Origin: a virus | Length of the DNA: 64,000 nt | IMG/VR virus record: IMGVR_UViG_3300031111_000011 | Coordinates: 1 to 64,000 of that record | Strand: one strand, 5' to 3' | In this document: positions 1 to 64,000 of the stretch, one piece after another | Layout: every line of letters begins with the position of its first letter | How positions within the stretch are numbered: position 1 is the first letter of the stretch | Translations under genes and position numbers: made by a program | Notes under the pieces: model-generated | What the model was told of the DNA's origin: nothing | The model's database searches: none | Seen by the model: the letters and a program-made list of their open reading frames with translations, nothing else

Positions 1-94
1 GCAGGAGGGATCTTTGATCCCGTATGCCAGAATGGTGAACGAAAGTACCCCCAAGGTACTTTCGAATCACCTATGAAACTAATATACTAATAAA

Positions 95-126
95 CCCAGT
101 TCTTCAGGAACTGGGTTATTTTTTTT
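95..126 (+). terminator. rho-independent terminator hairpin (cccagttc/gaactggg) with T-tract
   Basis: 8-bp perfect stem, 5-nt loop, followed by ttatttttttt. Confidence 0.6.
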
Positions 127-281
127 GAAAAAAATAATATTATATTTTCTATTAGAGAACCCCTTTAGGGGTTCTAATAAATAATATTTAGTATTAATAG
201 AGCCGCCGCTCTATAAGCGGCGTCTATAGAGCCAACCTACCCCGACCCCCTATTTCCGAGTGTGTGCAGATCTGAGAACCA

Positions 282-311
282 GTTGCAAAAATTCCGTGTG
301 AGGGTGTATAT
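282..311 (+). promoter_or_regulatory. sigma70-like promoter TTGCAA-N18-TATATA
   Basis: Near-consensus -35/-10; a TGAGAA half-site lies just upstream at 266-276. Confidence 0.4.
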
Positions 312-340
312 ATACGCCTGAGAACTCGCGGGAGAACTTC

Positions 341-364
341 GGGGCACCCCCTCCGGGGTGCCCC
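341..364. repeat. perfect 10-bp inverted repeat GGGGCACCCC-ctcc-GGGGTGCCCC
   Basis: Strong GC hairpin in the non-coding leader; no T-tract, so not a classic terminator. Confidence 0.6.
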
Positions 365-370
365 CCCCAG

Positions 371-400
371 TATCTGACAACATCTGACAGTATCTGACCA
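371..400 (+). repeat. three tandem 10-bp direct repeats (t/c)ATCTGAC(a/c), iteron-like
   Basis: tatctgacaa / catctgacag / tatctgacca are head-to-tail; shares an ATCTGA core with the palindrome family. Confidence 0.55.
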
Positions 401-858
401 TCCTCATCCTCTCCGCACAAGGTGACTGGGCACCACACTGAGCCACCACTCACCCTGGTCATCATCCTGTACCACTACGACCACACCACACACAACACAC
501 TGAATACATGGCACATACTCACCTCTCACCCTGCGGTATTGTGACCACATTGTGACCTATGGTCCATAGACATCTAAAGGATCGGGAGAAGTGGGTTGTC
601 CTGGTCCTGGTATGGTCCAGGCTAATCACTGCTAATCGTGCGCCCTGGTACGTGAAATCGTATTTCATTATGACATGGCATGTGATGACATTTCACAAAA
701 AGTGTCTCACTATGTGTCTCACTGAGACAACACACCACACTAAGCACCTGATATTACAAGACCCACCTAAGTCACCTACTGGTGACTAATTACCTTCCTG
801 CATTTTATTTCATCTTTTTTGAGAAAAAGAGCATTTGTGAGGAAATCGGAGCTTTTTG

Positions 859-874
859 TGCTCATATCTGAGAA
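859..874. promoter_or_regulatory. palindromic element TGCTCA-tatc-TGAGAA (family copy 1)
   Basis: Matches 16-bp consensus TTCTCA-N4-TGAGAA; lies upstream of the ORF-free 880-1510 stretch. Confidence 0.5.
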
Positions 875-1477
875 GACACACCAAAAACCGGTCCTAATCG
901 GGTCTTATCAGACTTGAGAAGTTGAGTGGGGTTGCGTATAACCAAGCCACGTTGTGAGGGAAACCACAACGGACACGGCGCAAGCCACGTCGCTCTTTTA
1001 CATAGAAGGCCACACGGGATGAGAGGCACAGGGGAAACGGTGCCAGCGAGTAAACCCCATCAATAACATCTCACCTCGTGGCGATGACAAAGATCGGCAG
1101 GGATTTCCCCTGGGGAACGGCTACCCGTCAAGGTCTACTTACTCAAGCCTCAACTTGAGACGCCCAAAATAGTGGCTACGTAGATAAACGGTTAGGGCCG
1201 AGAGCCCAAACGATAACAAAACACACTCAACACGACTCACCATAGCTTGCTTACGGAAAAGTAAGGGATGCGGATGGTGGCAAGTTACTTGCCTTAATAT
1301 CCATTGAAAGCGTCATCCATCGGAAAAGTACGGGCTTCCTGGTGAGTTGTCTCTCCTCTGCTCTCTCATTGGAACATAGAACGGCGTCCCTTTTCATCCC
1401 TTGACATGGTTTCGACTAGGTCATGCGGACAGGATATCACGCCTCGTCGGTCCTTTCGAGGGAGTTGAGGGGAAACC

Positions 1478-1510
1478 AAAGCCCACCATTTAGGTGGTGG
1501 GCTCTGTTTT
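1478..1510 (+). terminator. rho-independent terminator (agcccaccat/ggtggtgggct + tctgtttt)
   Basis: 10-bp stem and T-tract just upstream of the first CDS; would end a non-coding transcript from the 880-1510 region. Confidence 0.6.
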
Positions 1511-1541
1511 CCCTTCAACCTAAGCACAAGGAGCACAGACT

Positions 1542-1847
1542 ATGAAAAAAACTGAACTCTACTTTGGCATGGAAGTCCACGGACGGGATGATGTTACCGA
1601 AGATGAATTCAACGAATTCCTGGAGAGGCATGTCTCCCCTGCTTTTCCTGACGGCCTGACCGTTACCGATGCGCAAGGCCAATGGCTTTCACCCGTGGCT
1701 GGTCTGGTCAAGGAAGGCTCGAAGATCCTGATTCTGCTCCACGATGGCGCGGACAACGCCATTGAATCCATCCGCAATATTTACAAAGCTCTCTTTGCTC
1801 AGGACAGCGTCCTTCGCATTGATCATGCCGTCAACGTCTCTTTCTAA
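1542..1847 (+). CDS. hypothetical protein (101 aa)
   Basis: ORF with SD aaggagcacagactATG. Confidence 0.55.
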   Translation: MKKTELYFGMEVHGRDDVTEDEFNEFLERHVSPAFPDGLTVTDAQGQWLSPVAGLVKEGSKILILLHDGADNAIESIRNIYKALFAQDSVLRIDHAVNVSF

Positions 1848-1857
1848 GGAGGAATCA

Positions 1858-2028
1858 TGACCACTTTTCTGCACTTCGCGGTCTGGATGACAATGTTGGA
1901 CGACCATCTCACTTTGGCAAGCACCAGCACCTGGACGGTCTATCGGTCTTTGCTTAGTCGGCAAACCAGCGAGGGAATCGACCCCTTCTGCAAAAGCATT
2001 GAGCGTTTCTACGGCGCGGATCGATAAC
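1858..2028 (+). CDS. hypothetical small protein (56 aa)
   Basis: Strong SD ctaaggaggaatcATG, 10 nt after previous stop. Confidence 0.45.
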
Positions 2029-2086
2029 CAAACACACCAGGGGAGCACCTTTAGGGGTGCTCCTCACTATGGAGGAGATCTACTAA

Positions 2087-2181
2087 TGAGCCCTGAGCAG
2101 GAGTACAAACGACAACGGGCGAAGATCCTGGCCGAAATCGAACGTAGACAACAACAGCAACAGAAGGAGCGAAAACGATGA
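2087..2181 (+). CDS. hypothetical mini-protein (31 aa, basic/Gln-rich)
   Basis: SD ggaggagatctactaATG; ATGA overlap with next gene. Confidence 0.3.
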
Positions 2182-2345
2182 AACACTTTTTGATCCACTA
2201 CAAGCGGCCCGACAGTGGCCGCATCTATCATGTCGAGGTCACGGGTGAAACCATCATGGATGCCTGGAAGTCCGCACCGGAGCGTGTTCAGTTCCTGGAA
2301 CGAGGGAAAGCGCACCGTCGCTACGGCATAACCGAAATCTGCTGA
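2178..2345 (+). CDS. hypothetical small protein (55 aa)
   Basis: ATGA start-stop coupling; SD aggagcgaaaacgATG. Confidence 0.4.
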   Translation: MKHFLIHYKRPDSGRIYHVEVTGETIMDAWKSAPERVQFLERGKAHRRYGITEIC

Positions 2346-2421
2346 CCGCTTTACGTCTCCGCATCGCCTGGGAATCGGTGCGGAGAGGCAAACCGATCAA
2401 CTCACTCAATAGGAGGTCATC

Positions 2422-2571
2422 ATGGATAACACCTGCGATCAATGTCTATGCAAGAATTGTGACCATCCGGACTGCCCGTACCCATGCAAGGCGCAGCACT
2501 GCTGCGAAGCACCAGTCACTCGATGCCAGGATCTGGAAGATTATCGAAATGCGAAGGGATACAACAAGTAA
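2422..2571 (+). CDS. Cys-rich mini-protein (49 aa, 8 Cys; zinc-ribbon-like)
   Basis: SD aataggaggtcatcATG; CxxCxxC...C...C motifs. Replaces the mis-framed long ORF 2378-2722. Confidence 0.45.
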   Translation: MDNTCDQCLCKNCDHPDCPYPCKAQHCCEAPVTRCQDLEDYRNAKGYNK

Positions 2572-2572
2572 T

Positions 2573-2722
2573 ATGACGGTACAAGACGCACTCGCCAAAT
2601 TGGAAGAGATCCACAGGCCGAAAGGCGAACCCAAAGAGGTGAAACCGTCCACCTTCCGCAGAACGTGGAATGTGAACGAATACCGACTCAGGAGGATGTC
2701 ATGGAAGAGAGGAAAATCATGA
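2573..2722 (+). CDS. hypothetical small basic protein (49 aa)
   Basis: In-frame ATG 2 nt after previous stop; C-terminal part of listed ORF 2378-2722. Confidence 0.35.
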   Translation: MTVQDALAKLEEIHRPKGEPKEVKPSTFRRTWNVNEYRLRRMSWKRGKS

Positions 2723-3003
2723 GCAATCCCAGACTGAACACTCACCTCAAAGGTGAGGAAAAAATCGGCAATTGCACAGTGAGAATGATCCGCAAAACTG
2801 CGAACGAGCAGACCTACGAGTATGTCATCGAGATCATCGGACCCATGCACGGGATCGGTGACACGTACCAGATGGTCAAGATCCACTTCAAAGCGGAGTG
2901 GGGAAACGTGGAAAGCGGCCAGGATGCAGCCATGGATGCGGCTCGAATGTTCCGGAATCTGCGGGAAAGCAACCTTTCCACATTCACCTTCAATGAATCG
3001 TAA
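2701..3003 (+). CDS. hypothetical protein (100 aa)
   Basis: SD aggaggatgtcATG; alternative ATG at 2719 with ATGA overlap. Confidence 0.5.
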   Translation: MEERKIMSNPRLNTHLKGEEKIGNCTVRMIRKTANEQTYEYVIEIIGPMHGIGDTYQMVKIHFKAEWGNVESGQDAAMDAARMFRNLRESNLSTFTFNES

Positions 3004-3019
3004 CCAGGAGGAGAGCAAC

Positions 3020-3175
3020 ATGAAGACCTACCGCATCAAACACCGTAAAGGCAAGAACACGAATCACTGGGCCATCTGGGAAGTCAAGAAGGGAAACAAG
3101 ACGGGACCGCCCAGGATCGTGGCAACGGGACCGTACAGCGAGGTCTGGGCCAAGTTCCAGGAGATCATCGGCTGA
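3020..3175 (+). CDS. hypothetical small basic protein (51 aa)
   Basis: SD ccaggaggagagcaacATG. Confidence 0.45.
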   Translation: MKTYRIKHRKGKNTNHWAIWEVKKGNKTGPPRIVATGPYSEVWAKFQEIIG

Positions 3176-3255
3176 TTGCCTTACGTCCCCACATGAGCGC
3201 TCAAGCGCTTGTGTGGGGAGGCAAGCCAATCAACACACTAAAAGGGGAGGATTTC

Positions 3256-3429
3256 ATGACGTACTGGAATTGGATGTTGGACCTGATCTTTGATTTCGCA
3301 CCATTTAACCATGATCTGGCTGCTTTTGTCCGGGATCTGGGAATGTCCGCTCAGGTCATGCCATTGCACCGGGATCACCACGAACTGTTCGGGGAAATCG
3401 TGGACAGTTGGCACGGTGACAACCGATAG
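3256..3429 (+). CDS. hypothetical small protein (57 aa)
   Basis: SD aaaggggaggatttcATG inside listed ORF 3193-3429. Confidence 0.45.
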   Translation: MTYWNWMLDLIFDFAPFNHDLAAFVRDLGMSAQVMPLHRDHHELFGEIVDSWHGDNR

Positions 3430-3438
3430 GAGGAAATC

Positions 3439-3831
3439 ATGGGACGAAGCGTAAGCACACCACCGAATTGCGAGGCCGTGGCCTACCAGCACATGGACTT
3501 TGAGGATGAAATCGACTGGGAAATGTTCGTTGAGGACATCCGCTTCATTGCCACCTCACTCTGGCCGTCTCTGGATGAGACGGACGAATGGGTGGGCCGT
3601 GAGGACCACGCACTCCTTGAGAATCAGCACTGCTACATCGGGGTGAGTGAGTACTGTGGACTCATCGCCATCTGGCTCCAGGTCAAGGAGGACATGAACA
3701 ACGATCATCCGGAGCTTTCCCGGCACTGGTGTGGTCAGATTAGCAAGCGGTTCGTGGAAACCTTCGGGGAACTGCGGAAGGTTGGAACATTCAGCAACGG
3801 GGAAGCCGTTTTCGAAAGGATCGCCGCATAA
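3439..3831 (+). CDS. hypothetical acidic protein (130 aa)
   Basis: SD taggaggaaatcATG. Confidence 0.55.
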   Translation: MGRSVSTPPNCEAVAYQHMDFEDEIDWEMFVEDIRFIATSLWPSLDETDEWVGREDHALLENQHCYIGVSEYCGLIAIWLQVKEDMNNDHPELSRHWCGQISKRFVETFGELRKVGTFSNGEAVFERIAA

Positions 3832-4010
3832 TGACCACCTATCTCATGTACATCGACTGGATGACCATCGGGTCAGGGCTGCTTTCTGCCGATGACCTGG
3901 ACTTTCTCACCCTAATGGTGGACCGATCCAGTCAGGTGAAGGTGCTCCTGGCTCAAAGGGATGCAGGAATTCAGAGAATCAGCAACCGATTCACGGGCAT
4001 TAGCCGATAG
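3831..4010 (+). CDS. hypothetical small protein (59 aa)
   Basis: TAATG start-stop overlap; ends with TAG just before an SD. Confidence 0.4.
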   Translation: MTTYLMYIDWMTIGSGLLSADDLDFLTLMVDRSSQVKVLLAQRDAGIQRISNRFTGISR

Positions 4011-4019
4011 GAGGAGCTA

Positions 4020-4439
4020 ATGGTATCAGCCCAGATAGCGGAGAAGATCCAAAAAGTCCACGCACTTGCCGAACGCGGCATCAACGGGGAAAAGGCAGCA
4101 GCAGAACGGCTGCTTGCCAGCCTACTCACCAAGCACGATGTCACCCTGGAGCAGGTGGGCATCTTCAATGCCAAGCGATCCTGGCACACATTCTCTTTCC
4201 AAGACAAACAACAGAAAGCTTTTCTCTCTCATATCATCGCAGCAGTAGTAAAACGGAAGTATAGTGCGGAGATAAATGGGAAGAAGTTTTTTGCATGGAT
4301 GACTGAAGACGAGGCCACAAACGCACGGCTTGCTTACGTTAAAGCGAAGAGATACTATAACCGGGAAGTAAAGTCTGCAAAAAACAGAACAGCGAATATG
4401 ATCATCAACTCACTCTACACCAAAGGAGAAGCACAATGA
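4020..4439 (+). CDS. hypothetical protein (139 aa)
   Basis: SD taggaggagctaATG. Confidence 0.55.
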   Translation: MVSAQIAEKIQKVHALAERGINGEKAAAERLLASLLTKHDVTLEQVGIFNAKRSWHTFSFQDKQQKAFLSHIIAAVVKRKYSAEINGKKFFAWMTEDEATNARLAYVKAKRYYNREVKSAKNRTANMIINSLYTKGEAQ

Positions 4440-5332
4440 CCCTCATGAAAAAGATCGAAAACGGAACTGATGCCATCCTCGCCATGGAAGAAGCCGGACA
4501 CAATTACACCGTCAGCAAGGTGCCCCTGGTTCTGCCCAACGGCGCGACGGTGCCCGATATGTGCGCCACGGTTACCGACGATGGCCGGTATCTGGGCACT
4601 GTGGGGCGGGACTTCCAACCCGTTCAGCCAGTGGACGTCTACGGGATTGCCCAGAACATGATCGATCTTTCCGGAGGCCAGATCACCAAGGTCGCAACTC
4701 TCCACGATGGTGGGTCGATGGCGATTTCCATCCACCTCCAACGGATGGAGCCGGTCACTGGGGACGTTGTGGATCTGGACTTCCTGCTCATGGCGGGGAA
4801 CAACGGCAAGATGGCGGTCCAGGGCCGATCCTTGTCAACCCGATTCTTTTGCATGAATCAACTTCCTTCGTCCACCTCACTCTTTTCCCTGAAGCACACC
4901 GTGAATGTTCTTTCTCGGATGGAGACGGCCACCAAGATGCTGGCCTACTACAACCGGGAACTCACCAAGTTCCAGGATGCCCTGCGGGTGCTCACTCGCT
5001 TCCGACATCCTGAAAAACAAGCGCTGGAATGGTTCACTGGGCTTCTCCCTGCTCCCCAGAAGGACAGCAAACGCAGTGCGTCCATCCACGAGAATACCGT
5101 GGAAACCTTCATCGAGCTACTCCACGACGGCCAGGGCGCAAATCATCCCGGTGTCCGTGGAACCGGATGGGGATCGCTGAATGCCCTGACGGAGTGGGTG
5201 AATCACCATCGGTCCACTCGTGTCCGGGGTGACCGTGATCCGGAGGAGGTCAAATTCACCTCCGTGACCATGGGGTCCGGTGATCAACTGATGCAGAAGG
5301 GGCTCAAGTCCCTACTCAAGATTGCCGTGTAA
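4436..5332 (+). CDS. hypothetical protein (298 aa), possibly DUF932-like
   Basis: ATGA overlap with upstream gene; size and composition resemble DUF932 proteins (unverified). Confidence 0.5.
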   Translation: MTLMKKIENGTDAILAMEEAGHNYTVSKVPLVLPNGATVPDMCATVTDDGRYLGTVGRDFQPVQPVDVYGIAQNMIDLSGGQITKVATLHDGGSMAISIHLQRMEPVTGDVVDLDFLLMAGNNGKMAVQGRSLSTRFFCMNQLPSSTSLFSLKHTVNVLSRMETATKMLAYYNRELTKFQDALRVLTRFRHPEKQALEWFTGLLPAPQKDSKRSASIHENTVETFIELLHDGQGANHPGVRGTGWGSLNALTEWVNHHRSTRVRGDRDPEEVKFTSVTMGSGDQLMQKGLKSLLKIAV

Positions 5333-5521
5333 ACCCGCAGAGGGTGCAAGGGAACCTCCACGGGGCGGGGTGGTCCTGCCCAGGCAACGTGTGACTCCCT
5401 GAGTGCCAAGAAGTGATGGGGAGGACCGGAGGAGCATCTCAGCAGGGTTCTTGCCAAACCCTGGCTCTTTGGATGGCTCCTCCCCTACTTCGCTCAAAAC
5501 CTACTAAATCGAGGAGGTACT

Positions 5522-5698
5522 GTGGAACCCGCACTGCTTGAAGAGATTCAAAACGGGCCAACTATTGATGGCTACAAAGAACTCGCCCGACAGATTGATT
5601 GGGTCCAGAGGCTTAATGGGATGAAAGATGATTTGACCATTAGTGCCCTGACCCACATTGTGGACAGGATGAAAAAGGGAGGTGTAAAGTGCCGCTGA
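5522..5698 (+). CDS. hypothetical small protein (58 aa, GTG start)
   Basis: SD aatcgaggaggtactGTG; overlaps next gene start. Confidence 0.35.
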   Translation: MEPALLEEIQNGPTIDGYKELARQIDWVQRLNGMKDDLTISALTHIVDRMKKGGVKCR

Positions 5699-5964
5699 CC
5701 AAAAACGATGCACGGGTACTTCGAGTGCTGGCCGATCATCTGAAATTCAACAAAGATTCTCCGAAGGTGGAAGCGGATCTTCGCCGCATTGCCGACGAGA
5801 TTGATCCTGGCCCATCGGTGCCCCTGCTGGAGCACCAGCTTGCCGCCGCCATCTCGAAGGTCCAGGAGGTTCCTGGTGTCTACATGTTGGATGCGTTCGG
5901 GCTCTTGTCCCAGATTCGAACCAAGATCATCCAGGGAAAGCTGCGGATCGATATCATCGAATAA
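5689..5964 (+). CDS. hypothetical protein (91 aa, GTG start)
   Basis: SD aaaaagggaggtgtaaaGTG. Confidence 0.5.
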   Translation: MPLTKNDARVLRVLADHLKFNKDSPKVEADLRRIADEIDPGPSVPLLEHQLAAAISKVQEVPGVYMLDAFGLLSQIRTKIIQGKLRIDIIE

Positions 5965-5974
5965 GGAGGAGTCC

Positions 5975-6331
5975 ATGGCCTGGACAGCACGGAAAAGCTA
6001 CATGATCAACGAGCGCTCAGATACAGATCTCAGTGTTCAGATTATTTTCTCACTGGAGAGCAACCTCCTCAACAACGCCTCACTCCCAAGAGTAATTCAC
6101 GAACTTCAGACGGTCCACACCAAGTGGTGCATCCTGAGTAACGAGCACCAGTGGAAGCTATTCGGTGGCAGTCCACGAGGGAAACTGGAACGTCAATACA
6201 AGGAGGACTGGATAATCTCACGCGATCCGTTCAAGGTGCAGATTACCTGCTGCTCTCGTGACTTCGACTCACTCGATGAACGTGACCGATACATTTCGTA
6301 TCTTCACACTCTGGGGTATATTCCCTGGTAA
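5975..6331 (+). CDS. hypothetical protein (118 aa)
   Basis: SD ataaggaggagtccATG within listed ORF 5789-6331. Confidence 0.55.
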   Translation: MAWTARKSYMINERSDTDLSVQIIFSLESNLLNNASLPRVIHELQTVHTKWCILSNEHQWKLFGGSPRGKLERQYKEDWIISRDPFKVQITCCSRDFDSLDERDRYISYLHTLGYIPW

Positions 6332-6468
6332 GGAGGAGCCACTGGCGAGACGTGCCCAGGTTGACAGTGTTGCCGCACCGGTTTTTCTGGAAGAGGTGCG
6401 GGACGAAGTCAGCGTCTACAATCTGAAACGGGCCAAAACCAGCATGGACGTGTAACCAAGGAGAAGAC

Positions 6469-6684
6469 ATGTTTTACATCAGGTTTCTTGAGCTATGGAA
6501 TCTGTCAACATCGGATTTTAGGATTTACGGGGCGACTTTTGCGACGGATGAAATCTGGTTTTTAATTGTGGAGAAAGGCCGTGGGCTCTCTCACTGGGGC
6601 CGATCTCTACAGGCCAGGATGAATCGTTACAACGGCGTTATCCACTCTGATGATCATCCCCTGAACAAACTCTATGGGAGGTAA
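6469..6684 (+). CDS. hypothetical protein (71 aa)
   Basis: SD aaggagaagacATG. Confidence 0.5.
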   Translation: MFYIRFLELWNLSTSDFRIYGATFATDEIWFLIVEKGRGLSHWGRSLQARMNRYNGVIHSDDHPLNKLYGR

Positions 6685-6686
6685 AC

Positions 6687-6974
6687 ATGAAAGAGCATCG
6701 ATTCACCATCGAAAGTGCGGCCCAGGTCAGAGCCAAGGTCAAGGCGTTTCAGGAACTGACCGATGCCAAGAAGGTTGAGGTTCGGGTTCGAGGCCCGTTC
6801 CAATTCGACAAGTCCAAGGATCAGCCCATCTTCATTTCCGCACCGGATGGGGATCTGGTCACCGTCTCGGATAAGGCGGGGACCGCTATCCACCGAGCCT
6901 CCAAGCAGGACATCAAACTGGGGGCCAATCCCGACCTGGATTTTCCCCAGGTCTGTATTCTGCGGGTCAGATAA
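6687..6974 (+). CDS. hypothetical protein (95 aa)
   Basis: SD atgggaggtaaacATG. Confidence 0.5.
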   Translation: MKEHRFTIESAAQVRAKVKAFQELTDAKKVEVRVRGPFQFDKSKDQPIFISAPDGDLVTVSDKAGTAIHRASKQDIKLGANPDLDFPQVCILRVR

Positions 6975-7041
6975 GCTCATTTCGTGGCGGGTCCGGTCCA
7001 CTGTGACCGGATCTGTCACACACACTCGATAAGGAGGATCG

Positions 7042-7176
7042 ATGCAAATAATCTATGTACACGACCAGAAAATTGTCATCAACGACAAAACGCCCAAACG
7101 ACGTGTCCGAAAACGTGTCAAACGACTGGAACCTTACCGACGAAAGGGCAAATACAAGGATCTTTTTGTTGATTAG
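7042..7176 (+). CDS. hypothetical basic mini-protein (44 aa)
   Basis: SD taaggaggatcgATG. Confidence 0.35.
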   Translation: MQIIYVHDQKIVINDKTPKRRVRKRVKRLEPYRRKGKYKDLFVD

Positions 7177-7179
7177 GGG

Positions 7180-7208
7180 TTGACCTACCGCCTGTAATTT
7201 ATATCATA
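7180..7208 (+). promoter_or_regulatory. sigma70-like promoter TTGACC-N16/17-TATCAT upstream of LuxR-family gene
   Basis: -35/-10 spacing; about 40 nt upstream of the ATG at 7249. Confidence 0.4.
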
Positions 7209-7248
7209 TTTCCAGTGAGTTGAACTCTCAACGGAAAGGGTCCAGGTC

Positions 7249-8028
7249 ATGGAAAAACTCAGAGAGGCAATGTCCAAGGTGCTACGAGACGTAGGCGAAG
7301 GGTACGAACTGTTCTTGCTGGTTACTTACCACAGTCAGACCACTGGGGTCACCATCTTGGACAAGGATCTGACCATCCTCTGGTACAACCCATATGTCCA
7401 AAAATACTTTGGCCTTGAGTTCATTAACACTAATTACCTTGACAGGTTTCCTGGGGAGCAGAGAGAGGCCACGAAGAGTCAACTGCGGCAAGCAGAAAGG
7501 ACCGGGGTCAGTGATCCTGCGCTCCTTCAGCCCCCAGGTGTTGAGATGGTTGTCGAAAGGCGCATCTGGGCAGTCTCAGGCGGGTACATCGCCGCATCCT
7601 ACGACCACACCGTACTCACTCAAGCAGAACAACGCACCAAGGATGTACAGACCACACTGACCCTCTTAGCTGAGGCGCGGGAGGGGCTGATACGGGATGC
7701 CCAACTCAAGACACTGGATATGATGGAAACTCACTGCAAGGCAATCTGCGGCAAATATGGGAACCGAAGCCCGTATGAGTGCAAGTCGAGAAAGAAAGTG
7801 CTGGCTGAGATCCTGGCAGGTAGGCCCAGGCTCCAGACCACACTCACTGACACTGAACTGGAGGTGGCTCGGCTCTACCAAGCGGGTCATCGGAGAAAGG
7901 AGGTTGCCGAGATCCTCGATGTGTCTGAGCATACGGTAAAAAATCATAGTACCTCCATCAGAAAAAAGCTTGGCATGAACAACCCAAGTGTGTCCCTTAT
8001 TGAGTATCTTCAACGGTTTACCTTATAG
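7249..8028 (+). CDS. LuxR/FixJ-family transcriptional regulator with N-terminal PAS-like sensor domain (259 aa)
   Basis: C-terminal HTH TDTELEVARLYQAGHRRKEVAEILDVSEHTVKNHSTSIRKKLGM matches the LuxR-type HTH signature; the N-terminal ~120 aa have PAS-like composition. Confidence 0.7.
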   Translation: MEKLREAMSKVLRDVGEGYELFLLVTYHSQTTGVTILDKDLTILWYNPYVQKYFGLEFINTNYLDRFPGEQREATKSQLRQAERTGVSDPALLQPPGVEMVVERRIWAVSGGYIAASYDHTVLTQAEQRTKDVQTTLTLLAEAREGLIRDAQLKTLDMMETHCKAICGKYGNRSPYECKSRKKVLAEILAGRPRLQTTLTDTELEVARLYQAGHRRKEVAEILDVSEHTVKNHSTSIRKKLGMNNPSVSLIEYLQRFTL

Positions 8029-8177
8029 GACCGGATTAGGACCAGAATGGGACTTAACAAAATATTCTGGCATTGTTAAGTATTTCCTAATCAGGTCGGA
8101 ACCCAGTGATTTAGAACCTTTGGAAGACGGAAGGAGGCAGACGCTCACTTAGGTCGATCTCCCATAAATGGTACACC

Positions 8178-8207
8178 TTGACATACGGAGATGTGAGAAG
8201 GTACAGT
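8178..8207 (+). promoter_or_regulatory. sigma70-like promoter TTGACA-N17-(G)TACAGT
   Basis: Consensus -35; the spacer contains the half-site aTGTGAGAAg of the palindrome family. Confidence 0.4.
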
Positions 8208-8268
8208 ACGTTGCTCTGCAACTAATAGCCAGAGAGCTACTACGCACTCACCAGAAAGGGAGTCAAGA

Positions 8269-8628
8269 ATGGAGATCCAAAAGAAAAAGGCCATCAAGAA
8301 TGTTCTCACTGCTTGCAAGCTCATCCGCAAGGAATTCGGTGACCTCCCCTACCCCCAGTTAATTTGTCTGCTGGAGGTCATGGTCGAGGAAGGGATTACA
8401 AAAAACCAAATCGGGGCAAATAACGATCCGACGATGCCAGTAAGCTCTATCAACAGATATGTTGCGAGGCTCACAGACGAGCACGAGCGCAGAAACGCAG
8501 CAGGAAAGCGGGTTCCCGGTCCCCTGACAGTGGATCGAGATCCTGACCTTCCCCAACGTCACCTCGTGAGTCTGACGTCTTTTGGCAAGTTGTTTCGGGA
8601 AGCCCTGGTCAATGAAATGGAGGCTTAA
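8269..8628 (+). CDS. putative winged-helix DNA-binding protein (119 aa)
   Basis: SD aaagggagtcaagaATG; helix-rich small protein downstream of a promoter and nested inverted repeats. Confidence 0.45.
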   Translation: MEIQKKKAIKNVLTACKLIRKEFGDLPYPQLICLLEVMVEEGITKNQIGANNDPTMPVSSINRYVARLTDEHERRNAAGKRVPGPLTVDRDPDLPQRHLVSLTSFGKLFREALVNEMEA

Positions 8629-8849
8629 TGACCAGCCAGGAAATCACTTTTCAGTTCGATGATAACACCCTTAGTGTTGAGGTGGCAGAGGACGGGATCA
8701 ACACTGAGGGTGCGCTATTCCGCTTGAATAAGATCTCTCTGGATGATCAAGAGGAATTGGGTAAGCTCAGGCGACACATAAATGATGCGCTCACCCGATA
8801 CCAAATGCTGCTCGAAAAATATCCAGAGGCAAAGGATGGAGAGATGTAA
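8628..8849 (+). CDS. hypothetical acidic protein (73 aa)
   Basis: TAATG overlap coupling. Confidence 0.5.
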   Translation: MTSQEITFQFDDNTLSVEVAEDGINTEGALFRLNKISLDDQEELGKLRRHINDALTRYQMLLEKYPEAKDGEM

Positions 8850-8865
8850 CAAAAGTGGTTTCGTG

Positions 8866-8898
8866 TGAGGAGGGGTTGGCACCTCTCCTCTTTTTTTC
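8866..8898 (+). terminator. rho-independent terminator (gaggagg...cctctcctc + T7)
   Basis: Stem followed by ttttttt; immediately precedes palindrome copy 2. Confidence 0.6.
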
Positions 8899-8906
8899 TC
8901 TTTAAC

Positions 8907-8922
8907 TTCTCATATCTAAGAA
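8907..8922. promoter_or_regulatory. palindromic element TTCTCA-tatc-TAAGAA (family copy 2)
   Basis: Between the terminator and the SD/ATG of 8937. Confidence 0.5.
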
Positions 8923-8936
8923 GGAGGAAAGCGACT

Positions 8937-9134
8937 ATGTCTATTTGTGATCGGTGTGCGACCGGGTGTTGGACAGCCCCGAGTGTCCGTTGTCAGGCTT
9001 GCAATGCAGGTAGTCTGTTCATTCCCAATGGGGAACCCCACAAGGTGATGCCCCCGGTGCTTCACAAGGAAACCGAGACGTTTGGGTGGATTCTCCGCAA
9101 ACAGCTTCGGGAGAGATGCTACGATGCAACTTGA
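8937..9134 (+). CDS. Cys-rich small protein (65 aa)
   Basis: SD aaggaggaaagcgactATG; CDRC...C..C...C motif. Confidence 0.5.
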   Translation: MSICDRCATGCWTAPSVRCQACNAGSLFIPNGEPHKVMPPVLHKETETFGWILRKQLRERCYDAT

Positions 9135-9942
9135 CGAGCGGTACTTCGACGTTGATGCACCCCAGGACGTGACGCTTCGGTATCTTCACGAAGGGTGCAG
9201 CGACGGCAAAGATACCTGTCTGGTAGTAACTAAGACCAACAGCGGGTGGGCGTACTATTGCCATCGGTGCAAACTCAAGGGGTTCAAGCCGGTACATGGT
9301 TTGCCGCCATCGAAAGTGGCAGCGCTCTTTCGAGCGCAACAGCGAAAGCAATCCACTCTGGTACGCCAAGTTCAGCTACCCAAAGACTTCACCACGGAGA
9401 TCCCTCCAGAGGGTCTGGTGTGGCTCTACCGTGTAGGGATCACTGATTATGAGATCTCCTTCTTTGGTATTGGGTGGAGCAAGTCCTACGGCAGAGTGAT
9501 CCTGCCGGTGTACCAAGGACGAAAGCTGATTTACTGGCAAGGCAGGTATGTAGGCAAAGACGAGAGCATGGAGAAGTACGTCAACCAGAAACAAGTGGGT
9601 CGTGAGGACACCTACTTTCGGAACGAACCTCGTGTCACCTCTGGTCGAATCGTCATGGTCGAGGACATCCTGTCTGCTATCAAGGTGGGACGGGTGAGCA
9701 ACTGTATCGGACTCCTCTACGCCTACGTCCCCGATGCCCTCGTGGTCAAGCTACGTGAACGATATGATGAAATCGTGATCTGGCTGGACCCTGACAAGAG
9801 CCTCTACACACTGCGCGTCCTGAAGCGTCTCAGAGCGTTTGGGCTACCAGTCCGGAGAGTCTACTCACCGAAAGATCCAAAATATTACAACGAGGAAGAG
9901 ATCGAAAGTTTTCTGGAAGGAGGACTGAATGGGAGGACGTAA
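9124..9942 (+). CDS. DNA primase (T7 gp4-like zinc-binding domain + TOPRIM)
   Basis: CxxC-x15-CxxC zinc ribbon (CSDGKDTC...CHRC) then TOPRIM-like VMVEDILSAIKVG...; SD gggagagatgctacgATG. Confidence 0.7.
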   Translation: MQLDERYFDVDAPQDVTLRYLHEGCSDGKDTCLVVTKTNSGWAYYCHRCKLKGFKPVHGLPPSKVAALFRAQQRKQSTLVRQVQLPKDFTTEIPPEGLVWLYRVGITDYEISFFGIGWSKSYGRVILPVYQGRKLIYWQGRYVGKDESMEKYVNQKQVGREDTYFRNEPRVTSGRIVMVEDILSAIKVGRVSNCIGLLYAYVPDALVVKLRERYDEIVIWLDPDKSLYTLRVLKRLRAFGLPVRRVYSPKDPKYYNEEEIESFLEGGLNGRT

Positions 9943-10222
9943 GAAAGGGAAGTGGGTAAATGAGTATGACGACCCAGATATGTATGACTCTGCTATCCCA
10001 AAACACCGGCACACCTGGGGTGGTGCCTACGACATGGTTCTGGAACTTGACGATGGTGATGACGGAAAGCTCACTCTCATGGAAACGGATGATTCCCCTG
10101 CGATTTACTTGGGGTCACTCGATGATGAAAAATTGCGAGGGTACTTCTGCTTTCACACTTCCAGGCATGTGGACTTGTTCTGCGAAAAGCTCAAGGAATT
10201 GCAACGTAAACTGAGGTCATAA
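9929..10222 (+). CDS. hypothetical acidic protein (97 aa)
   Basis: SD ggaaggaggactgaATG. Confidence 0.5.
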   Translation: MGGRKKGKWVNEYDDPDMYDSAIPKHRHTWGGAYDMVLELDDGDDGKLTLMETDDSPAIYLGSLDDEKLRGYFCFHTSRHVDLFCEKLKELQRKLRS

Positions 10223-10231
10223 GGAGGATAA

Positions 10232-10465
10232 ATGAAATATCCCACACTGGAAGAAGTGAATACGGCGAGTCACAGGGAGCTGGCCCGATGGTATCGGTTT
10301 CTACCCTCCCCCGGACTGAATGCCATCAATGATGGTCTTCCCAGGAAGGACTGGGAGAAAGTCGTGGAGCAGGAATGTGCCATCATGAACACCATCATAG
10401 AGCGATTCTCCGCAATGGGGGGTTTCAACCCCGCCCTGAGCAAGAAGATCGGGTGGAAGGCATGA
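10232..10465 (+). CDS. hypothetical protein (77 aa)
   Basis: SD taaggaggataaATG. Confidence 0.5.
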   Translation: MKYPTLEEVNTASHRELARWYRFLPSPGLNAINDGLPRKDWEKVVEQECAIMNTIIERFSAMGGFNPALSKKIGWKA

Positions 10466-10719
10466 GAATTCAACTCACTCCAGAGGAGATCGACGGACTG
10501 AAGACGTGGTTGGCGTACCCAAAGAAGGTCCGCAGAGGGGAATGTCCGTTTGTCTTTGTGCCGGGGAATACCTGTGCTCGTATCTGCCGCATGGTTTTTC
10601 CGGGTGATGAACTCGGCCTGTGCCCCTGTGACCAAGAGGGCGCAGACCATAAAAAAATCTATGAAGTTGCACGAGAAGGTGCGGAAAGGGGGTACATCAC
10701 AATTGGACTCGGACATTAA
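10462..10719 (+). CDS. hypothetical Cys-containing protein (85 aa)
   Basis: ATGA overlap; internal Met of listed ORF 10375-10719. Confidence 0.45.
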   Translation: MRIQLTPEEIDGLKTWLAYPKKVRRGECPFVFVPGNTCARICRMVFPGDELGLCPCDQEGADHKKIYEVAREGAERGYITIGLGH

Positions 10720-11713
10720 TGGCACGGTGATTTTTCTGACACCGTTTGGATCGCATCTCTACGGTACATCCACTCCGGAGTCGGATCTGGACTACAAGGG
10801 GGTGTATCTGCCGACAAAGGAGCAGATCCTGATCGGGAAGATCCCCAAGACTATCACTCGAAACACCAAGGTCGGAGAGGGGAAGAACAGCAAGGAAGAC
10901 ATTGACTTTCAACTTTATTCTCTCCCCTACTTTGTGGACCTTCTGGTCCAGGGTGAAACGTCGGCTATCGACATGATCCATGTCCGAAAGGATCAAGCTC
11001 TCGTGTGGACGGATGAGTGGGAACGGCTGCACCGCAACCGTCACATGAGCTACAGCAGAAATATGAAGGCGTTCGTCGGGTATGCCCGTAAACAAGCGGC
11101 CAAGTACGGGGTCAAAGGCAGTCGCCTTGCAGCCATGCAAGACGTCCTTGAATACCTGATGGCCTATATCCAGAAGGAGATTCTGTATGATTATGAACGT
11201 GATACCAAACTTCGAGACGTATGGGATGATCTTCCTGATGGTGATCATATTCATCGTCTTGATCCGACTGATCGAACTCCTTATCGCATGTATCAGGTCT
11301 GTGGGAAGAAGTTTATGGAGACAGTCAAGATTCGAGAAGTCTACGCTTCGATCAAGAAGTCCTATGATCAATACGGTCACCGGGCAGAACTGGCGAAGAA
11401 GAATCAGGGCATCGACTGGAAGGCAGTATCCCACGCACTCCGTGCGGCTTACCAACTGGTGGAAATCTTTGGGTCCGGGGATCTGGCCTTTCCACTCGCT
11501 GATGCGGCTTATCTGCGGAAAGTGAAGGAAGGCTCACTGGACTGGACCTCCTGGGTTCAACCCCACCTGGAGGAAATGATGGGCCGGGTGGAGTGTATGG
11601 CCTCTCTCTCCAAATTCCCAGAACAAGTGGACCGGACCTTCTGGAACAATCTGACTATCGACATCATGGAAACGTGGTTACTTACTCAAACTGTAGGAGG
11701 TGAATTATGCTGA
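10661..11713 (+). CDS. nucleotidyltransferase (Pol-beta/minimal NTase fold) of unknown specificity (~350 aa)
   Basis: TPFGSHLYGTSTPESDLDYKG fits hG[GS]-x9-13-D-x-[DE]; a third acidic motif EDIDFQLY lies ~45 aa downstream; start uncertain (ATG 10661 overlaps upstream gene). Confidence 0.55.
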   Translation: MKLHEKVRKGGTSQLDSDINGTVIFLTPFGSHLYGTSTPESDLDYKGVYLPTKEQILIGKIPKTITRNTKVGEGKNSKEDIDFQLYSLPYFVDLLVQGETSAIDMIHVRKDQALVWTDEWERLHRNRHMSYSRNMKAFVGYARKQAAKYGVKGSRLAAMQDVLEYLMAYIQKEILYDYERDTKLRDVWDDLPDGDHIHRLDPTDRTPYRMYQVCGKKFMETVKIREVYASIKKSYDQYGHRAELAKKNQGIDWKAVSHALRAAYQLVEIFGSGDLAFPLADAAYLRKVKEGSLDWTSWVQPHLEEMMGRVECMASLSKFPEQVDRTFWNNLTIDIMETWLLTQTVGGELC

Positions 11714-12774
11714 AGAACGTGACTATTTGTGGCTACAACGTGCGTGAAATCAATCTGGTACTGGCCGAGGACAACACCCCGCTTTACTCTGTGGGAGATC
11801 TCATGATGCCCATGGGGTTCACCCGCTACTCTGCGGCATCCAGGGTCAGGTCCATCCCGGAGCTTACCCACACCAAAATCAAGCTGCCCTCCACGGCCCA
11901 GGCGATTCATGTGGTGACCCCGGAGGGTGTCCTGGCCTTAGCCGAGACGGGGAAGTGTCGTACCAATTTCGTTTCGGAATTTCGATCCTATTGCCAGAAG
12001 GAGGGCATCCCCCTGCCCGATCCGGAAGTCACGCCGGATGGTCCCGCCGTCTTCAACGGCATCGAGATCACCTTCGAGGACGATGTCCTGGTGAGCCTGA
12101 CGGACATGTGGAAAGCGGACGGATCTCGTCAGGCCAAGAAACCCGTCCACTTCCTGAAAACGGATGGGACTGTGGAGTTTATCGAACAAATTCGGGAGGA
12201 AATAAAAGGTAAGGAATCTTACCTTTTACGATCTATCCCTGGTCGAGGTGGTGGAACCTACGCTCACTGGAAGATCGCTGTCCAGTATGCGGCTTTCCTC
12301 AGCCCCAAGTTCGCAAGCTGGATGGCCGATCTGGTCCGGGTCCGGTTCATCGAGATCAACGATCCGGAGCAGGGTGCCAAGCTGTACCGGGAACGTGCGA
12401 TCACCGACCGGATGAACAAGACCGGCTGCTCCCGTGAACAGGCAATCCACTATTTCGAGAAGAGCCTCGTCGCACGAAAAACGGTTTCGTCTCAGATCTG
12501 CCGGTTCGTTCCCAATGCGAGGAAACATATCGCTGAGATCACGGATCATCTCAATATGGGCTTTATCGGAATGAGAGCCCAGGACATCAAGAAAACCCGT
12601 GGGGTTTCCCAGACCCGTGAATCGTTTACCCTTGCGGAGCAGATGGGGGTGGCGTTTCTGGAACAGTGCATGATCGATCATATCGATCAAGTGAGATACG
12701 AAGCTGACCCGTACCACCTGCGGGATATGGCGTACTCCAACGGGCAAAAATGCCGAGCCATGATGGTGCGCTAA
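11707..12774 (+). CDS. Bro-N + KilA-N domain protein (antirepressor-like, 355 aa)
   Basis: N-terminal Bro-N-like LYSVGDLMMPMGF; central KilA-N-like GTYAHWKIAVQYAAFLSPKFASWMADL; SD ggaggtgaattATG. Confidence 0.6.
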   Translation: MLKNVTICGYNVREINLVLAEDNTPLYSVGDLMMPMGFTRYSAASRVRSIPELTHTKIKLPSTAQAIHVVTPEGVLALAETGKCRTNFVSEFRSYCQKEGIPLPDPEVTPDGPAVFNGIEITFEDDVLVSLTDMWKADGSRQAKKPVHFLKTDGTVEFIEQIREEIKGKESYLLRSIPGRGGGTYAHWKIAVQYAAFLSPKFASWMADLVRVRFIEINDPEQGAKLYRERAITDRMNKTGCSREQAIHYFEKSLVARKTVSSQICRFVPNARKHIAEITDHLNMGFIGMRAQDIKKTRGVSQTRESFTLAEQMGVAFLEQCMIDHIDQVRYEADPYHLRDMAYSNGQKCRAMMVR

Positions 12775-12794
12775 AAAAAATCGGGTTTCACCCC

Positions 12795-12824
12795 TTGACA
12801 ACTTACCAGATGTGATTATATTAT
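12795..12824 (+). promoter_or_regulatory. sigma70-like promoter TTGACA-N17/18-TATTAT overlapped by inverted repeat CCAGAT...ATCTGG
   Basis: Consensus -35; AT-rich -10 flanked by a 6-bp inverted repeat (operator-like). Confidence 0.45.
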
Positions 12825-12854
12825 ATCTGGTTTCGGGAAATAGTAATTAACTAA

Positions 12855-12881
12855 CAGACCCTTGAGGGTCTGTGTTTTTTT
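12855..12881 (+). terminator. rho-independent terminator (cagaccc ttga gggtctg + T7)
   Basis: Perfect 7-bp stem plus tgtttttttt; lies ~35 nt downstream of the promoter. Confidence 0.65.
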
Positions 12882-12890
12882 ACCTTCAAC

Positions 12891-12906
12891 TTATCAAATC
12901 TGAGAA
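12891..12906. promoter_or_regulatory. palindromic element TTATCA-aatc-TGAGAA (family copy 3)
   Basis: Between the terminator and SD aaggagg of 12918. Confidence 0.5.
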
Positions 12907-12917
12907 CAAGGAGGATT

Positions 12918-13223
12918 ATGAAAGAGTGTAACCGTTGCGGGAACCGGGAGTGTGACTTCATTCACGCTCCCAAGGAGCCGAAGGGCAAACCCAAAATGAG
13001 CTTTCCGAAGCTCCGGAAAGCCCCTCCAAAGGGGATCGCCCATGTTATGGGGCTTCCGTGCCCCATTTGGCGAAAAATCGACCCGATGCACAACCCTCTG
13101 TGGGAGAACCTGGACTCGGCCACCATCGTCAAGCTCCGGGATCTGCGGAAGGGGCTCGGCACACAGCGAAAAAACAAGGAGTGGAAAGGAGGCAAGAAGC
13201 GTAAACTTTGGAAAAACAGGTAG
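12918..13223 (+). CDS. hypothetical basic protein (101 aa)
   Basis: SD caaggaggattATG; Lys/Arg-rich. Confidence 0.55.
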   Translation: MKECNRCGNRECDFIHAPKEPKGKPKMSFPKLRKAPPKGIAHVMGLPCPIWRKIDPMHNPLWENLDSATIVKLRDLRKGLGTQRKNKEWKGGKKRKLWKNR

Positions 13224-14434
13224 TCTGTCTCCGTGGGCTGCTGGATCACGATGCGTACCTCCGCTACGGTCCAGCCCTCCACGGGCTTAAGGACACTGAG
13301 CGTGAAATCAAACAGATCTTGACAGCTATCCAGCAGTACTACAAGCGGTATCCTGAACAAAAGGCCATCTCAGTGGATGAACTGAGGGTCTTTTTCCACC
13401 AGCAGCATCCAGCACTCAAGGACAAAGATGTCTTTGACGTTCTGTTCGACCAGATCCAACACCTTGACATCTCAAATCCCGACCTATTGGAAGACGCACT
13501 GAGGGACGTAGTTGAGCAATATTACGTCGGAAAGCTTTGTGCTGTCGGACTCCCGTGTCTCAATGGGGAGTCCACAGGGGTCATCGAGAAAATGAAGGAA
13601 ATTCTCGAAGAGGGTCTTGAGAAGATGAGTAAGACCGGTGATCAGGACGATAACCGGTGCAATATGGATCTGGATTACCTACTCGATGAGACGTTCAAGA
13701 ACGGGCTCTACACACCTTTGAGGGATCTGCGGTCCCTCCTTGGGCCTATCTACCCAGGCACACTGGGCCACATCTTTGCACGTCCGGAGACAGGTAAGAC
13801 TTCGTTTGCTTCAGCGATGGCATCTGCCTTTGCTTATCAAGTGCGTGACACCTCCGACATCATCCTCTACCTCAACAATGAAGAGGACAAGCGGCGTATT
13901 GCACTTCGCATCTGGGTTTCCATGATCGGGCAACCGATCCAATTTCTCGACGGAAACCGAGAAGAGGCAAGGAGAATTTGGAGCGAACGAGGTGGTGATC
14001 GGATTGAAGTCATTGGTGGAGTCACACACATCTCGCAGGTCGAACAGTACATCAGTGAGTTCAGACCCCGTGCGGTGTTTGTTGACCAGGGGCCGAATGT
14101 TTCAATCCCTGGTGATATGTCCGGGACGGACAAGCTTACAAAGCTATACAAGACCTACCGGAAACTCGCAGGGAAGTATGAAACAATCTTCATCTCCATC
14201 GGACAGGCAGACAGTCAGGCTGAGAACAAACAATGGCTCACAATGAACAACATCGATTCCAGCAAGGTGGGTATTCCTGGCGCATGTGACTACATCATTG
14301 GCGTAGGGATGAAAGACGATCCGGGTATGGAAGAGATGCGGTACATCAACCTGCCGAAGAACAAACTCACTGGGCAAAAGGGAAGACTCGTCTGTAGGCT
14401 GGATGTTAACACGTCCCGGTACGTTTCTGTTTGA
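13208..14434 (+). CDS. replicative DNA helicase (DnaB/T7 gp4 helicase-like RecA-fold ATPase, 408 aa)
   Basis: Walker A ARPETGKTSF; Walker B-like FVDQG; TTG start overlapping upstream gene. Confidence 0.65.
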   Translation: MEKQVVCLRGLLDHDAYLRYGPALHGLKDTEREIKQILTAIQQYYKRYPEQKAISVDELRVFFHQQHPALKDKDVFDVLFDQIQHLDISNPDLLEDALRDVVEQYYVGKLCAVGLPCLNGESTGVIEKMKEILEEGLEKMSKTGDQDDNRCNMDLDYLLDETFKNGLYTPLRDLRSLLGPIYPGTLGHIFARPETGKTSFASAMASAFAYQVRDTSDIILYLNNEEDKRRIALRIWVSMIGQPIQFLDGNREEARRIWSERGGDRIEVIGGVTHISQVEQYISEFRPRAVFVDQGPNVSIPGDMSGTDKLTKLYKTYRKLAGKYETIFISIGQADSQAENKQWLTMNNIDSSKVGIPGACDYIIGVGMKDDPGMEEMRYINLPKNKLTGQKGRLVCRLDVNTSRYVSV

Positions 14435-14449
14435 TTTTTTACCATTTAC

Positions 14450-14465
14450 TTCTCACATTTGAGCA
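14450..14465. promoter_or_regulatory. palindromic element TTCTCA-catt-TGAGCA (family copy 4)
   Basis: Immediately upstream of SD taaggagag. Confidence 0.45.
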
Positions 14466-14478
14466 TAAGGAGAGTCAG

Positions 14479-14646
14479 TTGGCAGGAAAGCAGAAGAACA
14501 GCAAGAAGCCCAATGATACTCCCGCCCGTCGCCAGTACAAGCTGGAGAAACGAGCGGAGAAGAACAAGGAGCGGAGAGCAAAGCGTCAGGCGAAGCTCGA
14601 AGCAAAACACAAAGCCAAAAAAGAAAGGAGAAATGCTGATGATTGA
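14479..14646 (+). CDS. hypothetical highly basic mini-protein (55 aa, TTG start)
   Basis: SD taaggagag + TTG; KR-rich; overlaps next gene start. Confidence 0.3.
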   Translation: MAGKQKNSKKPNDTPARRQYKLEKRAEKNKERRAKRQAKLEAKHKAKKERRNADD

Positions 14647-15355
14647 GTTCAATAAAGGAGACAGGGTGGCCGTCAAGGATCTTGACATGTCCAATATTCT
14701 GTACTCGGTGTGTCCTGAGATGAAGCGGCTTCCTGGGAAGGAAGGCAAAGTCCTCGACACCTACCCCGTCTACAGCAGGGACGGCGCTCGGGTGGATTTC
14801 GACGGAGCAATCTACACCATCTACCTGGACGACCTACGGAAGGTTGAAACCTCCAAGAATCGCTTCAAAGACGGTGAACACGCTTTCGTGATCGGATTCC
14901 GAAATTCCCAGGCTGCTGGCATCCCCCTCACGGATGCCTTGAAAGCCCTCCGGAACAAGATTGTTCGATGCGCCGTGGGCAACGATGCTGTGGGCACCAG
15001 CAAGGTTTTCATCCAGCTTCCCACCGGGGCAACCCACCTGATCCATGCCGATGACCTGTGTGATCCGGAACAGATCGAGAAGGTCATCTACTACTACAAG
15101 CGGGACAAGAAGGGGAACCCCGTGGAAACCATCTGTCTCCTGATCAAGGACGGGGGGATGCACCGTGGTCGGTCCAAGTGCAATCGGGATGCCGGGGACA
15201 TCTTTCTCAAGAAGGAGGGCCGTCGGAAAGCTCGTGAACGTGCTGAGTTTGCCGCCCAGACCCAGTCGTCGGCCCGGTTCGCTCGTGGCGACCAGTTCAT
15301 GTTCGAGTACAAAACCAAACTCACCCCTCTGGAAAAGGAGATTGTCAAAGGATGA
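14633..15355 (+). CDS. hypothetical protein (240 aa)
   Basis: SD aaagaaaggagaaATG; trimmed from listed ORF 14459-15355. Confidence 0.55.
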   Translation: MLMIEFNKGDRVAVKDLDMSNILYSVCPEMKRLPGKEGKVLDTYPVYSRDGARVDFDGAIYTIYLDDLRKVETSKNRFKDGEHAFVIGFRNSQAAGIPLTDALKALRNKIVRCAVGNDAVGTSKVFIQLPTGATHLIHADDLCDPEQIEKVIYYYKRDKKGNPVETICLLIKDGGMHRGRSKCNRDAGDIFLKKEGRRKARERAEFAAQTQSSARFARGDQFMFEYKTKLTPLEKEIVKG

Positions 15356-15597
15356 AAATCAACACTGATATACCAAAACCTGGGGATCTGGTTCGTATTC
15401 TGAAAGTCTTTCGGACCAGTGCACACTTCGACGCATCTTATGATCTCCGTTTTCGGCAGCTTGTGGTGACGGATGTCCAGCGGTGCCACTGGGAAGGTCG
15501 TCACCTTCTGGCCTTAGTCGGCCACGCCCCTCTGGACCCGCTGAGTTCGTACTGCATTTTTGGGGTGGAGGTGGAGATCCTTCGGAAAGGAGAGTGA
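15352..15597 (+). CDS. hypothetical protein (81 aa)
   Basis: ATGA overlap. Confidence 0.5.
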   Translation: MKINTDIPKPGDLVRILKVFRTSAHFDASYDLRFRQLVVTDVQRCHWEGRHLLALVGHAPLDPLSSYCIFGVEVEILRKGE

Positions 15598-16151
15598 TGA
15601 ACCCTACTATCTTTTTGGATCTGGATGGAGTCGTTGTGGACTTCATCCAGGGGGTTATCGATTGGTACGGGCTGGATACCAGCTACGACCTGATGAACCA
15701 CTACCAGTCAATCCTGGAAGTCACTGGGATGAGCAAGTCAGCGTTCTGGAAGGGACTCACTGAGGAGTTCTGGAAGGATCTCAAGTGGACCTCAGAGGGC
15801 AAAGAGTTCTATTCCTGGCTCAAGACCTTGGGGGTTCCCATCGTGGTCCTCACAAAGCCCACGCTGAACCGTGCCACTGGCAAACAGCAGTGGATCATGC
15901 GGGAGATGCCCACCCTTTTCAAAGAGGGCCGATATCTCATTGGTGGTTCCAAGCACCACGTAGCCGGTCCTGGCAAACTGCTCATCGATGATGACTTCGA
16001 AGGCAACTACATCAAATGGAAGGAGCATGGCGGTACCGCAGTGCTCTATCCGCAACCTTGGAACCCGGAAAGGAAAACTCACTTCAACGGCAACAAGGTG
16101 GACAAGGTCAAAGAGGCGATCCTCACAACCTTGAGAGGTTGGGGGGTCTAA
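15597..16151 (+). CDS. HAD-family 5'(3')-deoxyribonucleotidase (184 aa)
   Basis: HAD motif I FLDLDGVVVDF; size fits phage 5'-deoxynucleotidases; TGATGA overlap. Confidence 0.65.
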   Translation: MNPTIFLDLDGVVVDFIQGVIDWYGLDTSYDLMNHYQSILEVTGMSKSAFWKGLTEEFWKDLKWTSEGKEFYSWLKTLGVPIVVLTKPTLNRATGKQQWIMREMPTLFKEGRYLIGGSKHHVAGPGKLLIDDDFEGNYIKWKEHGGTAVLYPQPWNPERKTHFNGNKVDKVKEAILTTLRGWGV

Positions 16152-16152
16152 T

Positions 16153-18165
16153 GTGCAACGCAATATTGGCCTTGACGTAGAGACGAGTAAGTTGCCTGTA
16201 TTTCGGCCCTGGCAGAAGGGTGCGTTCCTGGTTAGTGTGGGGATCGTAGACGAGTGGGGATTTAAGAAGACGTGGTACTTCAACCACCGGGATCTCCACA
16301 ACATTGATCAGGCCCAGGCCATCGCTGAAATTCAAGCTGAGATTAACTTATCCCACCGTATCGTGGGGCATAACCTTAAATTTGATCTCCAGTGGCTTGC
16401 TTCCATTGGGGTCAGATTTGACCACTGCAAGTTGTTTTGTACTCAGGTAGCTGAGTATCTGCTGAATGGACAGCAGAAGATCCCGTACACTCTCGCTGCT
16501 ACATCAGAGCGATACGAGATCGCCCCAAAGATCGACCGGGTCAAGATGTTCTGGGATAGCGGGTATGAAACCGACGAAATCCCAATCGAGATCCTCGATC
16601 CCTACTTGCTCCAGGACTGTATCAACACACTCGCCATTTTCCAGCGACAGGTCGTTAACATCAACCAGTTGGGGATGTCCAAGATTGTGTCACTCCAAAT
16701 GGAGTTGATGCGCGTCCTGGCCGAGATGGAAATGAACGGGGCTAAGTTTCACCCCCAACGTGCTCAACGATACGTCAAGGAATTGGACGATCAGCTTGAG
16801 GCTATCGAGAACGAGCTATTCACTCACTTCGGTGCAAGATTCAACCTGGGGTCTGGGGATGAGCTCAGTGCGTGGTTATTTGGTGGAGTGCTCAAACAGG
16901 ACGATGTCCAACCCTACGTCACCACCCGCAACGTCAAAATCAAGGAACCTTATGTGTTCCACTATGCAGATCCGAAGAAGCAGCCTGTGATCAAGTACAA
17001 GACCAGGACGTTGAAGGAACTGATTGTGAAAACCCGTAAGGTGAAGGTGGACGTTCCGATAGCTGGTGTGGGGTTTGAGCCTCCAAAAGGATCTGAACTC
17101 AAAAAGGAGGGATTTTACCGCACTGACAAGGACACCCTGTTCCGTCTCAAGTGCAAAAACAAAAAGCTGAAGGCTATCAAGAGACTCCTCGAAGAGAGGA
17201 GTGTCGTCGCAAAGGCAAAGGAGACTTTCATCGGGTCCGGTGAAGGTACAGGGCTCATCAACAAAGTCCAACACGACGGGCTGATCCATCCGAGCTTCAA
17301 TCAAACGATTGCCGCCACGGGGAGGCTGAGTTCGTCAAACCCGAATGGGCAGAATCTGCCTCGCAAAGGCACCTCGCCCATCAAAAAAACCATCATCCCA
17401 AGGTTCGATAAGATCCTGAATGCTGACCTTGCCCAGTTGGAGTGGCGAGTGGCTGCATTCATGTCCCAAGATCCAGTGGCGATGCAGGAGATCATCGACG
17501 GTGTGGACTATCACACTGACAACGCGATCAGATTCTTTGGCGCTGATCCCAATGGTGACCCTGCGGAGTTCAAGAAGCTCCGTACCACGGCTAAGATCTT
17601 CGGATTTCGTTTACTCTACGGTGGGTCTGCTTACGGGATGTACATGGACGCAAAGATGCCTAACTACAGCAAGAAGAAGTGGCAACGCATCGTTGATGAG
17701 TACTACGAGAAGTATGCTGTCTTGAAGGAGTGGCAGGAGAAGAATATTGCGATTACCAACCGAAACAAAGGGAAGCTCGTTAACCCCTCCGGTCGGTTCT
17801 TCCAATTTCCCATTCTTCCACCGAACCGTAGGAGTGAGGTTTATTCGGTAACGGCTATCAAGAATTACCCGGTTCAGTCGTTCGCCACTGCTGACATTAC
17901 TCCGCTTGCCATGGTTGTGATCCACAAGAGGATGAAAGCGAAGGGACTTCGGTCCCTGATGACCCTCCAGGTTCACGATTCGATTGTCATCGATGCTGTG
18001 GAATCTGAGATTCCCACTATCGCTGAGATCTGTGTCAATACCTTCAGAGAGTTGCCTCAGTTGATCGAGCAGTTCTGGGGGTTCGAGTTCAACGTGCCGC
18101 TCGATGGTGACGTTGAAGTCGGAGACGACTACGGGTCGCTGGAGGAGTACAAGATGGCTGCTTAA
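16153..18165 (+). CDS. DNA polymerase I family (family A) with 3'-5' exonuclease domain (670 aa)
   Basis: Exo motifs LDVET and GHNLKFD; pol motifs KLRTTAKIFGFRLLYGGSAYG and QVHDSIVID; GTG start. Confidence 0.9.
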   Translation: MQRNIGLDVETSKLPVFRPWQKGAFLVSVGIVDEWGFKKTWYFNHRDLHNIDQAQAIAEIQAEINLSHRIVGHNLKFDLQWLASIGVRFDHCKLFCTQVAEYLLNGQQKIPYTLAATSERYEIAPKIDRVKMFWDSGYETDEIPIEILDPYLLQDCINTLAIFQRQVVNINQLGMSKIVSLQMELMRVLAEMEMNGAKFHPQRAQRYVKELDDQLEAIENELFTHFGARFNLGSGDELSAWLFGGVLKQDDVQPYVTTRNVKIKEPYVFHYADPKKQPVIKYKTRTLKELIVKTRKVKVDVPIAGVGFEPPKGSELKKEGFYRTDKDTLFRLKCKNKKLKAIKRLLEERSVVAKAKETFIGSGEGTGLINKVQHDGLIHPSFNQTIAATGRLSSSNPNGQNLPRKGTSPIKKTIIPRFDKILNADLAQLEWRVAAFMSQDPVAMQEIIDGVDYHTDNAIRFFGADPNGDPAEFKKLRTTAKIFGFRLLYGGSAYGMYMDAKMPNYSKKKWQRIVDEYYEKYAVLKEWQEKNIAITNRNKGKLVNPSGRFFQFPILPPNRRSEVYSVTAIKNYPVQSFATADITPLAMVVIHKRMKAKGLRSLMTLQVHDSIVIDAVESEIPTIAEICVNTFRELPQLIEQFWGFEFNVPLDGDVEVGDDYGSLEEYKMAA

Positions 18166-18181
18166 TTTTTTTCACTTGTCA

Positions 18182-18197
18182 TTCTCAAATCTGAGAA
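18182..18197. promoter_or_regulatory. perfect palindromic element TTCTCA-aatc-TGAGAA (family copy 5)
   Basis: 13 nt upstream of SD aaaggagg of 18210. Confidence 0.55.
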
Positions 18198-18209
18198 GAA
18201 AGGAGGTGT

Positions 18210-18833
18210 ATGTACGCACACGTCGCAACCGCACAAGGCTTTGAGGAAGCCCTGTTTGGGATGGGTCTGAGCCATGGGGTGACGGATCTGAGCATGGTTT
18301 CTCACGGGGATCTCTCTCATGTCGCAGACAAGCTTCTCAAACGGGCAGATCTGCTGGCCCAGAAGGACGGGGGCCACAACAAGTTCCTCGAATCCATCCA
18401 GGTCTGGATTGTTATCCAGGCACCACGGTACTGGTGGCAGGAGTTTGACACCTACCGGATCGGGACCACCAAGCAGTCCGAATCTACCATGCACACCATC
18501 ATGGAGCGGGATCTGGTTCGGGGGGACTTCGAGGATGAGGAAATCTCAGTCTGCCAGTTGGAATACATCAACGACCTGAGAGCCGTTTATCTACGAGAGA
18601 AGACCCGTGGTGATCGGGAAGCCATGGACTCCATTTTCCTCCGCATGAAACGGAATCTCCCTGAAGGATTCCTCCAGACTCGCATGGTCAACGCCAACTA
18701 CAAGGTGCTTCGGAACATCGTGGCACAGCGAATCAATCACCGATTACCTGAATGGCAGGTATTCATCAACGCACTCCGAGAACTTCCGAAAGCGGAGTGG
18801 ATCAACCCCAAACTACTGGAAGGAGATGTGTAA
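18210..18833 (+). CDS. hypothetical protein (207 aa); weak ThyX-like resemblance
   Basis: APRYWWQEFDTYR...QSES faintly resembles the ThyX SRA..HQLVRHR...S region; not conclusive. Confidence 0.5.
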   Translation: MYAHVATAQGFEEALFGMGLSHGVTDLSMVSHGDLSHVADKLLKRADLLAQKDGGHNKFLESIQVWIVIQAPRYWWQEFDTYRIGTTKQSESTMHTIMERDLVRGDFEDEEISVCQLEYINDLRAVYLREKTRGDREAMDSIFLRMKRNLPEGFLQTRMVNANYKVLRNIVAQRINHRLPEWQVFINALRELPKAEWINPKLLEGDV

Positions 18834-18836
18834 CAA

Positions 18837-19454
18837 GTGAAGCAAGTGCAAGTGCGTATCACGAACGTGGAATTCGGAAAGAATCCCAGAGCGGGTAACC
18901 GTGATGGGGTGTTCGTCCATGCCTGGAATACCCGGCAGGACAAGCAGATCGCTCCAAAGTTCGTGTTCGCCAAACTTCCGAAGGGTGGAGACAATCCTCT
19001 CTACCAGCGGATCAAGAGTGAGTTGAGTGAAGGTGTGGAATGCACCTTTATCCTCGATGACCAGAACTACTGGAACCTGACGGACTTCCAGAATGTCAGT
19101 GGAGGTTCTGGTGGGCAGTCCAGCCCCCCTACTCCTGGTGGAGGAAACAAGACCTCCGGTGGTGGCGGGAAAGGACTGAGTGGGCAGTTCCGTAAGCCTG
19201 AAGAGATCTCTCGTACTGAGTGCCTCGTCATTGCGGAACGGATGGTTGCTAACGCCATGGGGAATGCCGAGCAGTTCGGTAAGGTCTTCAAAAAGACCTT
19301 GACCTTCGATCTGATTCGTTCCGAGGTTCTCTCCACTGCTGGTGAGCTCGTCAAGTTTGTGGAAGGCAAGCTCGACGTCGGTGCCCCCGAAGCATCCACA
19401 GGTGACCTGAATAGCCCTGGAGCCAACGCTCCTGACGACGACATCCCGTACTGA
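18837..19454 (+). CDS. ssb: single-stranded DNA-binding protein (205 aa)
   Basis: OB-fold-like N-terminus, Gly/Ser-rich linker, acidic C-terminal tail DDDIPY (bacterial SSB tails end DDDIPF). Confidence 0.75.
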   Translation: MKQVQVRITNVEFGKNPRAGNRDGVFVHAWNTRQDKQIAPKFVFAKLPKGGDNPLYQRIKSELSEGVECTFILDDQNYWNLTDFQNVSGGSGGQSSPPTPGGGNKTSGGGGKGLSGQFRKPEEISRTECLVIAERMVANAMGNAEQFGKVFKKTLTFDLIRSEVLSTAGELVKFVEGKLDVGAPEASTGDLNSPGANAPDDDIPY

Positions 19455-19642
19455 TGTCATTCACGCAGCTTGCTGCCTGGGTGGGTCTGCTCATTGGAAC
19501 CATCCTTATGTTCGGAGGGGTCATTGCACCCCTCCTGAACGCAACCGTTGATGTTCTTGTGATTGCCGGGATCACTGTCCTGGCTCTCACAGTCTGGGGA
19601 TTCTGCAAACTCGTCGTTCAGATCCTCGACAAACTCTACTAA
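19454..19642 (+). CDS. small membrane protein (62 aa, 2 predicted TM helices)
   Basis: TGATG overlap with ssb; hydrophobic throughout; directly precedes the SPFH gene. Confidence 0.5.
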   Translation: MSFTQLAAWVGLLIGTILMFGGVIAPLLNATVDVLVIAGITVLALTVWGFCKLVVQILDKLY

Positions 19643-19669
19643 TCCAACCAAAAAGGAGGACAACACACT

Positions 19670-20539
19670 ATGAAACGACTTTTTTTGATCGCTCTGACTA
19701 TCCTGATGGCCTTTTCCCTCTCCGCTTGCGGAGTTTCCCACGTCGATCCCAACGAGGAACTCGCCCTGGTGAGCAAACTGGGTGACGGCAAGGGCTCCAT
19801 CCAGGTCTACGGTACCGGGTGGCAGTTTTACAACCCGCTGAAGTGGACCGGCAAGACCTTCTCCCTGGCCCGAACCACCATCAAGTGGGTGACTGAAGAC
19901 CCCAACACCGGTGCTTTCACCTTCAACAGCAGCAAGGGGCTCAAGTTCCAAGTGGATGTCGGGGCTACTGTCCAGATGCGAAAGGGTGCGTCTGCCGAGG
20001 CGTACCGACTCTACAAGAAGGACATCAACGCTGTCCTGAACTCCGACTTCGGGAACAACCTGCGGGAGGCGTTCAACGACGCTGGTTCCCAACGCGCCAC
20101 AGAGGAAATCTACGGCGACAAGAAAGCCTTCGTGGATGCTGTCGAGGAAATCATGCAGAAGCGATTCTCCGTCCTCTTCCAGGACGTGGACATTTTCCTG
20201 CTCAATGACATGATTCTCCCGCCTTCGGTCAAGGCCGGTATCGAGCGTAAGGAAGCCGCCCGTCAGAAAGCCGAGCAGCGAGAGAACGAGATCGCTGAGG
20301 CCACCGCTGACCGGCTGAAGAAACAACAGGCCACCGATGCTGTTGCCTACGAGATCGAGCGCACTGCCCAGGCCAAGGCCAAGGAGATCACCTCCATTGC
20401 CGAAGCTGAGGCGAAAGCCATCATGCTGAAACGGGCTCAGATCACCCCTGAATACGTCGAGTACGTCAAGGTCAACGGATGGGACGGCAAGCTTCCCCAG
20501 GTCACGGGAGGCGCTGGCACCCTGATCGACTTGCGGTAA
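19670..20539 (+). CDS. SPFH/band-7 (HflK/HflC/prohibitin-like) lipoprotein (289 aa)
   Basis: Lipobox LSAC after a signal peptide; coiled-coil region QRENEIAEA...AKAKEITSIAEAEAKAI typical of SPFH proteins. Confidence 0.7.
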   Translation: MKRLFLIALTILMAFSLSACGVSHVDPNEELALVSKLGDGKGSIQVYGTGWQFYNPLKWTGKTFSLARTTIKWVTEDPNTGAFTFNSSKGLKFQVDVGATVQMRKGASAEAYRLYKKDINAVLNSDFGNNLREAFNDAGSQRATEEIYGDKKAFVDAVEEIMQKRFSVLFQDVDIFLLNDMILPPSVKAGIERKEAARQKAEQRENEIAEATADRLKKQQATDAVAYEIERTAQAKAKEITSIAEAEAKAIMLKRAQITPEYVEYVKVNGWDGKLPQVTGGAGTLIDLR

Positions 20540-20548
20540 CCCTCAACC

Positions 20549-20578
20549 GGGGAGGGGGAATCTGCCCCCCTCCCCTTC
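20549..20578 (+). terminator. terminator-like hairpin GGGGAGGGGG-aatct-gCCCCCCTCCCC
   Basis: 10-bp perfect GC stem after the SPFH gene; weak T-tract (ttctg). Confidence 0.5.
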
Positions 20579-20671
20579 TGAAAGGAAATAAAGATCCAAG
20601 ACTGTTTACCCCTCCGACTGGCATTCGAGGCATATAACACACCGTGGACTAAACCACGGAACACATACTAC

Positions 20672-21481
20672 GTGACGGAGCTTATCACTCCACCTCGAAT
20701 TGTTCAGCTTCGGACCCGACACAAGGACCGTATCCCGCTCACTTCCATCGATGATTCGGCCAAGGCACTTGAAGGTAACGGGTTCCATAGCATGATGGAA
20801 AGGTGGCTCTACCGTTCTCCCCGAAAGAGTGAGTTCCTGAACGAATTTCGTGTCTTCGACAAGATCCACGGAAGGAAGGTGGTCGGAAAACTCGATGTTT
20901 TCCATAAACCCTCCGGGACACTCTACGATTACAAATCTACGAGCATCTACAAGGCGATGTTCGGAGATGTCGAGGACTTCGAGAACCAGCTAAACATCTA
21001 CGCATGGTTCATGTCCCAGGAAGGGTACGATGTAAACGCCATCAAGGTCATCTTCTGGCACTTCATGTGGGACAAATTCCAGATGATGCGCGACCCAAAG
21101 TACCCTCGTCACAAGTATCATGAAATCGATATTCCCCTCTGGACTTTAGAAGAGAGAGAGGAGTTTCTTTTCAGCAAGGTGCGGCAGCACGTAGCGGCAG
21201 AGAGTCTTGCTGATGATGACCTCCCCTACTGCACTCCTTCGGAGATGTGGGAGAAGGACACCAAGTACGCCATCATGGAACCAGGAGCAAAACGTGCGGC
21301 GAGAGTTCTTGATACACCGGAAGACCTTGAGAAGTATGCGGAATGGAAGGAAACGTCGGGCAAACCACTCAAGAAAGGGTGGAAGATCGAAGAGCGGCCA
21401 GGGACTCGGATGCGATGTGAGCAGTTCTGCTCATGCAATGTCTTCTGCAACCAATACGCGGAGTGGCAGGGTGCGTGTTAG
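20672..21481 (+). CDS. PD-(D/E)XK nuclease with C-terminal Cas4-like Fe-S cysteine cluster (RecB/Cas4 family exonuclease, 269 aa)
   Basis: DVFHKPSGTLYDYKSTS (D...D-x-K) core; C-terminal CEQFCSCNVFC + upstream Cys; GTG start. Confidence 0.65.
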   Translation: MTELITPPRIVQLRTRHKDRIPLTSIDDSAKALEGNGFHSMMERWLYRSPRKSEFLNEFRVFDKIHGRKVVGKLDVFHKPSGTLYDYKSTSIYKAMFGDVEDFENQLNIYAWFMSQEGYDVNAIKVIFWHFMWDKFQMMRDPKYPRHKYHEIDIPLWTLEEREEFLFSKVRQHVAAESLADDDLPYCTPSEMWEKDTKYAIMEPGAKRAARVLDTPEDLEKYAEWKETSGKPLKKGWKIEERPGTRMRCEQFCSCNVFCNQYAEWQGAC

Positions 21482-21962
21482 AATTCCCTCTTCTTTTCGT
21501 TCACTGGCAAAGGCGATTGAGTTTTGGGAAAACGTCCCAAAGGGGCAAAGAACAAAGGCCAATGCTCGGAGGGTAGCCAATGTTGTAGGCTATCGTTCCA
21601 TGGCTGAAGTCAAGTTTGCTGCTGATCTGAAAGCAAAGAAGATCAAGTTTGACTATGAGCCGGAGAAGTTCCAGTACATCCCACCAGCGAAAAACTACAC
21701 ACCTGATTTCCGAATCAAGAAACGAAAGCGCTCTGGTGGGTATATGTACATCGAGTTCAAAGGGAATTTCAAAGGCTCTGATCGGACCAAAATGCTCTTA
21801 GTGAAGCGGGATCACCCAGAGATGGATCTTCGGCTTGTCTTTATGAAGGCTGACAACAGACTCAATCGGAACTCGAAGACCACTTATGCGAAGTGGTGTG
21901 ACAAAAACGGATTCAAATGGGCTGATGGTGGAGTGCTGCCGGATGCCTGGGCAAAGGAATAG
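21438..21962 (+). CDS. T7-type endonuclease I (Holliday-junction resolvase)
   Basis: FDYEPEKFQYIPPAKNYTPDF...IEFKG...KRDHPEMDLRLVF aligns with T7 gp3 (FEYEEWKVPYV...YTPDF...VETKG...REQHPELDIRIVF); only in-frame ATGs are 21438 (44-nt overlap with upstream gene) and 21600. Confidence 0.7.
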   Translation: MSSATNTRSGRVRVRIPSSFRSLAKAIEFWENVPKGQRTKANARRVANVVGYRSMAEVKFAADLKAKKIKFDYEPEKFQYIPPAKNYTPDFRIKKRKRSGGYMYIEFKGNFKGSDRTKMLLVKRDHPEMDLRLVFMKADNRLNRNSKTTYAKWCDKNGFKWADGGVLPDAWAKE

Positions 21963-21969
21963 GAGGTAC

Positions 21970-22404
21970 ATGCAACCTACCATTTACTTCAAGCAGTTGG
22001 ACAAGAGAGCCATCGTCCCTGTGTATCAGTCCCCTGGTGCCAGTGGGTTTGATTTCCATGCGCTCGACGGGGGCCAGATCCTTCCTGGTGAGATTGTCCT
22101 GTTTGAAACAGGACTCGCTTGTGAGATCCCGATTGGCCTGGAACTCCAAGTCAGACCCCGGTCTGGTCTTGCAGTGAAACACGGCATCACAGTGGTCAAC
22201 GCACCTGGGACGGTGGATTCAGATTACCGGGGTCCGATCATGGTCGGGCTGATCAACCTGGGTCGGACACACCACATGGTCAGGGCTGGAGATAGGATTG
22301 CACAGGGTGTTATCCAGGAAGTGAAAATCCCTCATATCCTTGTCGTAGAACATCTATCGGAGACGGAACGTGGATCGGGCGGTTTTGGATCAACAGGTCG
22401 ATAG
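21970..22404 (+). CDS. dut: dUTP diphosphatase (144 aa)
   Basis: dUTPase motifs PGTVDSDYRGPIMV, RPRSGLAVKHG, C-terminal RGSGGFGSTG; SD aataggaggtacATG. Confidence 0.9.
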   Translation: MQPTIYFKQLDKRAIVPVYQSPGASGFDFHALDGGQILPGEIVLFETGLACEIPIGLELQVRPRSGLAVKHGITVVNAPGTVDSDYRGPIMVGLINLGRTHHMVRAGDRIAQGVIQEVKIPHILVVEHLSETERGSGGFGSTGR

Positions 22405-22432
22405 AATTATCGAAGCTTCTGAGATCCTTCGT

Positions 22433-22528
22433 ATGAAGGGTACCAGCAACCCGACCCTGGATGATCTGACAGATCTTGCCGAAGAGCTTCAAGACGTCGC
22501 TGAAATTATCACGGAGGAATACCTATGA
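22433..22528 (+). CDS. hypothetical acidic mini-protein (31 aa)
   Basis: Fills the dut-next gene gap; stop overlaps next start; no clear SD. Confidence 0.2.
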   Translation: MKGTSNPTLDDLTDLAEELQDVAEIITEEYL

Positions 22529-22701
22529 ACGGAAAGAAAGCCAAAGCCATTCGGAAAGCGGTCTATCGAGATGTACCTGGAGGCTCCACTGGGGAGCAGC
22601 GCCGGTATGTCCAACACACCAAAACCAAGGTTGTCTACGTGACCGGCCATCGACGTGCCTACGTGGATGCCAAGAAACTCATCAAAGAAAGGGGGATCTA
22701 A
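22525..22701 (+). CDS. hypothetical basic protein (58 aa)
   Basis: SD cacggaggaatacctATG. Confidence 0.45.
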   Translation: MNGKKAKAIRKAVYRDVPGGSTGEQRRYVQHTKTKVVYVTGHRRAYVDAKKLIKERGI

Positions 22702-22916
22702 TGAAACACGCAATCAAACGCCGGGTCTTTTTCTGGAGAAACTTCAACTTCGTGATGCGGGGTTTTCGTCGGCTGAGTACCCGGCTGGAGCGGATTCAGA
22801 AGGAGCGAAAAGCGGAACTCATCGCCATGGCAATCAAGATGAATGCCCTGGAGCGGGAACATGAGGACACGTCGGTGACCCTCAAGAACCTCAAGGAGAT
22901 GTTTCCGGCCCTGTAA
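22701..22916 (+). CDS. hypothetical basic protein (71 aa)
   Basis: TAATG overlap; trimmed from listed ORF 22476-22916. Confidence 0.45.
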   Translation: MKHAIKRRVFFWRNFNFVMRGFRRLSTRLERIQKERKAELIAMAIKMNALEREHEDTSVTLKNLKEMFPAL

Positions 22917-24823
22917 TGTTCCCAACGCTGTACCAGGAGTTCATCTACAAGCGAACCTATTCTCGGTGGCTGGATGAACTCCTTCGGAGAGAGGAGTGGG
23001 AGGACACGGTAGCTCGGTACCAAGAGTTCTTCCTGGACGGTAAACTCAAGGATATTCCCGATGCAGCTAAGGTGGAATTCCTTGAGGCTACCGGTGCAAT
23101 CTACAACCTCGAAGTTATGGGGTCCATGCGGACCCTGTGGACTGCTGGTCCTGCCTTGGCCCGTGAAAACATCTGCGGGTACAACTGTGCTTACAAGGCA
23201 GTCAATACTGTGCGAAGCTTCGCTGAGATCCTGTACATCCTGCTCTGTGGTACTGGGGTTGGGTACAGTGTGGAGCGGCAGGAGATCAACCAACTCCCTG
23301 AAGTCCCGCCTTACTTCTCCACTCCAGAACGCACCGTTGTGTTCTCTGATTCGAAGAAGGGATGGGCTGAGGGATTTCTCAAGTGGATGAACGCCCTCTA
23401 TAAGGGTGAGTTGCTTGAGTACGACCTCTCCCGAATCCGTCCTGCTGGATCACGGCTGAAGACCTTCGGGGGCAGAGCCAGTGGACCTGAGCCCCTCCAG
23501 GAACTTCTGGAATTCGCCAAACGCATTTTTCTCAGTGCCAAGGGACGGAAGCTAACGAGCCTGGAATGTTACGACATCTGCTGCAAGATCGCTGAGGTGG
23601 TTGTCGTAGGAGGTGTGAGACGGTCTGCCTGTATTTGCCTCACCAACCTGTCCGATGACCGGATGGCTAAGGCCAAGACGGGTGAGTTCTGGCTTCTCAA
23701 CCCCCAGAGATCCCTGTCCAACAATTCGGTGGCGTACACCGAGAAGCCTCAAGTGCGGAAGTTCATGAGTGAGTGGCTCAAGCTCATGGAGTCCCAGACC
23801 GGAGAGCGGGGGATCTTCAATCGAAGAGCAGCAGAGGTTGCTGTGCAGCGCACCCTACGCCGAAAGGGAGGGTTCGCTTGGGGCTGCAATCCTTGCGGGG
23901 AAGTGATTCTCCGTCCGTCTGGTCAGTTCTGCAACCTGAGCGAGGCGATCATTCGGGCTGAGGACACTCTTGAAACAATTCTCAAGAAGGTCCGATACGC
24001 AACCATCCTGGGTTGTGTCCAGGCCACACTCACTGCGTTCAAATTTCTGGGGAGTTCATGGACAGTGAACACCGAGGAGGAGCGACTCCTTGGGGTGTCT
24101 CTCACAGGTCTTATGGACCATCCAATTCTTAGTGAGGTGTCGGACAAGGCCAAGGCATGGCTTGTCAAGATGAAAGGAGAGGCCATTGAAACAGCGGAAA
24201 GGTGGTCGGAGATTCTTGGAATTCCGATGCCGAAAGCGATTACGACCGTCAAGCCGTCTGGAACAGTCAGTCAACTGGTTGACTCTGCATCCGGACTTCA
24301 CCCTCGCTTTGCTCCTTTCTATGTACGCCGGGTTCGTGTCTCTGCGACAGATCCTGTAGCGAAGATGCTTGTTGACCAGGGAGTTCCCTGTAGCCCTGAA
24401 GTCGGACAGGACACGGTAAGTCCATCCACTTGGGTCTTTGAGTTCCCGGTTAAGTCTCCGGACAACGCGAAGGTAGCCAGCGCAATCACTGCTCTGGAGC
24501 AGTTGGAGTACTGGCTGATGCTCAAACAGCATTGGTGTGAACACAACCCCTCTTGCACGGTCTATGTGGGAGAGGATGAGTGGTTGGAAGTGGGTGCATG
24601 GGTGTGGAAACACTGGGATGAGATTTGCGGTCTTACCTTCATGCCTCGCAGTGACGCAGTTTACAAACTTGCTCCTTATGAGGAGGTAGATGCGAGGACT
24701 TACTACGATCTTGTTGACGCTCTTCCTGACATCAATTTTGGTGAATTGTCTCGATACGAAACCGAAGACCTCACTGAAGGGAGCAGAGAATTCGCCTGTC
24801 AGGGAGGAGCTTGCGAACTATGA
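22916..24823 (+). CDS. nrdJ: ribonucleotide reductase, class II (adenosylcobalamin-dependent NrdJ-like, 635 aa)
   Basis: N-terminal FIYKRTYSRW; active-site GCNPCGEVIL (NPCGE); size typical of NrdJ. Confidence 0.8.
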   Translation: MFPTLYQEFIYKRTYSRWLDELLRREEWEDTVARYQEFFLDGKLKDIPDAAKVEFLEATGAIYNLEVMGSMRTLWTAGPALARENICGYNCAYKAVNTVRSFAEILYILLCGTGVGYSVERQEINQLPEVPPYFSTPERTVVFSDSKKGWAEGFLKWMNALYKGELLEYDLSRIRPAGSRLKTFGGRASGPEPLQELLEFAKRIFLSAKGRKLTSLECYDICCKIAEVVVVGGVRRSACICLTNLSDDRMAKAKTGEFWLLNPQRSLSNNSVAYTEKPQVRKFMSEWLKLMESQTGERGIFNRRAAEVAVQRTLRRKGGFAWGCNPCGEVILRPSGQFCNLSEAIIRAEDTLETILKKVRYATILGCVQATLTAFKFLGSSWTVNTEEERLLGVSLTGLMDHPILSEVSDKAKAWLVKMKGEAIETAERWSEILGIPMPKAITTVKPSGTVSQLVDSASGLHPRFAPFYVRRVRVSATDPVAKMLVDQGVPCSPEVGQDTVSPSTWVFEFPVKSPDNAKVASAITALEQLEYWLMLKQHWCEHNPSCTVYVGEDEWLEVGAWVWKHWDEICGLTFMPRSDAVYKLAPYEEVDARTYYDLVDALPDINFGELSRYETEDLTEGSREFACQGGACEL

Positions 24824-24966
24824 AAATGATTCTGGAGTACGTCGCAGGGATTTTTATCTCACTTGGGGCCATCATCGGAGCGGGTGCGGTGATGGTTATT
24901 GCAACTTTGGCCGCAACGTGGCCCTTTTGGGTTGCTCTTGCCTGTATCGTTTACATCTTCTTTTAG
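24820..24966 (+). CDS. small membrane protein (48 aa, 2 TM)
   Basis: ATGA overlap with RNR stop; wholly hydrophobic. Confidence 0.4.
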   Translation: MKMILEYVAGIFISLGAIIGAGAVMVIATLAATWPFWVALACIVYIFF

Positions 24967-24975
24967 GAGGCCAAC

Positions 24976-25080
24976 ATGACAATCGAACGCTTTATGGAGT
25001 GGGTCATGGTGGGGATCATCGTTGTTGCGGGGATCTTCATCACTCTCGGTATCGACTCACTCTCCAACATCCTGAGTTAG
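24976..25080 (+). CDS. small membrane protein (34 aa, 1 TM)
   Basis: SD ttttaggaggccaacATG. Confidence 0.4.
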   Translation: MTIERFMEWVMVGIIVVAGIFITLGIDSLSNILS

Positions 25081-25089
25081 GAGGTGGCC

Positions 25090-25329
25090 TTGAATCAGAA
25101 GGGATTCACTTTGATCGAACTGATGATTGTGGTTGCGATCATTGGGATCTTGGGCGCTGTGGCCGTCCCCAATCTCGTTTCTTACAAGCAGAAAGCGGAG
25201 TCGGCAGCACTGGAAATCAAGATCAACCGAGAGAACATGAAAAAGGCGGGGGAGGATCTGAGGGACACCTTCAAGTCCCTCCTCCCCCGGAAGACTTACT
25301 CGAACGAAGTTATTGTGACAAGGGAGTAA
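25090..25329 (+). CDS. type IV pilin-like (prepilin-type N-terminal methylation motif) mini-protein (79 aa, TTG start)
   Basis: MNQKG|[22 protein letters not shown] matches the prepilin leader + N-methyl-Phe + hydrophobic helix signature; SD aggagg 5 nt upstream of TTG. Confidence 0.55.
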
Positions 25330-25331
25330 CA

Positions 25332-25862
25332 TTGGCAATTGACAAAGACCAGATGCGAGATCTGGTTCGGGATGTCCTGATGTACCTGGACCCTGAGATC
25401 CCCTTCTCTGCTGATGCAGTGGAGTTGATCATGCTCACTATGGCTCAGGAATCCCACATGGGAACATACATTAAGCAGCTTGGTACAGGACCGGCCAAGG
25501 GTGTGGTTCAGATGGAACCCTCTACTGAGGAAGACATCTGGGACAATTACCTGCGGTACAAGAAGGATCTGGCAACTAAGGTACGTGCGCTCTATGCAGC
25601 CATGCAAATCGGGCGTGACTTTGAGCTTGATCCTCTTCGACACAACCTCGCCTACCAGATCGCCATGGCGAGGGTTCACTATCGGAGAGTGAGTGACCCT
25701 CTTCCCAAGGTCCATTTCCAACTTCAGTTTGAGGCTGATGGGATCATCACAGAGAACAGTGTGAAGCGACTCGCTGAGTATTGGAAGGAGCATTACAACA
25801 CACCACTTGGAAAGGGAAAACCTGAAGAGGCGGTGTACAACTATGTGAGGTTCGCTGTATGA
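25332..25862 (+). CDS. putative lytic transglycosylase/lysozyme-like protein (176 aa, TTG start)
   Basis: MAQESHMG (catalytic E-S), GVVQM and AYQIAMA resemble SLT-domain motifs; SD aagggag + TTG. Confidence 0.45.
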   Translation: MAIDKDQMRDLVRDVLMYLDPEIPFSADAVELIMLTMAQESHMGTYIKQLGTGPAKGVVQMEPSTEEDIWDNYLRYKKDLATKVRALYAAMQIGRDFELDPLRHNLAYQIAMARVHYRRVSDPLPKVHFQLQFEADGIITENSVKRLAEYWKEHYNTPLGKGKPEEAVYNYVRFAV

Positions 25863-26383
25863 GGAACTGCGATAACTGTCGGTACTTAGAGGTTTCTCTA
25901 CGGGATGAGCCGTGCTTCGGGTGTGTAGGGTACAGTAACTGGAAACCCGAACTCCCTCCCAGTGGAGAGGGACAGAAAGGACGAGAAGTAATCGTGAATA
26001 ACTGTGTTCTCCCCGACAGCGGGAAACGAGAAGGGTTCGATAGTGGATCGATTCGAGATAGCCGAGAAGGGAAAGGCCGGTACGATCTGATCAGCCCCTT
26101 CGCTCTGAAGCGGATCGCAGTCCACTACGAAAATGGTGCCAAGAAGTACGCTGACCGGAACTGGGAGAAAGGCCAACCGATCATGCGGTACTTCGACAGT
26201 GCCGTGCGTCACCTCTTCACATGGGTCACAGACAAACTCTGTGGCCGTCCCCATGCGGAGGATCACCTCGCTGCTGCGGCCTGGAACGTCATGGCAATGC
26301 TGGACCACGAGGAACGTATCGCTATTGGCCGACTCCCTACCGGGATCGATGATAGCCCTGGTCCTGCATGGAAGCCCGAATAA
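25859..26383 (+). CDS. hypothetical protein with N-terminal zinc ribbon (174 aa)
   Basis: CDNC...CFGC ribbon; segment RIAVHYENGAKKYADRNWEKG recalls phage dATP/dGTP pyrophosphohydrolase-associated domains (unverified). Confidence 0.5.
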   Translation: MRNCDNCRYLEVSLRDEPCFGCVGYSNWKPELPPSGEGQKGREVIVNNCVLPDSGKREGFDSGSIRDSREGKGRYDLISPFALKRIAVHYENGAKKYADRNWEKGQPIMRYFDSAVRHLFTWVTDKLCGRPHAEDHLAAAAWNVMAMLDHEERIAIGRLPTGIDDSPGPAWKPE

Positions 26384-26393
26384 ACAACCCACT

Positions 26394-26422
26394 GGAAGGG
26401 GCATATATTTTTTGCCCCTTCC
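26394..26422 (+). terminator. terminator-like hairpin GGAAGGGGCA-tatattttt-TGCCCCTTCC
   Basis: Perfect 10-bp stem with T-rich loop, immediately followed by palindrome copy 6. Confidence 0.5.
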
Positions 26423-26438
26423 TTCTCAATATTGAAAA
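26423..26438. promoter_or_regulatory. palindromic element TTCTCA-atat-TGAAAA (family copy 6)
   Basis: Directly upstream of SD aaaaggagg of rtcB. Confidence 0.45.
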
Positions 26439-26446
26439 GGAGGACT

Positions 26447-27661
26447 ATGGAAAAGGTCATGTTTTCATCAGGCAGAATCCCTGCCTACTCATGGTTACCA
26501 GTGGACAAACTGGAGGAAGGCGCTCTGGAACAGATCCAGGCTTGCACTGCCCACCCCAAGGCTTACCACCACATGGCTGTGATGCCCGACTGTCACCAGG
26601 GATATGGGATGCCCATTGGCGGTGTGGTTGCCCTGGACGGCGCAATCAGCCCCAACATGGTGGGGGTGGACATCGGCTGTGGGATGAGTGTGGTCCGCAC
26701 CAACGCCAAATTCGTTCACACTTATCAAATCAAGGAAATCCTGAACCGACTCAAGACCATGGTTCCTGTCGGTGAGGGGAAGTTTCGATCTGACCCCGTC
26801 TCCTGGCCCAAGTGGGTGGAGTATCTGGACAAGGTCAAGGAGCGTCCTGACTGGATGAAGGGCTCTAACTGGCATCGGTTCAAGTGCAGCATGGGAACTC
26901 TGGGAGGTGGGAACCACTTTCTGGAGCTTCAGCGGGATGAAGAGGGTTACCTCTACATGATGCTCCACTCCGGTTCCCGTGGCCTGGGGTACGCCATTGC
27001 CAAGTACTACAACGAACTGGCCCAGACCTACTGCGTCAACCTAGACATCCCCAACAAAGATCTGGCTTACCTGCCGACCGATCACAAGTGGGGGCAAGCC
27101 TACATCCGGGACATGAACTTCGCCCTGGCTTTTGCCAAGGAAAACCGCAGGGTCATGATGGATGCCTTCAAATTCGCTTTCTTCCACGTTCTTGGATCTC
27201 CTGTCCGGGAGGACATTGATGTTGTCGATGAGATCGACATCCACCACAACTACGCGGCATTGGAGCACCACTTCGGCAAGGATCTGTGGGTTCACCGGAA
27301 AGGCGCGACTTCGGCCCAGTCTGGACAACTGGGGATCATTCCCGGTTCCATGGGAACCCACTCCTACGTCGTCGCTGGTAAGGGGAACCCGGACTCCTTC
27401 AAGTCCTGCTCCCACGGTGCTGGTCGAGTGAAGGGTCGGATGGCCGCTACTCGTGAACTCGACCGGATGGAGCAGGAGAGGAAGATGGACGGCATTGTCT
27501 TTGACGGGTTCAAAACCCTGAAGAAGGGTAAGCTGAAAGGTGCGTATGACCTGGGCGAAGCCCCTGATGCCTACAAAAATATTGATACTGTCATGTGGCA
27601 CCAGGGGGATCTGGTGGACGTGGTAGTAAAACTCAAACCGATAGGAGTCTTGAAAGGGTGA
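26447..27661 (+). CDS. rtcB: RNA-splicing ligase RtcB (3'-phosphate/5'-OH RNA ligase, 404 aa)
   Basis: RtcB signatures HMAVMPDCHQGYG, GGNHFLELQ, MLHSGSRGLG, CSHGAGR; ATG 4 nt after SD. Confidence 0.9.
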   Translation: MEKVMFSSGRIPAYSWLPVDKLEEGALEQIQACTAHPKAYHHMAVMPDCHQGYGMPIGGVVALDGAISPNMVGVDIGCGMSVVRTNAKFVHTYQIKEILNRLKTMVPVGEGKFRSDPVSWPKWVEYLDKVKERPDWMKGSNWHRFKCSMGTLGGGNHFLELQRDEEGYLYMMLHSGSRGLGYAIAKYYNELAQTYCVNLDIPNKDLAYLPTDHKWGQAYIRDMNFALAFAKENRRVMMDAFKFAFFHVLGSPVREDIDVVDEIDIHHNYAALEHHFGKDLWVHRKGATSAQSGQLGIIPGSMGTHSYVVAGKGNPDSFKSCSHGAGRVKGRMAATRELDRMEQERKMDGIVFDGFKTLKKGKLKGAYDLGEAPDAYKNIDTVMWHQGDLVDVVVKLKPIGVLKG

Positions 27662-28053
27662 TCCTTGACCACGAAAAGCTCTACGAGCATTCCGTAGAGT
27701 ATTGGGCGAAGCATAGACCTGACCCTCATCCGAGGGTCTTCTATGTGATGCTCGATGTTGCGAATCTTCTTGTAAAAGCAGGAGTAACAAACTGCCTCTA
27801 CGATAGATACAAACATCGAAGATTGGGGATGCACGTACCATACAAGTATGTGCTCACTCTTTCCGAGCCGGAAATTGAATCTGCGTTTAAGAAGAGGTTC
27901 TGTCATCTCAAGAAGGAGGATTCCGGCACGGAAACCTTCTACGCAACCAAGGAGCTACGGGACTGGATCGAGTGGGTTCAAGGTCTTCAAAATGCCAATC
28001 TTCTTCCGTTTGAAATCAGACACCGTATCTGGGAATCCCTCGAAGTGAAATGA
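27658..28053 (+). CDS. hypothetical protein (131 aa, GTG start)
   Basis: GTGA overlap with rtcB stop; SD taggag 10 nt upstream. Confidence 0.45.
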   Translation: MILDHEKLYEHSVEYWAKHRPDPHPRVFYVMLDVANLLVKAGVTNCLYDRYKHRRLGMHVPYKYVLTLSEPEIESAFKKRFCHLKKEDSGTETFYATKELRDWIEWVQGLQNANLLPFEIRHRIWESLEVK

Positions 28054-28328
28054 AACCAATCGAAACCTTCCTGCTACGAGGAGATAAACTCGCTCGTAGA
28101 CGGTACGGTTTTGTGTTCGACCCGGAATCTTGTGAGTTGGTCTTGTCCTACTACTACGAGGAGGACCGGCCAACTCCAAGACATCGGTGGACAATCCACA
28201 AACAATGGTCAACGGAACTCAGCGATATTCTCGTTGGGGGCATCACTCTGGAGAAGATCAAAATACCAGAACCAGTAGTGAATGCTGTTCGTCTGAAATT
28301 CGCTAAACAGATAGGAGTGAGAAAATGA
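28050..28328 (+). CDS. hypothetical protein (92 aa)
   Basis: ATGA overlap. Confidence 0.5.
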   Translation: MKPIETFLLRGDKLARRRYGFVFDPESCELVLSYYYEEDRPTPRHRWTIHKQWSTELSDILVGGITLEKIKIPEPVVNAVRLKFAKQIGVRK

Positions 28329-28483
28329 AAGTCAAAATTTATTACGGGTACTTCAGTAGCGTGGAAATGAAGTTTAATGAAGTTTTTGGGGAGCGAAAGG
28401 ACATACGCATCTCTCATGTCCGGCAGACTCCTATTGGAGACACCCGCTACATTATGCTCAGTGTCTTCTATGAGGAGGTCTAA
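28325..28483 (+). CDS. hypothetical small protein (52 aa)
   Basis: ATGA overlap; ends 2 nt into the next gene. Confidence 0.4.
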   Translation: MKVKIYYGYFSSVEMKFNEVFGERKDIRISHVRQTPIGDTRYIMLSVFYEEV

Positions 28484-28638
28484 TGAACTTCTGCAAGAAG
28501 TGCAAGCATTACCAGAAGCTTCCCAGGCATGTGAGCAAGTGCCCCAGTGAGAAGGTGGGCTGGTGTCAGCTTCTGGTCCGGTATGTCGCAGCAGAGGATC
28601 GGTTCAACAAATGCTTCGAGAAACGTGAGGAAGCATGA
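28483..28638 (+). CDS. Cys-rich mini-protein (51 aa, zinc-ribbon-like)
   Basis: TAATG overlap; CKKC...C...C...C. Confidence 0.4.
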   Translation: MNFCKKCKHYQKLPRHVSKCPSEKVGWCQLLVRYVAAEDRFNKCFEKREEA

Positions 28639-28937
28639 AGCTGATCTGCTGTCCCTCTTGTTGGGACGTGTTCAAACTCGCCAAGGAAGAGCGCACCTGC
28701 TCATGCGGACGGTGCTCAGGCAGGTACCTCAACAACACCTACGCCGAGACAAATGGTGAGGGAATCAACCTCGCCATTGGCAACGGGTCACTCCTGCAAG
28801 CGGCTTACAACCTCGACCACTTTGCGAAGGACGCAGAGCGTCACGAGTTCATCGACCACAACCCCGTGATCTGTTGGGTCCGTCCTCCAGAAGGACCGGG
28901 AAACCCACACACCACTGTACGAAAGGAGGAATCATGA
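28635..28937 (+). CDS. Cys-rich protein (100 aa)
   Basis: ATGA overlap; CCPSC...CSCGRC cluster. Confidence 0.5.
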   Translation: MKLICCPSCWDVFKLAKEERTCSCGRCSGRYLNNTYAETNGEGINLAIGNGSLLQAAYNLDHFAKDAERHEFIDHNPVICWVRPPEGPGNPHTTVRKEES

Positions 28938-30322
28938 ACCCCATTCTGAATACTGACTCTTACAAAGCGAGTCATTACAGGCAGTACCCTGAAGATGTGG
29001 CCTGGGTGAGTTCCTATATCGAAGCACGGGGTGGAAAATACCCTGAGACGGTTTTCTTCGGGCTGCAAGCCTTCCTGAAGGAGTACCTAAGCAAACCCTT
29101 CACCCAGGCTCATATCAATGAGGCAGAGGACTTCTGGGAGGCTCACGGCCTCCCGTTCAATCGGGGAGGGTGGGAATACATCCTCGCCAGATACCGGGGC
29201 TATATGCCTATTTTGATCCAGGCGGTGGATGAGGGCTCGGTGGTTCCCACTGGCAATGTTCTTGTTCAGATTATTAACACTGACCCTGAAGTTCCCTGGA
29301 TCACCAGCTACGTGGAAACCGCTCTGCTCCGGGCAATCTGGTACCCCACCACGGTGGCTACCCTTTCCCACTTCTGCAAGCGAGATCTCTACAACTACTG
29401 GAAGGAGTCGAGTGACGCTCCTATTGAGTCCCTGGACTTCAAACTTCACGACTTCGGTGCTCGTGGGGTGAGTTCCCTGGAATCTGCTGGACTGGGTGGG
29501 ATGGCCCACCTCGTCAACTTCAAAGGCACCGATACGGTGGAAGGGGTTCTCGCTGCAAGACGGTACTACAACGAGCCCATGGCAGGATACTCAATCCCTG
29601 CTGCCGAGCACTCCACCATCTGCTCCTGGGGCGGTCCAGGACGAGAAATGGATGCCTTCCGAAACATGATCAGCCAGTTCGGTGGAGACTATCCACTGAT
29701 CGCTGTGGTCAGCGATTCGTACAATATCTGGGACGCAGTGGATAACAAATGGCCTTACCTGGATACCGAGATCAGTGCCAGTGGGTCCACCATCGTGGTC
29801 CGTCCGGACAGTGGAGATCCCCACATCGTACCTGTCGAGGTGATCAGCCGTCTCATGCAGAAGTTCGGATTCACGGTCAATAGCAAGGGCTACCACGTCC
29901 TTCCGGATCGAATTCGAGTTATCCAAGGCGACGGGATTACCGGCGATAGCCTGAATCGCATCCTGTTCAACCTCCGGATGAAGCGTCTCAGCATCGACAA
30001 TATTGCCTTTGGTATGGGTGGTGGGCTGCTCCAGCAGATCAACCGGGATACCTGCAAGTTCGCCATGAAGTGCAGTGCGGTTGCTGGCAAGAGCAACCAA
30101 TGGCAACCGGTGTTCAAGCAACCTGTGGATCAGCCTGACAAGGTGAGCAAAAAGGGTCGGCTGAACCTGATCCGGAACTCGGATGGTGAGTTCGAGACGG
30201 TCCCGGAGAAGTGGGAAGAGTCGCGGGGGGTTATGCCCATCCGGAGCATTAACGGGCTCCGCTACCACACCACAACTTTCGAGGAAATCCGGGGACGGGT
30301 CCAGGAGCACCTCATTGCTTAG
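28934..30322 (+). CDS. nadV: nicotinamide phosphoribosyltransferase (NAMPT/NadV, 462 aa)
   Basis: MNPILNTDSYKASHYRQYPE N-terminus and overall length typical of NAMPT; SD aaaggaggaatcATG. Confidence 0.85.
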   Translation: MNPILNTDSYKASHYRQYPEDVAWVSSYIEARGGKYPETVFFGLQAFLKEYLSKPFTQAHINEAEDFWEAHGLPFNRGGWEYILARYRGYMPILIQAVDEGSVVPTGNVLVQIINTDPEVPWITSYVETALLRAIWYPTTVATLSHFCKRDLYNYWKESSDAPIESLDFKLHDFGARGVSSLESAGLGGMAHLVNFKGTDTVEGVLAARRYYNEPMAGYSIPAAEHSTICSWGGPGREMDAFRNMISQFGGDYPLIAVVSDSYNIWDAVDNKWPYLDTEISASGSTIVVRPDSGDPHIVPVEVISRLMQKFGFTVNSKGYHVLPDRIRVIQGDGITGDSLNRILFNLRMKRLSIDNIAFGMGGGLLQQINRDTCKFAMKCSAVAGKSNQWQPVFKQPVDQPDKVSKKGRLNLIRNSDGEFETVPEKWEESRGVMPIRSINGLRYHTTTFEEIRGRVQEHLIA

Positions 30323-30821
30323 AGTCGGAGTCTTTGTTGGCAGATGCCAACCTTTCCACAAGGGGCATGAGCAGATCATCCGTCAGATGCTCCATGAACG
30401 TGGAACAGAGCGGTGTGTCATTCTCTTGGGGAGCATCAATGCTCCCCTTTCCGCTAAGAACCCTTTCCCCTACCCCACTCGTTATCAGTGGGTGAAGAAC
30501 ACCTTCCAGTATGTCCATGTCTTGGGCATTCCGGACTTCCCCGACAATGATGACTACTGGCTCTTCCATATCATGCAAGTTCTCAAGCTCCCTTACGTGG
30601 AGAGTGTTGACCCTTATTTCTACGTAGGCAGTGAGAGAGACGGTCGGGTCTACCACGAGCGTGGATTCACAACCATGATCGTTCCGCGCAGTAAGCAGTA
30701 CAGTGGGACTGAGATCCGAAGACGGCTTGCAGCCGGTGAGGACTTCAGTGAATTGGTGAGCGACCCTGAGTACGCTCAGTCAGTGAAGAGTGTGTGGGAC
30801 ACTGTGAAACATGCAATTTGA
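30315..30821 (+). CDS. nicotinamide/nicotinate mononucleotide adenylyltransferase (NMNAT, NadM-like, 168 aa, TTG start)
   Basis: Nucleotidyltransferase (H/T)xGH motif VGVFVGRCQPFHKGH; size fits archaeal/phage-type NMNAT; only in-frame start preserving the motif is TTG 30315 overlapping the nadV stop. Confidence 0.7.
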   Translation: MLRVGVFVGRCQPFHKGHEQIIRQMLHERGTERCVILLGSINAPLSAKNPFPYPTRYQWVKNTFQYVHVLGIPDFPDNDDYWLFHIMQVLKLPYVESVDPYFYVGSERDGRVYHERGFTTMIVPRSKQYSGTEIRRRLAAGEDFSELVSDPEYAQSVKSVWDTVKHAI

Positions 30822-30834
30822 AAGGAGGAAACAA

Positions 30835-31128
30835 ATGGCAAATAAGGTCAAACTCACCCAAGAGGAACTCAACGACATCGTCTTTGAAGACGGCGGTGAA
30901 TTCTTCGAGATCATCGAAAAAAGCGAGTGGGAGGATAACGGTAAATGGCAACACCAGGACATCATCTTCAAGTGGAAAGCTGATGGCAAGATCTACTCCC
31001 TCGCCCATGGACGTTCAGGCTCCTACTACACGGATTGGTACTGGGAGGTCCAGGAGGGTGATCACGACGGAATGGTTACCGAGGTCCGTCAGGTCGAGAA
31101 GGTTGTCAAGACCTGGGAGGCAGTGTGA
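30835..31128 (+). CDS. hypothetical acidic protein (97 aa)
   Basis: SD gaaaggaggaaacaaATG. Confidence 0.5.
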   Translation: MANKVKLTQEELNDIVFEDGGEFFEIIEKSEWEDNGKWQHQDIIFKWKADGKIYSLAHGRSGSYYTDWYWEVQEGDHDGMVTEVRQVEKVVKTWEAV

Positions 31129-31343
31129 CGCACTTCTTCACCAAGGAGTCGATCCCAAGAGGACCGTGGGTGACGTACCGCAAGAAACACCTCACTCAGG
31201 CAATGAGGATCGACGGGCCTTTCGGAGTGGAAACCAGGGAGGGCCGAGTGCATTGCCCTGATGGTTATCTGGCAGTGGATGCCCACGGTTATCCTTATCC
31301 AATCGCAACGGATGAGTTCGAAATGATTTACGAGGAGGTGTGA
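31125..31343 (+). CDS. hypothetical protein (72 aa, GTG start)
   Basis: GTGA overlap. Confidence 0.45.
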   Translation: MTHFFTKESIPRGPWVTYRKKHLTQAMRIDGPFGVETREGRVHCPDGYLAVDAHGYPYPIATDEFEMIYEEV

Positions 31344-31720
31344 TGAAAACAATCCTATACGTGATTCAGCACAAGACCACCAAAGAGTTCCTGTCGGGGA
31401 GTGGAATGTACTCCGAGTTGACTTCAAATTTGGGGGAAGCCCGATACCACCACGCGCCAGGGTATGCCAAACTCCACCTGGGGCATTATCTCCGGGGTTA
31501 CCGCAACAGAAGCCACACCAAGGCTTCCTTCGAGATCGTCCCTGTGACGGTCAGCCTGGGGGAAGAACCCCCTGTCCCTGACGACTACGAGTACCTCCAT
31601 TGGTTTAGGGTTGAGGCTGATTTCGGTCCTGCTGACGGTGATGTGAAAGCCATCATGGACGAGCAGTACGAAGCGGAGACAGGGAATCCGGTTCCTGAAA
31701 ACTGGAGACGGGAGGAATAA
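31343..31720 (+). CDS. hypothetical protein (125 aa)
   Basis: SD gaggaggtgtgATG. Confidence 0.55.
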   Translation: MKTILYVIQHKTTKEFLSGSGMYSELTSNLGEARYHHAPGYAKLHLGHYLRGYRNRSHTKASFEIVPVTVSLGEEPPVPDDYEYLHWFRVEADFGPADGDVKAIMDEQYEAETGNPVPENWRREE

Positions 31721-31941
31721 TGTCAAAGATCAATTTACTGACCATGGTCTATGGCAATAAGAGGCTTGAGGTCAAAGCCTCGGACTGTTGGACCAAGAAT
31801 GACAGGCCCATCCTTTTCTGGTGCAAGCGGGTTCGTCAGGAGGGCTATGAGGACATCTGTTTGATTTCCTTTGTGTTCCTCATCTTTGCCATTTGGTTTG
31901 GGTGGAAAACCCCAGATGGCTCACCAGTGAGGATTCCGTGA
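31720..31941 (+). CDS. small membrane protein (73 aa, C-terminal TM)
   Basis: TAATG overlap; hydrophobic ICLISFVFLIFAIWFGW. Confidence 0.5.
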   Translation: MSKINLLTMVYGNKRLEVKASDCWTKNDRPILFWCKRVRQEGYEDICLISFVFLIFAIWFGWKTPDGSPVRIP

Positions 31942-32087
31942 TGCCCAAATACGTCTACGAACCACACACTCCCGTGAAGTTCAAGTGGTGCAAGTGGATG
32001 GTCTGTAAGCATTGTGGCCTTGTCTACTTGCGAAATAAATCGACCAAGAAAGCCGTCCAACTGGGATGCAACTGGAGGGACCGATGA
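31941..32087 (+). CDS. Cys-rich mini-protein (48 aa)
   Basis: TGATG overlap; CKWMVCKHCG. Confidence 0.4.
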   Translation: MPKYVYEPHTPVKFKWCKWMVCKHCGLVYLRNKSTKKAVQLGCNWRDR

Positions 32088-32251
32088 GCGAGAGTGAGTT
32101 GGACATTCTGATGAAAAGGTTAGAGCCCTTTGCAAAAGGACTCTTTTCGGGACAGGTCTGTGAGTGGCCCCAACTTAAGCCTCTTTTGGCAGATCTGTAC
32201 GGATATCTGGAAAGAGAAAAACGCAGGAAGGAGTTTGATGGAACGACGTGA
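32084..32251 (+). CDS. hypothetical protein (55 aa)
   Basis: ATGA overlap. Confidence 0.4.
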   Translation: MSESELDILMKRLEPFAKGLFSGQVCEWPQLKPLLADLYGYLEREKRRKEFDGTT

Positions 32252-33398
32252 AACTTTCCCCACCATATACACCTTATCCAGGGTGGGGAAGCCACAGAGG
32301 TGGCGTGTAGAAGTCAACGAGACTCCCGTCAACGAGTATGCCTTACTGGTAGTTCAGTACGGGCAAGTTGACGGCAAACTCACCCAGAGCGTCAAGAAGA
32401 TCAAAGGCAAGAACATTGGCAAAGCCAATGAGACAACCCCTTACGAACAAGCCCTGAAGGAAGCCAAGGCGAAGCACCTCAAGCAACTCACTCAGGGTGG
32501 ATACTTCGATCACATTCCCACCAAGCAGGAGATGGATGACCTCCTCCTGCCGATGCTGGCTCAACCCTTCGAGAAGCGTAAGAAACATATTGAGTACCCT
32601 GCCATCGTTCAGCCCAAGCTGAACGGAGTGAGGTGTATGGTTCGACGGGTCAGTGAGTCGAGGGTGATCTTCAGATCCCGCCTGGGGAAAAGCTATGACA
32701 AGGTAACGAAACATCTGGTCCCTCACCTTCTCCAGTTGCTTTCTGTTGGGGAAACCTGGGACGGGGAACTCTACGTCCACGGGTGGACCTTCCAGCGCAT
32801 CGTCCGTGCTGTCAAGAAGTTCAGAGAGGACGACACTCCAAAGCTTGAGTTCTGGGTCTACGACAAGGTTAGTGACGAAGATTACGCCGACAGATACAAC
32901 TACCTTTGGAAAAAGATCCTTGAGCACGGAGTACCCGATCTCAGTCCTGTCAAGTGGACTAACAGCCAGATTGTGATCAGGGAAGCTGAGATAAGACAGT
33001 ACCACGACTTCTACGTGCAGCACGGCTTTGAGGGGATCATCATCCGGAACCGGAAGGGTGGTTATCAGACCGTTTACCGGTCCAACAACCTCCAGAAGTA
33101 CAAGGAGTTCATCGACCATGAGTTCATCATTATCGATGGGCGGTCCTCCGAGGGGAACCAGGAAGGGTGTGTGGTATTCACTGTAGAGGGTGTTGCCATT
33201 GACGCCAAAAAGAAAGAGCACCCGGCTGGTGTGGTTCGGTTTGAGGTTGTGCCTCGTGGCACCTTCGAGCAGAGACGCAAATACCTCACCGATATCGATG
33301 ACCTGATTGGCGAGGAGATTACAGTACGTTACCAGGAACTCTCTGAAGATGGTGTGCCTATCTTTCCGGTGGGTGTAGCCATCAGGGACTATGAGTGA
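32238..33398 (+). CDS. ATP-dependent DNA ligase (T7 gp1.3-like, 386 aa)
   Basis: Motif I KLNGVRC (KxDG variant), nucleotidyltransferase motifs FEGIIIRN and EGCVVF; SD aggaaggagtttgATG. Confidence 0.8.
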   Translation: MERRETFPTIYTLSRVGKPQRWRVEVNETPVNEYALLVVQYGQVDGKLTQSVKKIKGKNIGKANETTPYEQALKEAKAKHLKQLTQGGYFDHIPTKQEMDDLLLPMLAQPFEKRKKHIEYPAIVQPKLNGVRCMVRRVSESRVIFRSRLGKSYDKVTKHLVPHLLQLLSVGETWDGELYVHGWTFQRIVRAVKKFREDDTPKLEFWVYDKVSDEDYADRYNYLWKKILEHGVPDLSPVKWTNSQIVIREAEIRQYHDFYVQHGFEGIIIRNRKGGYQTVYRSNNLQKYKEFIDHEFIIIDGRSSEGNQEGCVVFTVEGVAIDAKKKEHPAGVVRFEVVPRGTFEQRRKYLTDIDDLIGEEITVRYQELSEDGVPIFPVGVAIRDYE

Positions 33399-33604
33399 TG
33401 CAATGGATTCATAGGAGTTCTGTGCTGCGGAAGGCAGAATGGCACCGTTGGTTTGCTTGGCACCCCGTGGCTGTGAAAACATATCCGGATGGTTCCGAGA
33501 AGATGATCTGGTGGGAACCTGTTCTCCGTCGAGGAGAGCTTCAACTTGTATTGGATGGTGTCGAGTGGGTCTACGAATATAAGGAGATCGAAGGGGATGA
33601 CTGA
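33395..33604 (+). CDS. hypothetical Trp-rich protein (69 aa)
   Basis: ATGA overlap. Confidence 0.45.
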   Translation: MMQWIHRSSVLRKAEWHRWFAWHPVAVKTYPDGSEKMIWWEPVLRRGELQLVLDGVEWVYEYKEIEGDD

Positions 33605-33764
33605 AGAAAAGAAAAGTATCACCTGCAAGTGCGGTCACTTCAGTGAGTTTCCTGCCTACGTTTACGCTCACTGGTACCACCAGCTTGTTTGGAGATGCCC
33701 GGAATGTGGAACAAGATACGACCTGTTGGCGGGTGTCTACAAGGAGGATGAATATGAAGACTAA
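33597..33764 (+). CDS. Cys-rich mini-protein (55 aa, C4 zinc ribbon)
   Basis: CKCGHF...CPECGTRY. Confidence 0.4.
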   Translation: MTEEKKSITCKCGHFSEFPAYVYAHWYHQLVWRCPECGTRYDLLAGVYKEDEYED

Positions 33765-34032
33765 TCACATGAATGCCTGTTACAAGTGCAAGTGGAGCAG
33801 ACGGGTTCCAGGCAGCAGCCATCACCAGTGCTGCATCCTGGGGCTACATTATGTTGAACGCACTGAGGGTAGGGGATTCGTTGCTCCCACCAGTATGCAC
33901 CCTGTGGAGAAGGGTTGGTTCCTCTGGCCTTTCAACTTTGATCCGGTGTGGCTTGAGTTCTGTGTAGAGTGGGAACGCCAGCGTGAAATCCTGTTCCGGA
34001 AGTTTGACAATATTCTGAGAAAGGAGGCTTAA
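33751..34032 (+). CDS. Cys/His-rich protein (93 aa)
   Basis: CYKCKW...HHQCC. Confidence 0.45.
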   Translation, partial: NMKTNHMNACYKCKWSRRVPGSSHHQCCILGLHYVERTEGRGFVAPTSMHPVEKGWFLWPFNFDPVWLEFCVEWERQREILFRKFDNILRKEA

Positions 34033-34235
34033 TGCCTGTTCGACATCTCACTGCAACAAAGGATGGTCCAAAGGAAGTGGACCTGACTCCTGTCAAAGCC
34101 ATTCGCCTTCACTGCCTTGAGTGTATGGGGTGGGAGGTGACTGAAGTTCGTAAGTGTACTCGCCCAACTTGCCCTCTATTTCCGTTTAGACTTGGAAAGA
34201 ATCCTGGGCGTAAGGGTGTCGGCCCTCAGTCGTAA
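34032..34235 (+). CDS. Cys-rich protein (67 aa)
   Basis: TAATG overlap; CLECMGWE...C..C. Confidence 0.45.
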   Translation: MPVRHLTATKDGPKEVDLTPVKAIRLHCLECMGWEVTEVRKCTRPTCPLFPFRLGKNPGRKGVGPQS

Positions 34236-34250
34236 GTAGGACACTCTACT

Positions 34251-34367
34251 ATGAAGACCCACCGCTATAAGTGTCATAGATGCGGCTACGTGACCTACGT
34301 CACTTACCTGGACGGTGAGGATGGAGTTTGTCCTCATTGCCTCACTCCGATCATTCTACCTATCTAA
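34251..34367 (+). CDS. zinc-ribbon mini-protein (38 aa)
   Basis: CHRCGY...CPHC; last gene before the terminator. Confidence 0.35.
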   Translation: MKTHRYKCHRCGYVTYVTYLDGEDGVCPHCLTPIILPI

Positions 34368-34372
34368 TAGAA

Positions 34373-34409
34373 AAGCCCCCTTCCCTTAACCGGGTTGGGG
34401 GCTTTTTTG
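34373..34409. terminator. bidirectional intrinsic terminator (aagccccc...gggggctttttt)
   Basis: A-tract, 7-bp GC stem, T-tract; separates the + block from the - strand int module. Confidence 0.6.
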
Positions 34410-34420
34410 CGTTCCAGGGC

Positions 34421-34648
34421 TTAGTGGATGGGGTCACCAAGGAACACGTAGAAGGGCAAACCACAATGCTTACACCACGCATCCATGCCCCACGAACCAT
34501 CACCAAGTTCCCGGTACTCACCGACTTCAGTGATCATCTCAGAGCACTGGATGCACTCGATCTCGATGGATGCAACGGACATGTCGTCGGACATGTCCAC
34601 AGTCCCAATTTCCTGGCCGACCACATTAAGAGCTTTGTATTTTGTCAT
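34421..34648 (-). CDS. small Cys-containing protein coupled to integrase (75 aa)
   Basis: ATG overlaps the integrase stop (ATGA); CIQC...CKHC. Confidence 0.45.
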   Translation of the reverse strand: MTKYKALNVVGQEIGTVDMSDDMSVASIEIECIQCSEMITEVGEYRELGDGSWGMDAWCKHCGLPFYVFLGDPIH

Positions 34649-35940
34649 TAGCCCACCTTTCCGAAGAGGGGAATCACCTGGGCTGTCTTGGGTGCGTGGA
34701 CCCCGTCATCCTCCCAAGGATGGAACTGAGCAGCCCACTCATCGATGAGCCTCTTCCCCTCCTCCTTGAGGGTCTTCTCAAAGTGGATGTAGTCCTGGGT
34801 GATCAGTGCTCCCATCTGGATTGGGTCACCCTTCTTCTGGATCGTATGAGAGAGCATCACACTCACCAGACGTTCGTTCCCAGACACCTCATAGAGTTTG
34901 GTAGCCAGAGTGTGTCGGAACTTGTGGAAGGATTCACTCTCCTTCCTACTCTTGCCCTTCTGGACCCCAAACAACAGTTCCCTGGCCTGATTGATTGGTC
35001 GTCGAGAGTGCCATTTGAACCGGAACACCTTACCAGTGTATTTGGCCGATCCGTGTTTTTTGGACTGTACCAATTTAATAGCGTCCTTGACGATCTCAGG
35101 CATGTAGAACCATGCCCACTTCCCGTCATTCGGACCCTTTCGCAGGAACTTGAGGGTTCCTTCCTTCCAGTCGATCCGGTCCCACCACACTCCCACATCC
35201 TTCTTATGGTTCCCGTTCCCAGTGAGTTCATGGACTCGGAACCCCATGAAGAAGCCCAGGCAGACCTGGGCGTAAGCTTCGGCCCATCGGAGTCCATCCA
35301 CCCCCTCAGTTTGTCTGTACAGGAACCGTAGCAGCTTGGCTACTTCCTCATCCGTGAACGTCCGGACATCCTCCATCAATTCCTCCTCAGTAGGTTCGGT
35401 GCTGACAGGTTTGACCAGATCAGCCGGGTTAGCCCCGGCGTACAGACCCTCCCCAAGGGCAAACTTGTACAGGTTCCGGATCGTGCTGATGAAGGCGTTG
35501 ATCGTGGTCGGTGCGTAGTGCCCCTCCTTGACCAAAGCCCTCTGAAACACCCGGAGCTTGCCTGGGGTGATTGCCGCCAGGGGCTCATGTGCGAACCATT
35601 TCTTAAACCGCTGGTTGTACTTGGATTGGTAGTTCGGCACAGCCGATGCTCCCACCTTTTCCATGTGCTCCAGCCACAACTTGTACGCCCGACTGAAAGT
35701 GATCGCTTCGAGCTTGTCCGGGATGGCCTGTCCCAGTTTGAGCTTCTGAAGCATCTTATTCCGCTCCTCCTCAGCGATCTGAAGGGAGAATCCGTTGTCC
35801 TCCCTGCCCACCTGGAACCGCTTGTTCTTACCATCCACCTTCACCATGAAGCTGAAGGTCTTGCCATCCCTGCCGTGGTAGGTGTAACAGCCCCGGTGCC
35901 GCTTGCTTGCTACGTGTGTCCCGATTTTCCCCTTTGCCAT
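34648..35940 (-). CDS. int: tyrosine-type site-specific integrase (431 aa from SD-supported start)
   Basis: C-terminal catalytic motifs R...HKFRHTLAT...LSHT...Y; start set at MAKGK with SD aaaggaggtagaATG (listed ORF extends 23 codons further upstream without an SD). Confidence 0.85.
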   Translation of the reverse strand: MAKGKIGTHVASKRHRGCYTYHGRDGKTFSFMVKVDGKNKRFQVGREDNGFSLQIAEEERNKMLQKLKLGQAIPDKLEAITFSRAYKLWLEHMEKVGASAVPNYQSKYNQRFKKWFAHEPLAAITPGKLRVFQRALVKEGHYAPTTINAFISTIRNLYKFALGEGLYAGANPADLVKPVSTEPTEEELMEDVRTFTDEEVAKLLRFLYRQTEGVDGLRWAEAYAQVCLGFFMGFRVHELTGNGNHKKDVGVWWDRIDWKEGTLKFLRKGPNDGKWAWFYMPEIVKDAIKLVQSKKHGSAKYTGKVFRFKWHSRRPINQARELLFGVQKGKSRKESESFHKFRHTLATKLYEVSGNERLVSVMLSHTIQKKGDPIQMGALITQDYIHFEKTLKEEGKRLIDEWAAQFHPWEDDGVHAPKTAQVIPLFGKVG

Positions 35941-36107
35941 TCTACCTCCTTTCGTGGGGTAACAAACCCCGGTTTGATTGTGACTTTCTTGTGACTTTTG
36001 GCCCGTCATGACTTACTGCAATAATTCAATTTTTCAAGTCTGGGCAAATATAACAACTCCGCAAACCTTTGTCAATAGCGAACTTCTCGTGTGTTATCAG
36101 TACCTTC

Positions 36108-36123
36108 TGCTCACATCTGAGAA
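36108..36123. promoter_or_regulatory. palindromic element TGCTCA-catc-TGAGAA (family copy 7)
   Basis: In the int-structural intergenic region. Confidence 0.45.
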
Positions 36124-36173
36124 GCTCGATTCGTTACCCCTGCGTCCAGAACCACTCACTCTAATTTACTCAA

Positions 36174-36212
36174 TAAAAAAAGGGACATAGCCTATAATTT
36201 GGCTATGTCCCT
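36174..36212 (-). terminator. intrinsic terminator at the end of the minus-strand structural operon (agggacatagcc...ggctatgtccct + T7 on - strand)
   Basis: 12-bp stem; the aaaaaaa on + is the U-tract on -. Confidence 0.65.
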
Positions 36213-36244
36213 CGTGTGTGTTTGTGACCTATAGGTGACTTTAG

Positions 36245-36260
36245 TTCTCAATATTGAGAA
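36245..36260. promoter_or_regulatory. perfect palindromic element TTCTCA-atat-TGAGAA (family copy 8)
   Basis: Abuts the stop codon of the last minus-strand gene. Confidence 0.5.
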
Positions 36261-36587
36261 TTAGGAACCACCCTCTGGTTGGGCAGGTTGGATAATGGCT
36301 GGTGGAGTGGATGGTAGGACAACTGGGGGCAGTTCCTTGACCATCGTGAATCCCATACCCACAAGTCCAGCAATGAAAGCGGCCAGTCCACCGAACAGTA
36401 CCTTCCGCTGATTACCCCGGAGTGTGTCTACCTCACCCCTGAGATCCTCAATGTGAGCCCGGTTGGTCGCGCACCGACTCCATCCACCGTTATTGGCTTT
36501 GGCATGAATCTCATCCACCTTGCTCTGGACAGACATAAGCCTTTCGTCAATGCGAACCAGGAGTTCGCCCATCTCAGCAGGATTCAT
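36261..36587 (-). CDS. membrane-anchored protein with coiled-coil N-terminus and C-terminal TM (108 aa); lysis/spanin-like candidate
   Basis: TM LFGGLAAFIAGLVGMGFTMV then Pro-rich tail; ATGA overlap with upstream gene. Confidence 0.5.
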   Translation of the reverse strand: MNPAEMGELLVRIDERLMSVQSKVDEIHAKANNGGWSRCATNRAHIEDLRGEVDTLRGNQRKVLFGGLAAFIAGLVGMGFTMVKELPPVVLPSTPPAIIQPAQPEGGS

Positions 36588-36997
36588 TACACCCCCTTCT
36601 TGAGCGCCATGAAGTCAGCGATCTTGCGGTAACCGAAAGCAGATCCTACGGCGATGCCGAGCATCCATTGGTACCACTGTGGGCAGGTAGCCAGGGCAGC
36701 AAACCCGACTGTGACCCACCCTGCTCCGGTTGGAAAGAAACAGAGGATGGCAGGAATCGAAAGGACAATGGTAAACCATTCATCCTTCCACCCGCTCTGG
36801 TTGATGGAGGTGTTCTCCCAGGCGATGTCCCCCTGCTGTTGGGTGAGCATCTTATTAATGGTAGCTTCGGTTTTCGCCTCAGTCACCTTGACCTTGGATT
36901 CAACCTCCACCTCTTTGATACGTTGCCGATGTCGGAACCAATCTGTGACGGGGGCCATCAGACCCCCGACCAGATCACCAAGGATCTTACCGACCAC
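36587..36997 (-). CDS. putative holin/membrane protein (136 aa, C-terminal TM helices)
   Basis: Hydrophobic segments FTIVLSIPAILCFF, WVTVGFAALATC, MLGIAVGSAFGY; last of the structural cluster. Confidence 0.5.
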   Translation of the reverse strand: MVGKILGDLVGGLMAPVTDWFRHRQRIKEVEVESKVKVTEAKTEATINKMLTQQQGDIAWENTSINQSGWKDEWFTIVLSIPAILCFFPTGAGWVTVGFAALATCPQWYQWMLGIAVGSAFGYRKIADFMALKKGV

Positions 36998-39900
36998 TTC
37001 GTGACTCCTTCATAGTTTCCTTGATGATGTCGTGACGCTCCAGGATTAACAGGTCGATCTCTTCCCGCTTCTCCTGGGCAGTCATATCCTCATCAAGTTG
37101 GATAGCATCGATTTCCTTATTGATGGCTCTCACCTGTTTCATTGAGGCATTCATCAGTGGTCGGAGTTCGATCTTATCCTGGTTGTTGTCATAGTAGTTG
37201 TCAGCTTCAAGATCATCCTTTGCACTCCAAGATCTGAACGCTGTGTCTACCTCGGCAGCGAGGTCGTAGAACCGTTCGTAGTGCTTGGTGTACCCAGGAG
37301 TGTCGTGTCGCATCATTCCACCATTGAGCAGGTAGTAGTCCTCTTTTACGAGGGCTGGATCGGTTGGGAAGGACATCAGGTGCGGCATCACAATGTGGTC
37401 CGTCAGGGTGAGAGCGAGACGACCCACTGTTGCGAATTGGCTGTTGATGAAGTGGTCAAGGCGCTGTGGTGAAATAAACCCAGTGAGTTTACCAATGCCA
37501 CGAGCGGTCTTGCTGGTGCGGTGAGTCCACTGCATGTCAGGGTCAAGACTCTGTTTGCTCCGACTTACAATAGGAGCCCCCGTGTACCCGTCCTCACCCC
37601 CTTCACCGTCAGTCTGGGCCAGGACTTCCTCCATGAGAGGAGGAAAGCCAACTGCGAAGGTTTCCCGGAGGGTCTTCCAGGCAAACTTACCGACACTACC
37701 GTACTCACCTTCCTGCCAAGCTTCTGCCATGGCAGTTGGGAGTCCACTGAAGATCGCGCCTACCTCGAAAGGCATCGGGATCTGGAAGCGTTCTCCAAAG
37801 GCGTAGACATGGTAGTATCCCCACTTCTGGTGATACGGCAGATCACGATACTTGACCTTACGGTCTTCATCGTCATCGTGTGCCGTGTTCCATGCGTGGA
37901 GTGCCAGGGTCAGAGCCGAGAGCATTGCCCCTTTGTAGAGGATCTGCTTGCGGATCATCCCCAGAGCCCGTTTATCTTTACGGGCTTCACGAGCAAGTTT
38001 GTACAGACCCTGGATTCGAGCGTTGAGGAATGGGACCGTTCTTGTGAATACAGCAACGAATCCACTCTCTCCGCTCAGTCCGAAGTCCAGGATGTCCTTC
38101 GCTTCGAAAGCAGCCTCGAAGGAACTCTTGCCTTGAGCTTTTGTATTCTGGTAGAGGGCAACTCGCGTTGCCGACTCACTGAGCTCCATGAGCTTGCCCA
38201 GTTTACCTTCGCCCTTCATTGCCTTCTTGATTGCCTTCTGAGCACCCAGTGGATTGTCCGCACGGTAGTACCCACCAGAGAACCCACCACCCTGACTCAT
38301 CATCTCGACAACGTCTGGATGATTCCGCAGAGTAGCCCACATCCCCTTAGCCGTATCCACAACAGGAATGAACCCGTCCTTCATCACACCGGTAGCCATG
38401 GTGTCCCTGGTCATGTTTCGAACATGGAACCACGGGTTAGCGGTCACACCAAAGGTGAGCCCTCGCTTGAGTCCACCCATGATCTGGAAGACGGTGTTGT
38501 TCAGCCCCTTATGGTTAAGCTCCGTGAGAGCCTGGAACACATCGTTATCCTCGACCTTATAATACCGGGCCTTACCATCCACCCGAATCGAAATCAGATC
38601 GTTGCGTTTGGCAAGATCCTTCGGGTTACCCAGTACCCTGGTCATGAATGCCGATGTCCCCTTCTTCTCGCTCACCATGCCATTGGCTTTCAGTGAGTTG
38701 TAGAGCTTCTTGCGGGAGATGTTCTTGAGACTCTGGTCGATCAGGTACGTGTAGTTCATGACGAGATTCTCGATAGGATCACCGATCATCCCTTCCTTTT
38801 CACCTTCCTTGAGAGCCTTCACCGTACCCACGAACTTGTCGAGGGCTGTCGGTGCTTGGCTACCAAAGACCCCCTCTTCCTCCAGGTCGAAGACCCGGTT
38901 CAGAGGAATGTACACGTCCTTACGCCATGCCTTTTCCCATTCAGGATTCCAGATACCCGCCTTCCGGCAGAACTCTTTTACCGATTCATTATACTCCTTC
39001 AGGTGAGCCTTGACTTTGTCGTACTCACCGGCCTTGAGTTGATTATCAGCAGCCGCTCTGAGCTTTGCGATCTCAGCGTCAGTGTCGATGCCTTTACCAA
39101 AGATCCCGTCAGCAAACTCGCTACCTTTGACCCGTTTCAGTTCATCCACGGTGTCGGCAACAAGCCGAGCTTTGACGGCTTTCATGGTCTGGGCATCCAT
39201 ACCTTCAAACACACTGAGGAGCCCCTTCGAAGCATCCGGACGAGTAATGACCCAGTGGGTTGCCTTGTTGTACATTGGCTTGCCATGATGCAGGATCGTA
39301 CCCATGATTGCTGGCATCGATTGATGGAGACGACGGGACATGTACGCCGACATCTCAGCACCAACCCCAAGCTTCTCTTCGAGGGTCTTGAGCTTCCGGA
39401 ACCGGTCAACGCCCGTCAGGATTGTCCACTCCTTGAAGGCAGTGGCTGTGTCCACGGGATGACTCACTCCATCCAGGATCTTGGCAGCAGCACCCTTGAT
39501 GGTGTCCATCTTGGTTTTCCCCTCGCTCAGAGCGAGGTTCTTGGTAGCCTCATCCAGATCACGGGCCTTAGAATACTTACCCTTGATCCCTCGATCTTCA
39601 AGATGCTTGCGGTAAAGCTTATCCAACTCACTCTGGTCGCTGTAGAGCTTCTCAGGCAGGTTGAACTTCTTATGGAGTTGACCAATAGGGTCACCACCCG
39701 CCTCTCGTTTGAGGTATTCAAGCGGAGTCAGACCATCATGTTTCCATGGATTTCCTTTCACCTTAGTAGATCGGTGTTCAGTAAGGCCGTACTCGAAGTC
39801 GTATTTAAAGTCCTCCAGCGTTTTTCCTTGGGCTTCGGCAACGACCTTCATCCAGATAGCAGCCTGAACCTCTCTCGGGGACCACTCGTGATCAGTCTCC

Positions 39901-42900
39901 TCGCTGAGTTCATGAGCAAGTTGAAACAGCTTACGACGAGAAGCAGTATGCTCATCAGCCAGGAAGTTGGAGTCCAGAGTGGCAATCTCGAAGTTATGAG
40001 GAGCCTCTTCACCGTCCTTGAGAAGCCCTGCGTCCTTCCGCTCTCTGTACTCAGTCACCTCATTCCTGCTCTTGATGGCTGCGCGTACATTGGAAGCTGA
40101 GAGCAGAACGTGGCCGAAAAAGGCCCGATGCATCCACATATCATTCGTGGTTGCCTCAGTGTCACCTGTGAGAGCCCGGATAAACTCATCGACCTTATAA
40201 TTCTTGCTGAACGTCAGGTCGCCTGACAGAATCCGATCAAGGGCTTTCTTAACATTGGATGGGTATTTGCCTCCTGGTTTGTCACGCTTACCCATAAGGT
40301 AGAGGTACGTGTCCACCGCAAACTGGGTGTTGGTAGTAGCCTTCGCGTTAGGCGAAGTGAGCCCAAGGAGAATGTTGAAGAGAGGGGCATCCTTACCGAA
40401 GACCCTCTTAACTGTCTCCTGGTGGTTACTATACCATGTGACGGCTCGTGGGTTCTCCACGAGAACCTGCTTACACCAGTCCTTGTACTCTTTGTCAGTG
40501 TGTTTAAACTCACTCCACTCTCGCATATCCTTATGGATCAGCCGGTTCTTAGCAACCTCAAGGAGGTTGTCGATGTCCTTCATAGTAAGGGACACTTTGT
40601 CATCCGAGAACCCCATCACCTTTTTCAGCCATGCGTTCATGAACTCAAGGAACTTCTGGAAAACTTGCTTGCGCTTCATCGGGTTAAGTTTTTCGGCCCG
40701 ACGAGCGATCACCTCTTCGACAATGAGTCGGCGTTTCTCGATCTCCTTCTGTTCAGGAGTGAGGTCTTTCCGACCAGCGATATTCTTAAGGTCATCAGCA
40801 TAGAGATCCTTGACCTCCGCGTAAGCCTTCTTGGATTTCCTGATAGCAACATAAGCGCTGTCAAGGAACTCCTTGAAGAGTTTACCCGCCTCGTCCTTGG
40901 TGCTGCGAGTGTCAAACAGCTTGAGAAGCCCCCGGTGACCCACTTGCTCGTGGAGCCACACTTGGGTTGCACGTTTGGTGTCAGACAGACTGTCGGCCAC
41001 AAAGTAGATCTTGTCGGCCTCTTCATCCCACACTGCTTCCACACGGACCCCATTATTGGTGTCCTCTTTGGAGAGACGGTGCTTCTCAGGAAGCTGGTCA
41101 TGAGACTCAACCAATTCAATCTTGGCACCGCGACTACCCACCAGCTTCTGGAGTGTGTGGAGCTTGTCAAAGATCTGCTTTGAGGACTCTTTCTTGAGTT
41201 TACTCCGAGCCATCTTAGCAGCCTTGCTGTAACGAGGATTCCCTTCCTCGTCGTACTTCAGAGGGGTCTTCCTGTCGTTTGTCCCTTCAGGAGCAACATT
41301 CCCCGAACTATCCTCTTCGTAGGTCACACCTTCCTTGAGATCGTGTTTGACTTTAACCTTGCCCGATCCCTCGTACTTCTTCCTACCCCACTCCCTAAGA
41401 GGTTTCTCCTCAACCTCCCAGGTTCCATCAGCCTGTTCCACTGGCTGGTGCGTAAGTGGGTCTTCAAATTTCCGGATAGCTCGTTTGGCTGCTTCCTTGT
41501 TCTTATAGACCTTGCCTACGGTCTTGCTGACCGTAGGGGCTGGTTCGGATGTGACATTCGACGGAACATTTTCAACCTGCTTAGACTTCGGAGTGAGGAT
41601 TTCCTTGGTCTTGTCACCCAGGCCGAGCTCCATGTTGGCTTTCTCAGCCAGAGCCTCAGCGTCAGCTTTACGTTGAGCATCGACCTTCCTGCTTTCCTCA
41701 GCGGCTTTCCGTTTTTCAACAGCAGCTACCTGGGAAGGATGGAGGGCTGGTTTCGCCTCAAGCTTTGCGCCTTCTTTTTGGAAGAAGGCAGCATCGCTCT
41801 TGGCCTTCTGATCCACGACCTTGGCTTGTTGACTTTGTTGTTCTGCCTCGATGCCAGAGCGCACCTCTCCCGCCATCTGGGATTTCTGGACAGATCGTTT
41901 TTGCTCACTTGCCCGTTTAGTAGTCGCTGCTTTCTCAGCGATCTCAGCACGGGCTTTCTCGTTGGCACGAGCTTCACGTTCAGCCTTCCCTCGTGTCGTA
42001 GAAGGGTTCCCAGGTTGTTTACTTGCTTCCTTACGCGCCTGTTCCTGACGAGCTTGAACCTCAAGACGATCCACTTGCTCTTCGAGACGTTGGGCAAGAC
42101 CATCTGTGAGGACACCCATCCGAGGATCTCCAGTGGATGCTTTGAGAGCACTCAGGTCGTACATGACTCCCTTGAGTTTTGGGATACTCTCCTCACCAAC
42201 CACGAGAGCCCGGTGAGCAGCACGGAGAGACTTGGCAGCAGCCTTGTGCTCCTTAACCTCACTACCTTCCAGAGCGGGGAGCATGTTGTGGACAGCACCC
42301 ATCAGCCCTTTCGGAGTAGACACAAAGTCAACGAACTGCTGGAACTTATCTCGTTCCGCAGCAGCAGCGTCCATCTGAGCTTCACGGTTCGCACGTTGAA
42401 GTTGCTCCTCCTGCATACGAGCCTCAGCAGCCATGGTCGCTTCGATCTGGCGCTGACGATCACGAGCAGTCTGTTGACGGGCTACCTCAGCCTCTGCTTG
42501 GAGTTGTTCCTTGGTTTTCGCCTCGACCTTTTCTTCAGTAGATCCTCCAACACTGAAGGCTCCAGCGTCCTCCTCGACCTTGATTCCACCTTGGTCATCA
42601 TCCTTAGCAAAAGCCGTATCCAAATCTTCAGGAACTGAAGGCGCAGTTGTCTTGTTGGTTTCCGCATCAGCATTGGTTTCACCCTCCGCATCTGCTTCGG
42701 TTTGTTTCTTTGCCTTGACATGGGCGATGACATCGAATGGAGCTTTCACAGCAACACCGGCACCTGGGAGAAGCATACCGCCCACTGCACCGATCTTCAT
42801 GCTCTCGTTCCGGGAAGCTTTGAACTCCTCAGAACCTACCACCTCTTTGAAATCGTCAATGAGTTCCCCAACAGGAGCATCAGGGTTGGCCGCATACACA

Positions 42901-43694
42901 TCAGCAGCAGCCTCAGTGTACGCCTGGATTCCTTCTTCAAGACCCTCTCCAGCAGCACCTTGCATAAGCTTGCCGATGTAGAGCTTGAGCTTGTCACCCA
43001 TTTTCAGGGATTTTCCGAAGGCTCCTGCGACACGCTTCAGTGAGTTGATTTGGAGAAGGTTCCCGGCCATTTCAGCAGGGGTTCCAAGGGCAGCGTGAAT
43101 CAGAGCAGCATTGAACCGCACGTCCTCATCCTCGATCCCCTTGTCAATGAGATCCTTGTCCTTTTCCCCCATCATCTGCATGAAGGTAGTGGCTGTTCCG
43201 ACTGGAGCACTGAGTGCAGACGCAACCATAGAGGCACCATAGCGGCTCAGGCCAACACCAGCTTCTTCGATGGTTCCGAGAATGGTCCCTTTTTTGGAAG
43301 GGTCCATTTCATCCACTTTGTCTGGAAGGGCTTCTTCTACAGAGCCAATGTCCTCAACAGCTTGTTTACGCTTTGCTGTGTGTGGGTCATCCTGCGCAGC
43401 TTCAGCGGATCGCTTACGCATCTGAGCAAGATATCCACCGGAATTTAGTTCGACAGGCTTACCATCAAGGGTCCGATCCTGGAGCACCTTTGTGCCGTGG
43501 ATTGCATCTGAAAGGCCAACCCCAAGGGATTGGCCCATTCGTTTCAGGGCACCTGAGTGTTCTTCTTCGGGTTCGGATGTATTGAGTTGCTCGATCTCAG
43601 ACTCATCCACGTCCTCGATCACAAAGGTTTGTGTTTTTGGTTTTTCAGCTTCAAACTCGTCTTGATCGATATCCTCAATAATGAACTTTGCCAC
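36987..43694 (-). CDS. giant internal virion/ejection protein (2235 aa), T7 gp16-like position
   Basis: Acidic N-terminus, glycine-zipper-like hydrophobic patch, long coiled coils; follows two gp14/gp15-like proteins. Confidence 0.7.
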   Translation of the reverse strand: MAKFIIEDIDQDEFEAEKPKTQTFVIEDVDESEIEQLNTSEPEEEHSGALKRMGQSLGVGLSDAIHGTKVLQDRTLDGKPVELNSGGYLAQMRKRSAEAAQDDPHTAKRKQAVEDIGSVEEALPDKVDEMDPSKKGTILGTIEEAGVGLSRYGASMVASALSAPVGTATTFMQMMGEKDKDLIDKGIEDEDVRFNAALIHAALGTPAEMAGNLLQINSLKRVAGAFGKSLKMGDKLKLYIGKLMQGAAGEGLEEGIQAYTEAAADVYAANPDAPVGELIDDFKEVVGSEEFKASRNESMKIGAVGGMLLPGAGVAVKAPFDVIAHVKAKKQTEADAEGETNADAETNKTTAPSVPEDLDTAFAKDDDQGGIKVEEDAGAFSVGGSTEEKVEAKTKEQLQAEAEVARQQTARDRQRQIEATMAAEARMQEEQLQRANREAQMDAAAAERDKFQQFVDFVSTPKGLMGAVHNMLPALEGSEVKEHKAAAKSLRAAHRALVVGEESIPKLKGVMYDLSALKASTGDPRMGVLTDGLAQRLEEQVDRLEVQARQEQARKEASKQPGNPSTTRGKAEREARANEKARAEIAEKAATTKRASEQKRSVQKSQMAGEVRSGIEAEQQSQQAKVVDQKAKSDAAFFQKEGAKLEAKPALHPSQVAAVEKRKAAEESRKVDAQRKADAEALAEKANMELGLGDKTKEILTPKSKQVENVPSNVTSEPAPTVSKTVGKVYKNKEAAKRAIRKFEDPLTHQPVEQADGTWEVEEKPLREWGRKKYEGSGKVKVKHDLKEGVTYEEDSSGNVAPEGTNDRKTPLKYDEEGNPRYSKAAKMARSKLKKESSKQIFDKLHTLQKLVGSRGAKIELVESHDQLPEKHRLSKEDTNNGVRVEAVWDEEADKIYFVADSLSDTKRATQVWLHEQVGHRGLLKLFDTRSTKDEAGKLFKEFLDSAYVAIRKSKKAYAEVKDLYADDLKNIAGRKDLTPEQKEIEKRRLIVEEVIARRAEKLNPMKRKQVFQKFLEFMNAWLKKVMGFSDDKVSLTMKDIDNLLEVAKNRLIHKDMREWSEFKHTDKEYKDWCKQVLVENPRAVTWYSNHQETVKRVFGKDAPLFNILLGLTSPNAKATTNTQFAVDTYLYLMGKRDKPGGKYPSNVKKALDRILSGDLTFSKNYKVDEFIRALTGDTEATTNDMWMHRAFFGHVLLSASNVRAAIKSRNEVTEYRERKDAGLLKDGEEAPHNFEIATLDSNFLADEHTASRRKLFQLAHELSEETDHEWSPREVQAAIWMKVVAEAQGKTLEDFKYDFEYGLTEHRSTKVKGNPWKHDGLTPLEYLKREAGGDPIGQLHKKFNLPEKLYSDQSELDKLYRKHLEDRGIKGKYSKARDLDEATKNLALSEGKTKMDTIKGAAAKILDGVSHPVDTATAFKEWTILTGVDRFRKLKTLEEKLGVGAEMSAYMSRRLHQSMPAIMGTILHHGKPMYNKATHWVITRPDASKGLLSVFEGMDAQTMKAVKARLVADTVDELKRVKGSEFADGIFGKGIDTDAEIAKLRAAADNQLKAGEYDKVKAHLKEYNESVKEFCRKAGIWNPEWEKAWRKDVYIPLNRVFDLEEEGVFGSQAPTALDKFVGTVKALKEGEKEGMIGDPIENLVMNYTYLIDQSLKNISRKKLYNSLKANGMVSEKKGTSAFMTRVLGNPKDLAKRNDLISIRVDGKARYYKVEDNDVFQALTELNHKGLNNTVFQIMGGLKRGLTFGVTANPWFHVRNMTRDTMATGVMKDGFIPVVDTAKGMWATLRNHPDVVEMMSQGGGFSGGYYRADNPLGAQKAIKKAMKGEGKLGKLMELSESATRVALYQNTKAQGKSSFEAAFEAKDILDFGLSGESGFVAVFTRTVPFLNARIQGLYKLAREARKDKRALGMIRKQILYKGAMLSALTLALHAWNTAHDDDEDRKVKYRDLPYHQKWGYYHVYAFGERFQIPMPFEVGAIFSGLPTAMAEAWQEGEYGSVGKFAWKTLRETFAVGFPPLMEEVLAQTDGEGGEDGYTGAPIVSRSKQSLDPDMQWTHRTSKTARGIGKLTGFISPQRLDHFINSQFATVGRLALTLTDHIVMPHLMSFPTDPALVKEDYYLLNGGMMRHDTPGYTKHYERFYDLAAEVDTAFRSWSAKDDLEADNYYDNNQDKIELRPLMNASMKQVRAINKEIDAIQLDEDMTAQEKREEIDLLILERHDIIKETMKESRSGR

Positions 43695-43705
43695 TGTAGT
43701 CCTCG

Positions 43706-44800
43706 TTACTGTTCATTTGCGGTTTTATATACCTGCCACTGGCCGCGCACCTTCTTGTAAAATTGATCACCAATTTTCTTCATCGCCCCGTCCGGAGAAT
43801 CCGGAAAAGCTTTGGCGAGTGCACCTTCAGGGGTGTCTGCGTCAACCTCAGCAGGTTTCGGTTTCCCTTTACCACCCACTCCGTAGCCGCCACCTCCCTT
43901 GAGATCCTCCCTGGTGAAGCCAGTGAGTTCCAGGGCATCATCGATGATTTGCTCTCTACGGTTTCCGCGAACATCTTTAGCTCCGGAAACGAGACTCTTC
44001 AGGATTGCCATCCGATCACTCCTGTCTTTCTTAGAGAGTGTCCGGATGATGGCTTCCTTACGTTTGCTTCCGTCAGGAAGATTGAGAGCCTCTTCGAGGA
44101 GAGCGGCGTCTTTCGCAGCAGCACCCTTGTTCGGGTCAGTCTTACGAGCCTTAGCGTTGATACCTGCAACACCAAGAGAGGTTTTCGAACTGAGCTTCGC
44201 ACGGTCCATCGCGGCAGTGTTGTTCGCATCAGCAATATTTTCACGGGAGGTACGATCTGCGGCTCTCTCTGTGGAATCATGTTTCAGCTTGTCGTCCTGG
44301 AGTTTCTTGGCGTTCTTGTGCTTCATGTTCAGCACTTCCTGCTGGAAAAACAGCTTGCCGTCAGACACATAGTTATCCATCTGTTTCTGCATCTGTTCCA
44401 CTGTTTGGAACTGCATCACTGGTTTTGCCTCTGGATCGTAGACTGCATTTCCGTTCTCGTCGTATTTCCCTTTATAGAAGCTTATGATCCCATTTTCACC
44501 GACTTCACCAGGGACAACGGTCTGACCATCTTCGAGGTGAGTGTTGTAAACCTTTGCAGCAGCGTTGGCACTGCGATCACCAAGCATCCAATCCTTACGA
44601 GCAGCGAGACTTTTCTGAGCAGCACGTTGAGCAGCGATTTTCATCTCATGCTCATCCTTCTTCATCTGATGCGTTTCCTCTTGCATCTCCAGAAGTTTGT
44701 CGTCTTTCTTCTTCTTCTGTGCGTCTTTGTAGCCTTGGATTCCGATCTTAAGACCGCTATCAAAACCTTCAGCCATTGAATCCCAAATTCCTGGCATCAT
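43706..44800 (-). CDS. internal virion protein (364 aa, charged/coiled-coil; gp15-like position)
   Basis: KE-rich coiled coils, Gly-rich C-terminus. Confidence 0.6.
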   Translation of the reverse strand: MMPGIWDSMAEGFDSGLKIGIQGYKDAQKKKKDDKLLEMQEETHQMKKDEHEMKIAAQRAAQKSLAARKDWMLGDRSANAAAKVYNTHLEDGQTVVPGEVGENGIISFYKGKYDENGNAVYDPEAKPVMQFQTVEQMQKQMDNYVSDGKLFFQQEVLNMKHKNAKKLQDDKLKHDSTERAADRTSRENIADANNTAAMDRAKLSSKTSLGVAGINAKARKTDPNKGAAAKDAALLEEALNLPDGSKRKEAIIRTLSKKDRSDRMAILKSLVSGAKDVRGNRREQIIDDALELTGFTREDLKGGGGYGVGGKGKPKPAEVDADTPEGALAKAFPDSPDGAMKKIGDQFYKKVRGQWQVYKTANEQ

Positions 44801-44807
44801 TTACTCC

Positions 44808-45668
44808 TTATCCCCCAAAGAGGCTTGCGCCATAAGCTGAACCAGCGCCACCGGCCAGGGCACCGAGCCCTGTTCCTGCGACCTTTCCAAGGAGACTTCC
44901 AATGCCTCCTCCACCAGATGTGCTCTGTGTGGAACTCATGACACGAGATGCCAGAGTGCCGTAAGACCCGGCTGCTCCCTGCATACCGGCCATGGCACGA
45001 TTGGCTGGATCTGCGGTGGCGAGTTGCTGAGTTCCGTTACCTTGGGTGGATTGGATTCCAGGCAGTCCTTGGGCTGACCGGTTGGCGTTCATAGCAAGTC
45101 CCAGACGGCTGAAGCTTTCAGTTTCAGCGGCCTTACCTGCTGCATACCGAGCACCACCGATGGCTTTGGCTCTTTCCAGACCAGAGGTCTTGAGCATAGA
45201 TGCCATCTTGCTACCATCGACGTTGATGCCCATTCTGGCCGCATCCCGACGTGCTTGCGCTTCAGAGGCACCCAGTGCCTGGGCTACATCCGCTTGAGCC
45301 TCGTTCTGCCAATCAGCTTTATTCACACCCCTGAGTGCCTCATCATAGAACTTAGACGAGATCTCCTTCCCACGGGAAAGTTCTGCCGCTTGGTTTTCAC
45401 GCATCAGGTCTTTGATTGGCTGATTCAGTTCCAGGTCACGGACCTGTTCCTGCATCGTCAGTTTCGACGCTTCAGTAATGTACGGTAGGAGTTCTTTGTT
45501 TGCTTCAGCAGCCTGGATTTCGTAATCCTGGAAATACTGCTTATACATTTCCCATTGATCTTCGGCCATGTCTTGCTGACGTTCAGCGACAGCGGCCATC
45601 TTCCGGGAAGAAACAGCATCGTAGGTATTCGTTGTGGTTTGGCTACTACCTTTTCCACCACCACCCAT
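44808..45668 (-). CDS. internal virion protein (286 aa; gp14-like position)
   Basis: Gly-rich termini (MGGGGKGSS..., ...GAGSAYGASLFGG). Confidence 0.6.
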   Translation of the reverse strand: MGGGGKGSSQTTTNTYDAVSSRKMAAVAERQQDMAEDQWEMYKQYFQDYEIQAAEANKELLPYITEASKLTMQEQVRDLELNQPIKDLMRENQAAELSRGKEISSKFYDEALRGVNKADWQNEAQADVAQALGASEAQARRDAARMGINVDGSKMASMLKTSGLERAKAIGGARYAAGKAAETESFSRLGLAMNANRSAQGLPGIQSTQGNGTQQLATADPANRAMAGMQGAAGSYGTLASRVMSSTQSTSGGGGIGSLLGKVAGTGLGALAGGAGSAYGASLFGG

Positions 45669-45672
45669 TGAT

Positions 45673-46203
45673 CTACTCCTTATAGAAATCCCTGGTGACG
45701 TAACTTACGACCCCAGGAACAGATGTTGTTTGGTCATCGATCCAACAGGCATTCGGAACCTCTCCAACCTTCTTCATCCCAGTCAGGAAGATCCACTTGG
45801 CTGCTTTGATCGTGGTAGGTGTAAGGCCGGTGATCACATCGAACAGGAAGTATCCATCCCTATCCTTTAGGTGGATCAGTTCCTTGACAACCCACTTACC
45901 TACTTCCACACTCTTCTCTCCCCACACCTCTTTGAATAGACAGAAGTGAATCTGTGCGCTTCGTTCTCGCATATTGTTCAGCCAAACAATTCCTACTGGA
46001 ATACCGGCATCGGTAATGACCCAGAGTGCGTTGTCCGGATTCTTGAACATGGCGAGGAAGGTTGGGAAGGTAATCTTGCTCTCATAGAAAACGGTGTCCA
46101 GTGTTCCGTCTTCTTCCATCTTCTGAAAGATGCGGAGAAGCTGACTGTCTTTCAGTGTGGGGATTCCATCGTTTACGATGTACGGATAAAGAGAGAGTTC
46201 CAA
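45673..46203 (-). CDS. hypothetical structural-module protein (176 aa)
   Basis: ORF with tight upstream/downstream coupling. Confidence 0.55.
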   Translation of the reverse strand: MELSLYPYIVNDGIPTLKDSQLLRIFQKMEEDGTLDTVFYESKITFPTFLAMFKNPDNALWVITDAGIPVGIVWLNNMRERSAQIHFCLFKEVWGEKSVEVGKWVVKELIHLKDRDGYFLFDVITGLTPTTIKAAKWIFLTGMKKVGEVPNACWIDDQTTSVPGVVSYVTRDFYKE

Positions 46204-46204
46204 T

Positions 46205-46447
46205 TTACTCCTTCGGAAAGCGTTCCTTCACAGCTTGACACTGCGAGATATATGTTTCAATCTGAATGGCATCGTTCTTTACGATGCCGTCCAGGTAGTC
46301 AGCCATTGGTGGGTAAGCGAGTTGTCGGAGAAGAACATAATTTTCGACTTTCCACGCTGCCACATTGTTGACGTAGTTTGAAAGATAACTGTCAAGGAGA
46401 GTTGTAGTACTCTCCTTTGCATATTTAGCAATCAGTTGTCCGTCCAT
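46205..46447 (-). CDS. hypothetical protein (80 aa)
   Basis: 1-nt intergenic spacing to neighbours. Confidence 0.5.
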   Translation of the reverse strand: MDGQLIAKYAKESTTTLLDSYLSNYVNNVAAWKVENYVLLRQLAYPPMADYLDGIVKNDAIQIETYISQCQAVKERFPKE

Positions 46448-46448
46448 A

Positions 46449-48368
46449 TTATTTCCCCATTATAATCCAGGCCACTTGCCCGTCTGTAGAAAGAGACGGG
46501 GAAGTACCAAGTACAACAGTTCCAGAAACACTCGGCAAAATAACTCGGTAATAATATGTCGGGGATGCAGGAGGAGATAGAAAGGAAGTTGTCGTTCCGT
46601 TACTCCAAGTAGAGCACCACGAACTGATTGTGATGTAAACCCTCATATGGGTAATAGCCGACGCTTGAGTTCCTGTATCAAAAGAAACCAAAAGCTGGTC
46701 CGGACCAAAAACCCCCGGCCCGTTAGTACCAGTGTTTGTGCCACTACCACAAGTGGTCCACGATGACCCATTGTTCAGAGAGTACTGAACATATGCCGAG
46801 TACGTGCAGTTGCGGGTTCTGTAGTAAAGCCATGTCGGGTGTGACCCATCAGGAGCCTCATATCGCCCGTAGACCATAAATACGAGATTCGTACCATAAA
46901 ATCTTCGGACATCAGAAATATGCACTGGATCATCGGCAGCAGCGCCGGAACTACTTGGCCCGTAGTACGTGCCAGATTGGGCAGAAGACCCCTCAACGAA
47001 TCTGTCTGTATCAGCGCTGTTCGGATAAACAGTTGATCCAAGTTCGAGAGTTGCTACTACGTCGAACTCCCACTTAGCGGGTGAACCGGCGCTGTAGCCA
47101 CTTTGTCTCTGAACATTCATCGGCTGGAGATTGAAAGTCTGGTCGTACCCGCTATACGTTTGATCGTAGACTGGCACGATCTTCGGCATGAGCATAATCT
47201 TCGGTTGCTCAATGAACAGGGTATCAGGTTGAACCGTATCCCCGTTGTCTGCTTCCCCATATTCAATACCAGTGACCATACCTTGCGTAGCATGGAGCCC
47301 AGTAGTGGTATCATAGTACTTCTGAGAAATTTGGCCCTCATCGATCAGGACATAGTTCTGACCCGAAATTCCTCCATTTGGGGCAACAATAATCCGTCCC
47401 TCAGTATCCCCATTATCGCTCGTTTCGATAATGACATTGCTGTCACCGAAGGTGGCTTTCCCTCCTTCAGAGAGGTTGATCTCGGCAGAGGCATTGAACT
47501 CATCACCAGTGAATGTTCCAGCCTTGACGTGTCGAGCCAGGATCGTGTCATCGACAATGAGATTCCCGTCAATGGCTACTGTAGGAGTCCCGTCAACATC
47601 ACCGGTCATGAGGATTCCAGCACGTTCCCAATACGCTGTGTCTGTGCCGGGAAGTTTAGGGTCAGCAGATCCATTGGCCTGGATACACCGGTACCGGCGA
47701 ACAGAGGTTCCGGTGGTCACCTTCACCAGATCCGACACGGAGTACTCATTCCCGCTGTTGTACTCACTTGGATCTGTCCCCTTCAGGATGTCCACAACAC
47801 CATCGATGGTTTCACCAATGGATTCGTCCCCCGGAATCACATACCCACCTTGAGAGGGTCTTGGGGTCCAGGGGCTGTACACACCGGAGTAAGCAATGGC
47901 CCGAATCCAGTAGTAGTGGTCGTTCGTGTAGTCACCAAAGGAGTGTTCGTAGGTGTTGGCTGGACCTGTGACAATCGCCACACGGGTGGCTGAAGTCACA
48001 CTGTCGGTAGTGTTCACCCATACTTCGATATGGCTAAAGTGGACGTCTGTTGGGTTAGTCCACGAGAGGTGGTTCTTCCACACACCCTTAGTTATGGAGA
48101 GATTGGTAGGAGAATTGATCGGAGAGGAGTCAGCAATGAGTGTGTCGTCCTGATCCTTAGTGAGTCCGAGTGAGGTGTAAGCTGAGGCTGCTTCGAGGTT
48201 ATCGTAGGTGACGAAGCGGTCCCCGCTTTCCCCACGGGTGCCTTCACGAGTCTCCACCACCTCCTTGAGTGCAAGGAGAAAGTTCTGGAGTTCGGGTGAG
48301 GCATCCGCAGGGACATCAGGAATTGGAGGGAGGTTAGACATGTGATAGCTCCACTGGAGACGCCGCAA
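46449..48368 (-). CDS. tail fibre/receptor-binding protein with fibronectin-III-like domain (639 aa)
   Basis: FN3-like VWKNHLSWTNPTDVHFSHIEVWVN; Gly/Ser/Thr-rich beta-rich C-terminus. Confidence 0.65.
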   Translation of the reverse strand: MRRLQWSYHMSNLPPIPDVPADASPELQNFLLALKEVVETREGTRGESGDRFVTYDNLEAASAYTSLGLTKDQDDTLIADSSPINSPTNLSITKGVWKNHLSWTNPTDVHFSHIEVWVNTTDSVTSATRVAIVTGPANTYEHSFGDYTNDHYYWIRAIAYSGVYSPWTPRPSQGGYVIPGDESIGETIDGVVDILKGTDPSEYNSGNEYSVSDLVKVTTGTSVRRYRCIQANGSADPKLPGTDTAYWERAGILMTGDVDGTPTVAIDGNLIVDDTILARHVKAGTFTGDEFNASAEINLSEGGKATFGDSNVIIETSDNGDTEGRIIVAPNGGISGQNYVLIDEGQISQKYYDTTTGLHATQGMVTGIEYGEADNGDTVQPDTLFIEQPKIMLMPKIVPVYDQTYSGYDQTFNLQPMNVQRQSGYSAGSPAKWEFDVVATLELGSTVYPNSADTDRFVEGSSAQSGTYYGPSSSGAAADDPVHISDVRRFYGTNLVFMVYGRYEAPDGSHPTWLYYRTRNCTYSAYVQYSLNNGSSWTTCGSGTNTGTNGPGVFGPDQLLVSFDTGTQASAITHMRVYITISSWCSTWSNGTTTSFLSPPASPTYYYRVILPSVSGTVVLGTSPSLSTDGQVAWIIMGK

Positions 48369-50025
48369 TGAGAAGACGATCTACCTGGGGCTTTCCTTCG
48401 AGTTGGAATTCCCAGTCATTGGGTCGGGAACCAGCGGGTAGCCGAAACATTTTCTCATCGCTAATTGTAGCTGTGTGAACAAGAGATCCGTTCAGGTAGA
48501 CCTTCAGGGTCAGATTCCCGTTTGTGAAATCCCCGTGGACACGACCACAACTGTAAAGGTTGCGGTCTTCAAAGACCTTTGATTTCCAAGTGAAGTCCTT
48601 GTACCCAGTGCCACCTTCCCACTTACGGATCGAGTAGGTGGTCCCACTCTTATCCACCACATAGAGGTCGTTCTGGTCTGGGTGGATGAATCCGCAGTAG
48701 ATAGGATCACCTCCTGTGACGTCGATCAGGGAGGGTGTGTCTGCCATGTCAATGACGATCCCGGTGTTGGTCCCTTGGAAAAACCCGTAGTAGGAGTCGT
48801 CGTAGAAGAACCCAATCAGTGTCTCAGGACTGAGGGCTCTCCACTGTTTTGCAGTGAAAATCGCTTCAGTAGCGTTAACAGCTTGACCAGCGCTTGTGAC
48901 TTGGTACAGACCTTCAGGGGATGGATAGAAGACTCCATACGGTGATGAAACGAGCCCTCGTTTGCTGAGGCACTTCTGTTTCACCTCGATCCGCTTCTTC
49001 GTCATGGTGCTTGGGTCAGAACCCTGGATGATATACGGGTAAGCATCCGTAGCGACCACCAGAGTTGAGCCATGTACGCCCAGAGCGACGATCTCGTAGT
49101 CAACCGTATGTCGGTATGCTTCAGGCCATGCGTATGGAATATGGGGCTCTGAGACGCAGACTTCTTGCCCAGAAAATCCCGCCAGGATTCCGTTCTGAAA
49201 CTGGATCAAACCGGCCATGTCGCTCGGTGGCACAACCCAAGACTCTGTTGGACACACTTCTCCGAGATCCGAGGTCAGGGCTGTGGGAGAGGAATCATCG
49301 TCGGCATCATAGACGTAGATTTCGTCAGATGTGACAAGAGTAGCCGGGATATCCCAAACGGGAGTTCCGGAGAGGTTTACAGGACGTGCCTTTACCAGTT
49401 GGTAGGCAGCAGTCCCAGAAGTGCCAGTAAGAAGGCGATACAGGCGAAAATGAGTGATATCGTTTCCATTGGACACCAGAGTTGGTTTCACAAAACCCTT
49501 GAGCCGGATGTGTTGATCTTCCTCCAGAGTACTCACACCAGTTACGGGACTTGGGGCAGACTCCTCACCCCAGGCTGTCACATAAGTATAGATGTAGGAG
49601 TAGGTCACACCCAGTTCCCCGCTACCGGTGCCTTGAGGCTCTACGGTGAGAGCAGCGTCCGGAGGGACAACTCCGAGTCGGCGGGTTTCAGTTGGGTAGG
49701 TGGAAGCTGCCCCGGACGTTGCCAGGGTCAGGTTGGTCTGTTTCGGGTACCCGTCCCCTGTGAAATACGACCGATAATCAGAGTCTTGGACCTGGGCTTT
49801 TACCACATCCACATCTGAGTCCCAGGCAAGCCATGCGGTGTTCAGTTTGTGAACGGTTCGGATGTCTCCCGCCTGGGCAACCGTTTGGATCAGACTCAGA
49901 TCTTTGATTGGCTTGAGATTCCCCGACTGGAGGTCACAGTTAGTGGCGACCTGGGCGAGGTTGCTTTCGAGCAGTTTGGCTGAGATCCGTGGGATTCGTT
50001 TCCCAAAGACGGTAACATCGATCAT
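48334..50025 (-). CDS. tail protein (563 aa; tail tubular protein B-like position)
   Basis: Large beta-rich protein between gp11-like and fibre genes. Confidence 0.55.
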   Translation of the reverse strand: MIDVTVFGKRIPRISAKLLESNLAQVATNCDLQSGNLKPIKDLSLIQTVAQAGDIRTVHKLNTAWLAWDSDVDVVKAQVQDSDYRSYFTGDGYPKQTNLTLATSGAASTYPTETRRLGVVPPDAALTVEPQGTGSGELGVTYSYIYTYVTAWGEESAPSPVTGVSTLEEDQHIRLKGFVKPTLVSNGNDITHFRLYRLLTGTSGTAAYQLVKARPVNLSGTPVWDIPATLVTSDEIYVYDADDDSSPTALTSDLGEVCPTESWVVPPSDMAGLIQFQNGILAGFSGQEVCVSEPHIPYAWPEAYRHTVDYEIVALGVHGSTLVVATDAYPYIIQGSDPSTMTKKRIEVKQKCLSKRGLVSSPYGVFYPSPEGLYQVTSAGQAVNATEAIFTAKQWRALSPETLIGFFYDDSYYGFFQGTNTGIVIDMADTPSLIDVTGGDPIYCGFIHPDQNDLYVVDKSGTTYSIRKWEGGTGYKDFTWKSKVFEDRNLYSCGRVHGDFTNGNLTLKVYLNGSLVHTATISDEKMFRLPAGSRPNDWEFQLEGKPQVDRLLIAASPVELSHV

Positions 50026-50673
50026 TTATCCGAAGCTCCGAGGGTAGACCATCGAAGACTGGTTGGTGGCGTTTTTGCCCACCTTGTTTCGGGCAGACAC
50101 CACACCCCTACGAAACTCTCGCTGATTCTCAGGAACCAGTTCGAAATTCGTCCAGGTCTTTCCTGGCATCTTGAACAGCCTCTCTCTGGCTCCAGCCAGG
50201 ATTGGGTCGAGCCAATCATCAAAAAGGATGTCCTCGAATGTGGTTGCCGAGCCAAGAGGGGCTACCGCGACGTCAAGATAGATGTCACAAGCAGCAGTGA
50301 TGGGGTACACCAGGGCAGTCTGATAGTCTGGAAAGTAATAGAATTTCTTGGTGGATTCACTGGCAACGTGATCAGCGTGATTAACAACCTCTCGCTTTTC
50401 AAGTTCCCAGGCGACACTGTTGACGAGGAACCCGCTGATCCCAACCGGCTTCCGGGTGGATGCAACGAGTTCCCCAAGGTCAATTTCGATGCTGTTGTTC
50501 AGAGAGGTGTCGATGTCCGATTGGACAACAGATTGGACCATCCCTTTGCTGAGAATCCAAGTCTTGGTACAGAACTTCGTAATGGAATCCCTGATCGCAT
50601 TCTCCACCATGGGAGTTGGGCAACCGAGAACATCGGGAAGAACCCGTTTTACAAATTCACTGATGGAAATCAC
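50026..50673 (-). CDS. tail protein (215 aa; tail tubular protein A-like position)
   Basis: Size and order as T7 gp11 relative to MCP and gp12. Confidence 0.5.
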   Translation of the reverse strand: MISISEFVKRVLPDVLGCPTPMVENAIRDSITKFCTKTWILSKGMVQSVVQSDIDTSLNNSIEIDLGELVASTRKPVGISGFLVNSVAWELEKREVVNHADHVASESTKKFYYFPDYQTALVYPITAACDIYLDVAVAPLGSATTFEDILFDDWLDPILAGARERLFKMPGKTWTNFELVPENQREFRRGVVSARNKVGKNATNQSSMVYPRSFG

Positions 50674-50681
50674 GATGACCT

Positions 50682-51401
50682 CTACTTAAGGGATGGGGAA
50701 GGGTTGACTCTGAGATTGGGATCTACTTCTTGTTCTTTAAGATCCTGTCTCCCAAGTGTGTCGAGGAAGGTGTTGTAGTAAGCTGCTGCACGACCAGCAC
50801 TGTCCGCAGCATCTCCGTCTTTCGAGTAGGCTCGATAGAGGATGTAATCGATCAGAGCAGATTCATAATGATCAGGCAGATCAATATAAGTGCTTGCTCC
50901 ATAAGATGCACAGGCAGTTGGCAGAGCAGAGTATACAATCTCGACATAACCTTGTCCGGAAGTGGGTTGTGGTGGGTAAACAGAAAAGATCTGCGGAAGT
51001 TTCTCATTATACATGTAATGAGAGACAACCGCTGATGCGTCAGCCGATGCCCAATCCGGGTCCATGGCATCCAGTAGATCTTGATCGATGATACGGATTG
51101 ACTTACCAGGAGTGGTGCCACCGACACCCAGATTCCTTGTCAGGGCAAGCAGATAAAGACCCGCACGAAGGGTAGCACCACTATGATCCTGGTAAGTAGA
51201 GGAGCCATCAGGAAGGGACTGACTTGTTCCAGCCGCAAGCTGGACATCAGTCTTAACAACGTTGGCATCGGGCTTGAGGATGACAATCACCCCCTGGCCG
51301 ATGTTCAGCCATCCGAGAAGCTCATCCGTAGACCATCGAACATTGCTCGTGTCCTGGAGAAGGATCGACACCTTGTCAATGATGGTCTTGGTGGAAATCA
51401 A
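50682..51401 (-). CDS. virion structural protein (239 aa)
   Basis: In head-tail module downstream of MCP. Confidence 0.5.
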   Translation of the reverse strand: MISTKTIIDKVSILLQDTSNVRWSTDELLGWLNIGQGVIVILKPDANVVKTDVQLAAGTSQSLPDGSSTYQDHSGATLRAGLYLLALTRNLGVGGTTPGKSIRIIDQDLLDAMDPDWASADASAVVSHYMYNEKLPQIFSVYPPQPTSGQGYVEIVYSALPTACASYGASTYIDLPDHYESALIDYILYRAYSKDGDAADSAGRAAAYYNTFLDTLGRQDLKEQEVDPNLRVNPSPSLK

Positions 51402-51848
51402 TTACAGGGTTCCTTTATCAATCACCTGATAGGAGAGTTGCGGGACTCTGATACTCTGCCACTTGATCTTGCCGTCAGAAGTTGTGGTCATAACACTCTT
51501 GTAAGAAACAGCATCTTTGACCACACTCATGAACTCAGCCGGGATACGGCAGACAACCTCACGAGGCAGATAGAGACTCCGACCATTTAGGCCGAGGAAA
51601 ACATACTTGGGCTGTCCCTCTTGGTTGTTGAAGATGATATCCACGTACTCCCGCACAGGTTTTGGTTTCTCATCGAGTTCAACAGCTTCACCAAGGTTAC
51701 CCGCTTTCGCATCCGCTTCGATCAGCATGGGGATAACAGTTTTTCGGTCCAGGTTGTCCGGATCGACCGGCACATCCCGCTCTGCACAAGCAGCGAGAAG
51801 GTCTTCCTTCTTCATTCTCCAATAATCGGATTTGGTTGGTTCGGTCAT
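51402..51848 (-). CDS. structural-module protein with Rho-N/SAP-like N-terminal motif (148 aa)
   Basis: KKEDLLAACAERDVPVD resembles a Rho N-terminal/SAP helix-hairpin. Confidence 0.5.
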   Translation of the reverse strand: MTEPTKSDYWRMKKEDLLAACAERDVPVDPDNLDRKTVIPMLIEADAKAGNLGEAVELDEKPKPVREYVDIIFNNQEGQPKYVFLGLNGRSLYLPREVVCRIPAEFMSVVKDAVSYKSVMTTTSDGKIKWQSIRVPQLSYQVIDKGTL

Positions 51849-51870
51849 TTGCTCCTCTTGTCAGTTAAAT

Positions 51871-51900
51871 ATTACAAAAGGGGAGGCCGAAGCCTCCCCC
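51871..51900 (-). terminator. strong intrinsic terminator after the major capsid gene (ggggaggcttcggcctcccc + U-tract on - strand)
   Basis: 8-bp GC stem + tetraloop, then ttttgtaat on the minus strand; analogous to T7 T-phi after gene 10. Confidence 0.7.
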
Positions 51901-51909
51901 CAGGTTGTG

Positions 51910-52971
51910 TTACGCGAGGTCGGAAACAGCCACCTCAGCCCGTGCCATAAAGTGCTGGTTCAGGATGACGGTTGCGCTGTAAGCCTTCCATCCGGCGTGG
52001 CCTCTCTGACCCAGAGGGTCGCTGTCGGAAGGAGTGTTAGGGTTGATCACCATAGGAGTGATCGCACTCTTTCCTTTGAGAGGAACGATGCCGAAAGCGT
52101 CACGAGCGAAGAAAAAGATAGGATAGACGTAAGCCTTGTCCCCTGTTCCTTCGAGCACGTCTGTTCCTCCGGTTGCACCGACTGCGCCGAAGCTCTTCAC
52201 CACGGTGCTAACGATGTACCGCACACTTTCGACCTTGCCGATTTCGCCTTCCCAAGCTGTCATGGTTCCGTACTTTTCAGCCGGAACGAACCCTGCGAGG
52301 CCACGGATGTCCGCTTCACAGTCAGGGTGGCAAACAGCGACGAATGCCGGACTGATAGCTTCAGTTCCGTAGTTCGCAGTGGAACGAACAACATTGGTGA
52401 TAGGTTTGGCGAGGTTCCGCTTGAGTTGACGAGTGATCTGACGCTGGAGGTTCAGGGTCAGGCCGCTGTTCACCTCATCCCGTGCATCCCCGTTGGCGTA
52501 GAACACGTTGGTTCCACCCACCAGGGCGTTGTACCGGGTCATCTCGATCAGATAAGCGGCTTGTTCTCCGAGGATCTCAACAGCTTCCTGGAGAACAGGA
52601 TCTTCGTGTGTATCCTCGACCACGTCAGAGATCTCGGTACGGTCACCGTACTGAGTGAGAGTAGCGGTGATGTCTTCACTTTCAAGATCCGTTGCATCAG
52701 GCGTGATACCTTCGCTCAGGGTCTTGGCAGTGAGGTTGAAGATCTCGTCAGTCCCGTCTTGACCGTAGTATTCATACGGATTGAAGCTCGAACCCGTGAA
52801 TGGGTTGGAGTTCAGGAAGTACCGTCTGAACTTGATGGTCTTGGAACTGCGTTTCGGCAGAGGCCGAGCTTGTCCGAATTTCTCGAAAACGAGGTAAGGG
52901 GTACCTCGTTTCAGCAGGTCACGAACAACGTAAGCAGCGGTACGGGGAGAAAGAGAACCATAGGTATTCAT
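51910..52971 (-). CDS. major capsid protein (HK97-fold, 353 aa)
   Basis: Size and position (after scaffold, before terminator); Gly-rich beta-strand composition. Confidence 0.75.
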   Translation of the reverse strand: MNTYGSLSPRTAAYVVRDLLKRGTPYLVFEKFGQARPLPKRSSKTIKFRRYFLNSNPFTGSSFNPYEYYGQDGTDEIFNLTAKTLSEGITPDATDLESEDITATLTQYGDRTEISDVVEDTHEDPVLQEAVEILGEQAAYLIEMTRYNALVGGTNVFYANGDARDEVNSGLTLNLQRQITRQLKRNLAKPITNVVRSTANYGTEAISPAFVAVCHPDCEADIRGLAGFVPAEKYGTMTAWEGEIGKVESVRYIVSTVVKSFGAVGATGGTDVLEGTGDKAYVYPIFFFARDAFGIVPLKGKSAITPMVINPNTPSDSDPLGQRGHAGWKAYSATVILNQHFMARAEVAVSDLA

Positions 52972-52996
52972 TTGTTACTTGTGCCTTTCTATCAGC

Positions 52997-53932
52997 CTAC
53001 TTGACAGCTTCTTCCCAAGCAGCGTCAAAGTCTTCTTTGGCTGGACCGTCCTTTGGGGGTCCACCAGATGACCCTGGCACTGCCAACAGGTCTTGGGCTC
53101 TCCTGCTGGCCGATGGAGTTGGTTTTGGTTTTGGTTTGGATTGAGGAGACGGGGTGTTGACTCTCTTGTAAGAGTCGAACATCTCGATAACCTCTGAAGC
53201 GGACCCTGATTGGGCAACTCTCTGGAGCCCTTCCCGGAGGAAGGCAGGTTGGGCGTTGATCCAAGCTTCGAGTTTTCCTGACTCTACAATTTCGGAGAAG
53301 TCAGGGTGTTTCTCGGCAATGGCATCAAAGTGTGCCTTTGTGTCGTCTGCCTGTGATCTCTGCTCAATAGACTCGATCTTCGGGGTGATCTTCTGGAGAC
53401 GTTCATCGACCAGTGCTTCCGCTTCCTTACGTGCCAGAGCACGGAACGGACTTTCCAGGTCAGGATATTCCTTGAAGAATGCTTCAAGGTCTTCCTCACT
53501 GGCTCCATCAGGGAGGGTTGGTGTTTCACCCTTAGCCTTCAGTGCTTCAGCGAGTTTCGCTTCCGCTTCTTCAGCCCGTTTGTTGGCTGCGCGGATGCGT
53601 CCTTCCCAAGAACTGGTGCGTTGTTTCTCCTTCTCATACAGATCCTTGTAGTCTGTCTCATCAGATGACTCTGGGTTCTCCTCCTCCCCGTCACTTGCCT
53701 GACCGTCGTCAGGGGTGCGGTTGAAAAGTTCAGTGTCTTCCTCTTGAGGGACTTCAGTGTCCGTACTTTCCTGCTCAGACGTTTCCTTCTCAGAGGGATT
53801 GGCCGGTTCCTCTTCAAATTCTACGTCATCAGCAGGAGTCTCCTCCTTGATCGCTTCATCGAAAAAATCTTCAAATGTGGGGTCTTTCTTTTTTTCGTCC
53901 TTCTCCAAAGTGTGCTCCTCTACGGGGTCCAA
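52997..53932 (-). CDS. scaffolding protein (311 aa)
   Basis: Highly acidic, alpha-helical/coiled-coil; lies between portal and MCP. Confidence 0.7.
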   Translation of the reverse strand: MDPVEEHTLEKDEKKKDPTFEDFFDEAIKEETPADDVEFEEEPANPSEKETSEQESTDTEVPQEEDTELFNRTPDDGQASDGEEENPESSDETDYKDLYEKEKQRTSSWEGRIRAANKRAEEAEAKLAEALKAKGETPTLPDGASEEDLEAFFKEYPDLESPFRALARKEAEALVDERLQKITPKIESIEQRSQADDTKAHFDAIAEKHPDFSEIVESGKLEAWINAQPAFLREGLQRVAQSGSASEVIEMFDSYKRVNTPSPQSKPKPKPTPSASRRAQDLLAVPGSSGGPPKDGPAKEDFDAAWEEAVK

Positions 53933-53992
53933 TACGGATATCCCTGGTTATTGGGTGATAGGTGTCCAGGCAGGAAACCTGGGCCGGGGTGG

Positions 53993-54241
53993 TTACAGAC
54001 CGAGTGGGTTGTCGATAGTCGGGGCAGATTTGTAGGCGGGATTCGAAGACCTTCGGATACTCTGAATGAGTTGCTTATGTTCTCTGATTGCGCCTTGATT
54101 TTTCATAACGTCTTCAGTAGACGCCGAATCGTTTGCCCTGCGAAGTTTTTCAATGCGGAAGTCAAGAAGCTTCATGAAGACCTGAAAACTTTCGGTCCCA
54201 CTATGCCTACTGACTTCCCGCATCAGTTGTCTCTCATCCAA
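53993..54241 (-). CDS. hypothetical small protein (82 aa)
   Basis: Fills the portal-scaffold gap; start overlaps portal stop by 8 nt. Confidence 0.35.
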   Translation of the reverse strand: MDERQLMREVSRHSGTESFQVFMKLLDFRIEKLRRANDSASTEDVMKNQGAIREHKQLIQSIRRSSNPAYKSAPTIDNPLGL

Positions 54242-56291
54242 CAGTCACCTCTGGGATTGCGCCCTGTTCAAGTTGCTCAGGTGGTAGCTGCTCCATGTGG
54301 GGAAGCCCAGGCCGCTCTGTTGACCCTTCGTCGTTAACATGGCCGCTTGATTTAGCCTTCATGAGTTCCAGTTCGCGCATGAACTGTTTTTCCTCCTCAG
54401 CAGCGGCAGCAGCCCTTTGCTGCTCATCAGCAACCTGATCCGGATTCTTGATGAGGTTCATCTCATCCAAGTCAAGTGCCTTGGCGATTTCTCGGAGGAT
54501 CGCATCACGATTCACGAACTGCATATCGATCTCGTTGTTCGTGAGGGCAAGGAACTGGTTAAGCTGTTCGGCTCGAACTTCTTTAGCAATCAGAGAGGCA
54601 GATCCCTCGGCATTAACGCTGAAGTCGCCCTTGATTTCCGGTTTCGGATTGAACTCCATGTTCCAGAAATACATGCTCTTGATGAAGGGCTTTGTGATCC
54701 CATCATCGAAGTTCTTGACCTGATCCTTAATGGTGATGTTGGCTGATCCCATCAGGAGGCTTAGGCCAGTAGCTGTCTTGCCAGCACCTCCGAGGTGCGC
54801 CTGATCTCCGTACATATAACGGGGAACAGTGGTAACCTCGTCAGCAGTCTTCAGGAAGAATTCCACCATGGTGAGAAATTCAGAGGTATGTGACGGAATC
54901 TGGTTGACATTGATTGCCTTGGCTGAGGCTTCCATGCCCTGGCCGTTACGTCTGAAAACTCTGAATGGGTAGATGTCTTGCGGATCTTCAGCCGAGTCCA
55001 GAAGGTCGATGTTGGCCTCGATAATAGGACCGGCAGAGATGGCAGCATTATCGAGCAGAGCACGAACACTGGCGTTGAACAGGCTCTGCGGATCACGCAT
55101 GATCCGGGGGATGCCTTCACCGAAAATGCTCGTCTCGTCCTTCTCGTAGTAGTAGGTGAAATATGGGAAAGTGACCCCTTCCAGGGGACTGATCACCGCC
55201 TTGATCACTACGTCACCGAGAAGCCACACGTTGGCAGCAACCTCCATACCGAGCCTTTCCTCATCAATCTCAACGCCGTAATCCTTGAGATCCTGAGTAC
55301 TTACGAACCCCCAAAACTCAAGGAGTTCATATCGGCCTTTGGCCCCCATCTGAGTAGCCGCCTTGCTCTCACCATCCTGGCTGAGGGTCCGGAGGTCACT
55401 CTCATGGTTCTTGTACTCGACATCGCCGTCGTGGTGTGCTCGAAGGTATGCTCGAATAGCGTCCCCTTTGAAGTCCTTCCGGCCAGCAAGCTGGTAAACC
55501 TGATGCCGGTTCTTGACGTGTCGCTGGAACACAAATCGGGCATCGTCAACCCGGTTCACAGACATGTCAGGGTAAAAGTCCCAAATAGGGACAAACTCAC
55601 AGTAAGGTGAGTAGGACGTCATGGACATTGTGGCCCAGGTACCACTCTCATGTGGAACCCATCGTTTCGCCACGTTCTGTTTAATCAGTGGGCCTTTGAG
55701 AATACCCGTTCCGTAAACATTCCCGGAATGGATGACATTCCGAATGATCTCTCGATACTTGATCTCAGCGAGTTGATCTTCGATCTCCTTTTGCATCGAA
55801 TCAGATCTACGTTTCGCTTCATCAAAAAGAACTTGCTTGATCTGGTGAGGAGATGGCTCCTGGCCGTTGATTTCGGTGAGTTGGGCGTAAATCTGTTCGA
55901 CCAAATCTGGGCTCAACTCCGGAAGCGGAGTCGGGGTAATCCCCCAGTTACGGTCCCCGTTCGCTGGAAAGAGTATGTCACACACCCTGGCACTGACTGT
56001 TTTGACCTTTGTGCGTGTGATGGAAAGATTCGCCTTCGACCGTTTTGGGTGCATTTTTGAGAGAATACCAGGGTCATACTGCCCCTTGTATTGGCGAAGA
56101 TCCTTGATCCACTCCTGTTCGATTTGACGACGATCTGATTCCACTTGATCGAAGAGCCCACGGATATACAGGCCGAGAGGGGACATATAGTCCGCATACA
56201 TCGCTTTCTTTTCAGTGAGTTCTGGACTTGCCTCTTCCTCTTTCACAGCAGCGACGTAGGTCTTGTCAAACATCTGCTTTTCATGTTCCAT
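54234..56291 (-). CDS. portal (head-tail connector) protein (685 aa)
   Basis: Size and position immediately upstream of scaffold-MCP; acidic helical protein. Confidence 0.6.
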   Translation of the reverse strand: MEHEKQMFDKTYVAAVKEEEASPELTEKKAMYADYMSPLGLYIRGLFDQVESDRRQIEQEWIKDLRQYKGQYDPGILSKMHPKRSKANLSITRTKVKTVSARVCDILFPANGDRNWGITPTPLPELSPDLVEQIYAQLTEINGQEPSPHQIKQVLFDEAKRRSDSMQKEIEDQLAEIKYREIIRNVIHSGNVYGTGILKGPLIKQNVAKRWVPHESGTWATMSMTSYSPYCEFVPIWDFYPDMSVNRVDDARFVFQRHVKNRHQVYQLAGRKDFKGDAIRAYLRAHHDGDVEYKNHESDLRTLSQDGESKAATQMGAKGRYELLEFWGFVSTQDLKDYGVEIDEERLGMEVAANVWLLGDVVIKAVISPLEGVTFPYFTYYYEKDETSIFGEGIPRIMRDPQSLFNASVRALLDNAAISAGPIIEANIDLLDSAEDPQDIYPFRVFRRNGQGMEASAKAINVNQIPSHTSEFLTMVEFFLKTADEVTTVPRYMYGDQAHLGGAGKTATGLSLLMGSANITIKDQVKNFDDGITKPFIKSMYFWNMEFNPKPEIKGDFSVNAEGSASLIAKEVRAEQLNQFLALTNNEIDMQFVNRDAILREIAKALDLDEMNLIKNPDQVADEQQRAAAAAEEEKQFMRELELMKAKSSGHVNDEGSTERPGLPHMEQLPPEQLEQGAIPEVTVG

Positions 56292-56626
56292 TAGACAACT
56301 TTGACCTTGTAGAAGTAGAAGACGTGCTTGGCCCCTGAGTCCAGAGTTACTTCAAAGAGAAGTGTGTTGCTGGTTCCCTTGTAAGTGTCTCCTGGATACT
56401 GAAATGTGACCGAAACTGCGTCAGTGTGGACAGTAACCGTGTCAATAATGTCTTCCGTAATCTCTGTAGTGAGATCATCCCCTGGTTTGACTTTCCCCGT
56501 GTAGCACTTCACGTCACAACTACTGAGAGCCGTTCCGTCTGGAAGAGAGTCACTGAAGTCAAACCGGAATGGACCCCACTCATCCGAAAAGTATCGGATC
56601 TCAATGGTGTCGTTAGGGAAATCCAT
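56291..56626 (-). CDS. hypothetical protein (111 aa)
   Basis: ATGA-type coupling. Confidence 0.5.
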   Translation of the reverse strand: MDFPNDTIEIRYFSDEWGPFRFDFSDSLPDGTALSSCDVKCYTGKVKPGDDLTTEITEDIIDTVTVHTDAVSVTFQYPGDTYKGTSNTLLFEVTLDSGAKHVFYFYKVKVV

Positions 56627-57096
56627 TATGCGTACTCTACGGTGATGCCAAAGGTGTCGTTGGCGAGGTTCGGAGCACCCGCAGTGACAGTCCGACGAAT
56701 CCAGACACGTTGAGCACCTGATGCCGCAATATCGCTGATAGAGAGCTTCGAACCACTAAGAGGATGGGAGAACGAAACTCCGGAAGGTGCTGATCCTTCA
56801 GCCCCAATAGTCTGGGTTGTGCTGTCCAGGCCGATATCAAACTGGGTGTAGGAACTGGTTGACTCTGTGTCGATCCAGATCTTAACCACCACAGCGGTGG
56901 CATCCCCGGCGTTGTAAAGGTCGATAGCCCGATACTCAACATCGCCAGCAATAGCCTCAGCGGGCTCCACGTTGTCGAACAGGTTGTTGAGAGCGGTTCC
57001 ACTTACCTGATTTGAACTCCCGACACCTCCGAGAGAGGCATCGGGGTCAGAGTTAGATGCACCACCAGTGAGCCGAAACTGGAGAGAAGCAGCCAT
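56626..57096 (-). CDS. virion structural protein (156 aa)
   Basis: MAASLQFRLTGGASNSDP...; Gly/Ser/Thr-rich beta protein coupled to the 978-aa gene. Confidence 0.5.
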   Translation of the reverse strand: MAASLQFRLTGGASNSDPDASLGGVGSSNQVSGTALNNLFDNVEPAEAIAGDVEYRAIDLYNAGDATAVVVKIWIDTESTSSYTQFDIGLDSTTQTIGAEGSAPSGVSFSHPLSGSKLSISDIAASGAQRVWIRRTVTAGAPNLANDTFGITVEYA

Positions 57097-57108
57097 TGTT
57101 TCTCCTTA

Positions 57109-60045
57109 TTAATTTGGAAATGGTGTCACGCACCCGAAGGTGAACGGGATACTCTTCCCTGGCCCGATGGCCGTGGGAAGAATCAGTCCGGTGTTCTGGA
57201 AGGTGACAGGTTGTGATTCGAAACCGGCAGCAAGAGCCTCAGCTACCCGTTCGAGTTGAAGGACATTTGGTGGATTCACCAGGAACTGCTTCGAGATCGT
57301 GGAAACAATCCCTACCGCATTCGGATAAATGTTCGAAAAGATTTTGCTATTCGAGATCAACTGGAGCCAGAGCGGGATGTGGTAAGCAAAGTCCCTCGTG
57401 ATCTGGTTCAGTAGATGAAGAGCGAAATCAGAATCCACCTCTGTGAGGATGTGAGAGGCGATCTGGTTTGCGTCTACCCGGAGGATATGGGACGCACCAG
57501 GGATGCTTTGTGACTCCAGAATATGAGCCCCTGAGAGCCCTGTGGTAGCCCTCAGCAGATGAGCCGCCGAATCCATTGCTCCACTGATGAGAATATGGCT
57601 ATCAAACGACTTGGACCCGTCCACCAGGAGGTGTACCGATCCGCTCATCTGAGCAGCAGCCAAAATATGGGCAGCAGCCGAAAGGAGTGAGTTGTACCGG
57701 TCAAAAACCTGTGCGGCAAAGTCTTGTGAAACTTGATTCAGGATATGCGAAGCACCATCAATTGATCCACCCACCAGAAGGTGGTTGGCAATGTCCCTGG
57801 ACACCCCATTCAGAACGTGAGCAGCACCGTCAAAACTCTCACCAGCCATAATATGTGCTGCAAGGTCCAGATAGCGGTATTGGGTAGAAAGCTCAAAATT
57901 GGCAGTGTAGCTTCGATTCTGGTAAACACTCGTTGCAGTGAGTGGGTTGCTCGTTGTAGTAGCGTACCCTGTCCAGTTGACAAAGGCATAGCCACTGTTC
58001 GGGACAGCCGTGACAGCAGTGGAGTTGCCACCGTAAGAAACGGTTTGACTGGTGGTCCCGCTTAGTGTCCCACCTGTTCCAGCAGAAAAGGTCACATTAT
58101 AACTGGGAAACGTAGCAGTGACACTAAGGTACAGTTGGTTCGCAGTGCCATCTGGACCGTAGAAAATCGAGACAGGTTTAGGGGTTGAGGTCGGGGGCGA
58201 ATTAACCGCATCGTGGTAATCCCTGAGACAAAGCTTGGTGTCCCCGGTCTTGTTAATGTGGGATCGTCCAGCAGCGTTAAAAGTGATCGTTTTCCAAACA
58301 TTCGCCGTGGTACCGGATGCTACTGTCCCAAAAATAGTTGACCCGAAACTATTGTAGTCACTGGTTGTAAGTGACGAACTCTGTGTACCTGCGTAGCAAT
58401 ATACAGTAGAGCCTGTGGTTACTGCCGAGTCTCCTTGATTCGTGTGTGTCTTTGCCTTGAAAGAAACCGCAGTAATCGTAGCAGCACTTAAGGCCGATGT
58501 ATCGTGACGTGTGAAAGCTCGGACAATTTGGTACTTAGTACCAGCGTACGTTGACTTACAAGAGATATTGGTTGCGCTATCGACAACATACCCACCAGTA
58601 CTCCTGGCGACTCCCCAACTTGAATCCCCCAACATAGTATTACTAATTGTGCCAGCACCAGTGAGTTCCCCGTAGTAGGTGTAAGCATCAATGTATGAAG
58701 TGTTACGCAGAACTCCTGAAGTAATAGTCTCAGAAGTTGGGTATTTCACATACTCAAGAGTCCCATCGGGATTGTCACAAAGAGTATGTAGAACTGTTGC
58801 TGTAAGGGGAGTAAACTCCGCGTCAATAAGAATTGGTTGGCGAATGGTAAACTTAACGCTTCCATCCATGTCAGTGATAATGTACCTGCCGAATTCATCC
58901 GGTTGGTAATACTCCCCTGTAACTGACAGGGAATTGGCCTTCTTAACCCGCGTAATAATATGATCCTGAACAACTTGAACAAATTGCTCATAGGTTGTAT
59001 CCAGGTAACCAACCTTGCTAATATCCCACCATCGGTTTGGGTCTTTGTATACCTTCGGGATTTCACCAGTGAGGTCTTTGGTGTCAATCGCAGCACCGAT
59101 CCAACCGGGGCCACCTACGTACCCACCGATCAACTTACCGTCGCAAATGTAACCATACCCCTCAGTGGTAACGGGCTTACCGGCCAGAATCGATAGCGCC
59201 TCACAAAAAATTCGATTGATACCTCGCTTCATTGGAGCGTCTTTGATAAGAATATGGATCTTACCATCATTCATGTAGGAGGTACACGCACCAACTTGAG
59301 TCTGGTCTACAAAGTAGCCCTCTGGAAGTGTTTCGCAGATATCATCTTCAGTCCCTTTTGTTACGGACTTCCCAACCTGTTGACCAAAGCTAATTGAAAA
59401 GCGAGACTCTGCCATACGAGCAAAGACAACATTGTACCACTCAGCCGTGGTAACAATCCCGTGGGCAGACACGTCTGGATCGATAAAAGCCTCCCGAAGC
59501 ACCTGTGTGCCGGATACTTTTGGATTCTGGACTTTCAAACCCTTAAGGTGAATCTTGTATGACACCTTAAAGTCTTCAATAGGCCGGTCAACCTTAACCA
59601 TTTGGCGGGTGGAGACACGGCTGTTTTGTACAACACAATTACCGAGGTCAATAGTACATGGGTTTACTTGTGTGTTCTTTGTGAGATCTACCGGAACGTC
59701 TTGACCGTCAAACTCAATGCCCTCAATCGAAAACTCAAGTTGTTCGGTCCCAAGCTTCTGGTTTTCATCAGGTCGAAGTCCAAGGTACTTCGTTGGAGTG
59801 CCATCCGTTCGAATACCAGCACTAACAATGTTCTTATCACGTAGAAGAATCCTACCGACAGTGCTCTCAGTTTGGGCAACTTCCTCTAAAATGATTGGTC
59901 TGAGAGTCCCGTTTTCATCCTGGTAGTACTCTGGAGAACTCACGTCAAAGCACCGGTACTCCGCAAAGCCATCGTCATACGGAAGTACATCAGTAAATCT
60001 ATTTACAGGAGCATGTGAAGGAAGAAGAGGGGTTCTCTCGGTCAT
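57109..60045 (-). CDS. large repeat-containing virion protein (978 aa): beta-rich N-terminal region + InlB-B-repeat-like domain + 13 tandem 12-aa A-H-[IL]-L repeats
   Basis: Listeria/Bacteroides-repeat-like NVTFSAGTGGTLSG...SGYAFVNWTGY; then (x7-[AS]-H-[ILV]-L)x13; sits between TerL and portal. Confidence 0.7.
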   Translation of the reverse strand: MTERTPLLPSHAPVNRFTDVLPYDDGFAEYRCFDVSSPEYYQDENGTLRPIILEEVAQTESTVGRILLRDKNIVSAGIRTDGTPTKYLGLRPDENQKLGTEQLEFSIEGIEFDGQDVPVDLTKNTQVNPCTIDLGNCVVQNSRVSTRQMVKVDRPIEDFKVSYKIHLKGLKVQNPKVSGTQVLREAFIDPDVSAHGIVTTAEWYNVVFARMAESRFSISFGQQVGKSVTKGTEDDICETLPEGYFVDQTQVGACTSYMNDGKIHILIKDAPMKRGINRIFCEALSILAGKPVTTEGYGYICDGKLIGGYVGGPGWIGAAIDTKDLTGEIPKVYKDPNRWWDISKVGYLDTTYEQFVQVVQDHIITRVKKANSLSVTGEYYQPDEFGRYIITDMDGSVKFTIRQPILIDAEFTPLTATVLHTLCDNPDGTLEYVKYPTSETITSGVLRNTSYIDAYTYYGELTGAGTISNTMLGDSSWGVARSTGGYVVDSATNISCKSTYAGTKYQIVRAFTRHDTSALSAATITAVSFKAKTHTNQGDSAVTTGSTVYCYAGTQSSSLTTSDYNSFGSTIFGTVASGTTANVWKTITFNAAGRSHINKTGDTKLCLRDYHDAVNSPPTSTPKPVSIFYGPDGTANQLYLSVTATFPSYNVTFSAGTGGTLSGTTSQTVSYGGNSTAVTAVPNSGYAFVNWTGYATTTSNPLTATSVYQNRSYTANFELSTQYRYLDLAAHIMAGESFDGAAHVLNGVSRDIANHLLVGGSIDGASHILNQVSQDFAAQVFDRYNSLLSAAAHILAAAQMSGSVHLLVDGSKSFDSHILISGAMDSAAHLLRATTGLSGAHILESQSIPGASHILRVDANQIASHILTEVDSDFALHLLNQITRDFAYHIPLWLQLISNSKIFSNIYPNAVGIVSTISKQFLVNPPNVLQLERVAEALAAGFESQPVTFQNTGLILPTAIGPGKSIPFTFGCVTPFPN
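57379..57849 (-). repeat. in-frame tandem repeat (about 13 x 36 bp) encoding the A-H-I/L-L dodecapeptide array
   Basis: Periodic motifs atatgggc/atgtgagc in the DNA; protein period 12 aa. Confidence 0.55.
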
Positions 60046-60047
60046 GG

Positions 60048-61646
60048 TTAGTATCCTGCTCCGCTATCAGCGGGGGTGTTGTATCTGCTGTGACTGGACG
60101 GTCGGGCTTTGCGCTTCATTGTCCGTCCCTCACTCAATTCGAGACAAGCATACTGAAGGGCATCGTGAACGTGGGAATAGATGTTCTTCTCTGGCTTTTC
60201 CTTGTACTTCTCACCGAGACGTACACTCTGGACCACCTTTGCAAATTTGTACTCGCTGATGAATCCCTTACGAAGTGTGTTGGCAGTGAGTTGAGAAAGC
60301 TGGAATCCACTCTGCTTACGAAGAAAGAAGTTCACCGCTTCACGACGAGCCAGTTCGTTGTTTGTCTTGGCGAGTCGAGTGGGTAGTCCCGCCTGGACCA
60401 GAATGTCCATGGCAGACCGCTTGTCATTCTGCGACCTGTTCCGGGCAGCAGGGTCAATGACAAGCTCAAAGTTGAACCGCATGTACTTGTTCTTGATCAG
60501 GGGCCAAAGGTGATCTTCTGCAAACTCCTGAATAGAGGTGTTCTCTGTGACAATCTCGTCAAGGATTATCAGAGATCCTGTCGGAGTGAGTTGGCAGAAA
60601 GCCGCAGCAGGAGTGAGCCCAACGTCCACACCGATGGTGATTGGCAGACCTTCAAGGGGTTTGATTGGGCGGTCGGTCGCGTGGTACTTGTCTTGGTAAG
60701 CCTTGTAGACAGGTCTTCCCTGTCGCAGAGCGCCATAGTTATTCAGGATGAAAATATTCACCCAGTCGGGGTCAGCACCCGCTACCTGATCCACGTAATA
60801 GTCTGGATCAAGATGTTTGAACCAGACGTCAATCAAATCCCCAGTGAGTGTTCCGGATGGGTTCCTTCGGAGTGGAGTCCCGTCCTGGGTGTAGGCTGCT
60901 GCCTGGGCTGGAGGACAAAGCTCAAACAAACCACGGTCTACCGCTTCCCAGTGTCCGAGGTTGTCAGCTTCAGGATTGATCCGATAAAAGTTGTTCTCGG
61001 CATCAGCTACGATCCCATCAGCCTCACTGCACATGAGCAGTGCGGGTGGTTGGTGATAGAAGCTGTGGCGATTGGGCTGCACCTCTTCGGCAAGTCTGTA
61101 CAGCCAGTGATCCACGTCTACAGAGTTGTAGTCGCAGATAATGAAGGGATCGATGGCACCCCCGTCCATAGATGCAGGAAACCGATTGACACGGGATTTG
61201 AGCATCTGGTGGACTCCAGGAGGGATTTCAGCCGCCTCGTTGATGTGGCTTGCGGTCAACTCCAGGGACTGTAGCTTATTGACATCTTCCTCCCGGTCGA
61301 GAGCGATGAAGTTCAACTCCATGTTGACCCTGGTTCCGTCCGGAAGAGGCAACGCAACAGTCCCACGGATGGGCGCACCCATCACGATTTTGATCATGTC
61401 CTTGAACCACTGTTTCCAGGACTTCACGACTGTCGTTGCAAGAGCCGGGTAAGACGCACGAATGATCGCATATCGACTATTCCGAACCCCATCCGAGTCG
61501 GGTACCTGCTTAAGAGCATTCATGAACAGATGAAGGATACATCCACTGGACTTCCCAGATCCCACCGGGCCTCTAACGAAGAGGAACCTGTTGGGATCAC
61601 GATGGACTTTCATGAACGTATTGTTTGCGACATAGTTGATTTGCAT
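60048..61646 (-). CDS. terL: terminase large subunit (532 aa)
   Basis: Walker A VRGPVGSGKSSG near N-terminus; nuclease-domain acidic residues C-terminal. Confidence 0.85.
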   Translation of the reverse strand: MQINYVANNTFMKVHRDPNRFLFVRGPVGSGKSSGCILHLFMNALKQVPDSDGVRNSRYAIIRASYPALATTVVKSWKQWFKDMIKIVMGAPIRGTVALPLPDGTRVNMELNFIALDREEDVNKLQSLELTASHINEAAEIPPGVHQMLKSRVNRFPASMDGGAIDPFIICDYNSVDVDHWLYRLAEEVQPNRHSFYHQPPALLMCSEADGIVADAENNFYRINPEADNLGHWEAVDRGLFELCPPAQAAAYTQDGTPLRRNPSGTLTGDLIDVWFKHLDPDYYVDQVAGADPDWVNIFILNNYGALRQGRPVYKAYQDKYHATDRPIKPLEGLPITIGVDVGLTPAAAFCQLTPTGSLIILDEIVTENTSIQEFAEDHLWPLIKNKYMRFNFELVIDPAARNRSQNDKRSAMDILVQAGLPTRLAKTNNELARREAVNFFLRKQSGFQLSQLTANTLRKGFISEYKFAKVVQSVRLGEKYKEKPEKNIYSHVHDALQYACLELSEGRTMKRKARPSSHSRYNTPADSGAGY

Positions 61647-61648
61647 AG

Positions 61649-62065
61649 TTACTTAGTTCCGGAGAGTGGAATAACCTTCCCTGCGATAGGAGGAGCAGCC
61701 TTTGGTTGCTCTTGGGTAGGATTGCCAAGCATGAGATTGAGAACAGTTGTGTCCCCAGAACCCAGATTGACTTCGGTGGATTTGAGACGAGGAAAGCAGT
61801 ACCCCATCAGATCTTTCTCGATTGAGCGTCTCCACTTGATCTGATCTTCCAAACCTTCGAGTTCACCTGCCATCATGTAAGTGAAAAGAACCTGATCAAT
61901 CAGATCGAACTGATGGTCTTCCTTCAGTTGCTTCAGGAGAACTTTGGCCCGTTTCTGCTTATTATAGATCTGAGGCTTACGAGGTTTGCGTTTCGCTGCT
62001 TTCTTCTTCGGGGCTTTTTTCTTCGGAGGGGATTGACCTTCAACGGTCCACTCTTGGTCAGACAT
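61649..62065 (-). CDS. terS: putative terminase small subunit (139 aa from Met16)
   Basis: Basic KKKAPKKKAAKRKPRKP DNA-binding-like region; precedes terL with 2-nt spacing; start trimmed to avoid tRNA-Gln. Confidence 0.5.
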   Translation of the reverse strand: MSDQEWTVEGQSPPKKKAPKKKAAKRKPRKPQIYNKQKRAKVLLKQLKEDHQFDLIDQVLFTYMMAGELEGLEDQIKWRRSIEKDLMGYCFPRLKSTEVNLGSGDTTVLNLMLGNPTQEQPKAAPPIAGKVIPLSGTK

Positions 62066-62076
62066 GAAGTTCCTTT

Positions 62077-62151
62077 TGGAAGGGGCAGAAGGAATCGAAC
62101 CTTCCTGCACAGGTTCAAAGCCTGTTGGTTAAGCCGCTCACCCATACCCCT
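62077..62151 (-). tRNA. tRNA-Gln(TTG)
   Basis: 7-bp acceptor AGGGGTA/TGCCCCT, T-arm GGTTCGATTCC, anticodon loop CTTTGAA, CCA encoded. Confidence 0.7.
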
Positions 62152-62157
62152 ATAAGC

Positions 62158-62232
62158 TGGTCAGGGATGCTGGAATCGAACCAGCCGCCCCAAGCTTCCA
62201 AAGCCCAGGAGACTCCTTGCCGTTATCCCTGA
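62158..62232 (-). tRNA. tRNA-like gene, anticodon uncertain (possibly Pro-TGG); irregular stems
   Basis: Good acceptor TCAGGGA/TCCCTGA and T-arm GCTGG-TTCGATT-CCAGC, but D and anticodon arms pair only with several G-U wobbles; possible pseudo-tRNA. Confidence 0.4.
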
Positions 62233-62243
62233 TGATTTGCAGA

Positions 62244-62318
62244 TGGCTCCAGAACCTGGACTCGAACCAGGATTTCAACGGTTAACAGCCGCGCGTGTTA
62301 CCTTGACACTATTCTGGA
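62244..62318 (-). tRNA. tRNA-Asn(GTT)
   Basis: Acceptor TCCAGAA/TTCTGGA, D-arm GTGT-CAAGGTA-ACAC, anticodon loop CTGTTAA, T-arm CCTGG-TTCGAGT-CCAGG, CCA. Confidence 0.7.
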
Positions 62319-62329
62319 GTGAGGAGAGA

Positions 62330-62406
62330 TGGTTGGAGCGAGAGGATTCGAACCCCCACTTAACGGGTTAAAAGCCCGTTGTGCTAACCGTTGACACTAC
62401 GCTCCA
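62330..62406 (-). tRNA. tRNA-Lys(TTT)
   Basis: Acceptor TGGAGCG/CGCTCCA, anticodon arm ACGGG-CTTTTAA-CCCGT, T-arm GGGGG-TTCGAAT-CCTCT. Confidence 0.75.
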
Positions 62407-62416
62407 ACAAAAAAGA

Positions 62417-62492
62417 TGGTCGCACCACCAGGACTCAAACCTGGGTCTGTCGCTTATCAGGCAACTGTTCTAATCTGTTGAACTATGGTGCA
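62417..62492 (-). tRNA. tRNA-Ile(GAT)
   Basis: D-arm GTTC...GAAC, anticodon arm GTTGC-CTGATAA-GCGAC, T-arm CCAGG-TTTGAGT-CCTGG. Confidence 0.75.
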
Positions 62493-62495
62493 ATG

Positions 62496-62569
62496 TGGCA
62501 CCCCGCTAAGGAATCGAACCCTACCAATGCACCGGGTTGGAACCGGGCCGCACCCATGTGCTGCGAGGT
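62496..62569 (-). tRNA. atypical tRNA (possible Trp-CCA) with truncated D-arm
   Basis: Acceptor ACCTCGC/GCGGGGT (1 G-U), T-arm TAGGG-TTCGATT-CCTTA, candidate anticodon loop TTCCAAC; D-region only CAC-ATGG-GTG. Confidence 0.4.
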
Positions 62570-62583
62570 GTGAGATGTAGAAA

Positions 62584-62659
62584 TGGGGTGAGCGGAGGGA
62601 ATCGAACCCTCTACAACAGGGCCACGACCTGTCGGCTCAACCTTTTGCTCTTCGCCCAC
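62584..62659 (-). tRNA. atypical tRNA (possible His-GTG) with short D-arm
   Basis: Acceptor GTGGGCG/CGCTCAC, T-arm GAGGG-TTCGATT-CCCTC, candidate anticodon arm ACAGG-TCGTGGC-CCTGT (C33); a 6-bp hairpin sits in the downstream spacer. Confidence 0.4.
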
Positions 62660-62696
62660 AGTTGGACCACTCACTAAGAGTGGCTCACCCCACGAA

Positions 62697-62796
62697 ATGG
62701 ACGATGACCGTGGGACTCGAACCCACGCTCCCAAGAGGTGTCTCCCGGCGATCAACCCGTAACTGCCCCCCAGTGTGTTATCCAGCTACACCAGAC
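62697..62796 (-). tRNA. ~100-nt tRNA-like gene with ~25-nt internal insertion (isotype undetermined)
   Basis: Acceptor CGATGTC/GTCATCG (6/7), family D-arm GTGT-AGCTGGATA-ACAC, T-arm GTGGG-TTCGAGT-CCCAC and encoded CCA, but the anticodon/variable region is ~25 nt too long. Confidence 0.4.
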
Positions 62797-62808
62797 ATCG
62801 ATATTTGT

Positions 62809-62883
62809 TGGTACTCCCTGATGGAATCGAACCACCCTCTACTGCTTGTAAGGCAGTCGTTATAGCCACTCTACTAAGGGAGT
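62809..62883 (-). tRNA. tRNA-Val(TAC)
   Basis: Acceptor ACTCCCT/AGGGAGT, anticodon arm ACTGC-CTTACAA-GCAGT, T-arm GGTGG-TTCGATT-CCATC, CCA. Confidence 0.75.
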
Positions 62884-62954
62884 ATGTGCCGGTGGCAGTG
62901 ATTAACGACCTTTGCTCTTATCATCGGGACGGTCATGCGAGGACCGGCAGAAAA

Positions 62955-63028
62955 TGGACTCCCTGAGAGGATTCGAACCTCCATCCAACGGTTCGTAGCC
63001 GAATGCTCATCCGTTGAGCTACAGGGAG
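62955..63028 (-). tRNA. tRNA-Arg(ACG)
   Basis: Acceptor CTCCCTG/CAGGGAG, D-arm GCTC-AACGGAT-GAGC, anticodon loop CTACGAA (3-bp stem + 2 mismatches), T-arm GGAGG-TTCGAAT-CCTCT. Confidence 0.6.
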
Positions 63029-63075
63029 TGAGTTGGTTTTGCCCTAAAAATAGGGGCGTTTTTGTGGCAAAACTA

Positions 63076-63151
63076 TGGTCTGCCTGGGAGGAGTCGAACC
63101 CCCTACTCTGGGGGTAGAAACCCCAAGCTCTGTCCGATGAGCTACAGGCAG
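63076..63151 (-). tRNA. tRNA-Arg(TCT)
   Basis: Acceptor CTGCCTG/CAGGCAG, D-arm GCTC-ATCGGACA-GAGC, anticodon arm TGGGG-TTTCTAC-CCCCA. Confidence 0.75.
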
Positions 63152-63156
63152 TGAAG

Positions 63157-63231
63157 TGGAGCCTCGTGGAGGACTTGAACCCCCGTCCCAAGCTTACAAG
63201 GCACGTATTCTACCAGTTGAACTAACGAGGC
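63157..63231 (-). tRNA. tRNA-Thr(TGT)
   Basis: Acceptor GCCTCGT/ACGAGGC, anticodon loop CTTGTAA, T-arm GGGGG-TTCAAGT-CCTCC, CCA. Confidence 0.7.
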
Positions 63232-63238
63232 AAAGAAG

Positions 63239-63312
63239 TGGAGCGGTCACCAGGAATCGAACCTGGATCTGCCATCGGGGAGACAGCTATGCTACCATTA
63301 CACCATGACTGC
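63239..63312 (-). tRNA. tRNA-Gly(CCC) (tentative)
   Basis: Acceptor GCAGTCA/TGACCGC (1 mismatch), D-arm TG-GTGT-AATGGTA-GCAT, anticodon arm GCTGT-CTCCCCG-ATGGC, T-arm CCAGG-TTCGATT-CCTGG. Confidence 0.55.
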
Positions 63313-63323
63313 TCAAAAATTGA

Positions 63324-63400
63324 TGGAGCGGATACAGGGACTCGAACCCTGACCATCTGGTTGGAAGCCAGATATGCTTGCCGTTGAACACCATACCCGC
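63324..63400 (-). tRNA. tRNA-Gly(TCC)
   Basis: Acceptor GCGGGTA/TATCCGC, anticodon arm TCTGG-CTTCCAA-CCAGA (perfect), T-arm CAGGG-TTCGAGT-CCCTG. Confidence 0.75.
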
Positions 63401-63404
63401 TCAG

Positions 63405-63488
63405 TGAGCCAAGGGGAGACTCGAACTCCCAAACCTTCCAGATCAGGGCCATGGTGACCTGGATATGCACCCTATACACCAGCTTGGC
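63405..63488 (-). tRNA. atypical tRNA-like gene with 17-nt anticodon-region loop (10-nt insertion)
   Basis: Acceptor GCCAAGC/CTTGGC, family D-arm TG-GTGT-ATAGGGT-GCAT, T-arm GGGAG-TTCGAGT-CTCCC; anticodon stem TCCAG/CTGGA closes a 17-nt loop containing CCATGGTGACC. Confidence 0.4.
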
Positions 63489-63496
63489 GTGTTCGA

Positions 63497-63572
63497 TGGT
63501 GGACCAAGAGGGACTCGAACCCTCAGCGTCCTCCTTGCAAGGGAGGAGTGTTCCCGATTACACCACCGGCCC
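63497..63572 (-). tRNA. tRNA-Ala(TGC)
   Basis: Acceptor GGGCCGG/TTGGTCC with G3:U70 Ala identity pair; anticodon arm CCTCC-CTTGCAA-GGAGG; T-arm GAGGG-TTCGAGT-CCCTC; CCA. Confidence 0.75.
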
Positions 63573-63661
63573 ACAGGACAGATTTCCTTTTTGACGTCTT
63601 GGGCCAGGAATACTGTCTAAGAACCCAATGGAACCACAGGGGTATCTCCCCATGGCGGTTT

Positions 63662-63735
63662 TGGCGGTCCATACGGGACTCGAACCCGTCTTGCATGATC
63701 GACAGTCACGCACCTTCCCTGATGGCTAATGGACC
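63662..63735 (-). tRNA. tRNA-Asp(GTC)
   Basis: Acceptor GGTCCAT/ATGGACC, anticodon arm CGTGA-CTGTCGA-TCATG, T-arm ACGGG-TTCGAGT-CCCGT, CCA. Confidence 0.65.
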
Positions 63736-64000
63736 GAAAATGTTACCCTGTGTAAAACTCCTCCGCGTTTCCATGGTCACCAGAGGAGAAAACCCGGTCG
63801 CACAGGGGTATCGAAGACTCCGGGTTTTGGCTTATGGCTCGACTCAGGGGAGTTTCACCCCCACACTCTATGGTCACTTTGTCTGACCAGGACCAGGGAC
63901 TTCCATTGGAGTGTTTAAGCAGTGAGCGGTCTTACGGTCATCCGCACTGCGAGTCGCATATGCTTGCTCTCCACTCATAGCGAGAATACTTACAACCATT

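Follow-up and report, generated by a model that had tools for sequence, protein, structure and literature searches.

A hairpin-forming repeat, a credible promoter and an operator half-site in the spacer that separates the genes of two regulators in an uncultured temperate phage

Results

Positions 8029-8268 form an intergenic gap of 240 bases between two regulator genes of an uncultured phage, which is considered temperate because it has an integrase. The gap lies in the 64,000-nucleotide stretch analysed here as a whole (the window), and it consists of a real hairpin-forming repeat, a plausible, real-looking promoter and one operator half-site. The sequence features, their rarity and positions, the protein families and the positional conservation of the promoter were computed in this work. 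Four small ORFs in the gap have neither a family match nor a Shine-Dalgarno sequence, and a 10-codon mini-ORF exists inside the hairpin (8047-8079) with no support for coding. An Rfam search of 6500-9500 with E up to 5 gave no match, and the region is free of tRNA and tmRNA. The features discussed below are the following.

892-904, minus strand: third exact copy of the 13-mer GACCnGATTAGGA, in the 1.5-kb leading non-coding region
7171-7177, plus strand: GATTAGG core, separated by 2 nt from the -35 box of the LuxR promoter downstream
7180-7207, plus strand: PAS-LuxR promoter of the sigma-70 type, TTGACC-N16-TATCAT (intergenic and on the correct strand, with 10/12 matches)
7249-8028, plus strand: gene for a PAS-LuxR regulator with a GerE-type HTH, 259 aa (profile search)
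8029-8097, plus strand: nested inverted repeats, a 69-nt imperfect hairpin (repeat search and folding)
8029-8041 and 8085-8097: outer repeat, GACCGGATTAGGA / TCCTAATCAGGTC, 13 nt, 12/13 complementary, 43 nt apart
8029-8041, plus strand: left outer arm, first exact copy of GACCnGATTAGGA
8085-8097, minus strand: right outer arm, second exact copy of GACCnGATTAGGA
8052-8060 and 8073-8081: inner repeat, ACTTAACAA / TTGTTAAGT, 9/9 complementary, 12 nt apart
8154-8170, plus strand: TCGATCTCCCATAAATG, just upstream of the -35 box, matching at 16/17 with one gap a sequence upstream of the homologous gene of relative L001
8178-8207, plus strand: sigma-70-type promoter TTGACA-N18-TACAGT of the MarR-like operon (promoter scan)
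8191-8200, plus strand: ATGTGAGAAG, a half-site from the 18-bp palindromic operator, stopping 1 nt short of the -10 hexamer
8255-8262, plus strand: Shine-Dalgarno sequence AAAGGGAG, 6 nt before the ATG at 8269
8269-8628, plus strand: gene for a short MarR-type winged-helix regulator, 119 aa (family profile chain)
8628-8849, plus strand: 73-aa gene, overlapping the MarR-like stop codon (ATGA) and presumably co-transcribed
8867-8897, plus strand: canonical intrinsic terminator, 10-bp GC-rich stem and T7, z = -3.22
8906-8923, no strand assigned: full operator palindrome CTTCTCATATCTAAGAAG, 8 nt after the T-run

Both flanking genes had been described as regulators in the first-pass annotation, and the profile searches agree. 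The upstream product (7249-8028) carries a GerE/LuxR HTH scoring 46.4 bits against a cutoff of 23.5. Its own PAS score, 21.2, is below the cutoff of 22.6; PAS_4 was matched in three of the four family members (best E 9e-6), and at family level the N-terminal PAS fold appears supported. Solved-structure matches include GerE, EL222 (HTH) and RcsB, and no VqmA chain is among them with E up to 1. The linker between the domains holds an invariant H-C-x3-C-x10-C motif (H162, C163, C167, C178). The family is very small, with four representatives in 1.84 billion and just three full-length relatives, whose context scans gave only generic HTH matches in metagenomes and nothing in genomes. The single-sequence AlphaFold model was too poor for use (pLDDT below 50, residues 1-197), and the GC content of the gene is not set apart.

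The downstream protein alone has no Pfam match. It matches phrog_9665, annotated as "transcriptional regulator" (E 3.2e-7), and the homologue in L001 (25% identity, E 1e-7), and from there the homology chain reaches PF12802-annotated proteins of the relatives L005 and L007. The profile of this four-sequence family matches the MarR structures 3bpx/3bpv (E 1e-8) as well as MepR, SlyA and HosA, which places 8269-8628 among the MarR-family winged-helix regulators. Family searches with the 73-aa product gave no match. The terminator at 8867-8897 closes this operon.

The scan of the whole window returned seven sites with at least 10/12 matches to the sigma-70 type, four of which, at 7180, 8178, 12795 and, on the minus strand, 36075, are intergenic and on the strand of the downstream gene. 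The first-pass annotation had placed a TTGACA-N17-TACAGT promoter at 8178-8207. Both boxes are present, the -35 hexamer TTGACA at 8178-8183 (6/6) and the -10 hexamer TACAGT at 8202-8207 (4/6, with A2 and T6), but the distance between them is 18 nt (8184-8201) rather than 17. The promoter lies 62 nt before the ATG at 8269, and the start predicted near 8214 would give a leader of ~55 nt that is unstructured (z = -0.04). The promoter is credible, its weak points being the 4/6 match of the -10 hexamer and the 18-nt spacer.

The spacer of this promoter contains aTGTGAGAAg at 8191-8200, as had been noted before, and its earlier description as a palindrome half-site is borne out by a real family, CTTCTCAnATnTGAGAAG, an 18-bp palindrome (7-N4-7) with nine copies in the window. 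Scored with a weight matrix built from the 18 half-sites of these nine palindromes, 8191-8200 reaches 14.04, the best of ~128,000 positions outside the palindromes; the second-best match (270) is also in non-coding DNA. An exact half-site match is present in 1% of background 50-nt windows. We regard 8191-8200 as a half-site and not as a full operator because the left half, ATACGGA, matches at 3/7 positions; taken as a full 18-mer, 8183-8200 has four mismatches, which is at chance level (~2.4 expected by arithmetic). The half-site is located where a bound repressor would block RNA polymerase, and thus autoregulation of the winged-helix gene, one of two modes of control suggested in the first pass, can reasonably be supposed from so unusual a half-site inside a credible promoter spacer.

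Five of the nine palindromes stand directly before ribosome-binding sites of operons of the replication module, and the one at 8906-8923 overlaps the Shine-Dalgarno sequence of the primase operon. The related word TGAGAAS occurs 30 times, compared with 15.2 ± 4.4 expected. Deviations in the arms are independent and never compensatory, which favours a site for a dimeric protein over an RNA hairpin; as RNA hairpins the palindromes were rejected, their arm mismatches being uncompensated and not wobble-compatible. As promoters they were rejected too, given that no sigma-70, extended -10, sigma-E-like or MotA-like geometry fitted; a gene for a phage RNA polymerase was looked for and not found. A role as upstream-activator sites is excluded by the distance of ~22-28 nt between their centre and the start codon. 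The palindromes are most probably occupied by the 119-aa MarR-like protein, the best candidate for this role.

Nested inverted repeats had been reported at 8033-8106. They are present, but their actual span is 8029-8097, beginning immediately 3' of the TAG stop codon of the LuxR gene (8026-8028), with an asymmetric internal loop, a 12-nt apical loop and no T-run. The RNA fold of 8020-8110 has -24 kcal/mol (z = -2.08 against dinucleotide shuffles, 5/200 as good), and the GC-corrected folding z of the hairpin, -2.82, is in the top 0.8% of 25,570 75-nt windows on both strands. By arithmetic, about two repeats of the outer type (13 nt, one mismatch, at most 60 nt apart) are expected per 64 kb, and a perfect 9-bp repeat nested within one is expected ~0.004 times. 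A canonical intrinsic terminator at 8029-8097 was ruled out, as the stems are AT-rich and are followed by GGAACCCAGTGA without a T-run, and the terminator scan did not report the structure; the genuine terminators of this phage have GC-rich stems and T6-8. The inner arms CTTAACA/TGTTAAG were also tried as operator half-sites set 10 bases further apart, and the resemblance was too weak (5/7, p ~0.04). That the repeat directly controls the winged-helix gene, the other mode of control suggested in the first pass, is not indicated, since the repeat is 81-149 nt upstream of the -35 box and thus too far away to activate or repress this promoter in the standard way.

The 13-mer GACCnGATTAGGA of the outer arms has three exact copies in the window versus 0.36 expected, a number reached in 0/100 shuffles. 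Its third copy (892-904) abuts the operator palindrome at 904-921, which in turn overlaps a possible promoter, TTGAGA-N17-TATAAC (914-942), read by inspection; around this copy there is no comparable hairpin (z = -0.40). The core GATTAGG recurs at 7171-7177, where it overlaps the stop codon of a 44-aa ORF (7042-7176) and has the 7-nt core in common with the 13-mer, nothing more. Each of the four GATTAGG occurrences in the window coincides with a regulatory site: three are in non-coding DNA, which makes up ~11.5% of the window, and one straddles a stop codon. Their total is not above the 5.9 expected; just the placement is unusual, and it was noticed after the fact. It is by the distribution of these cores alone that the repeat arms are connected with the LuxR-type protein, for which they are candidate sites.

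Conservation in related phages had been proposed as a check. The relatives keep the MarR-like gene upstream of the primase, and in L001, L005 and L007 TTGACA with a -10-like hexamer at ~17 nt is found upstream of it, so that the position of the promoter is kept; the sequences themselves are not alignable. The LuxR gene and its hairpin, in contrast, are absent from all relatives examined, and hence the pairing of two regulators is lineage-specific and not a conserved module. The relatives have a layout in common, in which a T-run is followed after 7-11 nt by a palindrome and then by a ribosome-binding site, with lineage-specific palindromes (CACTAC..GTAGT in L001/L002, ATGCACnnGTGCAT in L005/L007). 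This layout, retained along with a MarR-like gene in phages that have no LuxR gene, speaks for the MarR-like protein as the binder of the palindromes. The MarR promoter of L005 contains ATATGCGCA, which matches 8/9 of that phage's own half-site (empirical p = 0.024); elsewhere the test is weak (L007 p = 0.20, L001 p = 0.29), and Fisher's combination over the three relatives gives ~0.04. The words AGGTCGGAA and ATATTCTGGyAT, found also in the upstream regions of L005, L007 and L006, are not significant.

The nearest primase is 53% identical, and no close relative of this phage was found. The DNA search of the phage collection gave no match and IMG/VR no relatives; in tblastn the winged-helix protein had no match and the LuxR protein HTH-level matches alone. 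Both regulators are singletons in a set of 5.8 billion proteins. A second assembly of the same phage, identical over 6.36 kb, is the sole other copy.

Discussion

Taken by itself, the spacer is a control region of a kind ordinary in phages and of modest interest. What makes it valuable is that it leads into a genome-wide operator network worth follow-up: it ties a candidate autoregulatory site to lineage-specific palindromes in an uncultured phage group without a characterised member. From the computed features we infer promoter activity, the assignment of binders to sites, the direction of regulation and any role as RNA.

Our best explanation of the whole, to which we would give an even chance, is that the spacer acts as a composite control region in a podovirus-like temperate phage dependent on the sigma-70 RNA polymerase of its host. 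The MarR-like and 73-aa genes would then be a separate transcription unit, running from the promoter at 8178-8207 to the terminator at 8867-8897, and the MarR-like protein would occupy the site between the -35 and -10 boxes and so damp its own synthesis. Such autorepression would be weak because just half an operator is present at this promoter. The PAS-LuxR gene would be a lineage-specific insertion with its own promoter (7180-7207), and the 69-nt repeat directly after its stop codon would mark the end of that unit. The outer arms, GACCnGATTAGGA, may serve as sites for the LuxR-type protein, with GATTAGG standing also near the LuxR promoter and by the operator of the leading region, and in the transcript the same sequence could fold into a 3' stem-loop without a U-tract.

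Dimers of the MarR family bind palindromes overlapping the -35/-10 boxes of the genes that encode them. The present locus resembles such autoregulated promoters in that a winged-helix gene has its own sigma-70 promoter with an operator-like sequence between the boxes. It differs in having a half-site at the promoter, whereas the full palindromes are elsewhere, before the ribosome-binding sites of other operons, and the protein, unlike typical MarR regulators, is short (119 aa) and matches MarR through the family profile alone. A phage moron is a promoter-gene-terminator cassette inserted between conserved genes. The LuxR gene is like one in its own sigma-70-type promoter, the stem-loop after its stop codon and its lack in relatives; unlike in a moron, however, the downstream stem-loop is AT-rich, without a U-tract and not a canonical terminator, and the GC content is not distinctive.

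Alternatively, and this we consider possible if rather doubtful, the repeat works as RNA alone, as a 3' stem-loop of the LuxR transcript, while the promoter is constitutive and the half-site coincidental. The structure would then either terminate transcription weakly, lacking a U-tract, or be a target for processing of the RNase III type, or stabilise the transcript at its 3' end. It starts 1 nt past the stop codon, has ~22 stacked base pairs around an asymmetric internal loop and ranks in the top 0.8% of windows for structure; other hairpins without a T-run are found right behind genes (2343-2424, 3173-3258, 27691), and a hairpin requires nested repeats whereas two protein sites do not. T7-type early transcripts carry RNase III processing hairpins, which the repeat resembles in its intergenic position, its length of about two helical turns, its asymmetric internal loop and its place in a podovirus early/middle region. 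Unlike those hairpins, it has no sequence relation to them and no conservation, and its arms are also a repeated DNA motif: the 13-mer recurs at 892-904 without a comparable hairpin, and its core recurs by a -35 box. Furthermore, G-U pairs or covariation that would indicate selection at the RNA level are lacking, there being no alignable homologue, the genuine terminators of the phage have GC-rich stems with T6-8, and a coincidental half-site would have to be the top-scoring site outside the palindromes.

Direct cross-regulation, in which the PAS-LuxR protein senses a ligand and, bound to the repeat, turns the MarR-like operon on or off, is unlikely. VqmA-Phage is a phage-encoded receptor module that acts on the adjacent qtip promoter, and the gene described here has in common with VqmA-Phage of VP882 and with EL222-type LOV-HTH proteins the order of a PAS-fold sensor and a GerE/LuxR HTH; like other phage-encoded PAS/LuxR-type signal receptors, it is phage-borne and adjoins another regulator. 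The phage is temperate, with an integrase present, the gene is immediately upstream of the supposed target operon, and the repeat with its GATTAGG cores is between the two genes. Nevertheless, the centres of the arms precede the predicted start by ~123 and 179 nt, inspection of the sequence showed no alternative promoter at a distance compatible with an activator, and the relatives drive the MarR-like operon from a TTGACA promoter without a LuxR gene. In contrast to VqmA-Phage, this protein had no VqmA structure among its matches (E up to 1) and belongs to a tiny family with the invariant H-C-x3-C-x10-C linker motif.

We think it quite improbable that repeats and half-site are functionless, as scars or recombination boundaries left by insertion of the LuxR module upstream of an older MarR-like operon. 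No relative has the LuxR gene, sequence common to the window and L001 is found only downstream of the hairpin (TCGATCTCCCATAAATG, a marginal case, its local alignment score being equalled in 25/500 shuffles), the shuffle z of the fold is only -2.08, and all statistical arguments given here are post hoc. Against this, concentric nested repeats together with a third exact 13-mer would be an improbable coincidence, 4/4 GATTAGG cores are at regulatory sites and the top-ranked half-site is inside one of four strong promoters. A different DNA-level role of the AT-rich repeat, as replication origin or integrase/attachment site, is very improbable indeed: the repeat is ~1 kb upstream of the primase-helicase-polymerase module and local GC is 39-43% compared with ~52% in the window, but there is neither a skew change nor an iteron array, the integrase, with its non-coding flank, maps to 34.6-36.3 kb, and relatives with the same replication module do not keep the structure. 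For a replication origin at the repeat there is no composition signal.

Going beyond the composite control region, we suggest, as a tentative and somewhat speculative extension, that two regulators form a switch centred on the spacer, in a lineage of temperate podoviruses not described before. The MarR-like repressor would sit on palindromes at the ribosome-binding site of each replication operon, 8 nt past a T-run, as a palindromic and possibly termination-coupled counterpart of the stoperators of mycobacteriophages, and the half-site at 8191-8200 would let it limit its own synthesis. The rare PAS-Cys-LuxR protein, acquired by this phage alone, would bind the GATTAGG sites at the LuxR promoter, behind the LuxR gene and beside the operator of the early region, and might thereby make the choice between lysis and lysogeny respond to a signal, be it redox, a metal or a small molecule.

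A site upstream of the repressor was proposed to be autoregulatory in mycobacteriophages of Cluster A, where many sites occur genome-wide (PMC6550527, PMC9283540); a stoperator is an asymmetric site to which a monomer binds, and most stoperators share one orientation (PMC9283540, PMC6550527). The system of this temperate phage is similar to that of Cluster A phages such as L5 and Bxb1 in its many motif copies, placed in short gaps between genes where operons begin, in a motif that varies among related phages and in a site upstream of the regulator's own gene. In contrast to stoperators, the sites here are palindromic (7-N4-7) and stand at a constant 8 nt from a preceding T-run, and the regulator belongs to an unrelated family. 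If the palindromes act as elongation blocks or termination enhancers, stoperator-like silencing would reach beyond actinobacteriophages and gain a different protein family and a symmetric site. In addition, the rare PAS-Cys-LuxR sensor is flagged by this locus as a possible signal input.

A predicted promoter between the two regulator genes

The best-supported element in the 240-base gap between the PAS-LuxR gene (7249-8028) and the MarR-like winged-helix gene (8269-8628) is a predicted promoter, independent and probably autoregulated, that serves the MarR-like operon. The gap adds one more example to a familiar type of phage control region, and its interest is therefore modest. Its features are the following.

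8029-8041 / 8085-8097, outer inverted repeat, 13 nt, 12/13 complementary
8052-8060 / 8073-8081, inner inverted repeat, 9/9
8178-8183, TTGACA of a sigma-70-type promoter, followed by an 18-nt spacer
8191-8200, palindrome half-site ATGTGAGAAG
8202-8207, TACAGT of the same promoter

The first-pass annotation had proposed a TTGACA-N17-TACAGT promoter carrying a palindrome half-site; both hexamers and the half-site lie where it placed them, but the spacer is 18 nt, not 17. A scan of all 64 kb (at least 10 of 12 matches) returned seven candidate sites, four of them intergenic on the strand of the downstream gene, and the promoter at 8178-8207 is credible.

7180, intergenic promoter before the LuxR gene
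8178, intergenic promoter before the winged-helix gene
12795, intergenic promoter
36075, minus strand, intergenic promoter before the integrase

Scored with a matrix built from the 18 halves of the palindromes, the half-site reached 14.04, the highest value among ~128,000 positions once the palindromes themselves are set aside; the runner-up, at 270, is likewise non-coding. The half-site falls within one of just four strong predicted promoters, stopping 1 nt short of the -10 hexamer. Taken as a complete 18-mer, the site at 8183-8200 carries four mismatches, no better than chance. The ~55 nt leader of the MarR-like gene is unstructured, and upstream of the promoter TCGATCTCCCATAAATG (8154-8170), near-exactly common to the region upstream of the homologue in the related phage locus L001 (p ~0.05), occupies the place expected for an UP-like element. 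Searches of the gap revealed neither an Rfam family nor a tRNA, and no ORF with support, and its composition gave no sign of a replication origin.

Related phages were found through the primase (45-53% identity). At three of their loci (L001, L005 and L007) a MarR-like gene lies a few genes upstream of the primase, preceded at 90-170 nt by TTGACA and a -10-like hexamer, whereas the LuxR gene is absent at every relative locus. In L001 an unrelated 116-aa gene and a 195-nt gap precede the MarR-like gene. The MarR promoters of the relatives were compared with their own half-sites.

L005, best match 8/9, empirical p 0.024
L007, best match with 2 mismatches, empirical p 0.20
L001, best match with 2 mismatches, empirical p 0.29

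Combined by Fisher's method (p ~0.04), these matches are suggestive only. A similar arrangement, a repressor site upstream of the repressor's own gene beside many sites genome-wide, is described in Cluster A mycobacteriophages (PMC6550527; PMC9283540), although their sites are asymmetric and their protein is unrelated.

The nested repeat

The nested inverted repeats of the first-pass annotation are present after a small correction of coordinates, running from one base past the TAG codon that closes the upstream gene to 8097. The hairpin is real and unusual (-24 kcal/mol, z = -2.08 against shuffles; within the top 0.8% of all 75-nt genome windows, GC-corrected), yet weaker than the strongest hairpins of the genome (1451-1525, 3161-3240, 27691). 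Two mutually compatible readings survive. As RNA, the repeat would work as a post-gene stem-loop: it directly follows the stop codon, forms two concentric stems with ~22 stacked pairs and an asymmetric internal loop, and resembles the other post-gene hairpins of this genome that lack a T-run. It has no T-run itself, and the terminator scan made no call there. As DNA, the outer arms would be protein-binding sites. A third exact copy of the arm sequence GACCnGATTAGGA (892-904) abuts the palindrome at 904-921 in the 1.5-kb leading control region; 0.36 copies are expected (up to one mismatch), and three copies are reached in 0/100 shuffles. The 7-nt core, GATTAGG, is present at only four places in the 64 kb. 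At the fourth (7171-7177) it stands 2 nt away from the -35 box of the promoter that belongs to the LuxR gene itself, and it shares bases with the stop codon of a 44-aa ORF (7042-7176). Since only ~11.5% of the window is non-coding, this placement is unlikely by chance (p ~0.01 by post hoc arithmetic on the pair of copies from which the motif was not derived, with the promoter-adjacent copy counted as non-coding). The core flanks the lineage-specific LuxR gene on both sides, which makes the LuxR-type protein the likeliest candidate binder, and a link between this protein and the arms is plausible. Cross-regulation in which the repeat would act directly on the MarR-like promoter is its weaker version, because 81-149 nt separate the repeat from the -35 box downstream at 8178 and no promoter was found at an activator-compatible distance. 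The auto- or cross-regulation proposed in the first-pass annotation is partly supported.

A 20-nt direct repeat (16/20) is made up of the hairpin's left side (ACCAGAATGGGACTTAACAA, 8041-8060) and the start of the MarR-like gene with its ribosome-binding site (ACCAGAAAGGGAGTCAAGAA, 8250-8269); it is marginal (chance ~0.05).

The palindrome family

Tracing the half-site led to nine 18-bp palindromes with the consensus CTTCTCAnATnTGAGAAG, at

858-875
904-921
8906-8923
12890-12907
14449-14466
18181-18198
26422-26439
36107-36124
36244-36261

Five follow a single layout: 6-7 T in a row, a gap of exactly 8 nt, then the palindrome, AGGAGG and a start codon. These five lie right at the ribosome-binding sites of operons of the replication module, at the heads of the primase, helicase, post-helicase, post-polymerase and RtcB units. 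Just two of the five T-runs have a real terminator hairpin, so the run is part of the element itself. The arms deviate from the consensus independently and never with compensating changes, which indicates the site of a dimeric DNA-binding protein and argues against an RNA hairpin. No promoter geometry could be fitted to the palindromes. The relatives have the same layout with other palindromes.

L001, CCACTACTGTAGTC and CCACTACCGGAGTAGTT, at 5668 and 12572
L002, GCACTACTGTAGTAGTGC, at 6290
L005, TGCATATGCACATGTGCA and TATATACACATGTGTATATA, at 5385 and 9971
L007, ATATGCACTTGTGCATAC, at 3312

The palindromes of L005 and L007 are similar, and their MarR-like proteins share 63-66% identity. The layout occurs where there is no LuxR gene, and the regulator that is conserved is the MarR-like gene, whose product is therefore the best candidate for the palindrome binder. 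Judged by their layout, the elements would be operators, possibly of a stoperator-like or termination-coupled kind. These fixed elements (T-run, N8, palindrome, ribosome-binding site), with lineage-specific sequences in an uncultured phage group, are a lead of greater interest than the gap itself.

The regulators

The product of 7249-8028 contains a well-supported GerE/LuxR HTH. For its PAS fold the single sequence gives a marginal match, but the family as a whole supports it. An exhaustive search of 1.84 billion representatives with the N-terminal 195 residues found only three full-length relatives. H162, C163, C167 and C178 are invariant in all four members, and this H-C-x3-C-x10-C motif (residues 162-178), in the linker helix between sensor and HTH, could be a metal or redox site. 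Gene 8269-8628 matches phrog_9665, and its product is 25% identical to the syntenic 119-aa L001 protein, which connects to the PF12802 (MarR_2) proteins of L005 and L007; the four-protein profile matches MarR-family crystal structures (E 1e-8).

The phage genome

The window covers most of a 67-kb genome. A second assembly (67,073 bp, identical over 6.36 kb) has the same sequence with another start point, so the genome is probably circularly permuted.

1.5 to 34.6 kb, plus strand, early and replication genes (DUF932, primase, DnaB-like helicase, family-A DNA polymerase, ribonucleotide reductase, RtcB, NAD-salvage enzymes, ligase)
34651-36009, minus strand, tyrosine integrase
minus strand, virion genes (portal, terminase, internal virion protein, 2,234-aa protein)
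62077-63735, minus strand, 12 tRNA genes (Gln, Asn, Lys, Ile, Val, Arg x2, Thr, Gly x2, Ala, Asp)

No deposited phage matched at the DNA level, and the polymerase is only ~30-35% identical to those of HMO-2011, ICP2 and Methylophilales podoviruses. Searches for an RNA polymerase gene found none in the phage, which therefore presumably uses the host polymerase. Within the region 34651-36260 the integrase has its own promoter (TTGACA-N17-TATATT, 36075-36047, minus strand), and the adjoining 250-nt non-coding stretch, with the palindromes at 36107-36124 and 36244-36261, is likely the attachment and immunity region; the phage is thus temperate. Auxiliary genes at 26447-30821 encode RtcB RNA ligase, nicotinamide phosphoribosyltransferase and an NMN-adenylyltransferase-like protein, and an RlaP-type nucleotidyltransferase lies at 10709-11710. 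An LPD38 domain was identified in the 2,234-aa protein (36987-43694), together with a match to DUF7178; PHROGs of unknown function match its C-terminal third.

The strong sigma-70-type promoter at 12795 (TTGACA-N16-TATATT) has an inverted repeat, ACCAGAT..ATCTGGT, spanning its -10 box; a canonical terminator (12853-12881) follows ~30 nt past the predicted start, with a palindrome and the following gene behind it. The unit (12795-12885) looks like a ~55 nt small RNA or regulated leader. The non-coding leading region (1-1541) is rich in short repeats and contains further operator half-sites (270-279, 319-325, 833-843), a possible TTGAGA-N17-TATAAC promoter overlapping the palindrome at 904-921 and, just ahead of the first gene, a very stable 25-bp hairpin (1464-1519). 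Two intergenic elements, 2343-2424 and 3173-3258, are ~70% identical, with conserved flanks CTTACGTC ... GAGGCAAnCCnATCAAC and compensating changes in the central hairpin stem (TCTCCGCA/TGCGGAGA vs CCCCACA/TGTGGGG), and may be a repeated RNA element of the early region.

Follow-up and report, generated by a model that had tools for sequence, protein, structure and literature searches.

A putative repressor-gated terminator, composed of a host-type promoter, an intrinsic terminator and a T-tract-phased dyad, in a temperate SU10-like podophage

The repressors of L5 are proposed to stop transcription elongation at dispersed stoperators and thereby to silence the prophage (PMC9283540). Likewise, E. 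coli RNA polymerase comes to a halt 14 nt short of a site occupied by the protein EcoRI-Gln111 (PMC5499547). Terminators of eukaryotic RNA polymerase I (Pol I) consist of a hairpin, a T-rich tract and a roadblock site 15 bp further on, and Pol I pauses in the tract (PMC12366685). The motifs of phiEco32 gp36 and phage 7-11 gp47 are phage-specific, occupy conserved genome positions and differ between relatives (PMC8948821). Here we describe a recurrent arrangement in a bacterial virus that can be compared with each of these systems.

The arrangement lies in a window of 64,000 nucleotides (positions 1 to 64,000 of IMG/VR record IMGVR_UViG_3300031111_000011), at the start of the helicase-polymerase module of a temperate, SU10-like podophage with an SU10/phiEco32-like structural module. 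We also recovered the 2.9 kb outside the window, whose content is limited to small ORFs and tRNA genes; the complete genome measures 66.9 kb. A megablast query with positions 11700–14500 gave no match among phage records, and a search of IMG/VR with the helicase returned no relatives. The nearest helicase among 5.8 billion proteins was 45% identical. PurZ was not found beside the MazZ-like domain.

Upstream of the module we found a promoter-like sequence, referred to as PA in this text. Its -35 hexamer TTGACA (12795–12800, plus strand) is followed by the -10 region TATATTAT (12817–12824), in which either TATATT (12817–12822, spacer 16) or TATTAT (12819–12824, spacer 18) can be read; both readings match 11 of 12 positions of the sigma70 consensus hexamers. 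An earlier sequence-only reading of this DNA had proposed a near-consensus sigma70 promoter here, which agrees with our score, but its spacer of 17 nt is off by one in either case. Exactly 14 nt 5' of the -35 hexamer lies an A8 tract resembling an UP element (12773–12780, plus strand). The first two As of this tract are at the same time part of the TAA stop codon of the KilA-N gene. Based on standard sigma70 geometry, transcription is predicted to start at a G 7–8 nt past the -10 (12829–12830). PA is intergenic, with the KilA-N stop on one side and the next ORF on the other, and it points at the genes. Four distinct sites in the whole 66.9-kb genome score at least 11/12, all of them intergenic, against 0.29 expected, and none of 200 shuffled sequences reached four such sites; PA thus exceeds chance. 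The integrase promoter (TTGACA-17-TATATT, 36047–36075, minus strand) likewise scores 11/12, and a further predicted promoter lies at 66563. PA is predicted to be a genuine strong host-type (sigma70) promoter for the helicase-polymerase module, and this prediction is part of the gate reading that we set out below.

An inverted repeat, ACCAGAT-N13-ATCTGGT, overlaps the spacer, -10 region and predicted start (12805–12831; arms 12805–12811 and 12825–12831), as had been noted before for its CCAGAT/ATCTGG core. The right arm alone falls within the predicted transcript. Except for one match in a coding sequence the repeat is unique within the window, and we therefore do not regard it as a repeated operator. 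A degenerate dyad in the PA spacer (12802–12819) ranked below the top 30 hits of a PWM scan, hence we make no operator claim for it.

About 25 nt past the predicted start follows the hairpin ACAGACCC-UUGA-GGGUCUGU (12854–12873, plus strand; predicted -14.3 kcal/mol). Its stem ACAGACCC/GGGTCTGT has 8 bp with five GC pairs and encloses a 4-nt loop; a G and then a T7 tract (12875–12881, plus strand) come next. By sequence criteria, positions 12854–12881 form a canonical intrinsic (Rho-independent) terminator at which release is predicted, in line with the strong terminator proposed earlier for 12855–12881. The proposed early end of the PA transcript also holds as a prediction, from about 12829 to about 12880, at a length of about 50 nt and not 45 nt. 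Folding showed the 24-nt, AU-rich leader to be essentially unstructured, without an alternative attenuator structure, and an Rfam scan for known RNA families or aptamers returned nothing at E≤1.

The T7 tract of the terminator is also the conserved upstream half of a second element. At 12890–12907 we found an 18-bp dyad, CTTATCA-AATC-TGAGAAC (CTTATCAAATCTGAGAAC), a putative operator with one A·G arm mismatch, whose centre is 17.5 nt from the last T of the tract. It is followed by the Shine-Dalgarno (SD) sequence AAGGAGG (12908–12914) and the ATG at 12918 (12908–12920 in total, plus strand) of a 101-aa Cys-rich protein, with whose gene the helicase-polymerase module begins. The order of terminator, palindrome and SD/ATG was thus described correctly in the sequence-only reading, which took the palindrome as a passive follower of the terminator; the dyad is the key part. 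Its motif has 11 matches against 0.5 expected, and ten intergenic copies have a conserved sequence. Two putative operator copies lie in the long non-coding left region (858–875 and 904–921), and two more flank a bidirectional terminator (36180–36213) that closes the late operon 5' of the integrase promoter (36107–36124 and 36244–36261, the latter the perfect TTCTCAATATTGAGAA). In addition to the ten intergenic copies, half-sites occur at three promoters. The dyad nearly always abuts a functional RNA start, either an SD at 0–9 nt or a tRNA at 4 nt. A scan of IMG/VR for T6-N9-TTCTCA-N4-TGAGAA yielded 12 contigs with one copy each, which we dismiss as chance matches and not a shared operator since no contig had more than one.

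The combination of T-tract and dyad recurs at other module borders. A sister gate on the plus strand (8867–8923) consists of a hairpin (8867–8890), a T7 tract (8891–8897), a dyad (8906–8923) and the SD of the primase module; it closes the transcription unit of a MarR-like gene and corresponds to a recurrence reported for 8866–8936. Two further plus-strand gates are hairpin-less. One has a T6 tract (14435–14440) and a dyad (14449–14466) before an SD (14435–14466); the other follows right after the PolA stop with a T7 tract (18166–18172), a dyad (18181–18198) and an SD (18166–18198), and the relative L002 has a syntenic gate at 13297. The gate before RtcB (26394–26439, plus strand) has its dyad at 26422–26439. 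Here the dyad and the SD of a recurrence suggested for 26394–26446 are present, but the T6 (26408–26413) lies within the loop of a GC hairpin (26394–26422) instead of after it, so that there is no canonical terminator.

The most complete counterpart of the PA segment is a cassette named PB, located in the 2.9 kb between the two ends of the window, at the head of the tRNA and late-gene operon (L009 5125–5221). It precedes 21 tRNA genes and the structural genes and reads A8-N14-TTGACA-N16-TATATTAT, short leader, hairpin, T-tract, 8 nt, perfect dyad; its start is predicted near L009 5159, and the dyad occupies L009 5204–5221. PA and PB share the A8-N14-TTGACA-N16-TATATTAT geometry, and their common parts are limited to the A8 tract, the -35 and the -10. 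At the syntenic spot of the relative L001, the best promoter-like site of that locus is followed by a hairpin and a T9 tract. These two cases support the view that the order of promoter and terminator looks designed rather than accidental.

The distance between T-tract and dyad proved to be very constant. From the last T to the dyad centre it measures exactly 17.5 nt in all six T-tract-preceded copies of this genome and 17.5–18.5 nt in nine of ten copies across the relatives L001, L002, L004, L006 and L007. The dyads of these relatives are unrelated in sequence, each relative having its own motif. L023, an unrelated integrative element, also shows 17.5 nt. When phages are compared, the dyad centre keeps a constant distance from the T-tract, while the stem edge varies by 7–9 nt; the T-tract always faces the incoming RNA polymerase, minus-strand PB included. 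About half of the elements have no adjacent hairpin, which makes T-tract plus dyad the invariant core, and this geometry speaks for a coupling of the dyad to transcription. Dyad symmetry is perfect in five of six phages; the L007 element has hardly any palindromic symmetry and the same orientation throughout, and L001 has an asymmetric dyad core that occurs in both orientations before same-strand genes. The spacers between T-tract and dyad, some of them GC-rich, contain no -10-like hexamer conserved across phages, and we therefore rejected a reading of the unit in terms of sigma70 -10 and -35 hexamers. It should be kept in mind that some gates of the present genome may be paralogous copies, whose descent would preserve the spacing, which counts against the gate model.

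MarR proteins form dimers, bind (pseudo)palindromes of 16–20 bp and usually autoregulate; as a family, they are typically repressors. The phage encodes a 119-aa winged-helix protein of this family (8269–8628, plus strand), a candidate for an operator-binding dimer. A profile of its five-member family matched PDB entries at positions 12–108 (3bpv, E=1.2e-7; PcaV, 1.7e-6; SlyA, 1e-4). Pfam MarR_2 scores in four of the five members, the window protein being the only one without a score, and an AF2 model of the MarR-like protein from the single sequence without alignment reached a pLDDT of 48, too low for use. In the window as in L001 and L002, the gene is found two genes 5' of the first gate. Its promoter-like site (TTGACA-18-TACAGT, 8178–8207, plus strand, 10/12) carries the half-site GAGATGTGAGAAGG (8188–8201) in the spacer, and in L002 an operator copy is found at 5834 upstream of the MarR-like gene. 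L023 carries an integrase, a MarR-like gene and a PrimPol; its gate directly follows the MarR-like gene, and operator-like repeats abut a TTGACA upstream of that gene. We infer from this co-occurrence that the MarR-family protein is the most likely binder of the dyad. A LuxR/GerE-type HTH regulator of 259 aa (7249–8028, plus strand) could also bind the dyad in the present phage; the related loci showed no homologue of it, and there is no phage homologue either. The same protein was considered as a sigma factor and discarded, because it gave region-4-like HTH matches only, with GerE as the best.

We propose that the dyads are DNA operators and that a bound dimer would hold RNA polymerase on the T-tract, making the elements repressor-gated terminators; we estimate the probability of this reading at about 45%. 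The PA segment would then be a three-part gate, composed of PA, the canonical terminator and the dyad operator, in a phage without its own RNA polymerase. Transcripts from PA, together with those coming from the KilA-N gene, would reach the intrinsic terminator. The dyad, centred 17.5 bp past the last T, would bind a phage-encoded dimeric regulator, most likely the MarR-family protein. With the operator occupied, polymerase on the T-tract would collide with the dimer and be held on its weakest RNA-DNA hybrid, and would then be released whether or not there is a hairpin, so that the downstream module is shut. This state would prevail in the lysogen, or whenever the regulator is abundant. As the gate is only about 50 nt from the start site, the stalled polymerase would also occlude PA. 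With the operator free, hairpin-less gates would be transparent, and gates with a hairpin would work as leaky attenuators, determining how strongly the module is expressed. Several points weigh against this model, among them the nearly non-palindromic L007 element with its single orientation. Given the footprint of a MarR dimer, polymerase may be halted at the first Ts and not at the end of the tract, which makes the release step uncertain. Furthermore, the adjacency of the dyads to SDs and a tRNA would also fit a promoter core or an RNA 5' element.

Two explanations place the function in RNA. The dyads might be hairpins in read-through transcripts, such as nut-like boxA/boxB sites, RNase E sites with a protective 5' hairpin or translational elements in which a U-tract acts against the SD. 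The order of U-run, about 8 nt, hairpin and SD does resemble boxA-spacer-boxB, and the copy at 8891 contains CUCUUUAAC, which we take to match the rrn boxA core, in this one copy only. Perfect dyads as found in other phages would form hairpins, and predicted folds often pair the pyrimidine stretch 3' of the U-run with the SD. However, the fold energies of most copies are no better than those of shuffled sequence (z = -0.02 to -1.6), for which reason we rejected an RNA thermometer based on U-run/SD pairing. The seven arm mismatches among the copies are all uncompensated, without a single G·U pair, and the copy at 12890–12907 retains only 3 bp as folded RNA. What is conserved among copies is sequence and not pairing alone, and the constant distance refers to the centre of the dyad instead of the base of the stem. 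The element lies 3' of the terminator, the wrong place for a nut site, and copies or half-sites occur where no SD is near: in the promoter spacer at 8188–8201, beside the PB -35 hexamer, in the vicinity of the integrase promoter and 4 nt 5' of a tRNA. These sequence features, together with the two orientations of the L001 core, are best read as those of a site in DNA, and we regard RNA hairpins as quite improbable. The other explanation is that abundant short RNAs with a terminator hairpin and a U-tail are what counts, of about 50 nt from PA, for which the sequence-only reading had considered a short regulatory RNA, and of about 38 nt from PB. They might act in trans or as origin primers or activators beside the helicase genes. 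A strong promoter, an unstructured 24-nt AU-rich leader and a terminator with U7 have the classic shape of an sRNA, and the site is next to the replication module. Against this, complementarity of the PA RNA to the phage genome extends over 10 nt at most, just as it does with shuffled leaders, Rfam offers no match, and no sequence is common to the PA and PB leaders and that of the L001 cassette. Phased dyads and hairpin-less gates would also be left unexplained, and such a function seems very unlikely to us.

The remaining alternatives keep the dyad as a DNA element and assign a positive effect to it. One is antitermination by a DNA-recruited factor in the sense of lambda Q or RfaH: constitutive PA and PB would be held off by their terminators, a dyad-bound protein would engage the polymerase paused on the T-tract and render it termination-resistant, and hairpin-less sites would be reloading points. 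A promoter-terminator cassette heads the late operon, as in PR'-tR', and it is hard to see the use of consensus promoters with UP-like tracts whose transcripts are mostly discarded. PB would drive late structural genes, for which high expression is needed, yet a terminator follows at once, which favours a positive input of this kind and counts against the gate model. The strict phasing of T-tract and dyad fits any contact between a protein and a paused polymerase. However, no Q, N, RfaH/NusG-like or other antiterminator was found in the roughly 60 ORFs searched with Pfam, PHROGs and NCBIfam. PA and PB share no pause-inducing or Q-binding-element (QBE)-like sequence, the PB leader has no -10-like element, the candidate binder belongs to a family of typical repressors, and the dyad is downstream of the terminator that it would suppress. 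Known systems of DNA-recruited antitermination all have their site upstream of the pause or at it. We consider this explanation improbable. The likeness to Q-dependent control at lambda PR'-tR' noted in the sequence-only reading therefore holds for the order of promoter and terminator, for PB at the late operon head and for the syntenic spot in L001, but not for a Q or N gene, a QBE-like or pause element or an attenuator leader, and lambda-like antitermination has no specific support. Instead, T-tract and dyad might be the promoter of a phage-specific polymerase form, either a host core that carries an unrecognised sigma or appropriator of the phage or a novel phage polymerase, with a start at the right edge of the dyad and upstream terminators that only insulate. 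Phage-specific sequences at syntenic sites are also typical of the phiEco32 gp36 and 7-11 gp47 promoters (PMC8948821). Our element has a fixed geometry on its upstream side but a variable gap of 0 to about 25 nt before the SD, and it stands directly 5' of SDs and of a tRNA. The window core CTCA-WATYT-GAGAAG and the L007 sequence ACACATAT-G presumably resemble promoters of the T7/SP6 type, and the L007 element is asymmetric with a single orientation. On the other hand, searches with Pfam, PHROGs, NCBIfam and PDB found no RNA polymerase or sigma factor gene in the complete 66.9-kb genome, and the 978-aa and 2235-aa proteins have neither a polymerase domain nor a PDB match. Perfect symmetry, present in five of six phages, is no feature of promoters, the L001 core precedes same-strand genes in both orientations, the copies at 858, 904, 36107 and 36244 have no gene to drive, and the spacers lack a conserved -10-like element. 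A promoter of this kind is similarly improbable. The repressor-gated terminator, or roadblock, is where the dyad itself points, since it is phage-specific, phased to the T-tract and present also at hairpin-less sites, and we infer that binding blocks rather than helps elongation.

A more general version of the repressor-gated terminator would hold that a MarR-family dimer placed 17.5 bp past a T-tract makes a switchable terminator of that tract, whether or not a hairpin is present, as the bacterial-virus counterpart of a Pol I terminator, and that this portable device serves temperate podophages of a whole family as well as unrelated integrative elements, in each case with an operator of its own, to lock replication and late modules. 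We find this generalization rather doubtful. Should the phased element be a terminator gated by a protein, bacterial viruses would use the termination logic of eukaryotic Pol I, with a roadblock, a T-tract and an optional hairpin, and the stoperator idea would reach past mycobacteriophages to dimeric repressors of the MarR type. It would also explain how temperate podophages that have no RNA polymerase and only three or four host-type promoters partition and silence their long operons, and it could provide compact, orthogonal parts for switchable termination, with one protein/operator pair per phage. Even if the effect were positive, a DNA-bound factor that acts on RNA polymerase from just 3' of a terminator would be unusual.

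Compared with described systems, PA and PB resemble lambda PR'-tR' in having a near-consensus constitutive promoter, a terminator within tens of nucleotides and a long operon behind it, which for PB is the late one. They differ in that there is no Q-family gene, no Q-binding element common to PA and PB between -35 and -10 and no sigma-dependent pause signal, that the protein site is 3' of the terminator, and that PA would control replication genes and not late genes. The position 3' of the terminator also separates the element from lambda N/nut, as do the boxA-like core in one copy only and the uncompensated arm mismatches. A leader attenuator or riboswitch is not a close parallel either, given the essentially unstructured PA leader and the empty Rfam result.

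The motifs of phiEco32 gp36 and 7-11 gp47 are likewise phage-specific and at conserved positions, and the present phage has an SU10/phiEco32-like structural module; however, their motifs are asymmetric parts of promoters that a phage sigma factor recognises, whereas ours are dyads in a genome where no sigma gene was found. T-tract and dyad differ from T7-like promoters in that the complete genome yielded no single-subunit RNA polymerase. In common with MarR repressors we found the PDB-profile match of the 119-aa family and an operator-like sequence at the gene's own promoter. With 119 aa the protein is shorter than the typical 140–150 aa or so, it has no known ligand, and its putative sites are mostly inside operons behind T-tracts, not over promoters.

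The L5/Cluster A stoperators, read by a gp71-type repressor, provide a closer parallel, as they are many and phage-specific, some at promoters and most in short gaps before genes (PMC9283540). They differ from our elements in being asymmetric 13-mers, bound by a monomer in one orientation, whereas the dyads have 16–20 bp and a small MarR-family dimer as candidate binder. A further likeness is that the L5 repressor gene lies within the lytic transcription direction. No gp71-like two-domain repressor was seen in the present phage, no phased T-tract or terminator hairpin has been described for stoperators, and host and phage type are unrelated. For the possible working of the gate, the closest match may be the Pol I terminator with Reb1, Nsi1 or TTF-I. 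Polymerase, domain of life and protein family (Myb-like) all differ, and the hairpin is essential there but missing from about half of our elements. The likeness would be one of mechanism, without homology: a hairpin, a T-rich tract and then a roadblock protein bound to the DNA a short, fixed distance away.

All four elements that a sequence-only reading had placed at 12795-12917 could be found there: a promoter, an inverted repeat, a terminator, and a dyad followed by a Shine-Dalgarno (SD) sequence and start codon. The promoter (PA) has its -35 element TTGACA at 12795-12800 and a -10 element that can be read as TATATT with a spacer of 16 or as TATTAT with a spacer of 18 (11 of 12 consensus positions). 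The inverted repeat ACCAGAT/ATCTGGT covers the spacer, the -10 element and the predicted start at 12829-30; apart from one chance match in a coding sequence, it has no second copy in the window. Further downstream lie an 8-bp GC-rich hairpin (12854-12873, -14.3 kcal/mol) followed by G and T7 (12875-12881), the dyad at 12890-12907, the SD AAGGAGG at 12908-14 and the ATG at 12918. PA is no chance match, since sites with at least 11/12 consensus positions number four in the genome versus 0.29 expected, and 200 dinucleotide shuffles never gave that many. All four are intergenic: PA, the integrase promoter (36075-36047, minus strand), and an early promoter (plus strand) and PB (minus strand) in the gap between the window ends.

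The window is a novel phage genome. A megablast search against phage records gave no match, and identity of the family A DNA polymerase to known podophage enzymes does not exceed ~35%. The 2,932 nt that join both window ends came from an ENA contig identical to the window (0 mismatches over 18.6 kb), and the genome of ~66.9 kb is circular on assembly. Its plus-strand block (~1540-34650) encodes a LuxR-type regulator, primase, RlaP, a KilA-N protein, a DnaB-like helicase, PolA, RNR, RtcB, NAMPT and a ligase; the minus strand carries the integrase (34648-36009) and an SU10/phiEco32-like structural module. RNA-repair and NAD-salvage genes occur together in this one phage (RlaP-like nucleotidyltransferase, RtcB ligase, NAMPT with an NMNAT-like cytidylyltransferase, ATP-dependent DNA ligase; 10550-11713, 26447-27661, 28934-30821, 32130-33398). 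A MazZ-like dATP/dGTP diphosphohydrolase N-terminal domain (25859-26383) adjoins a 390-aa ORF without detectable family (24690-25862); a sequence search against PDB did not detect PurZ, whose presence would point to a 2-aminoadenine genome. Two minus-strand proteins, one of 2235 aa in the virion module with LPD38 and DUF7178 domains (36987-43694) and one of 978 aa with an InlB B-repeat domain between terminase and portal (57109-60045), had no PDB sequence match.

The order promoter, terminator, dyad is a repeated design, present at the head of the replication module and of the late module. PB has the same layout as PA (A8, 14 nt, TTGACA, 16 nt, TATATTAT), followed by a leader of ~12 nt, a GC hairpin, TTTTATTTTT, 8 nt and the perfect dyad CTTCTCAAATCTGAGAAG. 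Four nt past this dyad starts tRNA-Glu, the first of 21 tRNA genes ahead of the terminase and structural genes. The PB dyad thus precedes a tRNA and not a ribosome-binding site, and is therefore not a translational signal. The 21 tRNA genes found by ARAGORN lie among small ORFs (window 62077-63735 and the gap, contig L009 5227-9570), with one extra tRNA-like match by Rfam at 62587-62659; they appear to be transcribed from PB, and the set is large for a 67-kb temperate podophage. A counterpart of PA exists in the related phage locus L001, whose helicase is 44% identical. The best promoter-like site in this 20-kb locus, TTGACA-16-TATTGT, is syntenic, between a Bro-N/KilA-type gene and a small Cys-rich gene, and is followed by a hairpin, T9, L001's own motif and an SD. 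Small Cys-rich proteins are encoded immediately behind gates (T-tract plus phased dyad) in several phages (window 12918-13223 and 8937-9134; L001 9664-9960; L004 ~4087-4340). They have no detected family, a motif CNxCxxRxCxxIHA is kept upstream of the helicase in relatives, and they may be zinc-binding partners of helicase or primase.

The pattern TTCTCAWATCTGAGAAG matched 11 times versus 0.5 expected. With a symmetrised weight matrix (cut-off at least 14 bits), ten intergenic copies were found, at 858, 904, 8906, 12890, 14449, 18181, 26422, 36107, 36244 and PB. Weaker half-sites lie at 8188-8201, in the spacer of a promoter-like site before a MarR-like gene, next to the -35 element of PB, and at 36030-36047, a degenerate copy lying across the integrase start site. 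In all six copies that follow a T-run (8906, 12890, 14449, 18181, 26422, PB), the dyad is centred exactly 17.5 nt past the last T. In related phages the element recurs at the syntenic boundaries between modules (ahead of primase, ahead of the helicase group and behind PolA), with a motif that differs by phage: GTTGCCC..GGGCAAC in L002/L003, CTATTAC-N6-GTAATAG in L004/L005, GTCAACT-CAT-AGTTGAC in L006, GTTRMGAGTTGGTAAC in L001 and ATAYACATMTGRATG in L007. Of the ten spacings in these loci, five are 17.5 nt, one is 18.0, three are 18.5 and one is 20.5; the constant point is the dyad centre, while the stem edge ranges from 7 to 9 nt. The palindrome itself has no polarity, yet transcription always reaches the T-tract first. 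Roughly half of the elements lack a stable hairpin beside the T-run (for example 14435, 18166, L002 8501, L004 3757, L007 1631), so that, given the constant spacing, the invariant core is the T-tract plus phased dyad and the hairpin is optional.

Further arrangements were noticed around operator copies. The late operon ends in a bidirectional terminator (36180-36213) between two operator copies (36107-36261); together with the degenerate copy at the integrase start, this suggests looping or insulation of int. The long non-coding region 1-1540 contains a half-site (262-279), the full copies 858 and 904, terminator-like hairpins (93-117, 1480-1503) and three direct repeats (T/C)ATCTGACA (371-399; 10-nt period), which have ATCTGA in common with the operator half-site. 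Possible roles for the region are an origin, an attP site or the main regulatory region. Behind the 14449 gate the gene start is ambiguous (14431-14660): the SD at 14468-14474 serves TTG 14479, in frame with a 55-aa ORF, and the probable start of a 298-aa ORF listed from 14459 in another frame is ATG 14633. L001 and L002 share a second composite, which lacks a T-run (L001 16971-17045; L002 14586-14650) and consists of a stop codon, AAAATTTAACC, 5-6 nt, the phage's own operator, ~10 nt and a GC hairpin without U-tract.

Several facts favour the dyad being a DNA site read by a dimeric protein rather than an RNA hairpin. Its sequence is conserved beyond pairing alone, and none of seven internal arm mismatches is compensated or forms a G.U pair. 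As RNA, the copy at 12890-12907 forms only 3 bp, and the SD-proximal elements fold no more favourably than shuffled sequence. Moreover, the asymmetric L001 core GAGTTGGTAAC occurs in both orientations ahead of same-strand genes.

A candidate binder is the 119-aa MarR-like ORF at 8269-8628. MarR proteins are dimeric repressors that act at palindromic operators. L001 and L002 encode homologues at the corresponding position, with the first gate two genes downstream. Compared with known structures, a profile built from five family members matched the MarR family (3bpv, 1.2e-7, then PcaV, SlyA, HosA, OhrR), and Pfam MarR_2 matched four of the five members. The recognition-helix region differs among the phages, as expected if binding specificities differ. 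Upstream of the gene, L002 has an operator copy (5834) and the window the half-site 8188-8201. An unrelated integrative element (L023; order integrase, MarR-like, PrimPol) encodes a more distant homologue; directly 3' of it follow a hairpin, T8, the dyad ATGCCTCTAGGCAT (centre 17.5 nt past the last T) and the next gene's SD, and operator-like repeats adjoin a TTGACA upstream. In the window, the promoter-like site 8178, the MarR-like gene, a 73-aa ORF and the terminator/dyad 8867-8923 look like a self-contained immunity cassette in lytic direction. The 18-mer TCCCAYAAATGGTAMACC is kept just upstream of the gene (window 8160-8177, adjoining the TTGACA of site 8178; L001 5873-5890; L002 5807-5824) in phages whose flanking DNA is unalignable and whose proteins are <30% identical.

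The mechanism that we infer takes its logic from three published systems. RNA polymerase that meets a protein bound just ahead of it stops at a fixed distance, which for E. coli polymerase and EcoRI-Gln111 is 14 nt upstream of the site (PMC5499547). Dispersed stoperators allow L5-type repressors to arrest elongation and so keep prophage operons silent (PMC9283540). In Pol I terminators, a hairpin and a T-rich tract are followed by a roadblock site 15 bp further on (PMC12366685). As the dyad centre lies 17.5 bp past the last T, polymerase would meet the proximal half of a bound dimer before finishing the T-tract. It would then be held on a weak rU:dA hybrid and could be released by the upstream hairpin, or via instability or a release factor. 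Gates would thus be closed with the regulator bound; in its absence, hairpin-less gates would be transparent and hairpin gates leaky. At PA and PB 30-50 nt separate start site and gate, so that polymerase stalled there would obstruct the promoter too, as in the 'clogging' reported for promoter-proximal roadblocks (PMC10310618).

The repressing direction of this effect is a proposal. The T-tract/dyad elements keep some weight as promoters: dyads adjoin the starts of functional RNAs, the L007 element is asymmetric with a single orientation throughout, and phiEco32-like phages have phage-specific promoters at conserved positions (PMC8948821). However, dyad symmetry is the rule, and neither a sigma factor nor a phage RNA polymerase gene was found in the ~66.9-kb genome. 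The short regulatory RNA that had been suggested as the promoter-terminator product found no support within the phage. Of the proposed antitermination, the promoter-terminator design holds and recurs at PB, but no antiterminator family was found in the genome. Some positive input on the late operon can still be argued for from its high late expression and from the terminator straight after the consensus promoter at PB, which is the lambda arrangement for Q. Against it, no candidate for such an input was found, and known DNA-recruited antiterminators would all need the dyad on the other side of the terminator. The finding opens onto a genome-wide and family-wide regulatory architecture, for which the best description is repressor roadblock (stoperator-like) control in a new form, with strict coupling to T-tracts and terminators.

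Follow-up and report, generated by a model that had tools for sequence, protein, structure and literature searches.

The window analysed here, a 64,000-nucleotide stretch of viral DNA (positions 1 to 64,000 of IMG/VR record IMGVR_UViG_3300031111_000011), carries a gene for a small membrane hairpin followed by a gene for an SPFH lipoprotein, and our data indicate that this pairing is real and conserved. The hairpin family is found only beside SPFH genes, sometimes fused to them, and the window pair adds a rather divergent member to a family already known from phage N4 and hundreds of other phages. The features of the locus are as follows.

18837 to 19454, plus strand: 205-aa upstream ORFan, read from the sequence and called ssb in the initial annotation
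19454 to 19642, plus strand: 62-aa two-TM hairpin of the N4 gp19 / PHROG 1130 type (hydropathy; leave-one-out profile)
19654 to 19659, plus strand: Shine-Dalgarno sequence AGGAGG, 10 nt 5' of the SPFH ATG and within the 27-nt hairpin-SPFH spacer (read from the sequence)
19670 to 20539, plus strand: SPFH (prohibitin-like) lipoprotein of the N4 gp20 / PHROG 200 type, 289 aa (Pfam, PHROG, AF2, Foldseek)
19670 to 19729, plus strand: lipoprotein signal peptide MKRLFLIALTILMAFSLSA, then the predicted lipidated Cys20, lipobox LSAC (sequence; Cys conservation)
19751 to 20308, plus strand: SPFH1/SPFH2 core, residues 28-213 (Pfam envelope; beta-rich, then alpha/beta in the AF2 model)
20222 to 20440, plus strand: continuous 73-residue helix, residues 185-257, the counterpart of the CC1 wall helix in SPFH cages (AF2 model read with DSSP; profile alignment to the helical region of prohibitin-1)
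20480 to 20497, plus strand: W-D-G-K-L-P, immediately ahead of the C-terminal tail; no motif of the family is better conserved (invariant or near-invariant in two family alignments)
20549 to 20575, plus strand: GC-rich 10-bp RNA hairpin, 10 nt 3' of the SPFH stop, without a T-run (RNA fold)

The larger gene encodes a complete SPFH protein, with an SPFH1/2 core, a long wall helix, a short second helix and a WDGKLP tail. Pfam PF01145 (Band_7/SPFH) matched residues 28-213 (E 2e-17, 64.3 bits against a cut-off of 23.6), and PHROG 200, annotated as 'lipoprotein', matched residues 1-286 (E 4.9e-44). In the AF2 model (pLDDT 86.5), DSSP places the second helix at residues 260-270, after the 73-residue one. 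Foldseek with this model returned erlin1/2, HflC (7vhq), QmcA (8z5g), PHB (8rrh), stomatin and flotillin at a probability of 1.00 over ~260-320 columns, and identity to HflK/C and prohibitin was ~13-18% in the structural alignments. Because a PDB search with the single sequence gave a spurious match only, a family profile was needed to reach solved relatives; the 25-member profile matched prohibitin-1 best (1e-7), and also QmcA, HflK and HflC. WDGKLP used as a search pattern retrieved 423 viral and 447 bacterial relatives, and its position suggests that it closes or oligomerises the top of a cage. Given the complete architecture of the modelled protein and the invariance of this motif, the protein may assemble into a large ring or cage on a membrane.

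The N-terminus, MKRLFLIALTILMAFSLSAC, has the charged n-region, hydrophobic core and lipobox of an exported lipoprotein. MKR is followed by 14 hydrophobic residues and by L-S-A-C20, which fits the lipobox [LVI][ASTVI][GAS]C; the Cys20 codon occupies nt 19727-19729, and its column is conserved at 90% or more across 34 aligned homologues. An NCBIfam scan showed weak similarity to a lipoprotein signal model. Among 120 SPFH homologues, 81 have a lipobox-like motif and 27 have an uncleavable hydrophobic anchor in its place. Against a place at the inner membrane, glycine at +2 would direct the lipoprotein to the outer membrane under the E. coli-type Lol rule, which may not be the rule of the phage's host. 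The initial annotation had described a phage-encoded, lipobox-bearing band-7 protein, and this is borne out by the PF01145 match and by LSAC with Cys20; the SPFH domain, for which it had named profile searching as the check, was detected both by Pfam and by the family profile, in agreement with Foldseek.

The protein shares with the E. coli HflK/HflC-FtsH system an SPFH1/2 domain and coiled coil, a predicted cage-forming fold and, by its inferred orientation, a place on the extracytoplasmic side of the inner membrane. However, the HflK/C identity suggested initially did not hold. HflK and HflC are two paralogues with an N-terminal TM anchor (type II) and without a hairpin partner, whereas the module has a single SPFH ORF (no second SPFH profile match was found in the window), a predicted lipid anchor and a hairpin partner. 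Identity to HflK/HflC is ~15-17%, and in an NCBIfam scan at E<=0.1 neither HflK/HflC nor prohibitin models came up. Prohibitin is a closer relative of the SPFH protein than HflK/C is: by profile, prohibitin-1 is the best solved relative (the group also takes in mitochondrial PHB2 and bacterial cd03401 proteins), the match lying mainly in SPFH2 and CC1, and prohibitin faces away from the cytoplasm or matrix, like the inferred topology of the window protein. Prohibitins differ from the module in being hetero-oligomeric, with N-terminal anchors and no hairpin partner.

The small partner predicted initially, a 62-aa protein with two TM segments, was confirmed by two hydrophobic stretches (TM1 ~residues 5-27 and TM2 ~residues 33-55 by hydropathy, separated by the turn N-A-T-V-D) and by a score of 30.9 bits against a partner profile built from the ORFs of other phages with its own contig left out, which indicates that the ORF is a real gene. 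It has the characters of the N4 gp19 type, namely a length of ~60-85 aa, two TM helices, the turn P-x-L-[ILV]-S-[AS]-x-[DSN] and an adjacent SPFH gene. The turn reads APLLNATVD in the window peptide, and the motif is common to this peptide and the SPFH-adjoining ORFs of loci L001-L003, ProddE and Ostro. PHROG 1130 ('membrane protein') was matched by 17 of 21 aligned hairpin relatives; the window peptide alone did not reach E<=0.01 against it. No Pfam family was found for the window peptide or 20 relatives, and no PDB relative for the peptide. In the cytoplasmic membrane the hairpin would adopt an N-in/C-in topology that places its conserved five-residue polar turn at the outer surface, and the annotators of Pylas described their hairpin protein as '2 TMDs N in C in'.

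The iterated hairpin profile tied this family closely to SPFH genes. All of its matches (82/82) lay beside a same-strand SPFH gene, within 383 nt, and no match was found elsewhere in the flanks of the 80 viral and 80 bacterial loci examined. The profile was present in 43/80 viral and 32/80 bacterial SPFH loci; it was absent from 37/80 and 48/80, many of which carry other small membrane ORFs instead. Members of the pair include N4 gp19/gp20, Pylas gp28/gp29, phiP27, ProddE and Ostro, and a hairpin profile built without them matched N4 gp19, Pylas gp28 and an ORF of phiP27 that carries no annotation. Moreover, hairpin, anchor and SPFH domain are fused in frame at four bacterial loci: L088, L089, L133 and L095 (P0060, where gene calling gives a single protein of 330 aa). 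Contigs of Firmicutes and CPR, both without an outer membrane, carry the module too. Homologues were found in 354 phage records, virulent and temperate; carriers generally regarded as virulent include N4 and LUZ24-, Vi01-, FelixO1- and T4-like phages. In GenBank the homologues of ProddE, Ostro and IAS virus are annotated as prohibitin family. When the surroundings of the module were searched for a third conserved gene, an antisense-ORF artefact was all that emerged.

The pairs of coliphage N4 (gp19/gp20) and Klebsiella phage Pylas (gp28/gp29) have the same order as the window pair, a 61-68-aa two-TM protein and then a 278-286-aa SPFH lipoprotein. The N4 turn LPSMVSALDS, the lipobox and W-[DN]-G-x-LP (WNGTLP in N4, WNGALP in Pylas) match the features of the window family (WDGKLP). 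In contrast to the 27-nt spacer of the window pair, the N4 and Pylas genes are tightly coupled or overlapping, and N4 gp20 is only ~26% identical to the window SPFH protein (tblastn E 9e-13). The N4 pair follows RNAP2 and gp17-18, whereas the window pair follows a DNA polymerase, a PHROG 6721 gene and the 205-aa ORFan. Mu gp19/gp20 are unrelated to their N4 namesakes, the numbering being a coincidence.

TGATG had been read initially as coupling the SPFH gene to the 62-aa gene; instead, this overlap (nt 19452-19456) joins the stop of the upstream 205-aa ORF to the start of the hairpin gene, and the module is therefore probably translated in the same operon as that ORF. The upstream gene is at most a putative ssb. 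A Gly-rich linker and the C-terminal tip DDDIPY speak for it, the tip of bacterial SSB being DDDIPF, and the N-terminal part shows a beta1-3/alpha/beta4-5 order in a low-confidence model. However, the ORF had no Pfam, PHROG or NCBIfam match and no tblastn match in 50,697 phage records, and was itself the sole match among 5.8 billion proteins; its single-sequence AF2 model (pLDDT 45.9) was too poor for a fold search. PADLOC defence models matched neither this ORF nor the SPFH or hairpin protein. The module, with the polymerase, the PHROG 6721 gene, the ORFan, an exonuclease and endonuclease I as neighbours, sits among replication genes and adjoins no lysis gene.

A bias of the lysis-lysogeny decision in a temperate phage, by way of FtsH and CII, had been proposed initially as one possible role. 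An integrase-like gene at 34648-36009 on the minus strand agrees with the temperate premise, but the same module is carried by N4 and other phages regarded as virulent. Since homologues occur in virulent as well as temperate phages, the module is unlikely to serve lysogeny specifically, and a lysis-lysogeny switch can hardly be its core function. A purely lytic phage, as 30 PHROG-scanned ORFs had suggested, was dropped when the Pfam scan of the remaining ORFs found the integrase-like gene. An N4-like phage was also rejected: by similarity the ORF of 2235 aa does not belong with the virion RNA polymerases; it has an LPD38 domain and matches large proteins from podophages of Vibrio, Aeromonas and Bacillus. 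For the DNA polymerase, the nearest matches are in HMO-2011, ICP2 and Methylophilales phages (~30-35%).

Our favoured, though tentative, reading is that the pair may form, on the outer side of the cytoplasmic membrane, a cage of the prohibitin/HflKC type that is bound to the hairpins and sequesters an inner-membrane client, with FtsH as the leading candidate; we regard this as quite possible rather than probable. The hairpin would be inserted N-in/C-in with its polar turn outside. After export, the SPFH protein would be anchored by its lipid in the outer leaflet of that membrane and would oligomerise into a domed cage, with a fence of hairpins, in a ratio of roughly 1:1, holding its rim. Made together with the replication genes during infection, such a cage would enclose a patch of inner membrane, and a host client within it could be sequestered or tuned. 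If the client were the FtsH protease, the turnover of membrane and regulatory proteins could be altered during infection. FtsH leads by analogy, because the nearest characterised relatives pair in this way (prohibitin with m-AAA, HflK/C with FtsH): HflK/C forms an inner-membrane anchored periplasmic cage that engages the periplasmic domains of FtsH, and PHB1/2 interacts with matrix AAA proteases (PMC12624060).

The fusions, the uncleavable anchors, the occurrence in Firmicutes and CPR and the Pylas topology annotation all speak for the proposed physical link and topology. Against the proposal stand the low identity to HflK/C and prohibitin (~13-18%), the loci in which the partner profile is absent (37/80 viral and 48/80 bacterial) and the many unrelated clients of SPFH cages, such as channels, the IP3 receptor and respiratory enzymes. 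Lambda CIII offers a possible functional analogy only, as an early phage product that alters FtsH activity; it is a 54-aa cytoplasmic amphipathic peptide acting as a competitive substrate, and has no structural relation to the module. Ostro and phiP27, both temperate, carry the module in the operon that leads from the repressor side to xis/int; in lambda, cIII occupies the comparable place.

A further-reaching version, which we consider doubtful, is that the pair represents a distinct, undescribed two-component SPFH system, apart from HflK/C and SPFH-NfeD, common among phages and bacteria and at times fused into a single chain. With its extracytoplasmic nanocages a phage would capture an inner-membrane machine of the host, for instance FtsH, and so redirect the turnover of membrane proteins during infection. 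A lone 'lipoprotein' annotation in hundreds of phage genomes, including N4, becomes a defined two-component module, amenable to deletion and pull-down in N4 (gp19/gp20); if the client were FtsH or another core membrane machine, this would be a new viral route for taking over bacterial membrane-protein quality control. In the literature we found no experiment on any phage member, and a 2026 paper states that the reason for phage presence 'remains unclear'. A link between HflC and lysogeny was raised without data for Burkholderia phage CSP3 (PMC10269572), and a survey of SPFH proteins in P. aeruginosa does not mention phages (PMC13086221).

Instead of capturing a client, the hairpin and the periplasmic SPFH lipoprotein, produced early in infection, could alter the inner-membrane surface and block the DNA or ejection proteins of later phages. 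A small inner-membrane protein, a lipoprotein or both are at work in known exclusion systems (T4 Imm/Sp, T5 Llp, P22 SieA), and the pair likewise consists of small envelope proteins found in both virulent and temperate phages. Its placement fits pre-late expression: here the pair lies amid replication genes, and in N4 it stands between RNAP2 and the genes that follow. The pair appears to be a mobile accessory cassette, as many exclusion genes are, because no conserved third gene accompanies it. However, to our knowledge no exclusion protein has an SPFH fold, the Ostro and phiP27 module lies inside an early lytic operon and not behind a prophage-active promoter, and homologous pairs are also present in bacterial contigs; superinfection exclusion seems unlikely. 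It is rather improbable that the cage serves to stabilise the energised inner membrane over a prolonged infection with a high yield, or to restrain holins, delaying premature lysis or abortive depolarisation. SPFH proteins act generally in organising membranes, and HflKC is reported to contribute to the tolerance of aminoglycosides and oxidative stress (PMC10434171). Virulent phages with large bursts often carry the module (N4-like, Vi01-like, rV5-like, T4-like, crAss-like and Lak), and N4 shows lysis inhibition; yet the rapid-lysis mutations of N4 reported so far all map to the membrane proteins of its lysis cassette (gp60-63), among them the endolysin gp61 and the pinholin gp63, without mention of gp19/gp20, and the window module has no lysis gene next to it.

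Two other readings of the small protein fare worse. The initial annotation likened the pair to SPFH/NfeD, which would make the small protein a minimal NfeD working as YbbJ does with QmcA. The operon logic is that of qmcA-ybbJ (PDB 8z5g), with an SPFH gene beside a small membrane partner, and QmcA is among the top structural and profile matches; QmcA has a TM anchor and faces the cytoplasm. However, PF01957 matched neither the window peptide nor 20 relatives, the two proteins are unrelated by sequence and no PDB relative emerged. The 62 residues are wholly taken up by two TM helices and leave no room for an OB-fold, so the partner is not NfeD; membership of that family is refuted, and a genuine SPFH/NfeD pair is very improbable. 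It is equally hard to credit a lysis function, with the 62-aa protein as class II holin or pinholin and a spanin-like or antiholin part for the lipoprotein. The size and two-TM N-in/C-in topology resemble those of pinholins, and the downstream gene does encode a lipoprotein with a long helix. Nevertheless, the genes lie in a replication cluster far from endolysin-like genes and outside any lysis cassette, the SPFH fold differs from the spanin fold, the holin/pinholin/spanin set of N4 is a separate one defined by experiment, and the hairpin family also occurs in bacterial chromosomal contigs.

The RNA hairpin 3' of the SPFH gene folds at -27.4 kcal/mol (z -2.97, with 2/200 shuffles as good) and was not called by the terminator scan; it is possibly a transcript end or an RNA-stability element.

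The pair encoded at 19454-20539 is a divergent member of a known, widespread phage module without assigned function, and the initial annotation of it, a lipobox-bearing band-7 protein with a small membrane partner, was largely right. New here are the definition of a hairpin partner family, its strict adjacency to SPFH genes and the existence of natural fusions, which make the function of the module directly testable in coliphage N4. The two genes are:

19454-19642, plus strand, hairpin partner gene, 62 aa, two hydrophobic helices with the turn NATVD
19670-20539, plus strand, SPFH lipoprotein gene, 289 aa, Pfam Band_7/SPFH, PHROG 200

Profile search placed Pfam Band_7/SPFH on residues 28-213 of the 289-aa ORF (E 2e-17, 64.3 bits; cut-off 23.6 bits), confirming the SPFH call, and PHROG 200 'lipoprotein' matched its full length (E 4.9e-44). 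The protein opens with a textbook lipoprotein signal (MKRLFLIALTILMAFSLSAC) that includes the lipobox L-S-A-C, as first described, and its Cys column is kept by at least 90% of the 34 homologues in the alignment. Among 120 homologues, 81 carry a lipobox-like motif and in 27 an uncleavable hydrophobic anchor replaces it. Although a single-sequence search with the protein returned no solved relative, a 25-member family profile matched prohibitin-1 (E 1e-7), QmcA (E 1e-6), HflK (E 2e-4) and HflC (E 4e-4). By these E-values the family is prohibitin-like rather than HflK/C-like, and an NCBIfam scan gave no HflK/HflC model match. In the AF2 model (34 homologues in the alignment, pLDDT 86.5), a beta-rich SPFH1 leads into an alpha/beta SPFH2; residues 185-257 then form one unbroken helix of 73 residues, followed by a short second helix and a disordered tail. 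WDGKLP, the most conserved motif of the family, comes right behind the second helix. Foldseek alignments of this model span ~260-320 columns and cover all classes of SPFH proteins that form cages, namely erlin1/2, HflC, QmcA, PHB1/2, stomatin, flotillin and major vault protein.

The three closest metagenomic relatives (SPFH identity 36-45%) carry a 67-72-aa ORF directly upstream of the SPFH gene, and these ORFs and the window peptide have in common the turn motif P-x-L-[ILV]-S-[AS]-x-[DSN]. The Desulfovibrio phage ProddE (T7-like, virulent-type) and the temperate Pseudomonas phage Ostro have the same upstream ORF and motif. With the SPFH alignment, 80 IMG/VR and 80 bacterial loci were retrieved, and a partner profile made from the upstream ORFs above was run iteratively against the ORFs in all six frames of these loci. 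All 82 matches lie on the strand of the SPFH gene and at most 383 nt away, mostly directly upstream and in a few cases directly downstream, and no match was found elsewhere in the flanks. Profile matches were present in 43 of 80 viral and 32 of 80 bacterial loci, rising to 57/80 and 58/80, respectively, when another adjacent small TM ORF was counted, as a different small membrane ORF adjoins the SPFH gene in many of the remaining loci; the background, taken as the TM-containing fraction among other small ORFs, is 7-14%. A profile built without the window contig still scored the window peptide (30.9 bits), N4 gp19 (35.9 bits) and gp28 of Klebsiella phage Pylas (46.9 bits), and an unannotated ORF of phiP27 ending exactly at the SPFH gene start reached 45.3 bits against the iterated profile. 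These data indicate that the hairpin is a genuine, conserved companion of the SPFH gene, as had been suspected. PHROG 1130 'membrane protein' was matched by 17 of 21 aligned partners, whereas a Pfam scan of the same 21 gave no match to any family, NfeD included; the suggested NfeD-type identity was thus rejected. A holin role was rejected as well. No solved structure related to the hairpin and no third gene conserved around the pair were found. The reported TGATG overlap joins the stop of the upstream 205-aa ORF to the start of the 62-aa ORF; between the 62-aa ORF and the SPFH gene there is instead a 27-nt spacer, which carries AGGAGG 10 nt ahead of the ATG.

Alternative small membrane ORFs were seen in loci L027, L031, L035, L042, L007/L011, L030, L039, L045 and L116-L123. 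They include, in several viral contigs, a protein with one TM segment and a coiled coil (MDWFKKHVDTVIILTAF...) and, in Gemmatimonadota, an 84-aa protein that combines a TM segment with a zinc ribbon, both beside SPFH genes that lack the hairpin partner.

In four bacterial loci, from Bacteroidales, Eubacteriaceae, Doudnabacteria and an unclassified MAG, the hairpin, a hydrophobic signal/anchor and the SPFH domain form one uninterrupted frame:

L088, 5476-6846, in-frame hairpin-signal/anchor-SPFH fusion
L089 (Bacteroidales), 4070-5149, in-frame hairpin-signal/anchor-SPFH fusion
L095 (Eubacteriaceae), 5572-6603, fusion called as a single 330-aa protein, P0060
L133 (Doudnabacteria), 5722-6849, in-frame hairpin-signal/anchor-SPFH fusion

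These natural fusions argue for a physical association of hairpin and SPFH domain. A consistent topology of the fusions requires both an N-in/C-in hairpin and an SPFH domain outside the cytoplasmic membrane; the Pylas annotators likewise described their hairpin as '2 TMDs N in C in'. Together with the uncleavable anchors and the presence of the family in organisms without an outer membrane, this points to the outside of the cytoplasmic membrane as the probable location of the SPFH domain. A caveat is that this lipoprotein has Gly at +2, a residue that by the E. coli rule would not hold it back in the inner membrane; its host may follow another rule.

By tblastn, SPFH homologues occur in 354 of the 50,697 phage records searched, and no homologue reaches 60% identity. 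They are carried by virulent-type phages (N4, N4-like, LUZ24-like, Vi01-like, rV5-like and FelixO1-like), by crAss-like phages and Lak megaphages, and by temperate phages (Ostro, phiE125, phiP27, Stx2a phages and SSU5). In N4, gp19 (68 aa) and gp20 overlap by 8 nt. In phiP27 (AJ298298), the layout is:

2256-2501, hairpin ORF, unannotated
2501-3328, SPFH gene

The latter is annotated 'putative serine protease', and its Stx2a-phage and Klebsiella prophage homologues 'serine protease', probably a legacy mis-annotation. SPFH domains in T4-like phages were noted as early as 2006, a Vi01-like SPFH protein appears in one proteomics table with few spectra, and a 2026 paper states that why a phage genome has an SPFH lipoprotein 'remains unclear'. 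Our literature search found no functional study of the phage module.

We propose that the SPFH lipoprotein would assemble into a prohibitin/HflKC-like cage at the outward-facing surface of the cytoplasmic membrane. Hairpin partners would associate with the rim of the cage, and an inner-membrane client would be enclosed by it. FtsH would be the leading candidate, by analogy, because HflK/C and PHB1/2, the nearest characterised relatives sharing the predicted topology, both work with FtsH-family proteases (PMC12624060). The role in lysogeny put forward in the initial annotation would extend this analogy and had been raised by others, a 2023 paper on Burkholderia phage CSP3 having speculated on HflC and lysogeny (PMC10269572). 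In Ostro and phiP27, the module lies within the operon running from the repressor side to xis/int. Lambda carries its FtsH inhibitor cIII at the corresponding position, and the FtsH/lysogeny idea would be compatible with this arrangement for temperate hosts. Virulent phages also carry the module, however, so a lysogeny switch is not its core function. Superinfection exclusion by the pair, also suggested initially, is a live alternative to an FtsH-directed cage, as is membrane stabilisation or lysis timing by the SPFH module; a recent dissection of N4 lysis assigned the lysis and lysis-inhibition phenotypes to gp60-63 and left gp19/gp20 unmentioned.

The window looks like an almost whole phage genome, with uniform GC (~0.52); an identical SPFH protein was found on 67.1-kb contigs. 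The module sits inside a plus-strand replication cluster, followed by a GC-rich hairpin (-27.4 kcal/mol, z -2.97). The surrounding features are:

plus strand, before the module: primase, helicase, deoxyribonucleotidase-like gene, DNA polymerase A, PHROG 6721 gene, ORFan
18837-19454, plus strand, the 205-aa ORFan, Gly-rich linker and C-terminal DDDIPY
plus strand, after the module: exonuclease, endonuclease I, dUTPase, class II-like RNR, RtcB, NAMPT, ligase
26432-27661, plus strand, RtcB-type RNA ligase
28874-30322, plus strand, nicotinamide phosphoribosyltransferase (NAMPT)
30183-30821, plus strand, cytidylyl/adenylyltransferase-like ORF
minus strand: structural and packaging genes, 12 tRNA genes
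34648-36009, minus strand, tyrosine-recombinase-like ORF, 453 aa, at the gene-orientation switch
36987-43694, minus strand, 2235-aa ORF with LPD38 domain
57109-60045, minus strand, 978-aa late-strand ORF with divergent InlB B-repeat (Flg_new_2) domain
62077-63735, minus strand, tRNA cluster at one genome end: Gln, Asn, Lys, Ile, Val, Arg x2, Thr, Gly x2, Ala, Asp

The 'ssb' label given to the ORFan stands only on the Gly-rich linker and DDDIPY, which resembles the bacterial SSB tip. It had no Pfam, PHROG or NCBIfam match and no tblastn match in the phage collection, a search of 5.8 billion proteins found only itself, and its single-sequence AF2 model reached pLDDT 45.9. The ORFan may encode a new SSB, or else a mimic of the SSB tip that recruits host SSB-interacting proteins.

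The 453-aa ORF scored 30 bits with Phage_int_SAM_1, exceeding the cut-off, and 24.6 bits with Phage_integrase, narrowly short of it; it contains RVHEL, HKFRH and DYIH motifs, and has annotated integrases as best phage matches (~22% identity). A temperate lifestyle is therefore possible; neither attP nor a repressor was identified. The C-terminal third of the 2235-aa ORF is similar to large proteins encoded by podophages of Vibrio, Aeromonas, Escherichia and Bacillus; similarity searches did not identify this ORF as a virion RNA polymerase of the N4 type. The 978-aa ORF, with no PHROG match, is possibly a tail or receptor-binding component. The auxiliary RtcB (PHROG 1075, E 1.6e-114), NAMPT (E 7e-150) and cytidylyl/adenylyltransferase-like genes suggest NAD salvage plus tRNA repair.
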